Below, piece by piece: positions 1-64,000 of a stretch of 64,000 bases of DNA; positions within the stretch are counted from its first letter, which is position 1; each line of letters opens with the position of its first letter. Below the pieces are notes generated by a model. That model was not told the DNA's origin. It saw nothing but the letters and a program-made list of their open reading frames with translations, and did not search any database. The translations under genes and the position numbers were made by a program. The stretch spans positions 32,054,001 to 32,118,000 of the forward strand of contig OX597814.1 in NCBI GenBank assembly GCA_951406725.2. Reading direction: 5' to 3'. The stretch is from Octopus vulgaris. Its lineage: Eukaryota.

Positions 1-1790
1 AGACAACATTCTATGCTCAAAAACCTACTGTCACAGGCAGCACTCTTTATTACGATTCATTTAATATCGGTCCAATTGTGCACTCCTCGCTTCTGAAGTC
101 ACTGCAGCTAGCATAATATCTGCTGTATTAATTGTTGTCATTGAATGACATACCAAGATGTCGTCCACAATCAGCATACTTGAAATTGAAAGTGTAACAA
201 TTGTCTCGAATTTGATAAATATTACAAGAATATTCAATGACAACAGTCTGTCTGTATTCTCTTTATTTTTGGCCCTAAATTTACTGTTGTTTCTTTTACA
301 TACACTGGATATGGAACAAGAGACATGAGACAAAAATAGTACACATACTTTCTTTATGGACTGCCTTAAGAACCATACCCGAGATATTTACAATGCAGAA
401 GTATAGTCGTATTCAATTAGATGTTTCATTGATAGAGGTATGACGTCTAGACCCAATAAGTACAAAGAAAGTAAAAAGAAATATTCATATTTAACAATTG
501 GAAATGGGAAAAAACTGTTCTTCAAACCACATATATATGCATTACTGGTCATATATATGCATCACGAATACGAAATGTACCTAGGTACTGAGAACAATGA
601 TACATTATCGTAGGAGTATTGTAAGCGACTTAAATAGATATGGTAGTCAAAGCTTTCAGTTTACAACTAGATTAGTTGTAAATGCACTTGTACTATGCGT
701 ACTAATACCAACGTATAGAAACACACTTTGCTTAATAAATACATACATATTAAACTCTCTAGATCCTGAGAACCACAGCAAATTTTCAACGCACAAGTGA
801 TAAGGACAGAAAGCCAGGAGAGATAGAAATAGGCTTTAGAATAGCACAAGATGACTACGAACGCCGTATGATACCACTTAGACAGCACCCTAAAATATTA
901 GCAGCAAAAATAAATGCAAGCAAGTCTTGAAAAAGGTAAAGTGAATAACATCCTGTAGGTTGGTAGAGAACTCAAGAAATTCTTACTTATTGATGGCCTC
1001 TCATATGAATTCAAATATACAGGGCTTACATATCTCAGCAAAAACCTGGGAATGAGTCATTTAGCATTCCATAAAACAGATTATTCATGGGCATGTTTCC
1101 CGTAAAATTGAAGAGGGTAATAATATTAACAGGAACGGTAACGTTTCGTAGACTTGTAATCGTACATCGCATCGCATCACGAAGAATACGCTTCCGCAAA
1201 GCACGGGCAGAAGAATAGTTAATAAATATCAAATTAACAGCATAGGGACAGCAAAATAACAGCAAAGTGACAGTAAAAAAGAAGGGCAGCCAAGCATTTA
1301 GAATCCCAATATGCAACTACAAATCTCAATTATGTCACTCTTCCCTCGAGATTATAACGCATGTAGTCAGAAGCTGCTTCAACATATTAACTCCATGTTA
1401 TTGAAGCTAAAACGAAATAGAATGCCATCCGCAGTAAATACTCTCCGTGGATAAAAACAAATTTTACATCTGATATAGAATTCATACACATCAATTTTCA
1501 TATGCGTATATATTGTTGGAATATTACCATAAAAATTTTTACCAAGTGCAAACATAAGTGGTCAGACAGCTATTTCGAAAAGAATAGAAAACCTAGTGTG
1601 GTCATAGATTGATCTGAGAGATGGCTTTGTGTTACTGTTATTTTCTATAATTTTGTTCCTACAATATATATACACATATATACAAATGATTTTCTATAAT
1701 TTTGTTATTTCTATAATTATATTATATATATGTATATTATATTTATAATTACATATTATATAATTATATATATATATATTATAATTATAT

Positions 1791-1839
<49 letters not shown>

Positions 1840-1889
1840 ATTTTCTATAATTTTGTTCCTATAATACTCGTACTATTATATACAAATGA

Positions 1890-2140
1890 TCCCCCTTCAA
1901 AGTCCAACCGTTCTCATCACCGTGGTGCTGGGGGTGGCAAAGGCATATAGTAACTATGCTGGTTAAACATCTCTGGCCAGGGGAAAGACCTGGTCACCTA
2001 CGACCAAGAACCCGCTGGCTTGACACTATCAAGAGTGACAAGCGAATGGGCATAGCCTATCTGAAAGAAGCGACCCAGGATAGAACTGGCTGGAGAACAC
2101 TGATCCATCTAGTAAACGGATAGATAGATAGATAGATAGA
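1890..2140 (+). mobile_element. Short RTE-clade LINE 3' end or RTE-derived non-autonomous element with (GATA)n tail
   Basis: Translation of ~2005-2115 reads RPRTRWLDTIKSDKRMGIAYLKEATQDRTGWRTLIH, matching the RTE C-terminal 'RPRxRWxD...A.DR..WR' pattern. It ends in (GATA)n. Flanked by atacaaatgat / atacaaacgat (possible TSD). Confidence 0.7.
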
Positions 2141-3952
2141 AATACAAACGATACTTATTGTACTACTAACATATTACTGCCTTAGTAACTGGATATGAAC
2201 CAACAACACTTTAGTCTGTAGTCTTACGCATTACACTTTATATCTTCATTTTTATATTTCCTGCTTAACTACATTGTAGATCATCTGATTTAGTATATAT
2301 AATGTTTTTGTACTGAAAGAGCCAAGGAGATTTGATGAAATAGATAGAGTAGATAGTTTATTGTTCTGTGGATTGAAATCCGATGTAATATGGCCAGTGA
2401 TATTTGTATGGTTTATTTCTTAATGTAATACCTTTTGACTGTAAATGCTTGATATATGTTAAATTTCGTTTGTATTCCGTCGGTAACCTTTAATAATAGA
2501 CTGTAAAATATCATTTCTTCTCAGTTAATACTCATATTTATGAGAACTCCCAACAACACTAAGTCTACGATCAATTTAATATAATTGCATGCTTTCTTTG
2601 TGATGAATTTCTTACTAGAGAGGTTAATCTATAGCTTTCAACAATAATAAAAGGCATTGCTTTAGGACATACCATTTGAACAGTTCGAATTTACTCTGAA
2701 AAACCCCATGTCAGTGAATTTCACTTGAAGGAACTTCACAACAGTTTCCTTTTCTCTCTGATGTGTATGTAAACTTCTTTAATTCTAAAGATCCAGCACT
2801 TTCAAATGTTGATAATAAATGTTTTTAGCCAGCGGAGCTGAATTCCAGCATAGAATAGAGATTGGTTTAAGGAAAATTGATTTTTGTTTAAACTATGTAT
2901 AAACAGTTACACAACTCGAATCACGGATACTGAAACCTGATTTGAAGATATATAATTCTTCATACACAATAAACATTTCCATTGATATTAGAGATTCATA
3001 GCAACAACACGGATTGTTGTATTCAACATTCCCTGTCTAGTATACACATTATAAAAAGAAAAAAGAAAAGAAGAGACATCCAGTTAACCAATGAAATGCC
3101 AAAGATTGAAGTCTGTTGTAGAAATTCACATTACAGTGCTACATGTTTATGGATTACGAAAACATCAGTTTTTGTGAACCCGTAATATGTTATTTTATTC
3201 AACAAAAAACGGGATTTTTTTATGGAGAATGTTCAATTTTCATTGCTTAACTATACAAATAAAAACAAATTCTTTGATTTATAAAAAAAGCAGGATTTGT
3301 GGCTAAACACCAATAAATATGTAAAAGTAATCTGCAACATTTCAGAACAGGTCAGAATCAAAGGACTCGAATAAAGAATTGAAATTACATTAGGCATTTA
3401 CTGATTGATGCTCAAGCTGCAGTCGGAAGCTGAACTAGTATCTGATTTAATATTACGGATGGAAATAATTCTGTCTGATTTGATATTGCGGGAAGACATA
3501 ATTCAATAGAATATAATAGCATCACTATTATAAGTTCGTTTCATCAATTCAGTCTTCTTACTTTATGAGTTCCTGTCCTATAGGTGATTAGTGCCGCCAA
3601 GATAAAATCTTCGGCTTTTCATAAGATATCTTTATTACCTTATATATACGTATACATCTGGTTAGAGAATTTCGAATCTACCCATCTGCTTTACGCAGCG
3701 CCAATGTATGTAAAAGTCAATTAGTAATTGAGTAAATGACATATTTTTATTGAAATTAACACGTGAATAAAAGTATTTCTTTTTGGATTGCAAAATATTT
3801 GTGCTTTTTTTGTTAGAAATCTATCAACAGGGAAAACAGAAACAGGCAATATTTGATCAACAAACCCAAAACAGCACTTCATCCCAAATATGACTAAACA
3901 TATATCAATAAACACATAAGTAATAGTTGAAATAAATGCTACTGGAATGATC

Positions 3953-4122
3953 GGCGCAGGAGTGGCTGTGTGGTAAGTAACTTGCTAACCAACCACATGG
4001 TTCCGGGTTCAGTCCCACTGCGTGGCATCTTGGGCAAGTGTCTTCTGCTATAGCCCGAGTCGACCAATGCCTTGTGAGTGAATTTGGTAGACGGAAACTG
4101 AAAGAAGCCTGTCGTATATATG

Positions 4123-4161
<39 letters not shown>

Positions 4162-4379
4162 TTGTGTGTATGTGTTTGTCCCCCTAGCATTGCTTGACAA
4201 CCGATGCTGGTGTGTTTACGTCCCCGTTACTTAGCGGCTCGGCAAAAGAGACCGATAGAATAAGTACTGGGCTTACAAAGGATAAGTCCCGGGGTCGATT
4301 TGCTCGACTAAAGGCGGTGCTCCAGCATGGCCGCAGTCAAATGACTGAAACAAGTAAAAGAGTAAAAGAGTAAAAGAGA
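3953..4379 (+). mobile_element. tRNA-derived SINE, family A (full length)
   Basis: Head ggcgcaggagtggctgtgtggtaag (A-box-like) and ggttcagtccc (B-box-like). Internal (TA)/(TG) tract. Tail ctccagcatggccgcagtcaaatgactgaaacaa(gtaaaaga)n. About 9 copies in the window. Confidence 0.92.
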
Positions 4380-5592
4380 GATCAATATCTTGGCAGTCAA
4401 GTTCAAACTGTGTTGTAAAAGAAGGATCAAATAACGCTAAGTTCACTTTCTTTTACTTACATAAGTTGGTGTTTGGAATATATGTTTCATTTAAAAGTAC
4501 TTTTCTTTCGATTTTTTTTGAAGCCGTGATAGCCTGTCTGTCAGAAAACTAAACATATTCTGAAGTACAATGTGTTCTTGCATTGAATATGACCAACAAT
4601 TTAAAATTGTTACCTGGCACTGTAACAATCGATGCGAGAGAAATTTAGGAAGGCAGCTGCTGCCGCTATTGTTACCTCAACCGCAAACATCACTGTTTCA
4701 ATTAAATCTAAGTGAACATAGAATAGCTGATACATAAAGAACGAAAGTACCACCAATTTATTCTAAATAGTCAAGTTAATTCTCAACCACTTCGAAGAGT
4801 CGAAACCCTTGCAACAGAAAAGGAAGTTACAGTGGCTAAGCAAAAGCATAATTAAGTTAAAATAGTCATCCATGTATTACACATGTTAATAACTCTTTGA
4901 AAGGCAAATTTTGAAAGGTATTCGTTTCCACATAAGTTAGGGACAAGTTATGTTTCGGTCCTCCAAATTTAGCCACAAGATATTAATTAGTCTAGATCAC
5001 TAACTGAGGACATCAGCCGAATATATCTCTAAGTGTGACGAAACCTGAAATGACGTAGGTGCGGATAAATTTGTTAACTATAGAGCTATATATAACATAG
5101 TTCGGTATTTATAAGCCAATGTCACCGTCTCTATCATTCCACAAACATTACGTGGTTTGAAATTTAACTTCATTCTAAAATTCCAATCAATACATAAATA
5201 AATCCCATCAGTTTTGACCGGTACCAAGTTAGTAATAATAAAAAGTTATGTTATTTCCATAATCGAGAATATTTGACATAATCTAATTTAACATAATGTT
5301 TTTAACGTTACTAATACAATTTTCGTTTAGTTTTCGTAGTGTATGTTCTACATTTTATATAATAAATATAAAAATATATCTAAGCTATTTCTGAGTTCAT
5401 AAAGGTCAACATTCATTATGTTTGGTAAACGGAATCTATTTGTCATTTTTCTGTTACTTGTATGAAAACAGAAAAAATCCAGAAGATATCTAAAAGATCG
5501 AACAATGATGAGTAACTCATAAACAATCAAACACACATTCATGCTAGCACAGAGTCCACATGAAAATTATATATAAGTCTATGAGTATATAG

Positions 5593-5644
<52 letters not shown>

Positions 5645-5687
5645 GTATAAGAATGTCTGTGTGTGCGTGTGTGTGTATACATACGCG

Positions 5688-5720
<33 letters not shown>

Positions 5721-7269
5721 ATATAATATAATATTCTCTGTGTTTATGTTAGCTTCTTTGTATATACATACATATGTGTGGCGTTTGTATGCATCTTTGT
5801 TGGGCATACATATCTTTACTTTATTATATAACGTCATACGAAAAAAATCGTGTCTTTTATGAGATGGACTGAAAACAAGAGCGTGATATACAATATCGTA
5901 AATTATATGAATAAAAATATCTCCAATATTAGCATTGTTTCCTACCATTGTTATTGTATTCAGCGAACAAAATGAGAAGCAAGTTCATTATTTTTTAGAC
6001 CTTTCCATATTCGTATATGTTGACCAGTTTTTGTTACATAACTCTGTTTAATTTCCGCAATGTTCGTGGCTATATTTCCAATTGCCTATTATTTGATGGT
6101 ATTCACTGAAACATCGTTATCATAGTTTGGTTTAAAGGTGGCACGCTTAAAAAAATTTGTCTCTAGTAATAAGTATAGAGAACAACCATTATATTTCATA
6201 TTCTTTTGTTTGTTTTGTTAAACCACCACACTAATTGGCTTTCTTTGCTGATATCCATACAAATAATCATGTGGCAAGTCCTGTAAGTTAAACGTTATTT
6301 TGCAGTAAATTGTGATTCGGAGTTTCAGTTTCAATTCCCTGTTTGAAATTTGGTGAAACGAATTTCACTGTAAATGTATAAGCGTCCAAATCTCTGTTGG
6401 ATTTTGTTTATATATTTAACAATTAAAGCGAATGAAGATAATTGCTGAATCACCAGGAAGTTTTGTAATAAATTGTTGCACAAATTGAAAATAAAAATAA
6501 TAAATCAGCAAGTATTCAAAGTGTGTTAATGCTGGTTTGCTTTAGGTGCTTTCGTCGGGAGTTAAAAGCAGAATTCGTGGTATTTCACAAGTCTCTAAGT
6601 TTGGTGTGTGGAAGGTATTCTCAAACTGTAGAGTTTGCATGAATGTTTGGCAAGATGCCAGGTGGCCCTGTAAAACTGGGTTCTGAATTAAGTTTACCAG
6701 CCATAGTGGGATTTGAATTCTATACGAAAAGAACTAGAACAAATACGATAAGGCATCTAGATCAACGATCCTACAATTACATTTGATCGAAACCCTAGAT
6801 TGGTATTTTCTTTTTAATCGATCTGGAAAGTATGGAAAATAAAGTTGATCTCCTCGGCATTTAGAATTGAATTGCTGAGACGCAGACTTTTTACATTTAA
6901 GGAGAAAACTTTGCCCAAATTATCCTCTTGTATCGTATAACGCGTCCTCAAGAGGTTGAGGCGAGTTTTGAAGTAATCTGGCAGCTACGTATACACATTT
7001 ATGGTCTATTTAGAATTCCTGATGATGTAAAAGAAATTTTGTGACTAAATGATGACGACCATCTTATCTGACAAGTAGTATATTAGGAGAAATATATTAG
7101 AAATAACACTAATCGGTATTGAAAGCGTATGGTTTTTTTTTTTATTTCCTAAAGGAGAGACGTGCTCTACGTCGCAGGTGAAACTGACGAGTTTGGTGTT
7201 TTCACATTGTAAAACGGTAACATATTTGAATAGGTCATGTTGATGAGAGAAAAAGCATTGAAATTTTAT

Positions 7270-7422
7270 CAGGAGTGGCTGTGTGGTAAGTGGCTTACTT
7301 ACGAACCACATGGTTCCGGGTTCCGTACCACTGCGTGGCACCTTTGTCAAGTGTCTACTACTATAGCCTAGGGCCAAACAAAGCCTTGTGAATGGAGTTG
7401 GTAGACGGAAACTGAAAGCCCG

Positions 7423-7424
<2 letters not shown>
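7270..7424 (+). mobile_element. SINE family A, 5' half (split by the Helitron dimer)
   Basis: Matches the family A head up to the internal (TA)n. The 3' half resumes at ~14078. Confidence 0.85.
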
Positions 7425-7462
<38 letters not shown>

Positions 7463-7866
7463 TCTATATATAAAACTGAAATGCGTTTTTACCGCTTGGT
7501 CCGATTCGCTCCAAAATTTACACGGACATGTAGAATGAGGTGACGATGCGCGTGGGCTACCTTAGAAATCCCTATCTTAAAAGCTGTGGTTTCTAGGGGC
7601 CATCTTCCTACCTCACCCTATTTCCTCCAGTACTCTGTCACTCCTCTTCATTTATAACTTTCAGAATGCCACTACGGTTATTTAAAGTATCTGTCACTAT
7701 CGCTATTTCCTTTCTTTTTCACTGACTCTGTTTCCTACCTTCCTATCACTTCGACGGCGTTCTTTGAAGTGTATGTCTGTCACCAACAATCAACACACGA
7801 GCATGAGAACAAATATTATGAATCAGATATTCTTGCGTTCATTTATATATGTGTGTGTGTGTGTGT

Positions 7867-8115
7867 TCTATATATATATGTATATATAATGTATGTGTGT
7901 GTGTGTTCTATATATAAATATGTATATATAATGTATGTGTGTGTGTGTGTTCTATATATAAATATGTATATATAATGTATGTGCGTGTGTGTGTTCTATA
8001 TATAAATATGTATATATAATGTATGTGTGTGTGTGTGTGTTCTATATATAAATATGTATATATAATGTATGTGTGTGTGTGTGTTCTATATATAAATATG
8101 TATATATAATGTATA
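7867..8115 (+). repeat. ~44-bp minisatellite (TCTATATATAAATATGTATATATAATGTAT(GT)n), ~6 copies; second array at 11061-11325
   Basis: Directly visible tandem units in both Helitron copies. Confidence 0.9.
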
Positions 8116-8263
8116 TATACAAAGTGTAAATATCTGTATTTATGTATATTAAACTTTTTCATACTTTTTCATAGTTATATATATTTTTAAACAAATTATA
8201 AATATAATTTCATAATTTTTATTTTCAATTTAAATAATTTAAAGTTTTCAATTTTATATTTTA

Positions 8264-8740
8264 CTAGCAGTATCGCCCGGGGTTGCTCGGGTTTGTAAGG
8301 GAAATAACTATATAAGCATTTTTAGCGAGTTATAGCAAAAAATGCATTAAAGATAGAATAAAAAATGATAGTAATTTCTTTTTTAAATCGTTGACTCATC
8401 GTAGACATTTTTACAGAGTTACTTCCCTTATATAATAGCGAAAAATGCATTAAAATGGAATAAAAAAATGATGGTAATTTTTTTTTTAATCGTTGACTCA
8501 TCGTAAACATTTTTAGAGAGTTACTTCCCTTATATAATAGCGAAAAATGCATTAAAATGGAATAAAAAATGATGGTCAATTTTTTTTAAATCGTAGACTC
8601 ATCGTAGACCCAGAAGGGCTCGATATGAATCACGACTATAAGATACCCGGTTTTGGTTACATTGCACCGCAAAATGTGGGAGTAGTTAGGAATCTAAATC
8701 GTAGGAGACAGACACACAACCTTACTTCTATATATAAAGA
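8264..8740 (-). mobile_element. Nested short Helitron (family B) with ~100-bp internal tandem repeats
   Basis: On the minus strand: 5' A|TCTTTATATATA at 8740, and 3' hairpin CCCGAGCAACCCCGGG then GCTAG|T at 8264. A second 5' terminus TCTATATATATAAAA lies at 9255. Confidence 0.75.
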
Positions 8741-10261
8741 TTTGTGCAACAACTAAAACATTCGGTTGTGCAAATTGTTTGCACAGGAAACCTGCCCTGT
8801 GTGGCGGTTTTTGCCGTTTTTGTGGATCTGTTTCAGCTTTTTTAGCGATTTCTGTTTTGGCGACTTCAAGCCATGAAGTCGTTGTTCTAAAAGAACGCTG
8901 GTCTCCTTCACAACGCATTACGACGTTGATTTCCTTACACTCCCTTCCCCACAGCTTCACGAGGGAGGGAAGAAGGGGAGAAGCAACACAGGTGCAGGCG
9001 TGAGCGTGGACGCCAACTCCGCCGCCATCGACACACGAAAAAATATGCATTAAAATGGAATAAAAAATTATGTTAAATTATTTTTAAAATCGTACACTCA
9101 TCGTAGACGTGCGATAATACCCAGACGGGCTCGATATGAATCACGACTATAAGATACCCGAATTTGGTTAAACTGCACCGCAAAATTTGGGAGTAGTTAG
9201 GAATCTAAATCGAAGGGGACAGACACTCACACAACTACAGTTTTATATATATAGATATATTTTCTATGTTATATTTTCTTTTTTTATGTTTTTGTTTTTG
9301 GTTTTTCACTGTTTGATTTGCCTATTAGTGGTTTTATCTCTAATTTAATTTATACAGATATATATCTCATTTGTATACATTTGTATATATAATGCGTGCA
9401 CACACACACACACGCACACACACATATATATATATACACATATATATATGTGTGCATTACGTAGTCGGTCGATTCACCTGAAAATATGCACACCTATGTT
9501 AAAGGTGCTGACAAGTTTGCATCACAACTATTTTGTTCCTCAAATGAAAGGCGTCACCTCTAGGACAAAATTCCTCATCTTATAAAATGTGGCCCCAGTA
9601 GACCCGAATGAAATCGGGTTATATTAACCAAAATGTGAAAAGGGGTCTAAATGGGGCTGGAAGGGGATTAAAATTTCAAAGAGCGGGTGTTTAGGAATTC
9701 TCTGTTGCATCAAGCTAAAAAATTTGCGCCAGCCTTTTAATCGTCAATGTGTTGCCGTCCATGATAAAGAAGTTTTGAATGCTTGCCATGGTGAGTCTAC
9801 TGTCGTGAGAAAGAATCACTTCAAAAATTGGTGTTTACGAATTTTCTTTTACATCAAGTTCTAAATTTTACGCCAGCCGTTAAACTGTCACTACGTTGCT
9901 GTCCGTCGTTAACAAATGCCAGCCATGGTGACTCTACTATCCTCAGATTCTATCCCTTCAAACTTTGGTTTCCAATATTTTATTATTTTTATTCAGCTCG
10001 CAAGTTCGTCTGTCCCTTTTAAATGTTAGCGTTTTGCTGTCTGCCTTGAAGCAGACATTTCCATTGCCACTGCCTCATATTTCTGATTGATCTTTCTAAA
10101 TATTTTATTTCTCAACTTACTCAAGATCTTCTGTTGTTTATAAATGGGAGAGAGAGAGATAAAGATAGAGAGTAAGAGAAAGCGAAGGAGAGTCAGAGAG
10201 AAAAGAAAAGTAAGAGAGTGGGAAAGTGAGAGAGAAAGGAGAGAGAAACAAATACGGAGAA

Positions 10262-10572
10262 TCATCATCATCATCATCGTTTAACGTCCGTTTTCCGTGC
10301 TAGCACGGGTTGGGCAGTGTGACCGGGGTCTCGGAAGCCAGGAGGCTGCACCAGGCTCCAGTCTGATCTGGCAGTGTTTCTACAGGTGGATGACCTTCCT
10401 AACGCCAACCACACTGTGAGTGTAGTGAGTGCTTTTTTCGTGCCGACGGCACTGGTGCTAGGGGGGCTCGCAGTGGCAACGATCGGTTGGTGCTTTTTAC
10501 GTGCCACCAGCACAGAAGCAAGTCAAGGCGGTGCTGCAATCGGCCACGTTCGGATGGTGCTTTTTACGTGCT
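10262..10572 (-). mobile_element. SINE family C 3' part with (GAT)n tail, carried inside the Helitron; second copy 13589-13899
   Basis: Minus strand has repeated ggcacgtaaaaagcacc motifs, then ggttggcgttaggaaggtcatcc (resembles the V-SINE domain), ending ggacgttaaac(gat)n. Confidence 0.7.
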
Positions 10573-10639
10573 GAAAGGAAGCAACAGAAAGTAACACCCA
10601 CACTCTTACCCGCGTGTAGAGCGGGTCACCTTCAGCTAG

Positions 10640-12727
10640 TCTATATATAAAACTGAATTGCGTTTTTACCGCTTAGATCGTTTTCAATGCCACTACATCC
10701 CGTCCGATTCGATCCAAAATTTACAGGGACATGTAGAATGAGATGACGATGCGCGTGGGCTACCTTAGAAATCCCTATCTTAAAAGGTGTGGTTGCTAGG
10801 GGCCATCTTCCTCACTCACCCTATTTCCTCCTTTCCCTCTCTTACTCCTCTTCATAACTTTCAGAAGTCCACTACGGTTATTTAAAGTCACTATCGCTAT
10901 TTCCTTTCTTTTTCACTGACTCTGTTTCCTACCTTCCTATCACTTCGGCGACGTTCTTTTAAGTATATGTCTGTCACCAACAAACGACACACGAGCATGA
11001 GAACAAATATTATGAATCAGATATTCTTGCGTTCATTTATATGTGTGTGTGTGTGTGTGTTCTATATATAAATATGTATATATAATGTATGTGTGTGTGT
11101 GTGTGTTCTATATATAAATATGTATATATAATGTATGTGTGTGTGTGTGTGTATTCTATATATAAATATGTATATATAATGTATGTGTGTGTGTGTGTGT
11201 TCTATATATAAATATGTATATATAATGTATGTGTGTGTGTGTTCTATATATAAATATGTATATATAATGTATGTGTGTGTGTGTGTGTGTTCTATATATA
11301 AATATGTATATATAATGTATATATACAAAGTGTATATATCTGTATTTATGTATATTAAAATTTTTCATACTTTTTCATAGTTATATATATTTTTAAACAA
11401 ATTATAAATATAATTTAATAATTTATATTTTCAATTTAAATAATTTAAAGTTTTCAATTTTATATTTTACTAGCAGTATCGCCCGGCGTTGCTCGGGTTT
11501 GTAAGGGAAATAACTATATAAGCATTTTTAGTGAGTTATAGCAAAAAAAATAGCAAAAAATGCATTAAAAATGGAATAAAAAATGATAGTAATTTTTTTT
11601 TTAAATTGTTAACTCATCGTAGACATTTTTAGAGAGTTACTTCCCTTATATAATAGCGAAAAATGCATTAAAATGGAATAAAAAATGATGGTAATTTTTT
11701 TTAATCGTTGACTCATCGTAGACATTTTTAGAGAGTTACTTCCCTTATATAATAGCGAAAAATGCATTAAAATGGAATAAAAAATGATGGTAATTTTGTT
11801 TTAATCGTTGACTCATCGTAGACATTTTTAGAGAGTTACTTCCCTTATATAATAGCAAAAAATGCATTAAAATGGAATAAAAAATGATGGTAAATTTTTT
11901 TTTCAATCGTAGACTCATCGTAGACGCGCGCTAATACCCAGAAGGGCTCGATATGAATCACGACTATAAGATACCCGGTTTTGGTTACACTGCACCGCAA
12001 AATGTGGGAGTGGTTAGGAATCTAAATCGTAGGAGACAGACACACAACCTTACTTTTATATATAAAGACTAGCAGTATCGCCCGGCGTTGCTCGGGTTTC
12101 TAAGGGAAATAACTATATATGCATTTTTAGAGAGTTATAGCAAAAAAATTCATTAAAAATGGAATAAAAAGTGATGGTAATTTTTTTTTTTAAATCGTTG
12201 ACTCAGTGTCTTCAAGCCATGAAGTCGTTGTTCTAAAAGAACGCTGGTCTCCTTGACAACGCTTTACGACGTTGATTTCCTTACACTCCCTTCCCCACAG
12301 CTTCACGAGGGAGAAGCAAACAGGTGCAGATGTGAGCGTGGAGCCAACTCCGCCGCCATCGACACACGAAAAATTTTGCATTAAAATGGAATAAAAAATG
12401 ATGTTAAATTATTTTTAAAATCGTACACTCATCGTAGACGCGCGCTAATAATCAGACGGGCTCGATATGAATCACGACTATAAGATACCTGAATTTGGTT
12501 AAACTGCACCGCAAAATTTGGGAGTAGTTAGGAATCTAAATCGAAGGGGACAGACACTCACACAACTACAGTTTTATATATATAGATATATTTTCTATGT
12601 TATATTTTCTTTTTTTATGTTTTTGTTTTTGGTTTTTCACTGTTTGATTTGCCTATTAGTGGTTTTATCTCTAATTTAATTTATACAGATATATATCTCA
12701 TTTGTATACATTTGTATATATAATGCG

Positions 12728-12767
<40 letters not shown>

Positions 12768-13965
12768 CACATATATATATGTGTGCATTACGTAGTCGGT
12801 CGATTCAGCTGAAAATATGCACACCTATGTTAAAGGTGCTGACAAGTTTCCATGACAACTATTTTGTTCCTCAAATGAAAGGTGTCACCTCTAGGACAAA
12901 ATTCCTCATCTTATAAAATGTGGCCCCAGTAGACCCGAATGAAATCGGGTTATATTAACCAAAATGTGAAAAGGGGTCTAAATGGGGCTGGAAGGGGATT
13001 AAAATTTCTAGGAGTGGGTGTTTAGGAATTCTCTGTTGCATCAAGCTAAAAATTTGCGCCAGCCTTTTAATCGTCAATGTGTTGCCGTCCATGATGAAGT
13101 TTTGAATGCTTGCCATGGTGAGTCTACTGTCGTGAGAAAGAATCACTTCAAAACTTGGTGTTTACGAATTTTCTTTTACATCAAGTTCTAAATTTTACGC
13201 CAGCCGTTAAACTGTCACTACGTTGCTGTCCGTCGTTAACAAATGCCAGGCATGGTAACTCTACTATCCTCAGATTCTATCCCTTCAAACTTTGGTTTCC
13301 AATATTTTATTATTTTTATTCAGCTCGCAAGTTCGTCTGTCCCTTTTAAATGTTAGCGTTTTGCTGTCTGCCTTGAAGCAGAACTTTCCATTGCCACTGC
13401 CTCATATTTCTGATTGATCTTTCTAAATATTTTATTTCTTAACTTACTCAAGATCTTCTGTTGTTTATAAATGTGAGAGAGAGAGATAAAGATAGAGAGT
13501 AAGAGAAAGCGAGGAAGAGTCCGAGAGAAAAGAAAAGTAAGAGAGTAGGAAAGTGAGAGAGAAAGGAGAGAGAAACAAATACGGAGAATCATCATCATCA
13601 TCATCGTTTAACGTCCGTTTTCCGTGCTAGCACGGGTTGGGCAGTGTGACCGGGGTCTCGGAAGCCAGGAGGCTGCACCAGGCTCCAGTCTGATCTGGCA
13701 GTGTTTCTACAGGTGTATGACCTTCCTAACGCCAACCACTCTGTGAGTGTAGTGAGTGCTTCTTTCGTGCCGCCGGCACTGGTGCCAGGAGGGCTCGCAG
13801 TGGCAACGATCGGTTGGTGCTTTTTACGTGCCACCGGCACAGAAGCAAGTCAAGGCGGTGCTGCAATCGGCCACGTTCGGATGGTGCTTTTTACGTGCTG
13901 AAAGGAAGCAACAGAAAGTAACACCCACACTCTTACCCGCGCGTAGAGCGGGTCACCTTCAGCTA

Positions 13966-13966
<1 letters not shown>
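10640..13966 (+). mobile_element. Non-autonomous Helitron, tandem unit 2
   Basis: Begins TCTATATATAAAA directly after the CTAG of unit 1. Ends with the same hairpin plus CTAG (13963-13966) followed by T. Collinear and highly similar to unit 1. Confidence 0.85.
11470..12586 (-). mobile_element. Nested Helitron family B, head-to-tail pair (11470-12068 and 12069-12586)
   Basis: Two hairpin+CTAG ends (11470, 12069) and two TC starts (12068, 12586). The junction reads CTAG|TC on the minus strand. Confidence 0.78.
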
Positions 13967-14058
<92 letters not shown>

Positions 14059-14077
14059 TGTATCTGCGTGTATACAT

Positions 14078-14285
14078 TTGTGTGTCTGTGTTTGTCCCTC
14101 GAACATCGCTTGACAACCGTTGCTGGTGTGTTTACGTCCCCGTAACTTAACGGTACGGCAAAAGAGACCAATGCAATAATTACTAAGTTTACAAAGAATA
14201 ATTCCTGGGCTCGATTTGCTCGATTAAATGCGGTGCTCCAGCATGGCCACAGTAAAATGACTGAAACAAGTAAGAGTAAAAGAGT
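14078..14285 (+). mobile_element. SINE family A, 3' half
   Basis: tgtttgtccc...cttgacaaccg...ctccagcatggccacag...ctgaaacaagtaagag continues the copy begun at 7270. Confidence 0.85.
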
Positions 14286-16366
14286 ATAGCAAAGAATTTA
14301 CACTACACAGAGCATCGGATTTTGAGATTAGGACAAAATTACTATTACAGATTCGTCCACGAATATCTAATATGATGTTGTTGCTTAAAATTTACATATT
14401 TAATCTACTTTCGAAAAGAGTTGATGTATTACAAATGCTTCAGTCAACAACTTTTGAATCACTAGGTAAAAGAAATATTCTTTTCGGTGTATAGATCTCT
14501 CACCACTCTTACAACGACTTGGTCCACCAGTATCTACTTTCGTTCATTTAATTAATCCTTTTGCTGTAGGGATGTGGCTCTCTTTGAAATTCTATGTCAA
14601 ACACGTAATATTTAGCTGACATTCAAAATTAGTAGTTTCAAATTTTGGCACAAGGCCAACAGTTTGACAGGAGGGGTAGGTCTATTACATCGATCCCAGT
14701 TGGCACCCTCAAATGGCATCGGTCCCAGTTAGATCCGCCAAATGGTATTTATTTTATAGACTCCGAAATAATAAAATGCAAAGCTGACCTCGGTGGCATT
14801 TTTCCCTGCGCGGTAAAATTTCTGCCATCTTGCTGCGCTTAGATTACAATTTAATTTTAAAGGCATCATATTTATCAGTCCATCAGAGCCCTTAAGTTCA
14901 TGAATACCGGAAACCCAAATTGAACGATAAAATATACATGTCAATGGGCAAAATGTTGGGTTTAAATCTGGAATAAAATGGACGTAGTTCGACAGATACA
15001 TGCTGTAATCTAAAAAGTTTAACTGATTGACATATGTGATTGACATGTGAGACAAACAAATAGAATTTACTGAAAATGAAGGGATTACCGACAAAGCTGC
15101 TTGGTAAGCTTACCACTAGGAGAATAGACTCAATCTATTCCCCTAATAGTTTTCTTGGAATTTAGTTACTTTACTAAAAACGGTCATCAAAATAGTCATA
15201 GTCATAGTCATGGCCTTCTAAGATATTTATGTTCATTTTATTAACTTGAATTATCCATCTACATATTCGCTAATTTATTTCACAAAACTCGAATGTTTAA
15301 AATTTCCGATTTATTGAAATTTCATCTCAGCAGGAAAAGCAAACAAATTATTGTTCCTAACAAGTGTAATATATTCATCTTCAGAACTATTCACAGATAT
15401 TTCAATTCTACAAGGATTCCGTAAACAAACTATTTTTAATAATATCAAATCATTGAAATTAATGATTGTTAATGGGTTTTGATGGGTTTAGACATGATTT
15501 GATCCCTAATCATTTGTATCATACAATCGAAAGTAATCTATTCGTACATTTACATATAATCATACATATACATACATAGTCACACATACACATCTACAAT
15601 GTATATAGGTGTATGTGGGTGTCTGTGTATTTGTGTGTGTGTGTGTGTAGCGCGCGTGTGAGAGAGTATTTTGGGGGACCAGTGCAAAAAACGTAGCAGT
15701 TACAACCAAAATTCTTTGAATTATATTTATTGTCAGCCTGCAGAAAAGTACCATCCATTATTGAACAATATTCCTGAGGTATGTATGGAGGCTTGTTTTG
15801 CGAACCTCTGTATAATATCACTGTTAATTCAAGGTTATTACACGATAACAGTAACTCAGTAATTTTATCCATCTATTTTTCTCGATCGATCCATTCATCC
15901 ATCCATCCATAATGCATACATACACACATACATATATACTTACATATACATATACATACATTTATTTATCTATCTATCTAGCTAGCTAGCTAGCTATGTA
16001 TCTATCTATGCGTCCGTCTGTCTGTGGTGTCTGTATGTAAAGAAGTGTTTTACTATTGAAAGTTGAAGATTAAATAAATCTGGTAAGCTTTGTTTTATTG
16101 GAGAAAGATAGGGAGAAAGGGAGAGAGAGAGAGAGAGCAAGAGAGAGAGAGAGAGAGAGAGAGAATAGCAGGATTAAAGAAAATCCTTGATATAGTAATA
16201 GATTATTTGCTAGACAGAGCTTTAGTAAAACTTGCAATGAGTTGATGTAAGGTTTCCTTTACGTAGTAAGCTGACACCTATACTGTGACAGGCTGGTTTT
16301 CATTTTATCTACGAATTTCTGAATTGTTGCTTCTCTTACATATAATGGATATGCGAAAGTGCCTAC

Positions 16367-16428
<62 letters not shown>

Positions 16429-16431
16429 CAG

Positions 16432-17468
16432 TGTTTGTATTATAGTGCATTGCTGTGTCATTCGAAACATTTTATTCTTTACAAACAATACACAATACTC
16501 TCCTATCTCTACGCCTGGGCCAGGCCGAGTTCGCAACTAAGGAGTTGATCAAGCTATCTGAGAAACGTGCTAAAATCGGATTAACTCCCAACACATGCGT
16601 TCGTCATGAGAAAAATCATACACCATCTACACCACTAACCATATGAGTACATACGCAAATTCTCTGAAATAATATCCAGCACTACGTCACCCATTGAACA
16701 TACATACCGAAGGACAACGGCAGATTTATGCCAACGAGGACATGTTGTGAATAGAATACAATGTAGGTAATGCAACAAGTTCCATGTGGGTAGCACGACA
16801 AGACAGTTACATGTCCGGATCAAAGAACATCTGTACACGAGAGCATTCTCTTTCAGAAAACGTTTAGACAGATGCCGGAATACCGACAAATGAAAGAAAG
16901 AAATTTGGGTAATGAAAGAAATTTGGGTAATTTAAGGATTAAGGAAGCTATACTCATGCACAGAATATGGCCCCAAATTAATTACAGGCTGGAGGTTAGT
17001 AATCAATATATCATTTAGCTACATCTGGATGCGTGTAGGTTCATTTTTGATAACATGCTCATGTATTGTTTATAACAGAAAAAAAGGGGGAAAAGGAGAA
17101 GGGGAAAAAAAAGGAAGCTGCACGTATAATACATAACTTAGAAGCAGCGCTAAGGATGTGCCAGCTCATACGAGATTGAGATATGGCCGACCTCATGCCT
17201 TTCTCATGAGGAATTCCGGAAGGAGCTCGTGAGACCAATGCTGAGACACTTCGGGAAAAAAAGAAAAACAGAAAGGCCGTTGGAAAATCGATTTTAGCAG
17301 CGACTCCATCAATTCCTAGTGATACCTGAAGAATGGAATTTTTATTCCAAAATAACGTATTAGACTATGGATGATTAAATTAGAACAGTTATTATAGTCT
17401 ATTGTTTGTATTATAGTGCATTGTTGTGTCATTCAAAATATTTTATTCTTTACAAACAATACACAATG
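16432..17468 (+). mobile_element. Penelope-like element 3' relic (decayed GIY-YIG endonuclease) bounded by ~65-bp direct repeats
   Basis: From 16741 reads HVVNRIQCR*CNKFHVGSTTRQLHVRIKEHL, and at ~16933 LRIKEAILMHRIWPQIN. Direct repeats at 16432-16497 and 17403-17468. Flanked by (TA)n. Confidence 0.8.
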
Positions 17469-17487
17469 CTTCTAGCAGACTACAATA

Positions 17488-17561
<74 letters not shown>

Positions 17562-17738
17562 CATACATACATACATATATATATATATATATTATATACG
17601 TATAAATGAATATATGTATATATATATATACACGCACATATATATATATATACTTATATATATATATATGCACAGATATATACATACATACACATATATA
17701 TGTATATGTACATATACATATATTTATATATATACATT

Positions 17739-17837
<99 letters not shown>

Positions 17838-18409
17838 ATCAATACATGAGATATGGTAATAAAGATAAAGCACATACTTTTATATGCGTATCAACACCGA
17901 TTCCTTTTATTGCGTTCTATTTACTATCGTCTACGATCATATTCTTTCTCATCTATAAAGTGTTCGATCAAAATATTTTTCTCAACTTAACGTATCAGAT
18001 TACTGCCAGCTTTTCCAATTATTAATCACTGTTTTCCTCTATTGTTCTTTTATATTTTTATTGAAGCATTTAACCTACAACGGATAACAAATGATTATTA
18101 CATGTGTATATGAAAATCAGCGAACCTAACACAATTTAGAACGCGTTGCAAGCACATCTCGTTGCTGGCAGGCATATTCACAGATATTTTATTACCCTCT
18201 CATTACTAAGACAAGTAAGTGTCGATGTTTGAGAAATACCATTAATCTGACTAATTTGAAGCTCTGCCATCTAAATATTAGTTTTGTATTTAGTGCCTCC
18301 AGGCTACAATCTTTAGACAAATCTATTCTGATATTTTATATCTGAAATGCTTGGAAAATTTTAAAATGCGTTGCAATTAATTTTTAACTGGCGAAATAAT
18401 TTTAGTTCA

Positions 18410-18526
<117 letters not shown>

Positions 18527-18779
18527 TTTACGCATATCCGAGTGTACTTTCTTTATACGCACTTATATAAGAGAGTTAAATATTAAATGAAGAAACTCGC
18601 CTTGCATAAAAGCGTTATTCTTCTTAACATTATTATTATTATCATCACTATTTTCAGCTTTACATATCAGGACATTGATTTATTTGCAGTGGTCCCAAGA
18701 AAACTGATCATGATAGTTATCACCCTTACGTTTGAGTCTATAGTGTTGTGTTTCATTTCCAATGATGGGTTTTAGCATT

Positions 18780-19260
18780 TTCCACATTCTCGTTCACTGT
18801 CTTTACAATATTCTGGAATACTGGTGTAACTACATCGTGGAAGGCCCATACTTTGAACTCCTTCCATAAGAGAGTGGTATTTGGTCATTTATATTGAGCT
18901 TTTTATTCGTATCGATTAAAATATTCTGGGCTAATTTCTTCCTGTGACTCCTCAGTTTGAGGTACACTAAGGTCTTCTTCAGATAGTGCGTTTCTTCCTT
19001 CCATATCCAAGCGCCACTGATTCTCTTGTTCAACGGGTATTTCTTCTGCACCCGTCGTCCCATGCAGCACTCTCGTACAGCCATTATAATTTCTTCTTGT
19101 TCAATCTTTTATATTCGTTTCTTGATCTTAATTCGTTTCCTCTGACCAGCCCGTCTTTGTTCACTAACATCCTTCATCGCATCATGTAATACTTTATTGC
19201 TGGGTCCTAGTAAATGTTTTCATGCAATCTCGTTTCTTTGATTCACTTCTAAATATCACT
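18780..19260 (-). pseudogene. Highly decayed LINE (RTE/L2-like) ORF fragment
   Basis: Minus strand, across a frameshift, gives IEQEEIIMAVR...GAEEIPVE, resembling the pre-RT 'EEI..A....G.D.IP.E' motif. Confidence 0.35.
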
Positions 19261-19303
19261 CAAACTATGATTTGTTGTTCTTTTATGATTATTATTATTA
19301 TTT

Positions 19304-19835
19304 AGGTGGCGAGTTGGCCGGATCGTTAGCAAGCCGGGGCAAATGCTTAGCAGTATTTCGTCCGTCTAGACGTTCTGAGATCAATTTCCACTGTGGTCGA
19401 CTTCGCCTCTCATTCTTTCGGAGTCGATAAAATAAGTACCAGTTTAGTAGTTGGGTCGATGTCATAAACTTACCCCTCCCTGAAATCGTTATTATTGTTG
19501 TTGTTGTTGTTGTTGTTCTGGCACTTTATATTCTGAGTTCAAATCACCACGATGTTGACATTGCCTTTCATCATTTTCGTGGGGTCGATGAAATAAGTAT
19601 AAGTTAAGGATTGGAGTCGATATAATCGACTAGCGCCTCCCAACAAATTTCAGGCCGTGTTACTATAGTACAAAGTAAGGCTGCGTGCTGGTAGGATTGT
19701 TAGCACGTTGGGAAAATGCTTAGCGGCATTTCGTTCGTCTTACGTTCAGCTGAGGTCGACTTTGCCTTTCAGTCGATTTTGCTTTTCATAAGAACCAGTT
19801 GAGCACTAAGGTCAATGTAATCGATATACGCACTT
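19304..19835 (+). mobile_element. Cluster of three decayed family B (Meta-domain-like) SINEs
   Basis: Repeated ggtcgactttgcctttcatc...ggtcgataaaataagtacc cores with ggcg(a)gctggcagaatcgttagc-like heads. Confidence 0.75.
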
Positions 19836-19927
19836 TCACGCCTTGCACCTACCGTAGAATTACTATTATTATTTGTGGCGAAAGAAGTTGTTCCGTGGAC
19901 GAAGCTGAAAGGCATGAGGACTGATAT

Positions 19928-20152
19928 ACTCTTTTTCTCTCTTACACTTTTACTTGTTTCAGTCATTTTGACTGCGGCCATGCTGGAGCACCACCTTTAG
20001 TCGAGCAAATCGACCCCGGGACTTATTCTTTGTAAGTCCATTACTTATTCTATCGGTCTCTTTTGCCGAACCGCTAAGTGACCGGGACGTAAACACACCA
20101 GCATCGGTTGTCAAGCAATGCTAGGGGGACAAGCACAGACACACAAACACAC

Positions 20153-20183
<31 letters not shown>

Positions 20184-20354
20184 CATATATACGACAGGCT
20201 TCTTTCAGTTTCCGTCTACCAAATCCACTCACAAGGCTTTGGTCGGCCCGAGGCTATAGTAGAAGACACTTGCCCAAAGTGTCACGCAGTGGGACTGAAC
20301 CCGGAACCATGTGGTTGGTAGACAGGCTACTTACCACACAGCCACTCCTGCGCC
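19928..20354 (-). mobile_element. SINE family A (full length)
   Basis: Reverse complement of the 3953-4379 copy. Confidence 0.92.
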
Positions 20355-20364
20355 CTATATATAT

Positions 20365-20830
20365 ACTTCTTTGGTAGAGCTCTCATTGATTTTTTTAAAG
20401 TTTCACTTGTAAAGGAAATTGAGATTGGAAAAGGAAGTGCTGTCGAGTGAGTTCATTGAAAGATGGGTGAAAGTTGCGAAAATGGCAAGAGTGGATGGTA
20501 TCCCTCTAAGTGTAAACCTGTGAGCGGGAGAGAAAGAATTGGAGAGGGCACTTGCTCCTGGCTTTCAGAGAAATCTCGGATAGTGGGGTTCATCGATTAT
20601 CCCTAGAGGCCTTCCTGTATCAAGAGATCCACTTCTCCATCACTCTCCCCGCCACTTCTTTAACGTTTGTATGCTTTTGTATACTTCTTTTTTAACGTTT
20701 GCCTCTTCTTTTTCGGTAATACATTCTATTTTCTTTTTTCTTATTTCATTATATGTAACCCCCACACTTTATAACTGTCTTGTATTGCCCTCTCATCTTT
20801 CGCCCTTGTGGCAAATAAATGAAATCATTA
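20365..20830 (+). mobile_element. 5'-truncated Tx1/L1-clade LINE 3' end
   Basis: Reads KFHL*RKLRLEKEVLSSEFIERWVKVAKMARVDGIPLSVNL*, like the Tx1 ORF2 C-terminus (R..LE.E.....F.ERW). Pyrimidine-rich 3' UTR ends gcccttgtggcaaataaatgaaat then (ATT)n. Confidence 0.6.
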
Positions 20831-22829
20831 TTATTATAAATATTTTTTATTATTATGCCCATTATTTTAACTAGCATTATTACTATAGATGGTGAGTTGT
20901 AATTATTTAAATTGTTTAAACGTATATTTTCTCAAGTGTAGACATATTAGAGCCTGTTGCTGACTTGTGTTTCTGAGAGTAAATTTAGAAGTGAAAATTT
21001 GACACATTTCTTTCACACAACGGCCACATCTATTATCACATATTCCATACGATTTTGCCTTATTATTCCCAACCAATAGAATATACTTTGTCACTATCTT
21101 TTAGTGCCTAAATTAATTTACTAAGGCTAGTAGTGTTCATCTTGTCCCTATATCTAAACGAATTTTAATGACTGACATTTCTTCTGATTGACAAGTATTT
21201 GTGTTGTTGCGAGTGTAGTAATTGCCAAGGAGCATTTTTCAACTTTCTGTGCCCCAATCTAGTCATCTTTGTAGCCAGATCCTGATAATTTTTACTTGTC
21301 TCAATTTCCTTGATATACACTCTACTTTCATATGGGAAAAATAAAACTAAACAATTCATCTGCTATGTGCTGCGACTAGTTGGTAATTTCTAAAGCAATA
21401 TTAGATATGTATTAGGCTGCAAAGTTTCCCTTCTTATTTATTTTAAGTGTTAAGCCCTTCCGTATGACCACTGTACTTCCTTTTCTCATACATACTGGTG
21501 ATTCATTTTCAGAAGATTCAGAAAAACAGAGGATTATAGGTTGAGCGTGTTTCTGTGAAATTTTTTATCCTAAATCTCTGAAAATTCAAGTACAGAGATT
21601 TTCCAAATTAATATATTTTAATAATCCTTTTCATTTCTGCTTCCGTAATATTCACATATTAAGGACTGTTCCGAGAGGCTCTCATGACACTATTTATTCC
21701 TAAGTTTGCTGTCGTCGTTCCAGACAAAGCAAAATTGAAGTCAATTATTGAACAACTCTTTTCAAAATGAGAATTCAAATCTATTGATGTTTCTTTTCCT
21801 TATATTTTTTTAAGAGACTGAAGGTTAGTCAATCCGCCGCATGGTTCTGTTAGATCTAATGGAATAGGTGTTGCACAGCGGAGGATGACACGTGAGAATC
21901 ACCCTGGAACAGTTACTCCGACTCACTGAACTTGCACCTACAGGTAGCAGCAGCCTGACCATTGCCACAGACTGACCACTGTCTTACCAGATTTTCTTTT
22001 CTTTTAAACTTCAAAAGAAGTTCACTTCACTTAACTGAGCAAAAGTTATTTTCTGCTTCTGCGTTTGTTATATCATCCAAGTGATCATCATCCTCATTGT
22101 TCCCTTGTTGGTAACGTTTTCTTTCATTATTTCTGCTGAGCCAGTTTCGTGAATATTGTTTTATTCGTCGTTGGTATCTTGATGTGTTTTCTTTAGTTTT
22201 CCCGATAGTGGATCAATTTATCATTTTATCTCCTTCTTAGCTGGTTGTCAACTTCTACGTTTGATACGGTACTTTATTTGAGCTTTTCCTTTCTTTCCTT
22301 TCACTGTCTTCTCTTCAGTTAAACATTTATCCTTCCGAGATCGAAATGGCTTATTGCTGTTGAAAATAACGAGATATCTAGTGAATATTTAATCCCAAGA
22401 CAAGGAATTGCAAAGCAAATGATGCCCTTCAGTATTTACCACGTATTAAATTCTACATTTCTTTGTGTCAAGCATAAATCTTCATTTAAACATAGACGTA
22501 GGAGAAATGTCAAAGTAAACGATTTAATTCATATACTTCTACAAGGAAGAGAGATTCCAAATTGGAACTAACTTCACATATTATAGCATTTAAGAATAAG
22601 TACATTATCATAACAACTTCATGTAACTTCTTAAATGATGACAAATTTTGAAACCTGTCGGAAAATGAAATACATTTAATTAGAAATATATTAGTTAATA
22701 AGCAATTGACATCACTAACATGGATTTCTCTCAGTAAACTTTAATACAACTGTACTCCAAACAGATTGAGATCACCAATACAGATCGTAATCTTCCCAGG
22801 AACTTATCAAATGGATATCTGCATGAATA

Positions 22830-23243
22830 GGCGCAGGAGTGGCTGTGTGGTAAGTAGCTTGCTAACCAACCACATGGTTCCGGGTTCAGTCCCACTGCGT
22901 GGCATCTTGGGCAAGTGTCTTCTGCTATAGCCCCGGGCCGACCAATGCCTTGTGAGTGGATTTGGTAGACGGAAACTGAAAGAAGCCTGTCGTATATATG
23001 TGTATATATATGTATGTGTGTTTGTTTGTGTGTCTGTGTTTGTCCCCCTAGCATTGCTTGACAACCGATGCTGGTGTGTTTATGTCCCCGTTACTTAGCG
23101 GTTCGGCAAAAGAGACCGATAGCATAAGTACTGGGCTTACAAAAAAAGAATAAGTCCCGGGGTCGAGTCGCTCGACTAAAGGCGGTGCTCCAGCATGGCC
23201 GCAGTCAAAGGACTGAAACAAGTAAAAGAGTAAAAGAGAGAGT
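22830..23243 (+). mobile_element. SINE family A (full length)
   Basis: Family consensus match. Flanking atgaata repeat (22823-22829 / 23244-23250) is a possible TSD. Confidence 0.92.
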
Positions 23244-24296
23244 ATGAATACATAGATACTTAAATATGTGTGTGTGCATGTAAGTATATATGTATATACA
23301 CATACACACACACAAACAAACACACACGCACCCACACACAAACATGCACACACACACAAACATGCACACATATATACATACATATGTATACATAAATATG
23401 CACACGCGTGTGTGTAGGTAGATATGTATATATAAAAACACATGAGCATGACTTCCACTCATATATTTACCTAATATAATCTAAGGTGAATTCATCTCAT
23501 TAAACTACAGTTTTCATTAATAGACTTGCGTTAATATAGTTTATTTACTGCAGATACTATAGTGTTTGAGTAAACGATGTGGTGCATTGATATACTAAGT
23601 TATCTTAAAATTTTATCAATTATTGAACAAGTTGTAGTTACCGTATACGATAACAAAACGTAAAGGATATTTGATCCACTGTGCATAAAGAAACATTTTA
23701 AACCTTTTTAAGCGTGAATAATTGTATCAAGTAGAATCCCGGCTTTTTGCCAATAGGTATTTCAAAATTTATGAAGTTGGCGACGAAAAAATTAATTTCA
23801 GTACGTTTATTTAAGAATAACATTTAAGAGCCAAAATTTCGCTCCTCATTTACCTTTTAAAGTTTTGTAAACAGCATTAGAGAAAGGTACTTCTCGACTG
23901 ATCTAGAGTTTATTAGAGTTGACAATGGATAAAGTAATCGATAGTTAATTTGGTGACATGTTTGATATCAAAAGTTACTTATTATAACAAATACATGTAT
24001 TATTGTTGGCATAGTACCAGCACTGCACCCAGTAATGTAAAGTAATGTCATACTCTGATCTAATTTTCAGAGACTGTATGTATTTTGATTAGTCATGTGT
24101 TCAAAGACTTTTTCGAGATATTTGAAACACTGTAGATGCTGATTAAACAGTCTCTTAAATACATTTCCAGTTAATAAATAATCTTTGGATACAAATTTTT
24201 CACCTGTAAGTACTTTTGCACATTAAAAATTTGATTTCGAGCGCCATAAGTTATTCACTGGAAGATTTACTCGATTAATATTGATACATGACCTAA

Positions 24297-24679
24297 GATG
24301 GTGACCTGGCAGAGACGTTAGCATGCCGGGTGAAATGCTTAGCGATATATTCGTCTGTTTTCACCTTCTGAGTTCAAATTCCGCCGAGGTGGACTTTGCC
24401 TTTCATCCTTTCGGGGTCGATAAATTAAGTACCAGTTACGCACTGGGGTCGATGTAATCAACTTGATCCGTTTGTCCTCTCTGTGCTTAGTCCCTTGTGG
24501 GTAGTAAAGAAATAAGTATTTCGTCTGTCGTCACGTTCTGAGTTCAAATTCCGCCGAGGTCGACTTTGCTTTCATCCTTCCGTGGTCGATAAATTAGGTG
24601 CCAATTGCGTACTTGGGTCGATCTAATCGATTGGCCCCCTCCCGCCAAAATGTCGTGCCTTGTGCCTAGAGTAGAAAAG
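24297..24679 (+). mobile_element. Dimeric SINE family B (Meta-domain-like), two cores with different tails
   Basis: Two ttctgagttcaaattccgccgaggt(g/c)gactttgc cores. TSD-like aatattgatacatgac (24277-24292) / aatattgttatatgac (24680-24695). Confidence 0.85.
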
Positions 24680-26799
24680 AATATTGTTATATGACTCAGG
24701 TGTGTAAGATAAAAAAGATGGTTTAGGTTTTTACTTTTGATTTATGATTATTCACTAAGTCCTGCATTAATAAATATATAACTATGTTTATATATACTTA
24801 CATACTGAATGAATGCAATATTGAACGAAATTATTGAAAGTCCTATATTTTTACGTATCTGGGAATTGATATTATAAGACGAAATTTATCTTCAGGTATA
24901 CGTCGCATTAATTGTAATAGGGGAGTTCCAAGTAATTTTAAGTTAAACTACGAAGTTTATCCTCTTCATGAAAATACTACATCGTTTTTATAGTTTCGGT
25001 TCCACCTGCTTAGTTACCTAACTACACATCTATCTATTCGTTAATGTATGTAAGTATGTAAGTATGTATGTATGCATGTATGCATGCATGCATGTATGTA
25101 TGTATGTATGTATGTATGTATCGCTCTACATGTGTGTTTGTGTGTGTGTTTGTGTGAGACATTATGTGTTATCGTTGAAATACTCCAAAAAGATTGGAAC
25201 GTACATTAAGTCCGAAACAAGGATATTGTGAAAGAGACCCGTCTAAATACACACAATCTTTAAATATTTGCGATCGTTCATAACATAAAGTGTTAAAGTT
25301 TTCGTCGCATTACTACAGCATCATCGTAGAGACGGTTCCGCTGCAATTAAGTGTAGTTTCAAATGATGAAATTTATTCAAAGGTAGCTCTTACATCACGG
25401 ATATATGAGAAACACTGAAATATTTTGCTCATTGTATATTTTAAAGTTTAGTAATATGTACATTGCAGAAGTTCAGCTTATTTCGGAGCTAATGCTTCCA
25501 AAATCATGAGTTATAGGCTATCATTCGCTACCTTGTTACACTTGTGAGTGGCATGAAAGATCTTCTTTCATTCTTATTCATGTAGTGTCATCTATCTCTC
25601 TCTTTCTCTCCTATTTTTTCTCCACCTCCCCTTCCCGTTCGTCGTGATCGTTGCCATCTTCATCATCAGTAGTAGCATCAGCTGTAGTTATCATTATATT
25701 CATTATCAGAATCTGCATCAAAAGCTATCAACAGCAAACCATGTGCCTCTTTCAATGTAATACATACTAAATGAAAATCAACGAATGGTATCATTATCAT
25801 CATCAGTATTAGTGACTTCGTCGTCATCGTCATGGATGTCGTTATCATGTTGGTCATCATCTTCAACATTACCATAATCAATATTCTTTCTCTCATTATC
25901 ATTATCAACAGCAACGACCAAACTATTATCATTAACGACAACATCAACCACAAGAACAACAAAATGAAGATAACGACCACCACTGCCGTAGTAGCAAGTT
26001 TTACCGAGACGTTTCTCACGTTCCTCTTCTCCTTAAACAGAACGGTCTTTCTTGCGTAGGCAACGCCTTTTATCCCAGAACCAACCACTAAAACAAATGC
26101 TGTCAAAGCTACTGATAAAAAGCAACTAAATTATTAGCAGCTACCAAAAAAGTAAAAAAAAAAAAAGAGAATAAAACTATGATAAAAAGCAAAGGAAAAT
26201 ACAACACTAATAATAACAACAAAGACAACAGTAATAACGACAGCAGCAGATAAAGAAGCGATGATTAGTGACATTAATGAATTATTGAATGCTTTTGTCA
26301 CACTATTCTTTAGTTTCAGGGGTAACAACTCCTGCGTGTGATGTCGAAGCTGCCAGCTACAATATTAACGGCGAGATAATGTACCTCATGTCTTGTGGAT
26401 TTCATCCAACAAGCACGAATGGTGGAGTCGCTTTAGTATTAACGTATTTTCCTTTCAGGACATGTATGCCATCATTAGTTGTTCTTTCTTCTAATGCTTT
26501 CTTCCAAATTTTCTTTTTCTCTAGTGAGTATGTATGTTTTGTATTTGTTGGTTTCTTGTTTTGTTAAGAATATTTTTTTTTTATTTCTTTCCTCTGTTTA
26601 GCTGCTATCTCCAGTTATGCTACCGTGTAGATATATTATTCTATGTTCCCACATAACTATTAAAACATTTACATGTCTCTCTGTAAATCTATCTCTCACT
26701 TTATCTACCAGTCTGTGTATTATATTCTTTCACACATACATACACTAATCACACTCGCACATATATATACACACATATTTATGTATATATCTTATATGT

Positions 26800-26864
<65 letters not shown>

Positions 26865-27283
26865 GTATGTATATATGTATTTATATATATATATGTTTGT
26901 GTGTATATATATATATATAGACAGAGAGAGATAGAGAGAGAGATAGAGGGAGAGACTGACAGACGGAGGAAGATAGAGAGATAGAAAGCACAGAGATAAA
27001 TAAAACAAATTTATATCAATATACATGCAATGATATAATATAGCTATACACCGAGAGACACACACACTCACTTGCACACACAAAGACCCCCCACCCTCAC
27101 CATATATATACTTATATGTATATGTTCAGACGTATATGAACATTTATGTATTTGACGATTTGGATTGAGACAATAGTGCTTGATAAGTGTTCTTGTATTT
27201 TTTCGACAGTGCGATGTGTGCCCGTTTTTACGTGTATATATTTATATGTGTATGTATGTGTGTGTATGTGCTTGTGTAAGTGC

Positions 27284-27284
<1 letters not shown>

Positions 27285-27376
<92 letters not shown>

Positions 27377-27400
27377 TGTGTGTGTCTGTGTGTGTGTGTG
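27285..27400. repeat. (TG)n microsatellite
   Basis: Directly visible. Confidence 0.95.
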
Positions 27401-28345
27401 CTGTGCGTCATTTGCTCGCGGCTATTTAATCACTGATTTGCGTTAAGATATCAAAAGAAATCCATGGGTATTTTTTCATTCAGTATTGTATGAAAATACA
27501 TGAAGTCTCCTACTACTTTTGTTTTTCATCTTTTCCCATCTGCTTTGTATTATATTGCATTTTGTAATGAGGCCTTATTCGTAAGTGCATTGTTCGCCAG
27601 CAGGATTATTCTAATTATCACATTGGTCATACGAATTTTGCATTAGTCATTTGCTTGCATGGTGTTTTCCTCGTTGGAGTATTTTGAGTTCATGCATTGT
27701 TACTGGACGCCAGGATTCCAGTCTTACTTTCTGATTTTTTTTGTTGTTGTTTCTGAGACAAGGCTTGTGTTATAATCGTTTATTATGTCTTTCGATTATT
27801 TCTTGTATCATATCATTTTTTTTATCATGGATGTTTCCTATTGCTTATTTGTTTCTGTAGTAATCATATTTCATATCTTAATATACAACTATAATATCTT
27901 CGATATTACAGTTGTATATTCTAATAACGTTACAATCATACATTGTAAACTTATGGACCAATAATAACCACATTTCGTGCCGAAGAGAAGCATTTTTTGT
28001 TAATTTAAATGTGGTAGTTTAGCCAACTCTAACTGAAAATATTATACAAATAGAAGATGGTTTACGTACAAGTATTCAGCTTCATGAAACAAATTAAGCA
28101 AGAATTACTGTTAATAAAGGTTGATTACTCAATAAATTAGAACATTTAGTAAAAACACGAAATATGCGTAAAACTTAAATACCATAAAGTTTATGAATCT
28201 AATCAACATGCAAATTAATAAATCTACTTGAAATCAGAACCATAAATAAAATAATCACACACAATACTAGAAATAACATTAGAAAGTCAACAAAATATCA
28301 GCAATGCAATAAGATTGATGTAGGCATTAGTTAGTCTCGTAAGAA

Positions 28346-29155
28346 GGCGGTGAGCTGGCAGAATAGTTCGCATGGCGGGCGAAATGCTTAGCGGTATTTC
28401 GTATGCCGTTACGTTCTGAGTTCAAATTCTGCCTAGGTCGACTTTGCCTTTCATCCTTTCGGGGTCGATAAAATTAAGTACCAGTTACGCACTGGACTCG
28501 ATGTAATCGACTTAATCCGTTAGTCTGTCCTTGTTTGTCCCCTCTGTGTTTAGCCCCTTGTGGGTAGTAAAGAAATAGGTATTTCGTATGCCGTTACGTT
28601 CTGAGTTCAAATTCCGCCTAGGTCGACTTTGCCTTTCATCCTTCCGGGGTCGATTAAATAAGTACCAGTTACACACTGGTGTCGATATAATCGACTTTAA
28701 ACCGTTTGTCTGTCCTTATTTGTTCTCTCTGTGTTTAATCCCTTGTGGGTAGTAAAGAAATAGGTATTTCGTCTGCCGTTACGTTCTGAGTTCAAATTCC
28801 GCCGAGGTCGACTTTGCCTTCCACCCTTTCGGGGTCGATAAATTAAGTACCAGTTACATACTGGGGTCGATGTAATCGACTTTTACCCTTTGTCTGTCCT
28901 TGTTTGTCCCCTCTGTGTTTAGCCCCTTGTGGGGAAATGCTTAGTGTGTCGCTTCATTCTTAGTTCGAATTCCGCCGAAGTTGACTTTGCCTTTCATCCT
29001 TTTGGGGTCGATAAATTAATTACAAATGCTGGGGTCGATGTAATCAACTATGCACCTCCCAACAAATTCCAGGCCTTAGTCGTATAATAGAACGAATGAT
29101 TTAGTTCAGTAAGACGGCGGCGTGCTGGCAGAATCGTTAGCACGCCGGGCAAAAT
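28346..29155 (+). mobile_element. Tandem array of SINE family B units (~184-bp period, 4 cores) plus an extra head fragment
   Basis: gtatttcgt(a/c)tgccgttacgttctgagttcaaattc recurs at ~28394, ~28579 and ~28763. A fourth core lies at ~28960 and a lone head at 29117-29155. Confidence 0.9.
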
Positions 29156-29249
29156 GAAACCATTATTTAGTTTAGTAAGAACTGTAGGAAAAACTTTTAA
29201 TATACCCACTCTTGGTTATCATACTCTCTTTTTCACACAGATGTAATTA

Positions 29250-29730
29250 TGCACTCAATGGGAAATGTGCCGCTCATAATAAAGGGGTATACTAGTGTAA
29301 AGTCCCAGTGAAACCTCAATAGATTTGATATATTGATTTGGGATAGAGAAGAGAAACTATGTACATTTGTGTAAATCAGCTACACAGCGGATATTAACAT
29401 AAAGCTGAAGATCAGTGAAACAGAGAACACCTACACTGAACTATTGAGAAATCTGCAGTTACTCTATCCAGATTACAAGTTCAGGTAACATATTGCCCAA
29501 ATACCAATCTTGAGAATTTAGGCTTCAGAAAACCAGAAAGGAGAAAGCTGAATCGAAGGCTACAAATCCATCCCGTTACTGGAACTGTAATAATCTGTGA
29601 AACTTTCCAGAAGTTTATCATTTAAGTATATATGAGAATATATACATACAACAAAACATAGAAATCTACATACACACACACATACATGCATACATACATA
29701 CATACGTACATACATACATACATACATACA

Positions 29731-29764
<34 letters not shown>

Positions 29765-29912
29765 CATACATAAACACATACAAACATGCATACATACATA
29801 CATGCATAACCTGTTGTTGATGTTGAAATTCCAATAAAAGAGTCTTGCATCAAGGTTAGAAACCGGTTCTTTTTCGATTGGTAAGAAATCTTGAAATAAA
29901 ACTGAATAATGA
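29250..29912 (+). mobile_element. R4/Dong-like LINE 3' relic (restriction-like endonuclease) ending in (ACAT)n
   Basis: Reads NRFDILIWDREEKLCTFV*ISYTADINIKLKISETENTYTELL (RPD..E..K..KY-type RLE motif). The 3' end cttgaaataaaactgaataatga abuts (TACA)n. Confidence 0.72.
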
Positions 29913-30285
29913 TATACATACATACATACATACATACATACATACATACATACATACATACATACATACACGCATGAATGCATAGGTAGTATGAGGAAAA
30001 ATATCCTTCAGGTTAGAAAAAAATATGTTTGTGACATATTTTAACTTCTGAAGGCAATTTCACTGCGGTCACTGTAGAGAAGAGATTCTCGCTTGGGGTA
30101 CGCGCCTAGGAGTCCTCTCGGACAAGACACGAAGATATAGTTTTTTACAAATTTTAAACATAACTGAGAAATTTTACCTCACAGGAGCTGCAGAGCATTT
30201 GCCTTTAGAAGTTAAAATATATCACAAGCTTATTTTAGTTAGACTAAAGTTCGTTTATTCCTCCTTACTGCTTAGCAATGATACT

Positions 30286-30670
30286 GGAAGCACTCCGTCG
30301 GTTACGACGATGAGGGTTCCGGTTGATCCGAATCAACGGAACAGCCTGCTCGTGAAATTAACGTGTAAGTGGCTGAGCACGCCACAGACACGTGCACCCT
30401 TAACGTAGTTCTCGGGGATATTCAGCGTGACACAGAGAGTGACAAGGCCGACCCCTTGAAATACAGGTACAACAGAAACAGGAAGTAAGAGTGAGAGAAA
30501 GTTGTGGTGAAAGAGTACAGCAGGGATCACCACCATCCCCTGCTGGAGCCTCGTGGAGCTTTTAGGTGTTTTCGCTCAATAAACACTCACAACGCCCGGT
30601 CTGGGAATCGAAACCGCGATCCTACGACCGTGAGTCCGCTGCCCTAACCACTGGGCCATTGCGCCTCCAC
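30286..30670 (-). mobile_element. tRNA-derived SINE family D (full length)
   Basis: Head ggaggcgcaatggcccagtggttagggcagcggactcacggtcgtaggatcgcggtttcgattccc. Perfect 12-bp TSD agcaatgatact (30274-30285 / 30671-30682). Confidence 0.93.
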
Positions 30671-30799
30671 AGCAATGATACTACTGTATTACTGTATCTA
30701 ATGCGAACAAGCGGTCCGCCCGCTCAACCAGTCACTGTTTTAGAAGGTATTCAATAGACAGTTTTAGAATGTATCAAGTGATTATATCTTCATTGTCTG

Positions 30800-31030
30800 T
30801 TTCTTTATTACCCACAAGGGGCTAAACATAGAGGGGACAAACAAGGACAGGCAAACGGATTAAGTCGATTACACCGACCCCAGTGCGTAACTGGTACTTA
30901 ATTTATCGACCCCGAAAGGATGAAAGGCAAAGTTGACCTCGGCGGAATTTGAACTCAGAACATAACGGCATACGAAATACAGCTACGCATTTTGCCCAGT
31001 GTTCTAACGGTTCTGCCAGCTCGCCGCCTT
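30800..31030 (-). mobile_element. SINE family B (monomer)
   Basis: Reverse complement of head + Meta-like core + ...ttagccccttgtgggtaataaagaaa tail. Confidence 0.9.
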
Positions 31031-31720
31031 TTCTCTCTTCCTTATCTCCCACTGCAGGAGGCTAAAGAGCCAGAAATATGCCTGGGAGTCCGCTAGGGAC
31101 GGGTACTGAGCAGATATAATATTTCTACAGTTTCTCTTTCACTATTTACTAAGTATACTTTTGCTGAATTACTAAATATATACAAGTGATATGTGTGTGT
31201 TTGTGTCGCACCTGTGTGCTTATTGTAAATATTCACTGTTTTAATTTTCTTTTCGGATACGTGTAAATACCTTTCGATCTGTATAATGTTGTCTCCATCA
31301 GACAGTCTTCTACAAATTTTCCGTTCATCAATGGTAACTCTCAAGGCATCGATGAACCCGTGACTATAGGATCCCAACGATCCTTACTTTAGAATCGATT
31401 AATACTATATAAGTACATATATGGATGTGTGGATAAAAAAAATACCGCACAATCATATGGTTTCATTTTCGATACATCTCATTGCAATAAACTTTGTGGT
31501 GCTTCCAGTTTGAGCAAATTTCTTATTTCGTTACTTCCCATTCTTTAATGAGTGGTTCTTTTGATTCCAATATAACACAGACATCATCTCATTTCAAGGA
31601 GCACTGACGTAAGCTTGATTTAAATGTGAAAGAATTAGCCTTCCTTTAGTAGGCCCATTTTAGGTATAGAAACCGGAAAGGAAGAAATAACTTCAGCTAT
31701 TTTAGATGTTACATGTTCTA

Positions 31721-32174
31721 CGAGGTGGTATCAAAAAATCCCTGACTAGTTCTGTAGTGCACCAACAGATGGTAGTACATGAGTGCTGGCAGTGACCTTC
31801 ATGACGCAGTGTACCGAGCGACATCGCTGTGTTTACTTCTCATGTGAAATTTGAGGTTTTGCGTTCAAGTCTATGCTGCAGTCGACGATTTTTGTCATGG
31901 ACAAAGAGCCAACGGAAAATTTTGCCTTAAACTCTCTCCCCCAAGATGAAAATGCTGCTCAAAAGTCGCTGTCTTAACATCTGGAGCAAATTGCAGAAGC
32001 TCCTCGACTCGCTTACAGAAAACGACTTCCAGGCCGGATTTCAAAAGTGGCAGGAACGCATGGACCGGAATATTGCTGCACAAGGTAACTATTTCGAAGG
32101 AGATGATGTTAAAACCTAGGTAAATAAGTTATTTTTAAACATAACAATTCCAGAAACTCTTTGATATCACCTCT
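31721..32174 (+). mobile_element. Internally deleted mariner element
   Basis: TA-flanked imperfect TIRs (cgaggtggtatcaaaaa / rc agaggtgatatcaaaga). C-terminal remnant PKMKMLLKSR...ENDFQAGFQKWQERMDRNIAAQGNYFEGD. Confidence 0.8.
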
Positions 32175-32975
32175 TACCTTAATATCCACATATAAATACA
32201 GAGGGTTTCACAATTCTTCGTTCACTTTCTAACTGTTCATCACGATAATACTCTCTCAAATGCTTCAGTAGTTTCCCAGATACATGTTCAGATTTCTTTA
32301 CTCTAATAATCCTTCTAAGAAAATGGAATCAATCGAACGTTTCAGAATTAATATATATATATATATATATATCATTTGATGGACAACTGCTTGGTTTTTG
32401 ATAGTGTCAGTACTTTTTTAAAAACTCTAAACTTGAAAATATGCTGTAGGTTATTAGGTATATCACCGATCGATCCGACATCTTCAGTGAATTATTTACT
32501 CGAAGAGGATGTTAAAAATTTCAAAATTTAAGTAAGTTAAATTCAGAGCCTTCATAGTAAAATTAGGTACATATATAACATTCAAATTCTAAAATATATT
32601 TTAGGTATTCTTTTAAAAGAGGACTGTATCCGAGGCTTCTCTGTATTATTGCATTTTAGATTGTAGAAAAACATAAGATAAAGTGTAAGGAACATGTCAT
32701 ACTTGCCATGCTACTATTTGAGAATTATACGCTTAGGGAGGATTCGCACAGTCATCTGTATTTGACATTTTGCTCGACTGTGTTCTTTTTTATTAGCTTA
32801 GTGAAGTCGATAAAAACGAAATGGTGTACGAAGTTTAGCTATAAGCCTTTTGTGTCAATATGGTTTTATATGAAATCCTGTCGCCTGCACTGACTCTGTA
32901 ACGTTGTCATCTAATAACTATTAATTTTTATTTAAGGTGATACGAGCAAGAATTTTTCATACAATAGCAAATTTG

Positions 32976-33032
<57 letters not shown>

Positions 33033-33124
33033 TTAGAGACAAAACCACTATTATGCAAATCAAACAAAGAAAGACTTAATCCAGTATATAAAAATTTTAT
33101 ATAAATTAATTATAATTAAGATAT

Positions 33125-33170
33125 CCACTACGATCGTTTCTTGTCACTTCTATGGACATTCATCAGGTGG
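33125..33170 (-). ncRNA. Minimal type-I hammerhead ribozyme motif
   Basis: Minus strand: CCAC-CUGAUGA-aUGUC(cauagaagu)GACAa-GAAA-CGAUCG-UA-GUGG. Stem I CCAC/GUGG, palindromic stem III, GUA cleavage triplet. Confidence 0.8.
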
Positions 33171-33472
33171 TTTCAAGACCTAAAATATAATCAATATTTT
33201 TAAAATATAAATTTGAAATGACTAATATATATAAAATATAAAATTATCAATGAAAATATATATAATCAAGAACTAAAATAACCTCTATAAATGATTGTAT
33301 ATAATGAAACCTAGTATATTTAAATTCTCATATTTAAAGATGAAATAGCTAATTTCAAAAAACAAAAAATAAGAAATATAGATACACACATGCTCATGCA
33401 CATATATCCATGTATGTATATAAACATATCTAAATATATACACAAATTCACACACATTTATTTTACTAAGCC

Positions 33473-33536
<64 letters not shown>

Positions 33537-33540
33537 TATA

Positions 33541-33783
33541 CCGGAGTAAACACATAAATGTGAAACAAGGTGGAAAAAAAGAGTACTCAAATACCAGTGG
33601 TAGAGTAATATGCTTTATTTAAAGCAGCAGAAAATTCAACAAAATCTGTTACTCTGAGTTTCTCGTTGCCGTTCATCAGACAGTTTTTGTTAGAATGGGA
33701 CCGATATATCAATTCAATCCAGAGTCTGGATTGAAACTCAGAGTAACAGATTTTTTTGAATTTTCTGCTGCTTTAAATAAAGT

Positions 33784-33785
<2 letters not shown>
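33541..33785 (-). mobile_element. Penelope-like pLTR relic with ~50-bp inverted duplication, embedded in (TA)n
   Basis: Arms 33613-33662 and 33733-33782 are near-perfect inverted repeats. Contains the hammerhead motif, with (TA)n on both sides. Confidence 0.65.
33646..33683 (-). ncRNA. Minimal type-I hammerhead ribozyme motif
   Basis: Minus strand: CUGU-CUGAUGA-aCG(GCAA)CGa-GAAA-CUCaGAG-UA-ACAG. Stem I CUGU/ACAG, GNRA loop II. Confidence 0.8.
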
Positions 33786-33825
<40 letters not shown>

Positions 33826-33948
33826 CAATTAAGGACAACTTCTTAATAAGGAATCTTAATAAGAAATTATCAGGTAGATAGCGTGAAAAACCTCATAAGA
33901 GAAAAATTTCGAAAATAATTTTTTTTTTCTTATTGAACATATAATGCC

Positions 33949-34010
<62 letters not shown>

Positions 34011-34419
34011 CATATTTACCGTCCAAGCAGGTAGAATTATATTTACTGTCATAAAATATTTTAATTTCGTCAGATGCAACAGAGTTGAGAATTTTCGCTA
34101 GAATGCTATCCATTACTGATATCCTATCAGACCTCATCTCTCTAGAGATCAGCTACTGGGCAATGTGTCCCATGACTGTGTAATTGATCATGTAAGATGC
34201 TGAAGTGAAATTCTCATAGGTCTTGTCTGATAGCCAATCTGAGATGACACCACTTTATTGAAATTTCGTAGACACCCTTCAAATTCCGAACAACATTCGA
34301 AATTGTACTTGCTTGGCGAGTGAATTGAGCTGAGATTGCGATTTCGCAACAAAAACATTGCACAGGGGCTGAAACGTGATAGATACTTAAAATACATAAT
34401 AGACTTTGGATAAATTTCT

Positions 34420-34746
34420 GTGGTACTTTCTACGATGAGTCAAATCAGAAAATGCGCAGATATGAAATTTGCTTGTCCCTTCTCCGTAACCAGAGCGATC
34501 CATTTCTCGACGGTATTGTAACTTGCAATGAAAAGTGGATTCTGTAAAATTTAAAACGTTTTTCACAGTCGTTGGATCAAAATAAAGCACCGAAAACCTT
34601 CCCTAAATCTGTGCTCTTCAAAAAGATGTTTATGGTGATTGTTTGGTGGTGCACTGCTAGACTCATCCACTATAACTACTTAAAACCCAGAAAATCATTA
34701 CCGCAGAAACATATTGCCATGAAATTGCCAAAATGAACGAAATGAA
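34420..34746 (+). pseudogene. Hsmar1-like (cecropia-type) mariner transposase, 5' piece
   Basis: NQKMRRYEICLSLLRNQSDPFLDGIVTCNEKWIL...KAPKTFPK...MVIVWW...LIHY...ITAETYCHEIAKMNE, collinear with Hsmar1. Confidence 0.85.
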
Positions 34747-34783
34747 GGCGTAAGAATGGCTGTGTGGTAAGTAGCTTCTTACC

Positions 34784-36932
34784 GAACGGACGCGTTTTTT
34801 TTTTCGCTCCGGCAAATGTCACGTTTTAACTTGAATCGTTGAACTTTTGACTCGACTACAGGTAGGCGTTTTGTATTTTTGGGAGCTTAGTGAAGTCTAT
34901 TACTTGCATTTAATGTTTTTTAGCATTTAATATTTTTTAGCAGATAATAAACTCCACTTTGCTCCAGGTATAATTTTTCTGCCTGTTGTCGAGTGTAAAG
35001 ACTCACTTTGCAGTCAGAATTGTATTTTTAAAGCGGCGTAGTCCGTCTGCAAAAATTGTTTTTGAAATTGTCTTTGTGTTATCCACGTGAATTACCAAGG
35101 AGTACCAAGGATTATTTTATCAATGTGTTTTACCAACTGTGCATTTGGCCTGGAATACAATTTTTTGGCCGAAAAAAGTGAAAACAAAAAAAAAAGAAAA
35201 AATTTATTCCTTTGTCTGGATTTGAACTCTCTTTCTCCGTCTATCATTTATTTTTTTTAAAAAGAACTTTTTTGAACTGCTATTTCTAATTTTATTTCTT
35301 CCCTTCTGTTGTATTTTTCATTCTCCTTTCTGTGTCTTATTTTATTTTATCACATTTTGAACTGTTTTTAAATCTTACGTTATGGCAAAGAAATTCACTG
35401 TGTGGGATTTGACACCTCCCAAAAAATATTTGAATGAGCTCGAGGAAAAGACCGTGGTGCTGAGGACATATTCGAAGTCGCTCGACACCATAGCAGTCTT
35501 TCCAAAGGCCACTATTGTTAACGAGCTGGCAGACTACATGCCAGCCGTTAAATATATCGCACGGGGAGTTAAATACGCAACGGTTTGGTTGCTATTTAAC
35601 TCCCCTAAAGCAGCTTGCGAATTTTCAAGCCAGCCCATTGAGGGCAAACAAATATTGTTCCTCCCAAATTACAAGGGAGAAAAATTGTTGAGAGCTTGGA
35701 TCTGCGGCTTACCACCAGGCGTTGAGCCCGAGTGGATAGAGGACTCTATCCGCCGGGGCTTGGATGGTAGCAGTTCCAAGCTACTGAACGTAAAAGTACA
35801 GCCTGCGGCTGATTGGGAGGGGTCAAGAGCTGTTTTGACCCTATGGACCCAGTCAGCCAAAAGTCTGGTTTTACCGGACTTTTTGAGGATGGCCGGGTAC
35901 AGGTATCCAGTGATGCTTGAGGGACGCCCCCCCCAAGTGTCACCTGTGCCTGGAGCCTGGATATATCAAGAGGAAGTGTCCCGGTGGCCGTGGTGCTGCC
36001 CCGGAGCATGAAAAGGAAAAGGTGCCCGCTGCCCCCTCATTGGAGGGGGAGACGGTGGAAGTCGTGGAGGAGGTTGCCTCCACGAAAAGAAAAAGACAGG
36101 TGAGCAACAATGGTTGCTCACCAAAGAACGTACAGACGGAGGAGGAGGATAGCGACCCCCCGTGTCTGCCGAAGGAGCCCCCCGGGCTAGCAGCCTCTAA
36201 AAAAAAAAGAGGAAAAAAAAAAGAAAAAGAGGTCGGACGGCTGACGTTTCTGTGTCGCCGACGGAGCCGCGGGTGGGACGTGTGCCACCCGCGGACAGTG
36301 CTCCGTCAGTGGAAAGTGTGCCACTGACGGATCAGTGTGAGGTCCCTTCCTGTGAAGAGGAGTTGTTTCTCCTCCTTTACCACAAGGGAGGGAAGGTGGA
36401 AAAGTTTTTGAATGGCTTGGGTGACCGAGAACGCAAGGACACGGTCAGCTCAAGGAGTCCGTTATGGCCTCCGTGGGTAGCTGCGGAGGTAGTAACGGAA
36501 AACATTTTGTCAAGGGTCACAAAGACCTTTGAGAGGAAACATTTTACTTTTCTCTTTGCAGGCCTCGACTTGTCGTCGCAGAGTTGTCTGCAGGCGGCAA
36601 GACAATTTGCTTCGGGGACCTGACAGGGAGAATTTTTGTTATTTCATATACTGCCCTTGTGGCAAAAGAAATGAAAAAAAGAACTTTGTAAGAGGTTTTA
36701 GTGCCTCCTTCGTGTAAGAGGTTTGCAACCTCATGTCGATTTATTGAAACTAAAGAAAAAAGAAAATTGAACTTATTAAAAAAAGAACAATATCTTAGAG
36801 AAGCGGAAGTCGGCTGGCGCTTTTTGACTTCTCCCATCACCATCTTCATCCACCACCACCATCATCCATTACTGTCTTTGTCCAGCCCGTAGCTACTCTG
36901 TGTACTGCCCTAGTGGCAAAATCGTTGAAATA
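34784..36932 (+). mobile_element. ~2.15-kb non-autonomous ORF1-only (HAL1-like) L1/Tx1-type retroelement
   Basis: 15-16-bp TSD aagtagctt-cttacc (34769-34783) / aagtagcttgtttacc (36933-36948). ~600-bp 5' UTR, single gag-like ORF, ~310-bp 3' UTR ending gccctagtggcaaaatcgttgaaataaa. No RT or endonuclease seen. Confidence 0.8.
35382..36623 (+). CDS. LINE ORF1/gag-like nucleic-acid-binding protein (~413 aa if two homopolymer indels are corrected): putative RRM-like N-terminal region, zinc knuckle, acidic/basic tail
   Basis: ORFs 35382-36011, 35917-36327 and 36252-36623 join via a C8 run (35927-35934) and A10 runs (36199-36222). The first and last ORFs share a frame. EGRPPKCHLCLEPGYIKRKCP = Cx2Cx4(H>Y)x4C knuckle preceded by the typical 'GxP' motif. 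Confidence 0.75.
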
Positions 36933-37325
36933 AAGTAGCTTGTTTACCAGCCACATGGTTCCGGGTTCAGTCCCACTGCGTGGGATCTTTGACAAGTGTC
37001 TTCTACTATAGCCTCGGGCCGATCAAAGCCTTGTGAGTGGATTTGGTAGATAGAAACTGAAAGAAGCCCATCGTATATATGTACAGATATGTATGTATGT
37101 GTATATGTTAGTCTGTCTGTGTTTGTCTCCCCAACATCGCTTGACAACCGATGCTGGTGTGTTTACGTCTCCGTAACTTAGCGGTTCGGTAAATGAGACC
37201 GATAGAATAAGTACTAGGCTTACAAAGAATAAGTCCTAGGGTCGATTTTCTCGACTAAAGGCGGTGCTCTAGCATAGCCACAGTCAAAGGACTGAAACAA
37301 GTAAAAGAGTAAAAAAGAGTAAAAA

Positions 37326-37744
37326 GAAAAACTGTAACTCCTCCGTCCTTGACTGGTCAAAAAAGAGGGCCAATTATTCTTGATGACAATGCTCGACCAA
37401 ACGTTTCACTAATGACGCTCCAGAAGTTGAGGTTACTCAGCTACGAAGTTCTCCTCCACTCACCTTATTCACCAGACCTTTCTCCTACCAACTATCAATT
37501 TTTCAAGTACCTTGATTGTTTTTGCGAGAGGAGTTCAAAAATCAAACCGATGCTGAAACTGTGTTCAAAGAGATCCAGAACTCCAGATTTTTATGTTACC
37601 AGAATAGACAAACATGTCACTCGTTGGCAAAATTGTGTTGATTGTAATGGTACTTATTTGATGAATAAAATTTCAGCATTGCTGAAATATACTGCGATGA
37701 AGTTTACGTTTCAAAACGTTGCTTACTTTTTACTCAAACTCGTA
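37326..37744 (+). pseudogene. Hsmar1-like mariner transposase, 3' piece and right TIR
   Basis: GPIILDDNARP...YEVLLHSPYSPDLSPTNYQFFKYLD...RWQNCVDCNGTY. The end gcttactttttactcaaactcgTA resembles a mariner TIR. Confidence 0.88.
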
Positions 37745-39319
37745 CACAGCCTTCCAGAGGTGTTAAGTAAGTAACATTGGCCAACACATATAATATATGA
37801 AAATATTATTTTACACTTCTTAGCATATTACAAATTAAGTGAAAAATGGTATACCTGCTTCTAAATTTCACAATACAATTACACAAAGGGCTATTTTTGT
37901 AAACATAAAATCTGTTGAATCGACAGTCTTCTTCTGCTACGATATTTTAAATCTGTATTAACAATGGTTTATTATATTAAATACAGAATAGTAAAACTTG
38001 AATGAACCTCACTCGCCAATGAAGAAGCTTAACCATATGAACATTTTATACTTAAACGGTTGGCGATAGAAACCTCCATGAATTACCTTTGATTCTACTG
38101 CTTCACTTTCATTCTATTATGTGTTTTCAGTGTGTAATTGAAAGACATGTAAACCCAAATCCCTGCAGTCTCAAACGATCGTATACAGCCGTTAGCAAAA
38201 ACTAAGGAATCTAAGAATTAAAAGTACTATTTTAATACTTGCTCATGTTGTTCAAATTACTGTTGTTAATCATCAAACCATGTCTCATTCACCAAGACTA
38301 TATTCAGAACAATTCAATCAGGGCTATCCATTTTCTCTTTTAGTTAGGGTTCATTTAGGATTTAGAAATTTATCTAATATAGTAAATGAAAATGAAGTTG
38401 AAATTCTGACAAACTTTGATGTAAATGAGTTGAATGTAAAGATGCCGGGAAAACTTGAATAAAAATGCATTAAGCTGATTACTAAAATACACTGGAGGAA
38501 ATGTTAACAGTATTTAGCTACTATTTCATAGAGGTTTGAGTTACCCTTGTTAACTCGTACTCAATAGAGAAAAGTAAGTAAAACCAAAATGGATATAACA
38601 TAGACTTCAGTAAATTAATTTAAGGTAGATTTATTCCTCTAATCTGTGTTCAAATCCCGTCAAAGGCCAGGTTGTCTTTCGTTACAGCCTGATCGATATT
38701 GTAAATAACTTTTCACTGAATATTGGAAACTAAATATTGCACCTGTGAGACTGCTAAGATGGAAAGCTTCTTACACTGCGAATAGAAAAGTTTAATAACT
38801 TTTATATGTTTCAGGTGCAAAAGCTAGTCATCCGAATTGAACGGTCAAAAGATGTAAGTCTATATAGTAACGGCCACGTTGAACACTCTACGGAAAGCCA
38901 TTCCGCGACCCCCGTGTGAGGGCAACAAGCATACTACATTCATCTTTTGTTACCACAACCACTAACACACACACACCGTGATGGTGTGGGGTCACTTCCG
39001 GCACAAAAAACAATATGGTGGAACTGCATAGACATATTTCTTGACTGTTTACATCTAACGATCGGTCTTGTTTCTGAAATACAGAGAGGTTATCAAACGT
39101 TTATCATTTTGCTTTGTAAGAAGCTCTCCATCTTCATTCTTTAGATATTTTTCTTTTTTGTCACAATGATCCAGGTAAATTACAATATTCTAATAATCAC
39201 GTGGTAGTGAACAGTGCACTGTATGAGTTAAAATCTTCAACCACAGACGAGACAGCTGCACGGTTTCAATTACGACAATAAATCAGTTAAAAGTATCTAC
39301 ATTCTATTCCTTTAGAATA

Positions 39320-39727
39320 TACTCTTTACTCTTTTACTTGTTTCAGTCATTTCACTGTGGCCATTCTGGAGCACCCCCTTTAGTCGAGTAAATCGATCCC
39401 ATGACTTATTCTTTGTAAGCCTAGTACTTATTCTATCGGTCTCTTTTGCCGAACCGCTAAGTTACAGGGAGGAAACACACCAGCATCGGTTGTCAAGCGA
39501 TGTGAGGGGGGGACAAACACAGACACACAAACATATACACATACACATATGTCTATACATATATACGACGGGCTTCTTTCAGTTTCCGTCTACCAAATCC
39601 ACTCACAAGGATTTGGTCGGACTGAGGCTATAGTAGAAGACACTTGCCCAAGGTGCCACGCAGTGGGACAGAACCCTGGACCATGTGGTTGGTAAACAAG
39701 CTACTTACCACACAGCCACTCCTTCGC
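39320..39727 (-). mobile_element. SINE family A
   Basis: Reverse complement match to the family consensus. Confidence 0.9.
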
Positions 39728-40277
39728 ATTTTATATCTAGTTCGTGCTCCGATATCATTATGGAATCTCAATTTACATGTTTCATAATATATTTCTGTAA
39801 TTTGAAAAAAAACTGCCTAATTTCTCTTGTTAGAAGTTAATGCTGTAGTTCAAGAGATTATTTCTTTTCTTTTTTTCTCTTTTCTTTGTTTCCTACAGTA
39901 TATTTTAGCAGTTAGCCTAAGGCACTTTCATTTCGTATTGCCAAACATCTTTATTTTTAACTCATTTACATCAAAGATAGTCTGAAATTTGCTTTCAATA
40001 TTTTTTACATTTTTATATTTACTTAATTCAACATGAATTATATACGAAATAAGCAAGTATAAATTTATGTCTGGCAATTATCCTGATTATTATACTAAGG
40101 GTTAATTGCATTCTTAACCCAACTCAAAGTAAAAAAACAAACAATAATAATAACATGGATTAACAAATATAAAATTTCGACGTTCAGTCGCAGGCCGAAA
40201 TAAATTAATGACCTGACGTGAAATTTTTGAGATTGAAAAAATAAGTGTCTCTCCCTCAATTACTCGCACTCAAACAC

Positions 40278-40334
<57 letters not shown>

Positions 40335-40751
40335 AAAAAAGAAATAGTATATATACGTATGTACTTGATGTGTACGGAAATATACATATACAAAGGTATA
40401 CATATATTCGTTTGTATATACACATAAATGTTCCCATGTGTATATGTATACGTATAATATTAAGTATGAAATTGAATTAGTGTCGGTGTATGGGTGTGTG
40501 TATGCCTATGTATTATAACGCTCGTCCAATTACGAAGATAGAGGAAAATAAGTTTCACACGAAGTATTTTGCTGCGTAATGAACGTCTTTCGATGTGGCG
40601 TATAATACAATTTAGAAAATCGGATAAGTTCATGATCCTTGGATGGCAAAGGAACTACTGGAAATACTACACTATTCGATATCTTCAACAAGAAAAGTTT
40701 CTAGTCTTTAACGGTGAATAACATATGGATGTTTATAGTGTTTGTGTGCAT

Positions 40752-40803
<52 letters not shown>

Positions 40804-40942
40804 TATATTAAATTAGAGATAAAACCACTATTAGGCAAATCAAATAATGAAAAACTTAAGCCAATACATAAAATTAATTAATTTATATTATTTTAAATAT
40901 ACATCAAAAGTATTAAAAGTTTAATAAAAGATAATGAGTAAA

Positions 40943-41019
40943 ACACTACGATCGTTTCATGGCTGTCCAATTCGTAATAATTCGAGTTATGGTTATGGTT
41001 ACAGTCAATCTTCAGGTAA
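40943..41019 (-). ncRNA. Type-I hammerhead motif with extended stem II (decayed), inside a repeat related to 33025-33180
   Basis: Minus strand: UAC-CUGAAGA-uUGaCUGU...ACAGcCAu-GAAA-CGAUCG-UA-GUG. The adjacent sequence aattagagataaaaccactattaggcaaatcaaa matches 33030-33065. Confidence 0.65.
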
Positions 41020-41088
41020 TTGAAATATTTATCTTAGCGAGGTTTAGCAATGAAATATATATATATGAGTGTATATGTTTTTGCGCTT

Positions 41089-41490
41089 GTGGCTGTGTGG
41101 TAGGTAGCTTGCTTAACAACCACATGGTTCTAGGTTCATTCCCACTGCGTGGTACCTTGGGCAAGTATCATCTACTATAGCCTCGGGCCGACCAAAGCCT
41201 GGTGAGTTGATTTGGTAGACGGAAACTGAAAATACGTCGTATATATATATATATATATATAGATATATATATGTGTGTGTGTGTGTCTGTGTGTGTGTGT
41301 GTATGTGTTTGTCACCCCAACATCGCTTGACAACCGACGCTGGTGTGTTTACGTCCCCGTAATTTAGCGGTTAGGCAAGAGAGACTAATAGAATAAGTAC
41401 TAGGCTTACAAAGAATAAGTCCTGGGTCGATTTGCTCGACTAAAGGCGCATCAAATAACTGAAACGAGTAAAAGAATAAAGAGTAAGAGT
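41089..41490 (+). mobile_element. SINE family A
   Basis: Consensus match, slightly 5'-truncated. Confidence 0.88.
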
Positions 41491-41531
41491 ATACCGTATA
41501 TATGTATATATTTATATACATACACACACAC

Positions 41532-41604
<73 letters not shown>

Positions 41605-41611
41605 TATATAT

Positions 41612-41856
41612 TCTTTTACTCTTTACTCTTTTAATTGTTTCAGTCATTTGACTGTGGCCGTGCTGGAGCACCGCCTTTAGTGGAGCAAATCGACCCCAGG
41701 ACTTATTCTTTGTAAGCCTAGTACTTATTCTTTCGGTCTCTTTTGCCGAACCGCGAAGTTACGGTGACGTAAACACATCAGCATCGGTTGTCAAGCGATG
41801 TGGGGGGGTCAAACACCGACACACAAACACACGCACATACACACACACACACGCAT

Positions 41857-41899
<43 letters not shown>

Positions 41900-42060
41900 C
41901 GACGGGCTTCTTTCAGTTTCCGTCTACCAAATCCACTGAAGGCTTTGGTCGGCCCGAGGCTATAGCAGAAGACAGTACCCCAAGGTACCACGCAGTGGGA
42001 TTGAACCCGGAACCATGTGGTTCGTAAGCAAGCTACTTACCACACAGCCATTCCTACGCC
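41612..42060 (-). mobile_element. SINE family A (tail-to-tail with the previous copy)
   Basis: Reverse complement consensus match. Confidence 0.9.
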
Positions 42061-42081
42061 ACCCCTATATATATATATATA

Positions 42082-42305
42082 TTAATTCTTTAATTCTTTA
42101 AATTGTTTCAGCTTTAAAGCTGCTGTCACACTGGAGGCAGTACTATTGATTGTGCTACACCATTATTTGAAACCCCCTCTGCCATGTGGGATTCGATGAA
42201 TGAGGCTGGTTGATGCTGCCACCCTCATCTGTGTTTCCTGTCGTTCGGTAGGTTTTTTCTTGAACCCTTGACAGGAGGAGATCCAGCTTTGTTTTGAAGA
42301 AACTA
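42082..42305 (-). mobile_element. CR1/L2-like LINE 3' end
   Basis: Minus strand reads FFKTKLDLLLSRVQE..(fs)..QMRVAASTSLIH, matching the invertebrate CR1-type C-terminus 'FK..LD..L..VPD.P...RAA.SNSL'. Tail ctccagtgtgacagcagc...ctgaaacaa(ttaaagaa)n. Confidence 0.6.
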
Positions 42306-42334
42306 ATGTATATGTATATATATATATATATATA

Positions 42335-42560
42335 TCACGTGTCTACCAGGCTATCAAATATTGTTATGCATCGACGTTTACAATGCATTTTTGCATCGTT
42401 TTAGCTTCTAAATGGTCCCACCTCGCTGGCTCGGTGAGCAGGCCAGCATCACCCCAGCCACGGATTTGAAAACTAGTCCATCGCACTGTTACCTACTTAC
42501 AGCCGAGTGGACAGGCGTAACGTGAAATTAAGTGTTTTCCCGAAGAACTCAACATCCAGG
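42335..42560 (-). mobile_element. Decayed CORE-like SINE
   Basis: Minus strand contains gaaaacacttaatttcacgttacgcctgtccactcggctgtaagtaggta, a CORE-domain-like sequence. A similarly decayed copy may lie at ~45780-45960 (+). Confidence 0.45.
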
Positions 42561-42947
42561 CAACCTGGGAACCGATGCTCCAGCCTCACGTTTGGTCTGT
42601 CTTTACATTCCAGAGAGGTCGACTTTGAATTCATCCTTTAGGTGGGGTCGATAAAATAAGTACCAATCGAGTACTGATGTTGATGTCATCGACTTACCTC
42701 TTCCTCGAACTGCTGTTCTTGTGCCAAGAATCTGAAACCAATACGTTTGTACATATATACATGTGTGTGTGTATTTGTGTGTAAGTGTGTGTGTGCAAAA
42801 ACACATCACACACATACATTACTACATACATGGGGAAATATTTATCCTTATATGCTTCTATCCAAGCTTTTTCCTGTGCGTGAGAAAGAGAGAAAGAGAG
42901 AGGCAGAGAGACAGAGAGAGAGAAAGAAAGAAAGAAAGAAAGAAGGA

Positions 42948-42986
<39 letters not shown>

Positions 42987-43937
42987 GAAGAAAGAAAGAA
43001 AGAAAGAAAGAAAATTGTATGTGTGTGCTGGTGTGTTAATGTGCTTCAATCCATTCACTTCATTACCGACTGATCCGCCTACGGTGAAGACATTTTGTTT
43101 GAGAAAAGAAAATGTCTTAAAGAAATACCTTTGACTGCTTTCGCTAAAATTTCGCCTCTGCTTCGAGCGATAGCTGACTGGCTGTACTGAAGCAAATTTA
43201 GAAAACATTAGATGAACTAGAATGGTGTGGAGAGAAATGGAGTGGTATGGTGAGAAACTGGCTGTATGTTTAATCATAATTTATATGGAGACTTGGGAAT
43301 AAATGGCAGTTAATTGATCGGGAAGAATCGCTTGCTTTTGATGTGGAAATTTATTTTCGTCGTTGTGTTTTGTTTCGATTTCTTTTTTTTTTTTGCGTGT
43401 GTGCTAACGTTATATCTTCTCATTGATTGACTTGATTAAATTCGTATAAGGAAATGGTTCTAAAAACTATCAAGGCATCTTGTGTAAATTTAGCCGGTCT
43501 TCTTAATGTTAGTTACAGGCACAATCCGTCCGAATGAAAGACGAAAATGTTGCTAATATAATACGAAGTCAGAAAGCAGTGGAGTGAATAAAAGAGAAAA
43601 TTGCACTACTAAATATGTTTCGTTGTTTAGCGACATCCCTTCGCATCGTGAATTGAATGAACTTCGGCTGCAATCGATTTCGTCTATTCAATTTAAATAA
43701 CATGATGATTTGTGTGTCGTTATAAACAAAGAACTTTCATACTGTAATTCCACAGTTCTGCAACTTTACCAAACATAATAAATGATCATTGCATCGGTAC
43801 TTACAGAATTATCATTCTCATACAAGGCTTGGATAGCCATTCTACACACCCGTACGTAGACTGTATTGGCATTTTGTACGACTAAAAATTTTAGCTAAAT
43901 TCAATCTTATAATCTTTAATCTTGTTATATACTTTTT

Positions 43938-44314
43938 GTGGAGGTGCAATGGCCCAGTGGTTAGGGCAGCGGACTCACGGTCGTAGGATCGTGGCTTTGA
44001 TTCCCAGACCGGGCGTTGTGAGTGTTTATTGAGCGAAAACACCTAAAGCTCCACGATGCTCCGGCAGGGATGGTGGTGATCCCTGCTGTACTCTTTCACC
44101 ACAACTTTCTCTTATTTCCTGTTTCTGTTGTACCTGTATTTCAAGTGGCCGGCCTTGTCACTCTCTGTGTCACGCTGAATATCCCCGAGAACTACGTTAA
44201 GGGTACACGAGTCTGTGGAGTGCTCAGCCACTTACACGTTAATTTCACGAGCAGGCTGTTCCGTTGATCGGATCAACCGGAACCCTCGTCGTCGTAACCG
44301 ACAGAGTGCTTCCA
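43938..44314 (+). mobile_element. SINE family D
   Basis: Near-identical to the reverse complement of 30286-30670. Flanks ttatatactttt / ttatataatttt are TSD-like. Confidence 0.92.
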
Positions 44315-44454
44315 TTATATAATTTTATTAAATATGCCCTCGCACTCTGATTTGTACTCAGAATGGTTTATGATATTTTTTTCAATAATTTTTCCTAGTT
44401 AATTCTCTTTGTATATGTATGTGTGTGTGTGTGTGTGTGTATTACTTACGAAAG

Positions 44455-44605
44455 TTTAATTCGGTTGCATGTAACTTCAAGCTTCGATGGCCACTATCTA
44501 GAACCCGACTACTTCAGGGTTCTGGGATGCCGAAAAAAATCCTGGAAGCATCAGGTTCTCGTTAGGGGCCATCGAAACTTCAAGTAGCATGGAAACGGAT
44601 CAACA
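44455..44605. repeat. Imperfect ~150-bp fold-back (MITE-like hairpin)
   Basis: Left arm catgtaacttcaagcttcgatggccactatctagaacccga versus the reverse complement of the right arm catgctacttgaagtttcgatggcccctaacgagaacctga. Confidence 0.75.
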
Positions 44606-44681
44606 GTATTAAATAATACATGTGATTCCTACTAAATATGTTGTTTGTCATTTGTTTCTTTTGTCCTTTCACTTATATATA

Positions 44682-45520
44682 CGGAGGGTCCGATGGGCAA
44701 ATTGTCACCATTTAATATTTTGAATTTCGTGCATGTACATAGTTTGTTTTTGATTTTGTCGACCACAGAGTATTGTAGGGTCAGTTGGGCGGCCTCTGTG
44801 AGAAAAACAGCACTATGACACAATTCACACTGCCAGACATTTAGAAACGACATTCTGTACTGCCCTGCATTCCCGCCGGAAACTCCAATATGAAGATTTC
44901 AGAGTGTTGGGTGTCAATCTGAGGACAGTGCAATGTCAGGACATGTACCGAGAGTGATACAGATCAAACTTACAGTCATCATCATGGTGTTTGGAGTTAT
45001 CACTAGTGATGGCGATGTTATGTCTCCATTCTTCTTCCCACACGACCTTAGACTCCACACAGAGACCTACATCAAATGCCTGGAGAAGGTAGTGCTGCTC
45101 TGGGTAAAGAGGAGGGGGTGCTGCTAGAAGACCCTATGTCTGGCAACAAGACACTGCACTATTCCACACGAGCAGGAGAACCTAGCCATGTTTGTCAGAC
45201 AATTTCTGCGACCGCATCACCTCTAACATTTGGCCACATAACTCACCAGATTGCAGCCCACTTGATTATTATGTGTGGGCGCAGTTGAGCGAGAGAAAAC
45301 GAAACTCCTTTTAGCACCAAAAATGAAGTAAAGGCAGCATTCACTAATTTAAACAAGGAGACCTTCCAGAAGAGGTGATGGAGATTCCGAATCGTCTGGA
45401 GACTGTGGTTGAAGTCAATGGCGATTTTATTGAATGAATTTACTCTTTGGTATTTCAAAATATTTTTATGTAATTTTGGTAAATATATCAATTAAAATAA
45501 GATGTCAGTGTTATTTTCAT
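44682..45520 (+). mobile_element. Internally deleted maT/DD37D-like (Tc1/mariner superfamily) transposon
   Basis: IMVFGVITSDGDVMSPFFFPHDLRL..ETYIKCLEKVVLLW...RPYVWQQDTA..HTS...IWPHNSPDCSPLDYYVW across frameshifts. TA precedes the left end; no right TIR recognised. Confidence 0.8.
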
Positions 45521-45537
45521 GTTTGCATAAACAGTAT

Positions 45538-45589
<52 letters not shown>

Positions 45590-46146
45590 ATATATGTGTG
45601 TGTGTTTGTGTGTGTGTGTGTGTACATACCTACATACATATGTACATGCATACATACATACATCTTCATGCAATTATAGCATTATATATGTGTATGTATA
45701 TTAAGGCATATACGTGTATGTGTTCGTGTGGGTGTGTGTGTGTCTGCGTGTCTGTGCATGCGTTTGTGTGCGTACGGAGATGTCTGGCTTCGTGATTACG
45801 TGGTTGCTCTCATGATTGCAAGAATGTGGATTCGACTTTTAGATCGGGCCACGCAGTCTTGAACAAAACATTTCATTTAAAATTCTTCTAGTTAACTTAA
45901 CAGGCTAAAATGAATAATTTAGCGACGAACAAGCGTCGCGTCCGGGGTGCAGGTGGAATATAGACATCACAGAACGCAATAAGCAGGAAAACGTGTACCT
46001 GTCCTTATGTTCCCATCGTTCTATAGTTGGTTAATGTCATATACAATACAATTGCAGAAATATCTCTTTTGTGAACAAAACAATTTCTTCCCGTCCATAT
46101 CAGGGATGTCAAACCCATTAAAGTTTCTCAGAAAATATTTGATACT

Positions 46147-46372
46147 TATTACTTTTGTTTATTTCTTTATTGCCCACAAGGTGCTAGACATAGAGGGGAC
46201 AAACAAGGACAGATAAAGGGATTAAGTTGATTACATCGACCCCAGTGCGTAACTGGTACTTAATTTATTGACCACAAAAGGATGAAAGGCAAAGTCGACC
46301 TCGGCGGAATTTGAACTCAGAATGTAACGGCAGACGAAATACCGCTAAGCATTTCTGCCAGCTCGCCGCCTT
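46147..46372 (-). mobile_element. SINE family B (monomer)
   Basis: Consensus match. TSD atatttgatact at 46135-46146 / 46373-46384. Confidence 0.9.
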
Positions 46373-46706
46373 ATATTTGATACTATTTAGTTCCGGTTCT
46401 TTACAATCTGAATTCAAATCTCGCTGATGTCATCTTTGCTTTTCGTCATACCATAAATTATAGGAATAAAACAGTGATGAATTTAATTACCTAATACTAG
46501 TGTCTCTCACTCACAGAGTTCTTCAATGAAGAGACCACGACTGAGAATCCCTGTGAAATCTTCCTTGCGCTGCTTTTGATTCAGGAGGGGCTTGGGGAGT
46601 AAATTTCCCTTAAAGTAGTACTCCCAAGACAAGCAGCTACAGAAGGTATTACTAGTTTTTTAAAGACATTATATGATCGGTCATTCTCACACATATCCTA
46701 TGTAGC

Positions 46707-46804
46707 GAGAAGAAGAAGAAGAAGAAGAAGGAGAAGGAGAAGAAGAAGAAGAAGAAGAAGAAGAAGAAGAAGAAGAAGAAGAAGAAGAAGAAGAAGAAGA
46801 AGAA
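46707..46804. repeat. (GAA)n microsatellite
   Basis: Directly visible. Confidence 0.95.
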
Positions 46805-48849
46805 CTCAACATAGCTACTGAAACTCAGCACTGTGAGATAATGTTGACGAAGATTTCGTAGACATACAGGCCTAAGTTCGAATGCAATAGCTGCGATAGA
46901 TAAACATCTTATTCGGGTTAAGACGTAATTCAACTACTAACGTATTACAAACTATGGGGCAGTATTTCACAACACCTTAAATAAATGAAGCAGATAAAAA
47001 GAAATGGTAATAATATATAAAGCTATAGATTATAACACTCCTCATCTACGAAGTTTTTCTTTAGTTGGCATTATAATTCTCCTTGTAGCAAGTTTGTACT
47101 TTGTCACTTACATAGTGTTCGTGTAGCTGTTCAATTAAATTTGTCACCCTAATTTATTCTTAATATATCTAATTGATCAATAATTGTTCGTTGTCTTTTC
47201 TTATGTTTAACACCAACTTTCTCTATTATTTTGTTATTTCTCCAATAGTTTTTTTTTCATTAAACTTAACACCTGAATATTATCTACCTATCTTCCGATA
47301 GAGAAACTGTCAGCCTAAAGATTATCAATTTTTCTGTTTAACCGTACTATTTTCTTCGTATTTGTTACTTGAAAACGTGACAAGTATGCAAAATAATAGA
47401 AACAATGAGAAAAAAAATCTACGACCTACAACATCATTGTCACCATCAAATTCCCCAAATACTTAGTTGAAAAATGTTCACCTGTTTATGTTAGATTGCA
47501 AGAGATAAAGCTACAACTATTTGCAACGAAACAGAAATCTTCAGGTTCGATTTCATTTCATTCTCTTTGGTATTTTTCAGATTCAATTCATTATGTAATT
47601 GTTTCCGAACAAGATTACCCGTTTTCTGTTTTTAAACGTATCGTTTAATGCGGACTGCTTGCTATAAATTTGTAACTTAGATCAAAGTTTTCTATAATCA
47701 CATCCACGAAATAGTTTAAACTTAGTGTGGCAAATATACCACTCAAGGATATGCTCTGCCAGTTCTCGTAGCTATGAAACTGTCCCAGTAAGGATTACTT
47801 GTTGCTCGGTGGGCTAAACCACGAAAAATAAAATGTCTTGTTTTTGAACGCGGTGAAGCAGAATAAACTGTATATGACCAATTTAGTTCTTAATCATCTG
47901 TTTTCTTAATATACGCAGTCATTGACGTGTATCTACATACTTGCTGAAAGTGGGAGCAATCGACAGCCCACATTGACGAGAGACCATATATTTGTATCAG
48001 ACAATTTAATTTTCTGAAAGCTGGTGCGACAGGACAGGAACAATTCGCCGATATATAAGTCGGTGACAGAATAGGAACAACTCGCTGATATATAATCGGC
48101 GCCGCAAAAACTTGAAACAAGTGCAAAACATACTGCCAAGTTCACTTATCTGGAAAAATAGTATAAGTTTCGAGAACGTCAGACATCAAATTATTAGATA
48201 ATACTAGATATCAAACTCTGAATACCACCTGAGAAGTTCTCTTGTTCAATATACACGCAAGGAATAGCTAAATACTCCTTCTGGTGTAATCAAAGCAATC
48301 AGTAAGCAAAATGGTTGTAGAAATTCTCGCAGCGAACGAAGATTTTGGATGCGATAGACGTATAAATATAATTAGCTGTTGGAAAACAAACATGAAATTA
48401 AGTCAAAGAAATGTTCAGGCACCTCCTCTAATATAAATAGATTTTTTATTGGGGTTGATTTAAAGCTGTGGAGAGGATAGTTCCAACGAAAGTAAGCTAG
48501 AATGAGAAACTAGAGAGGAAGACGTTTAGGAATCTGTTATCTTTAGAGACTTCAAATAGGATCCGACGTAAAAGCTCCTAGGCCAACAAACAGATCGTTA
48601 AAGACAGTCAAGTTATTTTCATATGCCCTTATAAAGGTTACCTGCGTCACCTCTGGATATCCTCTTGCTTATTTTGATTTTAATCACCGTATTTTGAAAC
48701 TGTATGGATATTACCGTACTAAATTCTGGTGTCTCAACTTAAGTACCTAATTCATCTGAATTGCTACATTACTAAAAATACGAACTAAAATGTGCTAACG
48801 CTATAGTTCTCGCCCATGAATGAAAACATATACGCGAACAAGGACCTGA

Positions 48850-49468
48850 ATCGCCCGAAAAGTGCGTCCATCGGATTAGGAAGTCATCTAAGTAACATTT
48901 CCAGTTTTTCTAGTAGATATTTCAAGCCATATATTTAGATTGTTCATATATCTGGACTTCTATGAATGCCATGACTTGATTTGGCTTAAGTCGGATCAAC
49001 TTTTTTCTCAATCGCAGTCCCAAATATTTGTTTTTAAATATTGCCATCGAAGTCAAAATAGTTGTTTTCGAGGATAAACTTTAATCCTACAGTGTTGAAG
49101 CACTTTTCAGTTCTGTCTGGAATTTCATGAGGGTTTTACCCAAGTCAGACATTTATTGCCTCTAGTCCATATTGGGGTAGGATTATGGTATCGATGTTTA
49201 TCACGTCAAAAGATACAATAGTGGTAACATTGTATATGTATTTTGAGATGTGGTTTAACAGGTCCAGGTCGATGTATGTATTTTATAATAGGTTTTAGTA
49301 ATATATCTGAAACGTTGCTAAGTCTGTGTGTTTCAAAAGTTCGGGCCTGCTGCGATTGCTGTAAATTTAAGATCGGTGGGATATTGTATGTTTATGCAAC
49401 TTGTACTTGGTTATTTACTTGTATCTTTTGCATTGCTGGTTCTTTACATGTATTCTTTACATTGTTGG
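48850..49468 (-). pseudogene. Penelope-like reverse transcriptase, N-terminal part (inverted)
   Basis: Minus strand: DLKFTAIAAGP..ETHRLSNVSDILLKP...IVSFDV...YGLEAI...FILENNYFDFDG..KQIFGTAI...WKCYLDDFLIRW (motifs A, B, C). Confidence 0.85.
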
Positions 49469-50040
49469 TTCTTTACGATTTCGAAAATCTAATCAACAGC
49501 ATAAAAAAAATAATATTAACTTTAACATGGATTACAGTAAAACCCAACTACCATTCTTGGATATACTAATCATCAACAGAGATAAAAGTATTGGAACATA
49601 TCTTCACTACAAACAAACAGATTCTAAACAACACTTTTCTCCTCATGCCATCGCAAACGCACGAATTATGATATCATCTTTAATCTAGCAAGCAAAATCT
49701 GCACACATGTCTCAAACTCTGATATTCACAATAAAAGATTCCAGGAATTAAAACAAGTATAATATCCATTAATGTTAATAGACATCAGAATAGGAAGTTG
49801 CAAAGCAATAAACATCGAAGAACTAAGAAAAGTGAAAAACTCTCCAGCTACATCCAATTCTCTAACCTTTATCACAACACACAACCCATGAAACACAGAG
49901 GTTTACAATTTTATCCACCAGAACATCGTACTACTAAAACAAGACCCAAGAATGAAGCAAGCATTCGAAATATACAAAATAATCAAAAGTAAAAAACAAT
50001 GTCCCTCACAAAATTCCTCACTATTGCTAAAATACCTGTA
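49469..50040 (+). pseudogene. Penelope-like reverse transcriptase, C-terminal part
   Basis: FENLINS..NINFNMDYSKTQLPFLDILI...LHYKQTDSKQ...SCHRKRT..DIIFNLASKICT (motifs D/E and thumb). Confidence 0.85.
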
Positions 50041-50987
50041 ATTGTGGAGTCGGTTTAGATTAGTCCCCGAAGATTAAACTTCTCCAAGGATTTTAATCCC
50101 TGACCAACCCCCACCTGGTAATTTTTGTAATAGGACTGCATATTTAAGTGTATACTTTTCTTCAAATAAATTTGTGTTCAATTTGAGAGAAATTTAGCTG
50201 CTAATTAAATATTAAACATTGGGTCTAAAAGAGTCCCGTTAATTGTAATGGTAATACACCCTCTTTAAGGATGTTGACAATGATGTTTGTGATGTAGTCA
50301 TCCACGATATGAGGATGAATAAATATGATGATTGAGTTAAGTTACACGTAGGGTCGGTCACGAAGTATATGTAATCACGCTAGTTTTCATTCCCAAATTT
50401 GTTAACATTTTATTCAAATATATGATATAAACATACCATGTAATTCTTTGGGAAATTTATCACTATTTCGTCTTATAATTTATCCTTGTTCCTTATTGTT
50501 GAAGGGTTTCTTGCGTTGTTTTTATAGTGTTGTTTTTCATATAGATTTTAATTTCATTTCATACAATCCTATATATATTTATTTAATTTTTCCTACCGTT
50601 TAGAAATGCGCGTGTGGAAATTTCAGCGATATCAACGGATATTTCAAAATAGAGTTTCTGGTTATTTTGTTTGTTTTTTTTTTCATTGATTTGCACCAAC
50701 TATATTTATTATACACTATACATATACATATGTATATTGTAATTTCATACTATAGTTATGATGTTATTTTACAGATTATTATCTGTTATTTTATATTCCA
50801 TACGTGTATATAGAAAAAGATACTTAAAAGATATACAGGGGAGAAGGGGGAAAGTAAAAGATGAGGAATAACGTATGAAGTGTATATTTCTTTAAGGTTT
50901 CGTAAAATATTCTACGTATTTACGTATTAAACACGTATTAACTTATATATACCTATAAACTTAAACGATCATATATATATATATACA

Positions 50988-51023
<36 letters not shown>

Positions 51024-51939
51024 TGTATGTATGTATGTATGTATGTATGTATGTATGTATGTATGTGCGTGTGTGTGTATGTACGTGTGAATATGTGTAT
51101 GTATATGTTTATATAGGTGTGTACAGAAATGTGTGTGAGTGTATTTATCTCTGTAGCTATCTACCATATGAAAGATATTTTCATTTTACCAACATTTACG
51201 TTTGCGTCAACAATTTTCTCTTTAAGACAATATTTTTTTTTTCTTCTTATCTACATCCATTTGACTTATTTTCAGTTTTGTTGCCTTCACTCTTCTAGCT
51301 TTCTTCCTGTTCGATATTTTTTGGCTTCATTTCATTGTGAAACATTGTATTTCAAACTAGTTAAATGTTATTATGTTCACCTTCTTTTACTTACTTACAC
51401 ATTGTCTCCTAATTCTGCTTATTTTCTATTCTTCGCTTCCAACCTCTCATATAATACACCCCCTACACACTCTCTATTTATCACTCTGTCTGTCTCTCTT
51501 TCTTTCGTATTTCCTCTTCTACAGTGTCTTCTCTCTGCACAGAAACTCACACTTTGCCCCTTCTAACATAATTTATCTTTCATTATTGCTTCTTTCCTTT
51601 TTTTCCCTGTCTAAAATTCATACCTTTAACTGCCTACTGATATTTTCAATAACTACCTTTGTTGGATTTAAACTTTCTGAAATAATAGATTCTTTTACAT
51701 ACATTATATCATATTTTAATTTGTTTTGTCTATCTGATATATTTTTCTATTTGTTTTGTTGTTCTTGGTTAGTTTAGTTGTATTATTTTATATTTCTTTT
51801 CCATAATTACCATATAACATTTATGTTTATAATAGTTCTTTTTAACATGATAATATATGAATATGTAAATATATATAAACACACATATAAAAGAATATAT
51901 ACGTTTAACATTCAAGCTTGCGTGCGTATATACGTACAT

Positions 51940-52020
<81 letters not shown>

Positions 52021-52105
52021 TACATATATACGTTTATATATATATATATATATATACATAGATATGTAAATATTTATATATATATTTATATATATATATA
52101 TATAG

Positions 52106-52147
<42 letters not shown>

Positions 52148-52541
52148 TTGTATGCATATGTGCATGTGTGTGTGTGTTTGTGTATGTACATATATAAATT
52201 TCAAATCTATTCCAACACAAAACTACATATATACATATGCAAGTGTTTTCATGCTTTCATATAGATATTTAGACTGTATGCATACATATATATTATAAGT
52301 ATATGCGTATGTATATCGATGTGTATATATACATACACATATATCAATGCAGACAAAAAATATGATTGATAAAGAGATACTAAGTGTACATGTAAGATTG
52401 TATATTCATACAAAACCATTTCAGAAATTTTCCGATGTATCTATAGATAACAAATTAACTTCATATCTGTGAATGTATCTCTTTATGTATGTCTTTTTAT
52501 AACCTCTTATACATACATACATACATACATACATACATACA

Positions 52542-52576
<35 letters not shown>

Positions 52577-52759
52577 TTATAATGTATGTATTATTGCATG
52601 TATGTATATAAATATATATGCACATATATATATATATATTCATATATATATACATGCGTATATATATATACACTTATATAAATGTATATCTATGTATGTA
52701 TGTATATGTATATATATATATACACAATACACACACATATATACACTGATACATACATC

Positions 52760-52826
<67 letters not shown>

Positions 52827-52828
52827 TG

Positions 52829-52862
<34 letters not shown>

Positions 52863-52898
52863 CGTTTGTATGTATGTATGTATGTATGTGTGTATATG

Positions 52899-53073
52899 CA
52901 AGTATATGTTATTTTCATGATGTTTATGTTCCTACTAATCCATGATATTATCAACCTCACTTTCTGTCTGTATTTTTCTCACTGTATAGGATGTATATAC
53001 ACACACATATATATTTATATACATACTTATATAGTTATATATGTATATGCCCACACGCACACACAAACAAACA

Positions 53074-53143
<70 letters not shown>

Positions 53144-53371
53144 TATATATTTATATACAAATATACAATGATACATATATTATAAATATATATATGTATG
53201 TATGTATACGCACACAAGTGTATGTCATTTTCATGATGTTTATATTCCTGCCAATCCATGATAATATCAACCTCACATTCTGTATGCATTTTTTCTCACT
53301 GTATATATATGCATATGTCTGTATGGGATGTATATACACACGCATATATACACAAACAAACACACACATAA

Positions 53372-53416
<45 letters not shown>

Positions 53417-53420
53417 CACA
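52899..53420 (+). repeat. Diverged ~315-bp tandem duplication among microsatellites
   Basis: caagt(a/g)tatgt(t/c)attttcatgatgtttat...tatcaacctcac...ttctcactgtata occurs at ~52899 and ~53215. Confidence 0.8.
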
Positions 53421-54147
53421 CACGTGTGTATCTATGTATGTGTAAATGTATATATAGTGATATCATTCTTAAATACATGCCAGAGATCGAATAATGGAGA
53501 ATCTATACGCCCCTAGTGCATCTCTCTTCGTGATCTCAATTCTTTTACCCTTTTTGATCCCCAGTATCAGTCTTTGCATGATTCCATTTTAAACAGGGCC
53601 TGTATTTTCTCAATGTCTTAAGCATCTGTACGTGCTTCATCCCAAAGTTATTTTATGCTATCAAGTTCCGTGTTTATGGCTTACACGGTGGCAGTTTGTC
53701 GAAATTGCTAGTGTCTATTCATTCCAGGTCCTTCGAAATCGCAACGGTTTACTAGAATTTATCACCTGCCATTACTCTTCAATAAACCAATTCCACTACC
53801 ACTATTTTGTTTGCTGTTTCGTACTCTCACTGCTTATATCTATCCCGAGCAGCAGCTAATATTTCGCTTAGACTCAGGGGTTTTCCTATTGTATCAGTAA
53901 CTCATGAGCATCATCTACCCACTTAAAAAAACACAAACTGATAAACGCTCACACATACACTTCAGTTTTCACTACTTAGCTCACTCGTACACACTATGGC
54001 TAATTCTTCACCCTGCCCACACATTGGTATCTCATATCCAACATTCTTCTCTCCGAGTAGTTGATCTACAGCCTCTTACAGCCTCTATTTCTCGATAATT
54101 TTATGTAACTATGATAATATGTCAACGAGTCAATATACACACATCTA

Positions 54148-54530
54148 GTGGAGGCGCAATGGCCCAGTGGTTAGGGCAGCGGACTCGCGGTCGTAGGATC
54201 GTGGTTTCGATTCCCAGACCGGGCATTGTGAGTGTTTATTGAGAGAAAACACCTAAAGATTCACAAGGTTCCTGCAGGGGGTGGTGGTGAACCCTGCTGT
54301 ACTCTTTCACCACAACTTTCTCTCACTCTTTCTTCCTGTTTCTGTTGTACCTGTATTTCAAAGGGCCAGCCTTGTCACACTCTGTGTCATGCTGAATCTC
54401 CTCGAGAACTACGTTAAGGGTTCACGTGTCTGTGGAATGCTCAGCTACTTGCACGTTAATTCCACGAGCAAGCTGTTTCGTTGATCGTATCAGCTGGGAC
54501 CCTCATCGTCTTAACCAACGGAGTGCTCCT
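54148..54530 (+). mobile_element. SINE family D (more diverged copy)
   Basis: Consensus match. TSD-like atatacacacatcta / atatacacatatcta. Confidence 0.9.
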
Positions 54531-54767
54531 ATATATACACATATCTACGCCGAGTCTCAAGCAATTAATTCCCCAATATTTTCACATATAAACGTATATC
54601 ATACATTCATACAGTCTATCTCGCACACGCTCAATCCCCAGCTCTCAATGTGTTACTGGCGCACATAAAATCTGTAACATCTTCTGTTTCACTCGGCAAA
54701 ATATTTCAAATTCCATTAACAACTGATTGTAAAAAATACTTTTAATCATCTACGTACGTACGTCCAC

Positions 54768-55090
54768 ATGTATGTATGTATGTATGTATGTATGTATGTA
54801 TGTATGTATGTATGTATGTATGTATGTATGTATGTATGTATGTATGTATGTATGTATGTATGTATGTATGTATGTATGTATGTATGTATGTATGTATGTA
54901 TGTATGTATGTATGTATGTATGTATGTATGTATGTATGTATGTATGTATGTATGTATGTATGTATGTATGTATGTATGTATGTATGTATGTATGTATGTA
55001 TGTATGTATGTATGTATGTATGTATGTATGTATGTATGTATGTATGTATGTATGTATGTATGTATTTATGTATGTATGCATGTATGTATG
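54768..55090. repeat. (TATG)n microsatellite, ~80 units
   Basis: Directly visible, almost perfect. Confidence 0.97.
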
Positions 55091-55847
55091 TCATTATTCA
55101 GTTTTTCTTCAAGATTTCAAGATGTATGCATGTATCGCAGATTTGTAGACCTTTTTGTATTAAACATATTGAGACCTAAGTACCCATCCCATGTCTTTGG
55201 TCTATACTGAGACGACAGATTGAGTATATTCCATATCTGGGATTGTCACACCCTAGGCCTTAAAATTAGGCCTTCAAATCACAGTCGCTACTAATATGTC
55301 AAAACTCGATATTTTAGATGTTTCACTAGACGTAAGCATTTCTTATAAAGCATATCTCTAATAGTTCACAGTTCATAAAGAGTCATACTGATGAATGTTT
55401 ATGCATAATTTTACACTCATCTTTCAGCCTAGCCATTGGCAAAAATGGGAAAGAGTTGAAGGTTATTGCAAATATGAATTGCAATGCATAATATCACATT
55501 TACCGCATCATATGCTCATAATGCAAGGAAAATTACATTGGTGAAACGGGCTCAAAAAGATCAGGTTAGAATGCATAAACAACAAACTAAGGACGTGTCT
55601 CATGGAAATGTTCTATAGCTGAAAATTTAAAATGTCTACATTTTCTAAAAATAGTAAACAGGTAGAAACTTATCACCTATGAATGACAATTGAAAAGTAT
55701 CTTATAATAATTCGGAACCCGAAGCTGACGTGAAAATTGTCAACAACACAACTAAAATAATATATACCATACATATGGATAATACTATCACACCTTATTT
55801 GAAAATTGTGCGCAGCTAAATGTCGTGGAATTTTTAAAGGTTTTTAT

Positions 55848-56300
55848 ATCTTACTATAATGGGCCTGATGTCCGTCTGTCTGTCTGTTCTATTTTCACGA
55901 TTAAACGGCTAAACCAATGGTGACGAGGTTTGTCGGGATTAAGGAGGTAATCAGGAACGTTTTAGCGGAAAAAATGTGAAAAAGTTTGATTATTTAGTGG
56001 ATATTAAGTTTTGTATTAATAAATCACCTTTGATTCTTTTTTTTTTGTTTTGTTAAAATTCAGGCAACGAGGGTTAGCCCTTGATTTCCATCCCGTACAG
56101 TTCGTGAATTTAGAGGGTTTAGATCTGCGATTTTATCCCTTTATTTCCCATAGAAGATGGGAAGATTTGCTATCTTAATATAATGGGCGTTATGTCCGTC
56201 TGCCTGTCTGCCTGTCCGTCTCTTTGTCTATTATCCCTTCACGGCCAGACGGCTGCACCAATGCTTACAATATTTTTCGAGGCTACAAAGACAGTCATTA
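55848..56300 (+). mobile_element. Two decayed Helitron-like 5' termini (~325-bp spacing)
   Basis: aTCTTA(C/A)TATAATGGGC..atgtccgtctg(tctg)n...cacg..a(a/g)acggct.(a/c)accaatg at ~55848 and ~56173, resembling non-autonomous Helitron 5' ends. No CTRR end found. Confidence 0.4.
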
Positions 56301-56431
56301 GGAAGAATCTTTGCATTAAAGAAACCAGAAAGTATGATTATTTGGTGGATATTGATTTTTGAATTGATAATCCACCTTCGAATTTTTATTAAAAACTCAC
56401 TGACCACGAGAATCTCTGTATTTTGTATGTA

Positions 56432-56698
<267 letters not shown>

Positions 56699-57421
56699 CG
56701 TGTAGCTCGTGGCCCCATCGGAGATACGAAGGGGGTCAAGAGCACGCTAAATTGCGAATATAAATGGAAAAAAGTGGATGTAAGTATATAGCGTGTGTGT
56801 GATTATTTAGTAGTTATTGAAGTGTGTCAGTCTTGAGCAGGATTCGAAACAGCTTTTAAAAGCGGCTGTTATTTCCATCTCAGTTTTGTCAATCAAAATA
56901 ACCCATGGTACTAGAACATCCAGACATTATTTGCATAGAACAGTTAGAGGTAAGTCTTAATTTGATTTTTATAACCCTAAATATATCTCTGCCTCATTCA
57001 CAGCAATGAAAAGCACAGGGCCAGACTTTAGATCTCGAAGGTGTATTTTTACCCAGTCCGATGTTTACACACGGCTAGCTATGCGTCGATATCAGTAGAA
57101 CAACAGACACCAGTAGTTTGAAAATTAGTGTCGACCAAACAGAAAATATCGTCTATTCATGATAGAGAGGCTAGAAGCCTAATTCACTTCAGGAATGAAT
57201 CGTCATCACATGTTACTTAGTCGCAAACACGTCATATAGCTGCAATACAATGCTGTATCACCAACAATAATATGATTTTTCGAAGATATAACACGGTAAT
57301 CTATCAACACCTTTACACATTTCTCAATGCATACTGCTGTTATGACTTCCCTCCCTCATTTTATGCCTCCATTGAAGATGAGTAAATTTGCTACTATATT
57401 TATAATTCTTGATTTTAGATC

Positions 57422-57466
<45 letters not shown>

Positions 57467-57474
57467 CATGCACA

Positions 57475-57505
<31 letters not shown>

Positions 57506-57641
57506 CCATACATCTATATAGTCATATGTACGTGTATATGTATATGCATACTTATATAATACATATATGAACATATATGTGTGTGTGTGTGTGTGTGTGT
57601 GCGTGTTTGTGTGTGTATGTATATATACATATATACATGTA

Positions 57642-59289
57642 CACTACCGTCAGAAATTAATTAGCACCCTTGATTTTCTCTTCACTCAAGGTATTTGCTG
57701 TCACCTAGTGGCCATATCTCGAACTATTGCTTTGTTGTGAGTTCACTGTTGCGCAGAACGATGACGTAACTTTGTTTGCAGAGCAGTTTGAGAGTCTACA
57801 GCCTAATGATGTTGACATAGCAGTGCAACAACAACTTGGAGTGCGGATGCAGACAAATCTTCCTTTGTTTAATAGATATAGGTAGCGCCTCGCAAGGACC
57901 GAAATCACACCGTACTAAGTTTTCTCATCGCGTAAGACGTTTTGAACAGCTCGTAGGTTAATTGATTGTGTATTTGCAAGATTTTTTTCCTCACAAATTC
58001 TCCTACACTCTGCTTGATGACGTCACTTCTGGTTCACAAAACGTTCTGTTATACATCAAATAAAGTGAGAAATTCTGCTTTCTTTCTTTTTTGTTTAATG
58101 AATAATAACTCATAGCAGTTTTGTTATAGCATAACATTATTCAAATGAATAGTTTTAATGAAAATAACTGGTTTTTATCGTTCATTCCTAGATGGGCCCA
58201 AGACCTCGCATGACCTTGGAGAGACGGTACGAGGCTCTCTCGTGGCGTGGGAAGCTGTCGGAGGCTGCAATAGCCAGAAAACTTGGTGTAGCCAGGCGCA
58301 CAATTCAGTGCTTATTTAAGAAATACGAGGAAACCGGATCAGCAGCTGACGAAAAGGGTAGGGGACGGAAGAGGCTAACGACCCAGTGGGAGGACCGGAT
58401 GCTGATCCGAAAGTCGCTGTACAACCGAAGGGCAACGAGCCAGCAACTGGCGGAGGAGATGTAAAAGATGACAGGGAAGCAGTTGTCTACAACCACCGTC
58501 AAGACCAGATTACTGGAAGCTGGTCTAAAATCCTGTAGGGCCGCCCATAAGCCGCTCCTTACAGCCCAAAACTGGAAAGGCGGCTGCTCTGGGCCCGTGC
58601 CCACAAGACATGGACCGTGCAGCAGTGGTGGACAGTGATGTTCACTGACGAGTCGCGATTCAGTCTCGTCAGTCACAAGCCTGTCCATGTGCGACGCCGC
58701 AGGGGTGAGCGCTTCAACAAAGACTGCATTGCTCTCACCATGAAGCATGGTGGGGGTGGTCTGATGGTGTGAGGGGCGTTCAGCTACAGTGGTGTTGGGC
58801 GGCTCTATGCCGTCGAAGGCAACATCAACGCAGCAAAGTACGTTGAGATAGTACGGGATACCTCTTTGTTGGCGAGGAGTACGTGCTCCAGCAGGACAAC
58901 GTGCCTTCCCACACAGCCAAGCTCACAACCGGTTTCTTCAAGGACCATGGGGTAACGGTCATGGACTGGCCTGGCCAGTCACCTGACCTGAACCGACACA
59001 AGCTGTTTGGGGCACTTCTTGCTGCATGGAGGGCCATCCCTGCACAGTACCTGCAGGCACTCATAGACAGCATGCCGACCCGCGTAGCAGCTGTCATTGC
59101 TGCCAAAGAAGGAGCAACAAGATATTGACTAAATTTCACGATTAATAACAATTATGTGGTGTGCTGGGATATGTTTTAATAAATTTTTGATTATAAATGA
59201 GTTCGTTTCTGATAATAAGTTAATTAAATTAAGAAAATGTAAGAAAATGTAGAAATTTGAGAAGTGCTAATTAATTTCCGACGCAAGTG
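57642..59289 (+). mobile_element. Tc1-like DNA transposon (1.65 kb)
   Basis: TA TSDs at 57640-57641 and 59290-59291. Imperfect ~26-bp TIRs CACTACCGTCAGAAATTAATTAGCAC / CACTTGCGTCGGAAATTAATTAGCAC. Confidence 0.92.
58192..59128 (+). pseudogene. Tc1 transposase pseudogene
   Basis: HTH (IARKLGVARRTI), GRKR linker, VMFTDESRF, KHGGGGLMV*G, QQDNVPSH, WPGQSPDLN, LIDSMPTRVAAVIAAKEGATRY. Contains stops, frameshifts and a deletion removing the catalytic E. Confidence 0.92.
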
Positions 59290-59720
59290 TATATATATAT
59301 ATATATACCTACACGTGTGTGTGTGTATGTGTGTATGCTTGGATTTTTGAGCTAAGAACCCATCAATAATTATACATAGAATAAAATAGAATTTAATGGT
59401 ACTGTGTTATTATATAATACTTTCTTCGTTGCGTGACAATTTGCTGATATTATCACACTGTACCTTTTCTTGCAAGAAATCTTTAAAGCAGATATTCTGC
59501 ACTCTGTATACATAAAAATACACGGCCCCTCCCACAATTTATGGTCATCTACTAAAACCTACATCAGCCTCATTGTAAATTTTGATCATACGTGATTGCA
59601 TCTAAATATACAATTCATCGAATGCTCTTTTCTTATTAATCCATGTTTTTGTCAGGTTTCTTTAGTTTCGTTTCTTTTCTTTAATATTATTACTAAGGCT
59701 ATTGCCTGTATGACTAGCCA

Positions 59721-59792
<72 letters not shown>

Positions 59793-59829
59793 GATGAGGA
59801 GAAGAAGAAGAAGAAGAAGAAGAAGAAGA

Positions 59830-60045
59830 ATCCTTTCTACTATAGGCGCAAGACCTGGAGTTTTTTGACCGGGAAGCTAGTCGATTACGTCAATCTCAGT
59901 GATCAACAGTACTTCATTTCAGCGACCACAAAAGGATGAAATGCAAAGTCGACCTCGGTGGAATTTGAATTCAGAACGTAAAGACGGACAAAATGCCACT
60001 AAGTATTTTTCCGGCGTGCTAACGACTCTGCCAGCTCGTCACCTA
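59830..60045 (-). mobile_element. Decayed SINE family B (second tail type)
   Basis: Reverse complement of head and Meta-like core, with tail ...cttgcgcctatagtagaaagga. Confidence 0.75.
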
Positions 60046-60047
60046 AG

Positions 60048-61286
<1,239 letters not shown>

Positions 61287-61405
61287 CGGTGCACGATAAT
61301 ATCCCTATGATCTAGACCATCGTCTTTTTCATTGGCATAATTATTTCATACATATATCACACACACACACACATATATATAAATGCATGTACATATGTAT
61401 ATGTA

Positions 61406-61451
<46 letters not shown>

Positions 61452-61514
61452 CACAGACACATATATATATATAAATATGAATACATACATATATATATAT
61501 ATGTATGTATTATA

Positions 61515-61554
<40 letters not shown>

Positions 61555-61671
61555 GGGAGAGTGTGTGTGAGTGAGGTATTTATATAGATAGATAAATAGA
61601 TAGACAGATAGACAGACGGATGGATAGATAGATAGGTAGGTAGGTAGATATATATATATATATATATATAT

Positions 61672-61743
<72 letters not shown>

Positions 61744-62383
61744 GTAGATAGATATGTAGATGGAAACCTGAGTATGTACGAGCTCGTGTATGCATTACTT
61801 TAGATCTCGCACTTAATATCCAGTATTTCTTCCTGGTTACTAGTTTTGTTTTTGTTCATTCCCACATTTTTTCTTTCCTTCAGTTTCTTTATACCATATT
61901 TAGTTTTTACTTTGCTTCCTTTCTTGCTGCATCCTATCTTTGTCATCAGGCAGAGAAGAAACTCACATCATACGTACGAAACGCATCTCACTCCATCTAA
62001 TTGTGCCTTGTATCATTTTTGCTTCATCTCTCGTTCAACATATTCTTATCTTGTTCATCGAAGTCATTCACACCTTCCACAAAATATCACTCTCAGCCAT
62101 TTCCTCTATACTCTGCATTAATGGCCTACTTTCCACCGTTCTCTTCCAAAATACTCTTTATCATTTGCTCTTACCTTCATTCTCATCTCTCTCTCTCTCT
62201 TTCTTTCTCTCACTCGCTCTCTCTTCCTCTCAAGTTCTTTCGGCACTGAACACTCATGAACATGTGAAAGAACATGCATGCACGTCGTAAATACAGACAC
62301 ACATATACACGATGTGTGTACAAAAATTGACACACACTCTCTCACATACAAACACAAATATATATAAACAAAGGCACATAAAC

Positions 62384-62430
<47 letters not shown>

Positions 62431-62543
62431 TACACATATATATATAGATATGCATAATTACATGTATACATATATATAGATGTAATATATACATATGCAT
62501 CTATATATGTATATAAATGTGTGTGTACATCTGTATATACATA

Positions 62544-62589
<46 letters not shown>

Positions 62590-62639
62590 GCATATAATAT
62601 ATATAATATGGATGCAAAACCAGGGGCTACGTACCGGTA

Positions 62640-62683
<44 letters not shown>

Positions 62684-62824
62684 CATATATGCACATATAT
62701 ATATATATGTATGCGCAAAAGCTGTATAAATCAATATGACTCTTGTCCGATATACATATATTCGGGTGTATAGGTACACGGCGACCACTAGCTAATACAC
62801 TTATGCATATGTGTTTGTATGCAA

Positions 62825-62861
<37 letters not shown>

Positions 62862-63837
62862 CGTGTGTGTGTGTGTGTGTTTGTGTGTGTGTGTATGTAT
62901 ACGTAAATAATTAATAATTAATAGCCTCAGAAGCAGCGTTAATACCAAATTATAATATTTATCTACCACTTAATACAAGTATTGTATTACAACACTAGAG
63001 GACCTCACACATTATGCATAAAAGCTCGCTAATCGATATAAACCCGAATACTTTTATATACTGCGAATCCGCATGAGATCTGCTCCCACGGTAATCGATG
63101 CAATATTCTGCGTTCTGACACAACACTCGGATCTTTTCAGTTTGTCTGTTATTTTTCAATTTATTCAATTTGTTGTCCAATTTATTTCATATTTAGTCTT
63201 TTATGCTAATGACTGAGATAAATTCAATAAAAACAAAGTTAATAAATTTTAACGTTTGCAAATTTTGAGAAATTTTAGCCAATCGTAAGCCACAGACACA
63301 TTCATATGCCTATTTTCATAGTAACAAACCAAGCTGTCACCTAGCTGCTTACCCACGCAGTCATATTTCGCTTACGGTGCTTGTGAGATATGCTAAAAAC
63401 GATAGCTAAATAGACCTTAAATTACGTATCAAAAGTGTTTCTTAGTAGCTTTCTGCAAAATTGGATAAATTCCCATGTGCAGAATACAAATTCGCAAAAA
63501 TTTTCTGAAAATTCAAAAAAAAAAAAAGAAAAAGAAAAAATAGAAAAATCATATGGCGTCCGAAAAGCAGAATTCTCCCAATATCTCATTTGTTTAGAGT
63601 AGGCAGAACGTGGTGTCACGCGCAAAATGACAAATTCCAAATCCTGCTTTCTGACTTGTCAAAAAGTTTTTTTCTGGAAAAATAAAATATTCCTGGAGAT
63701 TCAGCGTCGAAAATTACTTCAACTGAACAAATTTTAAAATTTTCACTTAACTTTGAAATTTCCGTAGGAGCAGCTAAACAGAAAAGATCCCAACACCCGC
63801 ATTAAGCGGGATATAAACATTACCTTTATATGTGTGC

Positions 63838-63896
<59 letters not shown>

Positions 63897-63920
63897 TGTC
63901 TGTGTATGTTTGTGTGTATA

Positions 63921-64000
63921 GGCGCAGGAATTGTAGTGTGGAAAGTAGGTTGTTTACCAGCCACATGGTTCTGGTCCCACTGCGTGGCATCTTGGGCAGG
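63921..64000 (+). mobile_element. SINE family A head (cut by the window end)
   Basis: ggcgcaggaattg...ccacatggttc...cccactgcgtggcatcttgggca. Confidence 0.8.

What the first reader, a model, noticed from the sequence alone, without database searches (positions are those of the whole stretch)
20775..20825. Shared 3' terminus links a Tx1-like LINE, the ORF1-only element and a Meta-domain SINE family
Seen: the Tx1-like fragment ends actgtcttgtattgccctctcatctttcgcccttgtggcaaataaatgaaat. SINE B tail-1 ends tgtccttgtttgtcccctctgtgtttagccccttgtgggtagtaaagaaata (e.g. ~28525-28577; gcaataaagaaat variant at 46160 rc). The ORF1-only element ends actgtctttgtcc...ctctgtgtactgccctagtggcaaaa...gaaataaa. Known: SINEs share 3' tails with their partner LINEs, but L1-clade partners usually need only poly(A). 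Inference: a three-member system with stringent 3'-end recognition by a Tx1-clade RT.
Basis: partly seen in the sequence, partly recalled or inferred. Interest (0 to 1): 0.75.

Follow-up and report, generated by a model that had tools for sequence, protein, structure and literature searches.

The report
Shared 3' hairpin among retroelements
A broken L1/Tx1-type jumping gene, an element carrying only its first gene, and a family of short parasitic repeats in this window all end in the same small RNA hairpin with no poly(A) tail, which suggests that this enzyme type, usually thought to need only poly(A), here reads a specific end signal.

Summary
The quoted ends are all present. LINE and SINE tail-1 align over about 50 nt (scores 47-58; 0 of 2000 shuffles, 0 of 4136 genomic windows). 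The ORF1-only end is a weaker match to the SINE (76 and 15 of 2000). The LINE fragment is longer than stated (19873-20822, split by another SINE). Its ORF2 C-terminus links to a 1152-aa endonuclease-RT-zf-RVT protein of the L1 clade; Tx1 versus other L1 lineages was not testable. New here: three SINE tail variants, the LINE and two ORF1-element ends share a 3-4 bp hairpin with a CUWGU loop. Its stem changes in compensating pairs (3 of 4 pairs), and 15 of 16 ends have no A-run over 4. 'Meta domain' is unsupported. TSDs (12-20 nt) fit but do not discriminate. Best reading: structure-specific 3'-end recognition by an L1/Tx1-type RT, inferred and not shown (0.55). It rests on one LINE copy and one ORF1-only copy. 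Known in plants and algae; ten literature searches found no animal case. New variant of a known kind.

The parts
19873..19930 (+). 5' piece of the 5'-truncated L1/Tx1-type LINE (ORF2 C-terminal codons)
   Evidence: tblastn to P0002 at 19854-19949, E 1.4e-4 within the window; score 59, 0 of 1000 shuffles. The first codons of that match lie in the flanking SINE tail and candidate TSD.
19931..20360 (-). SINE A copy inserted into the LINE, 7-nt TSD (19924-19930 / 20361-20367)
   Evidence: CORE-type 5' motif at 20263-20279
20361..20523 (+). LINE ORF2 C-terminal end, with a frameshift at the T-run near 20390 and an in-frame stop at 20410-20412; terminal stop 20521-20523
   Evidence: 76% and 79% identical to P0002 and P0003; aligns to residues 1103-1147 of P0004, 0 of 1000 shuffles
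20524..20822 (+). LINE 3' UTR, about 300 nt, pyrimidine-rich
20768..20825 (+). Shared 3' tail of the LINE; hairpin stem 20802-20804 / 20810-20812, loop 20805-20809
   Evidence: pair probability 0.93-0.97 for three pairs
20823..20837 (+). Candidate 15-nt TSD of the LINE (left copy 19858-19872), low-complexity ATT repeat
   Evidence: 13 of 15 identical; 2 of 38 swapped-flank nulls as good
19677..19872 (+). Degenerate SINE B (tail-2) whose ATT-repeat end hosts the LINE insertion
34784..36932 (+). ORF1-only element, about 2.15 kb, inserted in the head of a SINE A; TSD 34769-34783 / 36933-36948 (15/16 nt)
   Evidence: 0 of 38 swapped-flank nulls; no ORF2 remnant; single copy in the window
35382..36623 (+). 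ORF1-like gene in three stop-free pieces, broken at a C-run (about 35926-35933) and an A-run (about 36198-36222); two RRM-like repeats, then a CX2CX4[Y]X4C knuckle
   Evidence: low-confidence model, pLDDT 41.9; ferredoxin-like fold matches with Z up to 6.9 for residues 97-183; no Pfam hit
36635..36680 (+). Internal tail copy in the ORF1-element 3' UTR (hairpin loop 36656-36660); closer to the LINE end than the terminal copy is
36871..36932 (+). Terminal tail of the ORF1-only element (hairpin loop 36910-36914)
   Evidence: not recovered by the SINE-trained model at E<=10
28345..29097 (+). SINE B array: three tail-1 units, then one tail-2 unit
24297..24679 (+). SINE B dimer: tail-1 unit, then tail-2 unit; 16-nt TSD
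   Evidence: 0 of 38 nulls
30797..31030 (-). SINE B tail-1 copy; degenerate 17-nt TSD candidate
   Evidence: 3 of 38 nulls
46160..46372 (-). SINE B tail-1 copy; TSD with 12 exact matches, extendable to 17-20 nt
   Evidence: 0 of 38 nulls
59829..60045 (-). SINE B tail-2 copy
19304..19676 (+). Two further degenerate SINE B units; the second has tail-2
42589..42741 (+). SINE B tail-3 copy
14632..14840 (-). SINE B tail-3 copy found by the hairpin scan and the model, not used in training

Best explanation
An L1-clade LINE lineage (probably Tx1-like) in this genome recognises its template by a short structured 3' end rather than by poly(A). The signal is a 3-4 bp hairpin with a CUWGU loop, about 10-20 nt from an A-rich end. 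SINE B families captured such ends by template switching at least two or three times (tails 1, 2, 3), and a 2.15-kb ORF1-only element carries the same signal. All borrow ORF2p in trans for target-primed reverse transcription, leaving 12-20 nt TSDs that usually start with A. Shown: tail homology, hairpin covariation, absence of poly(A), L1-clade C-terminus, TSDs, nesting order. Inferred: that ORF2p binds the hairpin, that this particular LINE family is the donor, and that the lineage is Tx1.
For: Tail homology LINE/tail-1: 0 of 2000 shuffles and 0 of 4136 windows. Hairpin on 14 ends: 82% of cells paired vs 57.7% shuffled, covariation 0.643 vs 0.253, 0 of 500 shuffles on both measures; slid controls 30-54% paired; 3 of 4 pairs change on both sides. 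RNAalifold predicts the same four pairs unprompted. A model built on 11 SINE tails only ranks, after its training set, a new SINE tail-3 copy (19.6 bits), the LINE end (17.4) and the ORF1 internal tail (16.3) as the top three hits in 64 kb. A hairpin descriptor gives 10 hits vs 0.46 in shuffles; all 10 are element tails, 9 at unit or element ends and 1 the internal ORF1 copy. The longest downstream A-run is 4 or less in 15 of 16 ends. Homolog P0004 has Exo_endo_phos, RVT_1 and zf-RVT, E 4e-75 to human L1 ORF2p vs 4e-19 to R2. The LINE stem differs from every tail-1 copy aligned at the third pair and matches the ORF1-element stems, so it is not a decayed SINE copy. Precedent: stringent L1 lineages in monocots with a variable stem and conserved loop (PMC3472496).
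Against: One LINE copy and one ORF1-only copy, so no family consensus and no proof that either end is the family's native end. The model's scores for the LINE and ORF1 internal ends are not significant alone (E 0.14 and 0.28), and the ORF1 terminal end was missed at E<=10. The descriptor was written after seeing the data. Two of five covariation measures did not beat shuffles (365 and 261 of 500), and the shuffle control ignores relatedness. No single tail folds better than shuffles (z +0.32 to -1.51, 7 of 7). Hairpin probability is below 0.3 in 4 of 10 ends tested, and drops to about 0.1 for the ORF1 terminal end in longer context. Tails 2 and 3 resemble the LINE end little outside the hairpin (270, 308 and 163 of 1000; one tail-3 copy 3 of 1000). 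TSD length does not discriminate, since SINE C also has 12-15 nt TSDs in 3 of 3 copies, and 3 of 9 SINE B loci gave no TSD. The clade call rests on about 70 C-terminal residues and one homolog at E 5e-6; the upstream piece did not match P0004 (214 of 1000).
Confidence: 0.55

Rival explanations
1. The tail was inherited from the LINE by template switching, but recognition is relaxed. The RT needs only an A-rich end, and the hairpin is kept for another reason such as 3' processing, a poly(A) signal context or RNA stability.
For: An AATAAA-like word follows the hairpin in the LINE and some tail-1 copies. Many SINE copies have weak or broken stems. Poly(A) could have decayed, as tail-1 units are only 86-93% identical. 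Tx1-mobilised SINEU have poly(A) and no shared 3' end was found for SINEU-1 (PMC4494074).
Against: No poly(A) in 15 of 16 ends, including those with well-kept TSDs. Stem covariation across four end types. Pol III SINEs have no obvious need of a Pol II 3'-processing signal (general knowledge).
Confidence: 0.25
2. The hairpin tail belongs to another LINE clade (for example RTE, CR1 or R4/Dong). The L1-type fragment and the ORF1-only element picked it up as chimeras, so the RT donor of SINE B is not L1/Tx1.
For: Single copies only. The ORF1 element has two tail copies, which shows that ends get shuffled. Known mollusc SINE partners are CR1, CR1-Zenon, L2 and Nimb (PMC11481361). An RRM plus knuckle ORF1 also occurs outside L1/Tx1 (recalled).
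Against: The tail follows the ORF2 stop after an ordinary 300-nt UTR and abuts the candidate TSD. The one other LINE-like 3' region compared lacks it. LINE and ORF1-element stems agree with each other and differ from the SINE stems.
Confidence: 0.13
3. Chance or convergence among pyrimidine-rich then A-rich ends.
For: The alignments are short and gapped. ORF1 end vs SINE is near noise. T-rich tracts give spurious matches in this window.
Against: 0 of 4136 genomic windows reach the LINE/tail-1 score. The match lies at the 3' terminus of every element. Control element ends do not match.
Confidence: 0.05

Closest known systems
Monocot stringent L1 pair LINE1-1_ZM / ZmSINE2, ZmSINE3; Chlamydomonas L1-1_CR / SINEX-3_CR (PMC3472496, PMC3747384)
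   Same: L1-clade LINE sharing about 50 nt of 3' end with SINEs; hairpin with variable, compensating stem and conserved loop (monocot pair).
   Different: Those are plants and algae; the monocot hairpin has other loop and flank motifs and folds at about -11 to -18 kcal/mol. Here: an animal, a 3-4 bp stem with a CUWGU loop, no poly(A), three SINE tail variants and an ORF1-only member.
Crocodilian SINEU / Tx1-Mar (PMC4494074)
   Same: SINE mobilised by a Tx1-type LINE; 16-nt TSD; serial insertions sandwiching a TSD.
   Different: That partnership was inferred from target preference. SINEU have poly(A) and snRNA heads, and no LINE sharing the SINEU-1 3' terminus was found. Here the link is a shared tail, and no fixed target is seen.
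HAL1, HeT-A, Ag-Sponge ORF1-only non-autonomous LINEs (as described in PMC5786205)
   Same: ORF1 only, no ORF2, TSD-flanked.
   Different: Type I-like ORF1 (RRM-like repeats plus knuckle), a structured tail present twice, and family status unshown (one copy).
Bivalve SINE/LINE pairs with CR1, CR1-Zenon, L2, Nimb (PMC11481361, PMC4824008)
   Same: 35-61 nt shared 3' ends at 72-95% identity; tail swapping on one SINE body.
   Different: No L1/Tx1 partner is among the four clades reported in the section read.
MetaSINEs (PMC4824008)
   Same: tRNA-like head followed by a central domain and variable tails.
   Different: The SINE B centre does not resemble the bivalve Meta consensus lines seen in the supplement beyond a few bases.

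Membership tests
L1 clade (incl. Tx1) LINE | ORF2 with APE endonuclease, RT and C-terminal zinc-binding region | tested here: met
   Met through homolog P0004; the window holds only the C-terminal piece, which aligns to P0004 1103-1147 (E 0.001)
L1 clade (incl. Tx1) LINE | RT closer to L1 than to other clades | tested here: inconclusive
   P0004 vs PDB: L1 ORF2p E 4e-75, R2 E 4e-19; no CR1, L2, RTE or Jockey RT appeared among the hits and no tree was built
Tx1 clade | Groups with Tx1 in an RT phylogeny | not testable with these tools
   No Tx1 reference protein could be fetched and the window has no RT; resemblance of the C-terminus to Tx1 is recalled
Tx1 clade | Target-sequence preference (many, not all, members) | tested here: inconclusive
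   Insertion sites differ (SINE A head, ATT repeat, unique DNA); candidate TSDs mostly begin with A; serial insertion at one site near 28325-29177
L1/Tx1-type insertion | TSD of roughly 7-20 nt | tested here: inconclusive
   LINE 15, ORF1 element 15/16; SINE B 16-20 at 5 of 9 loci, 14 low-complexity at 1, none at 3; SINE C also 12-15 at 3 of 3; SINE A 6-7 at 3 of 6, microsatellite at 1, none at 2
Stringent SINE/LINE pair | Shared 3'-terminal sequence | tested here: met
   for LINE/tail-1; weak for ORF1 end/SINE and for tails 2 and 3
Stringent SINE/LINE pair | Conserved stem-loop with compensatory changes | tested here: met
   small, marginally stable stem
Stringent SINE/LINE pair | 3' end required for retrotransposition | not testable with these tools
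   needs an assay
ORF1-only non-autonomous LINE (HAL1-like) | ORF1 present, ORF2 absent, own TSD | tested here: met
ORF1-only non-autonomous LINE (HAL1-like) | ORF1p homologous to a LINE ORF1 | tested here: inconclusive
   No Pfam hit, no homolog among longer proteins, Atlas hits under 0.9 incl. RRM_1 at 18% and DUF4780, Z up to 6.9 on a low-confidence model, knuckle with Tyr in place of His
ORF1-only non-autonomous LINE (HAL1-like) | Multi-copy family with the same structure | not testable with these tools
   single copy in the window; no eukaryotic genome collection on hand
MetaSINE | 66-bp Meta domain directly after the tRNA head | tested here: inconclusive
   Leans against: a 16-nt motif from the bivalve Meta consensus has no hit in SINE B at up to 3 mismatches (1 hit elsewhere, 0.81 expected), and by-eye comparison shows no extended likeness. 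The published domain consensus is a figure and was not seen.
CORE-SINE | Conserved 5' CORE motif | tested here: not met
   For SINE B: all 5 hits (0.64 expected) fall in SINE A copies, none in SINE B (CORE alignment seen)

The most novel reading that the evidence does not exclude
This genome (octopus by my recall of its SINEs) hosts a radiation of Tx1-type LINEs that have no poly(A) and read a CUWGU pentaloop hairpin whose stem sequence drifts between sub-lineages. One SINE body captured that end from different sub-lineages (tails 1-3), and an ORF1-only element rides the same signal. It would be an animal example of stringent 3'-end recognition in the L1/Tx1 clade, of which my searches found none, and would favour stringent recognition as ancestral for the clade.
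Probability: 0.35. Interest if true: 0.75.

Novelty: new variant of a known kind. Interest (0 to 1): 0.55.

Why it matters
[quoted passage not shown] An animal L1/Tx1 lineage with a minimal hairpin and natural compensatory variants gives a direct test of that question. It would also name a partner LINE for an abundant SINE family: SINEs cover 11.6% of the Octopus vulgaris genome and 13 L1-Tx1 families there are recently active (PMC13282606).

Tried and rejected
Word-index protein searches with the 43-aa C-terminus and the ORF1 piece found nothing; both covered only longer proteins. P0001 is a repeat protein, a chance hit, and was dropped. Scans of the bacterial/archaeal genome collection for stray relatives found none; tblastn of P0004 against phages found none. 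The cluster look-up for P0004 could not be made, so its source names are unknown. Rfam: the 150 of 171 matches shown were all microRNA models below their gathering scores. ARAGORN found no tRNA. An apparent extension of LINE/SINE likeness into the SINE body was marginal (9-262 of 1000) and is not claimed. Sense similarity between LINE and ORF1-element UTRs outside the tail was not significant (36 of 300). My recalled idea that the SINE B centre equals the Squam3 CORE fragment was wrong. A full-text search for a 21-nt SINE B word found no paper. SINEBase supplements were unavailable. The fold search gave no RRM-specific standout (best Z 6.9). The (ATT)n after the LINE end was first read as a LINE tail repeat and then reassigned to the target site. 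Metagenome and viral contig collections stayed unchecked.

Full report
Observation. On 61-nt ends, LINE vs three tail-1 copies scored 47, 58 and 53, above all 2000 dinucleotide shuffles and all 4136 genomic windows outside the tail loci. LINE vs the ORF1 terminal end scored 33 (3 of 2000). A second tail copy inside the ORF1 element's 3' UTR scored 41 (0 of 2000). The ORF1 terminal end vs SINE tail-1 scored only 25 and 29 (76 and 15 of 2000). Upstream of the hairpin, LINE/tail-1 likeness persists (11-22 of 2000) but that of the ORF1 end does not (152-309 of 2000). Ends of SINE A, SINE C and one other LINE-like region did not match the LINE end.

The LINE. A 36-residue piece found three proteins among 1.84 billion representatives. 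Two short unnamed ones (P0002, P0003) are 76-79% identical; the third is a chance repeat protein and was dropped. P0002 also matches 19854-19949, so the LINE continues on the far side of the SINE A at 19931-20360, which has a 7-nt TSD. A profile of P0002, P0003 and the window piece found one long protein among 1240 candidates, P0004 (1152 aa, E 5.2e-6). It has Exo_endo_phos, RVT_1 and zf-RVT domains and matches human L1 ORF2p at E 4e-75 against 4e-19 for R2. The window's last 43 codons align to its residues 1103-1147 (0 of 1000 shuffles), while the upstream piece does not (214 of 1000). The fragment is therefore L1-clade by homology. The Tx1 label is recalled and could not be tested. The fragment sits in the ATT-repeat end of a SINE B tail-2 copy, with a candidate 15-nt TSD (2 of 38 nulls).

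The ORF1-only element spans 34784-36932 inside a SINE A head, with a 15/16-nt TSD (0 of 38 nulls). Its ORF is in three stop-free pieces, broken at two homopolymer runs. A single-sequence model is poor (pLDDT 41.9) but shows two RRM-like strand-helix repeats, with ferredoxin-like matches up to Z 6.9 for the second. A CX2CX4[Y]X4C knuckle follows. This fits Type I ORF1p, RRM plus CCHC knuckle, which PMC5203782 links to the Tx1 clade in non-mammalian animals. Pfam and homolog searches were blank, and Atlas hits were under 0.9. A six-frame search with P0004 hit only the LINE piece, so there is no detectable ORF2 remnant. It is single-copy here.

The hairpin. SINE B occurs with three tails. Aligning 14 ends (LINE, two ORF1-element ends, five tail-1, five tail-2, one tail-3) puts a 5-nt CUWGU-type loop in register without gaps. 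One further tail-1 unit, cut short just after the hairpin, was not included. RNAalifold predicts four flanking pairs. 82.1% of 56 cells pair against 57.7% in shuffles, and covariation is 0.643 against 0.253 (0 of 500 each). Slid controls give 30-54%, and 3 of 4 pairs change on both sides. Two other measures did not beat shuffles (365 and 261 of 500), and the control ignores relatedness. A covariance model trained on the 11 SINE ends alone returned 25 hits at E<=10. After the 11 training ends came a new SINE B tail-3 copy, the LINE end (E 0.14) and the ORF1 internal end (E 0.28). The ORF1 terminal end was not among the 25. A post hoc descriptor gave 10 hits against 0.46 in shuffles; all are element tails, nine at unit or element ends and one the internal ORF1 copy. 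Thermodynamic support is thin: none of 7 tails folds better than shuffles. Pair probability is above 0.9 for the LINE, the ORF1 internal end and, in short context, the ORF1 terminal end and the new tail-3 copy, but below 0.3 in 4 of 10 ends. Poly(A) is absent: the longest downstream A-run is 4 or less in 15 of 16 ends.

Insertion signature. SINE B gave 16-20 nt TSD candidates at 5 of 9 loci, a low-complexity 14 nt at 1 and none at 3. The new tail-3 copy was not tested. SINE A gave 6-7 nt at 3 of 6 loci, but SINE C also gave 12-15 nt at 3 of 3. TSDs are thus compatible with an L1-type endonuclease but not diagnostic. Nesting gives an order: SINE B tail-2, then LINE, then SINE A at one locus; SINE A, then the ORF1-only element at another. 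Activity periods therefore overlap (inference). Tail-1 units are 86-93% identical.

SINE identity. A motif from the bivalve Meta consensus does not hit SINE B, and the consensus lines in the PMC4824008 supplement do not resemble its centre by eye. The CORE 5' motif hits SINE A only. The SINE B centre is unassigned. A likeness to the reptile Sauria SINE centre is recalled and untested. That the host is an octopus is also recalled from its repeats and comes from no call.

Mechanism. Most likely ORF2p binds the loop and stem near the RNA 3' end, nicks A-rich DNA and primes reverse transcription from the short A-rich terminus. SINE B and the ORF1-only element use the same signal in trans (0.55). 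Shown: homology, covariation, no poly(A), clade of the C-terminus. Inferred: binding, donor identity, Tx1. Rivals are relaxed recognition with a hairpin kept for another reason (0.25), a non-L1 donor with chimeric capture (0.13) and chance (0.05).

Comparison and novelty. Stringent L1 pairs are known in maize, sorghum and Chlamydomonas, the monocot ones with a variable stem and conserved loop (PMC3472496, first third of the text read; PMC3747384, passages and section 7). SINEU is tied to Tx1-Mar by target preference, has poly(A), and no shared 3' end was found for SINEU-1 (PMC4494074, passages and section 16). ORF1-only LINEs are known (PMC5786205, passages; the HAL1 paper itself not read). 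Bivalve SINE partners are CR1, CR1-Zenon, L2 and Nimb (PMC11481361, passages and section 13; PMC4824008, passages, sections 9-10, supplement parts 1 and 3 of 4; PMC4758252, passages). Octopus repeat surveys list L1-Tx1 and SINEs without such pairing in what I read (PMC13282606, first third and supplement hits; PMC8967140, passages). Also consulted: PMC3531059 (passages; supplement unavailable), PMC7983390 (passages, supplement 2), PMC13295347 and PMC5203782 (passages). Ten searches found no animal SINE sharing a 3' tail with an L1/Tx1 LINE. Repbase, Dfam, the 1994 octopus SINE paper, subscription journals, figures and unseen supplements were not covered and may hold it.

Verdict. Real feature, partly as described. 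New variant of a known kind. Interest 0.55, limited by single copies and an untested mechanism.

Noticed in passing
window 28345-29177, 24297-24679, 19304-19872: SINE B forms head-to-tail arrays (period 185, 2.9 copies). Internal units lack the first ~50 nt, units of tail-1 and tail-2 are mixed, and two separate loci share the same junction. This suggests template jumping or a multimeric master copy.
   Followed up: partly
window 28325-29177: Three copies of a 17-19 nt TSD-like word flank the array and a second, internally deleted SINE B; serial insertion at one site, as reported for SINEU-3.
   Followed up: partly
window 36739-36810 (minus) vs 20683-20754: An inverted T-rich match between the ORF1-element 3' UTR and the LINE 3' UTR (score 56; 0 of 300 shuffles, 0 of 576 genomic windows). 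It may be an inverted LINE UTR piece between the two tail copies, or low-complexity noise.
   Followed up: partly
window 7463-13976: Tandem segmental duplication with a period near 3.3 kb; pieces 96.7% and 90.6% identical.
   Followed up: no
window 30283-30669, 43937-44316, 54148-54534: A third SINE family (about 385 nt, tRNA-like head) with 12-15 nt TSDs and no hairpin tail; partner unknown.
   Followed up: partly
window 58192-59128 and 37313-37774: DNA transposon remnants: HTH_23 and DDE_3 hits in the first; the second looks mariner-like by recall, with no Pfam hit.
   Followed up: no
window 60689-60973 and 49371-49688: Degenerate frames resembling, by recall, the C-terminus of an R4/Dong-type LINE and a Penelope-type RT; no informative Pfam hit for the first, the second not scanned.
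   Followed up: no
SINE A copies, e.g. window 37200-37260: The 3' part of SINE A contains a stretch resembling the SINE B centre and following spacer (by eye), hinting at module sharing between the two SINEs.
   Followed up: no

Follow-up and report, generated by a model that had tools for sequence, protein, structure and literature searches.

The insert at 34784-36932 of the window, by which we mean the whole 64,000-nucleotide stretch of Octopus vulgaris DNA analysed here, is best explained as a full-length member of a family of ORF1-only LINEs that occupies one fixed site in the head of an abundant octopus SINE. A Tx1-like LINE resident at the same site probably mobilises this family in trans, its ORF2 protein being predicted to recognise the 3′ end of hairpin and GAAATA that the two have in common. 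We give this reading a probability of roughly 0.85. The genome carries the family at that site and without ORF2, alongside a candidate helper LINE of defined anatomy with the same 3′ end; ORF1 is under purifying selection, and the elements lie in mixed tandem arrays.

An earlier note, made from the letters of the window, had described a 2.15-kb insert in a SINE head with a long 5′ UTR and a short 3′ UTR, and these features were borne out. The locus is laid out as follows.

34747-34768, plus strand: 5′ part of the host SINE head, matching bases 16-56 of an intact SINE copy, with the insertion point next
34769-34777, plus strand: target duplication AAGTAGCTT, identical to 36933-36941
34778-34783, plus strand: target-like 5′ terminus of the CTTCTTACC type, likely element-borne; the same 5′ motif occurs in 6 single insertions with differing 3′ targets
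34784-35381, plus strand: T-rich 5′ UTR of 598 nt, conserved in full-length copies, with a presumed internal promoter
35382-35934, plus strand: N-terminal part of ORF1 with two predicted RRM-fold domains, after the fold of residues 1-210 of an intact relative (L015)
35938-35979, plus strand: CCHC zinc knuckle (PF00098 in relatives), His replaced by Tyr in the window copy
35980-36623, plus strand: basic low-complexity linker and C-terminal alpha/beta domain of ~90 aa
36624-36932, plus strand: 3′ UTR of 309 nt, ending in GAAATA without a poly(A) tail
36906-36918, plus strand: terminal hairpin TGCC-N5-GGCA (4 bp), common to the autonomous LINE
36933-37324, plus strand: rest of the host SINE (target, B-box-like motif, body and tail), 80% identical over 430 nt to an intact window copy

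The coding part is GC-richer (0.48-0.60) than its surroundings (~0.3-0.4), as had been noted, and the ~413-codon ORF that went with this description is broken in the window copy into three frames (35382-36011, 35914-36327 and 36201-36623) by frameshifts at a C8 run (35927-35934) and an A10 run (36199-36208). The lengths of these C and A runs differ among all seven near-identical copies, so slippage and assembly error are both possible sources of the shifts; other copies have uninterrupted ORFs of 393-416 aa. Of the proposed L1/Tx1-ORF1-type zinc knuckle, the CCHC motif was located and its histidine is a tyrosine here, while in relatives PF00098 is matched at E 0.0013, just under the curated cut-off; Pfam gave no match for the three ORF fragments of the window. 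The repeats flanking the insert, AAGTAGCTTCTTACC (34769-34783) and AAGTAGCTTGTTTACC (36933-36948), are identical only over their first 9 bp. Of the 15-16-bp target site duplication first described, only ~9 bp therefore agree with the local target; the rest varies with the element subfamily and is likely element-borne. Copies across the genome show the same SINE-head flank as 34747-34768, and in one of them (L010) a locus-specific variant within the target-duplication stretch is common to both element ends. The window subfamily is also a mosaic: compared with L023, L028, L026 and L071, the first 1.2 kb of 34769-36932 are 90-97% like one subfamily and the last 1 kb 88-98% like another, with a switch near the zinc knuckle, and the same pattern is found between L015 and L087 (dS 1.45 vs 0.09).

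The host SINE pattern has nine matches in the window vs none in 100 shuffles, and reversed-pattern controls gave no match genome-wide, which excludes chance. Its head contains what we take to be an A-box-like motif (34757-34767), and its remainder what is presumably a B-box-like motif (36964-36974), the two lying ~44 nt apart in the SINE as judged by eye. Because the insertion site directly follows the A-box-like motif, insertion parts it from the B-box-like one. ARAGORN found no tRNA in the 64-kb window, and Rfam no tRNA match in one intact SINE copy. Nine further full or partial SINE copies lie at 3953, 7271, 14003, 20365, 22830, 39727, 41090, 42075 and 63921, none of which matches the ORF1 or ORF2 queries. 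The SINE tail is unlike the helper end, and another LINE therefore likely mobilises the SINE itself. The target at 36933-36948 has dyad symmetry around CTTG, kept by both A4/T13 and T4/A13 variants. The SINE in turn interrupts a decayed mariner-type transposase (window flanks 34381-34742 and 37331-37774; PF01359, E 6.6e-8, 34551-34733), and the locus reads as a three-level nest of mariner, SINE and ORF1-only LINE. The joints in sequencing runs that would bear on empty-site polymorphism at the window locus derive from other SINE copies and are not assignable to it. Elsewhere in the window, a MITE-like 54-nt inverted repeat (33609-33786; 96% complementary, arms 70 nt apart) lies between AT microsatellites, and a 205-codon open frame on the minus strand (58308-58922) has no significant Pfam match and a wording that suggests transposase antisense.

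Searches of a 2.8-Gb genome (G000) returned 78 DNA matches to the element when the best 39 of 2,465 candidates were scored, among them six other full-length copies at 97-98% identity, which answers the question raised earlier of whether further ~2.1-kb copies exist. At the protein level, the ORF1 N-terminus has at least 150 matches with 63-100% identity (the best 150 of 11,551). Over half of sampled words are common to four sequencing runs with four organism codes; each of three DNA or unlabelled runs covers 29-30 of 30 bins of the element, and contigs of one presumed-RNA run cover 28 of 30, although transcription is not demonstrable from such contigs. A fixed 3′ end, variable 5′ truncation and a target duplication, the hallmarks of retrotransposition, are all present. 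The absence of ORF2, reported for the window insert, extends to the family. We collected 90 distinct units of less than 6.2 kb with target marks on both sides, much of the sample having been gathered by the target pattern. The window ORF1 type is carried by 63 of them, mostly 1.9-2.3 kb long and none with ORF2, and the outcome named in advance as fatal to the proposal, that all other copies have a full ORF2, did not occur. Helper-type ORF1 is carried by five units, all with ORF2, and the rest are three truncated ORF2 pieces, one second ORF1-only type and 18 units without a protein match. Of six further APE-bearing loci, the four with a detectable upstream ORF1 all have the helper type.

The same counts bear on the possibility that the family consists of recurrent internal deletions of an unsampled autonomous LINE with the same ORF1, which we regard as highly improbable. 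Such a LINE might escape searches that score only the best candidates, and one locus (L210) does place the window ORF1 type upstream of ORF2. This locus is an ORF1-only copy joined to a helper ORF2, its 3′ UTR meeting the end of the helper ORF1 (2200-2400, reverse strand), and reads as a microhomology deletion junction within an array, a possible route to chimeric elements. Moreover, every autonomous ORF1 seen is only ~24-26% identical to the ORF1-only type and falls outside its clade, and subfamilies separated by dS of up to 1.9 all lack ORF2, as do the 63 bounded units. We also rejected two other origins. A processed pseudogene of a host gene, which the earlier note had named as a refuting result, does not fit an insert without poly(A) at one fixed site, with all inspected genome matches being element copies and the ORF being a LINE ORF1 homologue (26% identity to the helper ORF1, E 4e-19). 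A Penelope-like or LTR origin, raised by the tandem copies, is contradicted by the lack of terminal repeats, the fixed 3′ ends with 5′ truncations and the LINE ORF1 homology. A second, shorter ORF1-only lineage occupies the same site (L071, a 1,473-bp unit with a 304-aa ORF at 2820-3734, minus strand; similar matches at L190, L112, L119, L125, L128 and L132); in the tree, its ORF1 falls with those of the autonomous elements, and at least two separate losses of ORF2 are therefore likely.

The targeting of SINE heads proposed from the single insert holds across the genome. Among loci picked by similarity alone (31 rows, one of them a duplicate), AAGTAG directly follows all 30 distinct 3′ ends, 29 of which run on into SINE or the next element. 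The 3′-hairpin pattern on its own has 238 genome matches, with AAAGTAGY next in 149; among the first 100 listed, own-type hairpins are at the site in 55 of 55 cases and hairpins of a sister type in 12 of 45. Of the 30 hairpin loci listed first, 23 lie at AAGTAG within SINE or an array, six at the same position of an older AAGAAG variant and one at AAGTAG only. Two of ~60 inspected 3′ ends (L029 and L101) have AAGTAG without SINE downstream. By exact matching, 583 T-variant SINE heads are occupied vs 75,961 empty, and 131 A-variant heads are occupied vs 6,028 empty, the A-variant census being the less complete since it covered only 1.5 kb upstream for most loci.

A composite of SINE head, element and SINE body moving as a unit, by SINE-driven retroposition or segmental duplication after one ancestral insertion, would also place SINE on both sides of every copy and let element and host SINE diverge in parallel by SINE variant. 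This we find barely credible, as near-identical elements (L002-L006) sit in different SINE variants and the exact 3′ junction is common to unrelated elements (the helper and the second ORF1-only lineage) and to 5′-truncated copies of 51-1,497 nt; the truncated copies largely refute it. T runs at the element 5′ end would, in addition, stop Pol III.

An ORF2 donor had been postulated, and a candidate autonomous LINE was found at the same site, upstream of occupied targets. It is 5.43-5.46 kb long and encodes an ORF1 of 467 aa and an ORF2 of 1,133 aa with APE, RT and zf-RVT domains; open ORF2 frames of 1,133-1,150 aa are present in 14 of 150 listed copies. The best PDB match of its ORF2 is L1 ORF2p (E 3e-48), with R2 at E 1e-13, and its closest RT homologues, at 40-44% identity, are unnamed. 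The helper ORF1 has a CCHC motif, and the model of the homologous ORF1-only protein has two RRMs, an ORF1 type linked to Tx1 in the available text of PMC5203782. We call the helper Tx1-like from its L1-group RT, RRM/CCHC ORF1, domain architecture and site specificity rather than from a tree with named Tx1 families, and the earlier label ‘Tx1-related’ stands to the same extent, on architecture and L1-group RT. A pattern that fixes one downstream base gave 101 helper 3′ ends, and AAGTAGC follows 99 of the 100 listed, GAGTAGC the other. The 67 T-variant junctions listed first break down into 39 preceded by the ORF1-only protein, 10 truncated ones with the UTR of that family, 13 of ORF2 type, one of the second ORF1-only type and four unclear cases.

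Element and helper show no DNA similarity outside their last 30 nt, where both end in a 4-bp hairpin followed by GAAATA. Across 24 diverse ends picked by hand, 91.6% of hairpin cells are paired and three of the four pairs have compensatory changes, the outer pair alternating among U-A, G-C, A-U and C-G. The covariation score was reached in none of 500 shuffles, a result that relatedness of the sequences can inflate, and the folding energy of the hairpin is not above that of shuffles (z -0.4 and -0.2). From this common end and site, the helper is the likely ORF2 donor of the ORF1-only family; several autonomous families use the site, and the donor for the window subfamily in particular may be any one of them.

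Structure prediction on the ORF, which the earlier note had suggested, resolved its N-terminal half in the intact relative L015 as two RRMs that precede the CCHC knuckle. Residues 1-210 were modelled with a pLDDT of 89.9 from a 48-sequence alignment, with RRM domains at 14-102 and 103-185 (Z 8.5 and 8.3; rmsd 2.6 and 2.1 over 81 and 73 residues), and Foldseek matched the model to tandem-RRM proteins at E 2e-4. A first fold from 15 close sequences had an unusable N-terminus (pLDDT ~30) and gave the C-terminal alpha/beta domain of ~90 aa a pLDDT of ~55-89; this domain has no clear structural match (best Z 5.2; no Foldseek match with E <0.001). An ESM Atlas lead pointed to CCHC proteins and ZCCHC3-type RNA-binding domains (0.90-0.92), and the named homologues of ORF1 are from Octopus and Argonauta.

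The N-terminal half of ORF1 is under purifying selection. Across 203 codons of eight intact copies, 27 subfamily pairs with dS >0.1 (up to 1.9) have a median dN/dS of 0.21 and a maximum of 0.30, in line with the selection looked for among copies; one near-identical pair, left out of the median, has 1.06. In the linker and the C-terminal domain, both more poorly aligned, dN/dS is 0.46 and 0.54. The ORF1-only proteins form one clade (support 100/100) on a stem of 1.8 changes per site, apart from the helper ORF1s. With just 26% identity between the ORF1-only and helper types of ORF1, the ORF1-only lineage is old, and it has diversified and recombined without ORF2.

The same family and helper allow another reading of this selection, in which ORF1p is kept for a role in trans, co-assembling with the helper particle and enhancing or redirecting it, as proposed for HeT-A Gag, or interfering with it. 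The ORF1-only protein has a C-terminal domain of its own, ORF1-only ends outnumber ORF2-bearing ones by ~49 to 13 at the first 67 T-variant junctions, and multimerisation with an autonomous partner is proposed for HeT-A, HAL1 and Ag-Sponge in the available text of PMC5786205. Selection along transposing lineages is, however, what cis-acting packaging predicts, and the two ORF1 types are far apart in sequence; we consider the trans role unlikely, though much less so than internal deletion or a mobile composite.

Under the preferred reading, in which ORF1p serves its own RNA, insertion would proceed as follows. An internal promoter would drive transcription of the element, with the RNA beginning within the target-like 5′ end, and the element's own ORF1p would coat this RNA, which may be why ORF1 is kept. 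The helper APE would then nick the bottom strand at TT|AC, facing GGT|AAGTAG, to leave a TT end that would serve as primer for reverse transcription on the terminal AA of the RNA. The top strand would be cut ~15-16 nt downstream, and the cDNA end with its target mimic would anneal to the top-strand overhang. Such annealing would favour full-length insertions and rebuild the target at the 5′ junction, so that each later element would land ahead of those already present and lengthen the array.

The junctions are consistent with a 5′ end that is partly element-borne. For 41 single insertions of full length, the prefix common to the 5′ and 3′ repeats clusters near 9 and 16 nt. The 5′ repeat class is unlike the local 3′ target in 19 of these, and 11 carry CTTCTTACC or TCTCACC, which are subfamily-linked and unseen as a target in that set. 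Truncated copies have 2-19 nt in common, often with microhomology at the end. A neighbour lies 0.7-2.7 kb away from 28 of 100 listed hairpins, in head-to-tail arrays where different subfamilies stand beside the second ORF1-only type and the helper; the homogeneous arrays may in part reflect unequal crossing-over. One array (G000:C1:223,689,293-223,706,801) has seven ORF1-only units at ~2-kb spacing with a full helper LINE at its end, and another (G000:C5:78,746,209-78,756,166) has six at the same spacing.

Elements also track variants of the SINE. Across 95 junctions, nearest-neighbour identities of element end and host SINE body fall together through four target variants (0.99/0.98, 0.97/0.96, 0.92/0.92 and 0.87/0.86), although old elements in old SINEs are expected from age alone. 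The young helper was found in the A variant at none of 100 ends vs 7.4% expected from empty-site counts (P ~5e-4), a share that is approximate because the two count patterns differ in length. A one-base shift in endonuclease specificity, from the older AAGAAG to the newer AAGTAG, is the likely cause; chromatin or decay bias is a possible one. We tentatively extend this, at somewhat less than even odds, to a self-renewing niche in the SINE, in which a Tx1-like endonuclease would have been re-tuned to the evolving dominant SINE head and at least two independent ORF1-only lineages with site-rebuilding 5′ mimics would form a non-telomeric counterpart of HeT-A/TART that splits promoter boxes.

Each ingredient of this system has a precedent. 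Tx1-clade APE-type LINEs insert into multicopy repeats, some into other transposons (Tx1L in Tx1D, Keno in U2, Kibi/Koshi, Mutsu and Dewa), and Tx1-Mar carries a non-autonomous passenger, SINEU, to its own target, according to the available parts of PMC4494074 and PMC3706591. The available text of PMC4494074, PMC4640811 and PMC3706591 describes Tx1 families that have transposons, snRNA genes or microsatellites as targets, and a passenger that is non-coding. The targets listed in those parts of PMC4494074 and PMC3706591 are DNA transposons, LTR elements, snRNA/5S/tRNA arrays and microsatellites, with no SINE head, which is the octopus target; and whereas SINEU is non-coding, the octopus passenger is a protein-coding ORF1-only element. 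In octopus itself, the accessible text of PMC13282606 annotates 13 recently active L1-Tx1 families with 421 insertions, 2.29 Mb in all and a mean length near 5.4 kb, which resembles the helper. That text describes no target site, ORF1-only family or array, the available part of PMC8967140 likewise counts L1-Tx1 families without giving targets, and the parts of PMC4758252 and PMC9004415 available hold nothing further on such elements. We found no description in the literature of a SINE-head-specific Tx1 or an ORF1-only Tx1 derivative, for which a Repbase entry may exist, and did not find in print the combination of a fixed SINE target, selected ORF1-only Tx1-like passengers, non-telomeric mixed arrays and target tracking. 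It offers a natural series for a one-base specificity shift of an APE endonuclease and, with its intact ORF2 copies and minimal 3′ signal, is a candidate for site-specific RNA-to-DNA insertion. It also carries a warning for annotation, since such ORFs are listed as ‘uncharacterized’ octopus genes.

The insert had been called HAL1-like, which is apt for an ORF1-only non-autonomous LINE: we found a multicopy unit with defined ends, no ORF2 and a selected LINE-ORF1 homologue. HAL1 proper, mammalian and L1-derived with an L1-type ORF1p, is a different element from one with an RRM-RRM-CCHC ORF1 and homologues in Octopus and Argonauta, and the closest working analogue is HeT-A/TART. HAL1 and Ag-Sponge are not known to be site-specific, and HAL1 ends in poly(A), whereas copies of the octopus family sit at a fixed site, carry a terminal hairpin and lie in arrays. 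Both HAL1 and Ag-Sponge are non-autonomous LINE derivatives that encode only ORF1p, in the available text of PMC5753468 and PMC5786205; there HAL1 derives from the L1 clade, Ag-Sponge from the CR1 clade and HeT-A from Jockey.

ORF1-only LINEs are known from a handful of lineages, and in Drosophila the repeated loss of ORF2 is linked to elements specialised for telomeres. In the part of PMC13534243 available, HeT-A, TART and TAHRE form mixed head-to-tail arrays in which ORF1-only elements rely for ORF2 on autonomous LINEs with the same target, and new ORF1-only lineages arise from existing ones. The octopus copies likewise lie in mixed head-to-tail arrays with a co-targeted autonomous LINE. They differ in the RRM-RRM-CCHC make-up of their ORF1 and in bringing the host no benefit that is known, and whereas the Drosophila elements are of the Jockey clade and occupy chromosome ends, the octopus elements are of the L1 group, Tx1-like, and use a sequence-defined internal site in a dispersed SINE. 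That the same outcome recurs in a different group of LINEs, at a short site defined by its sequence and present in ~76,000 empty copies, suggests that a shared self-regenerating target, not telomere function, lets ORF1-only parasites persist; a single genome offers hundreds of dated insertions on which to test the idea.
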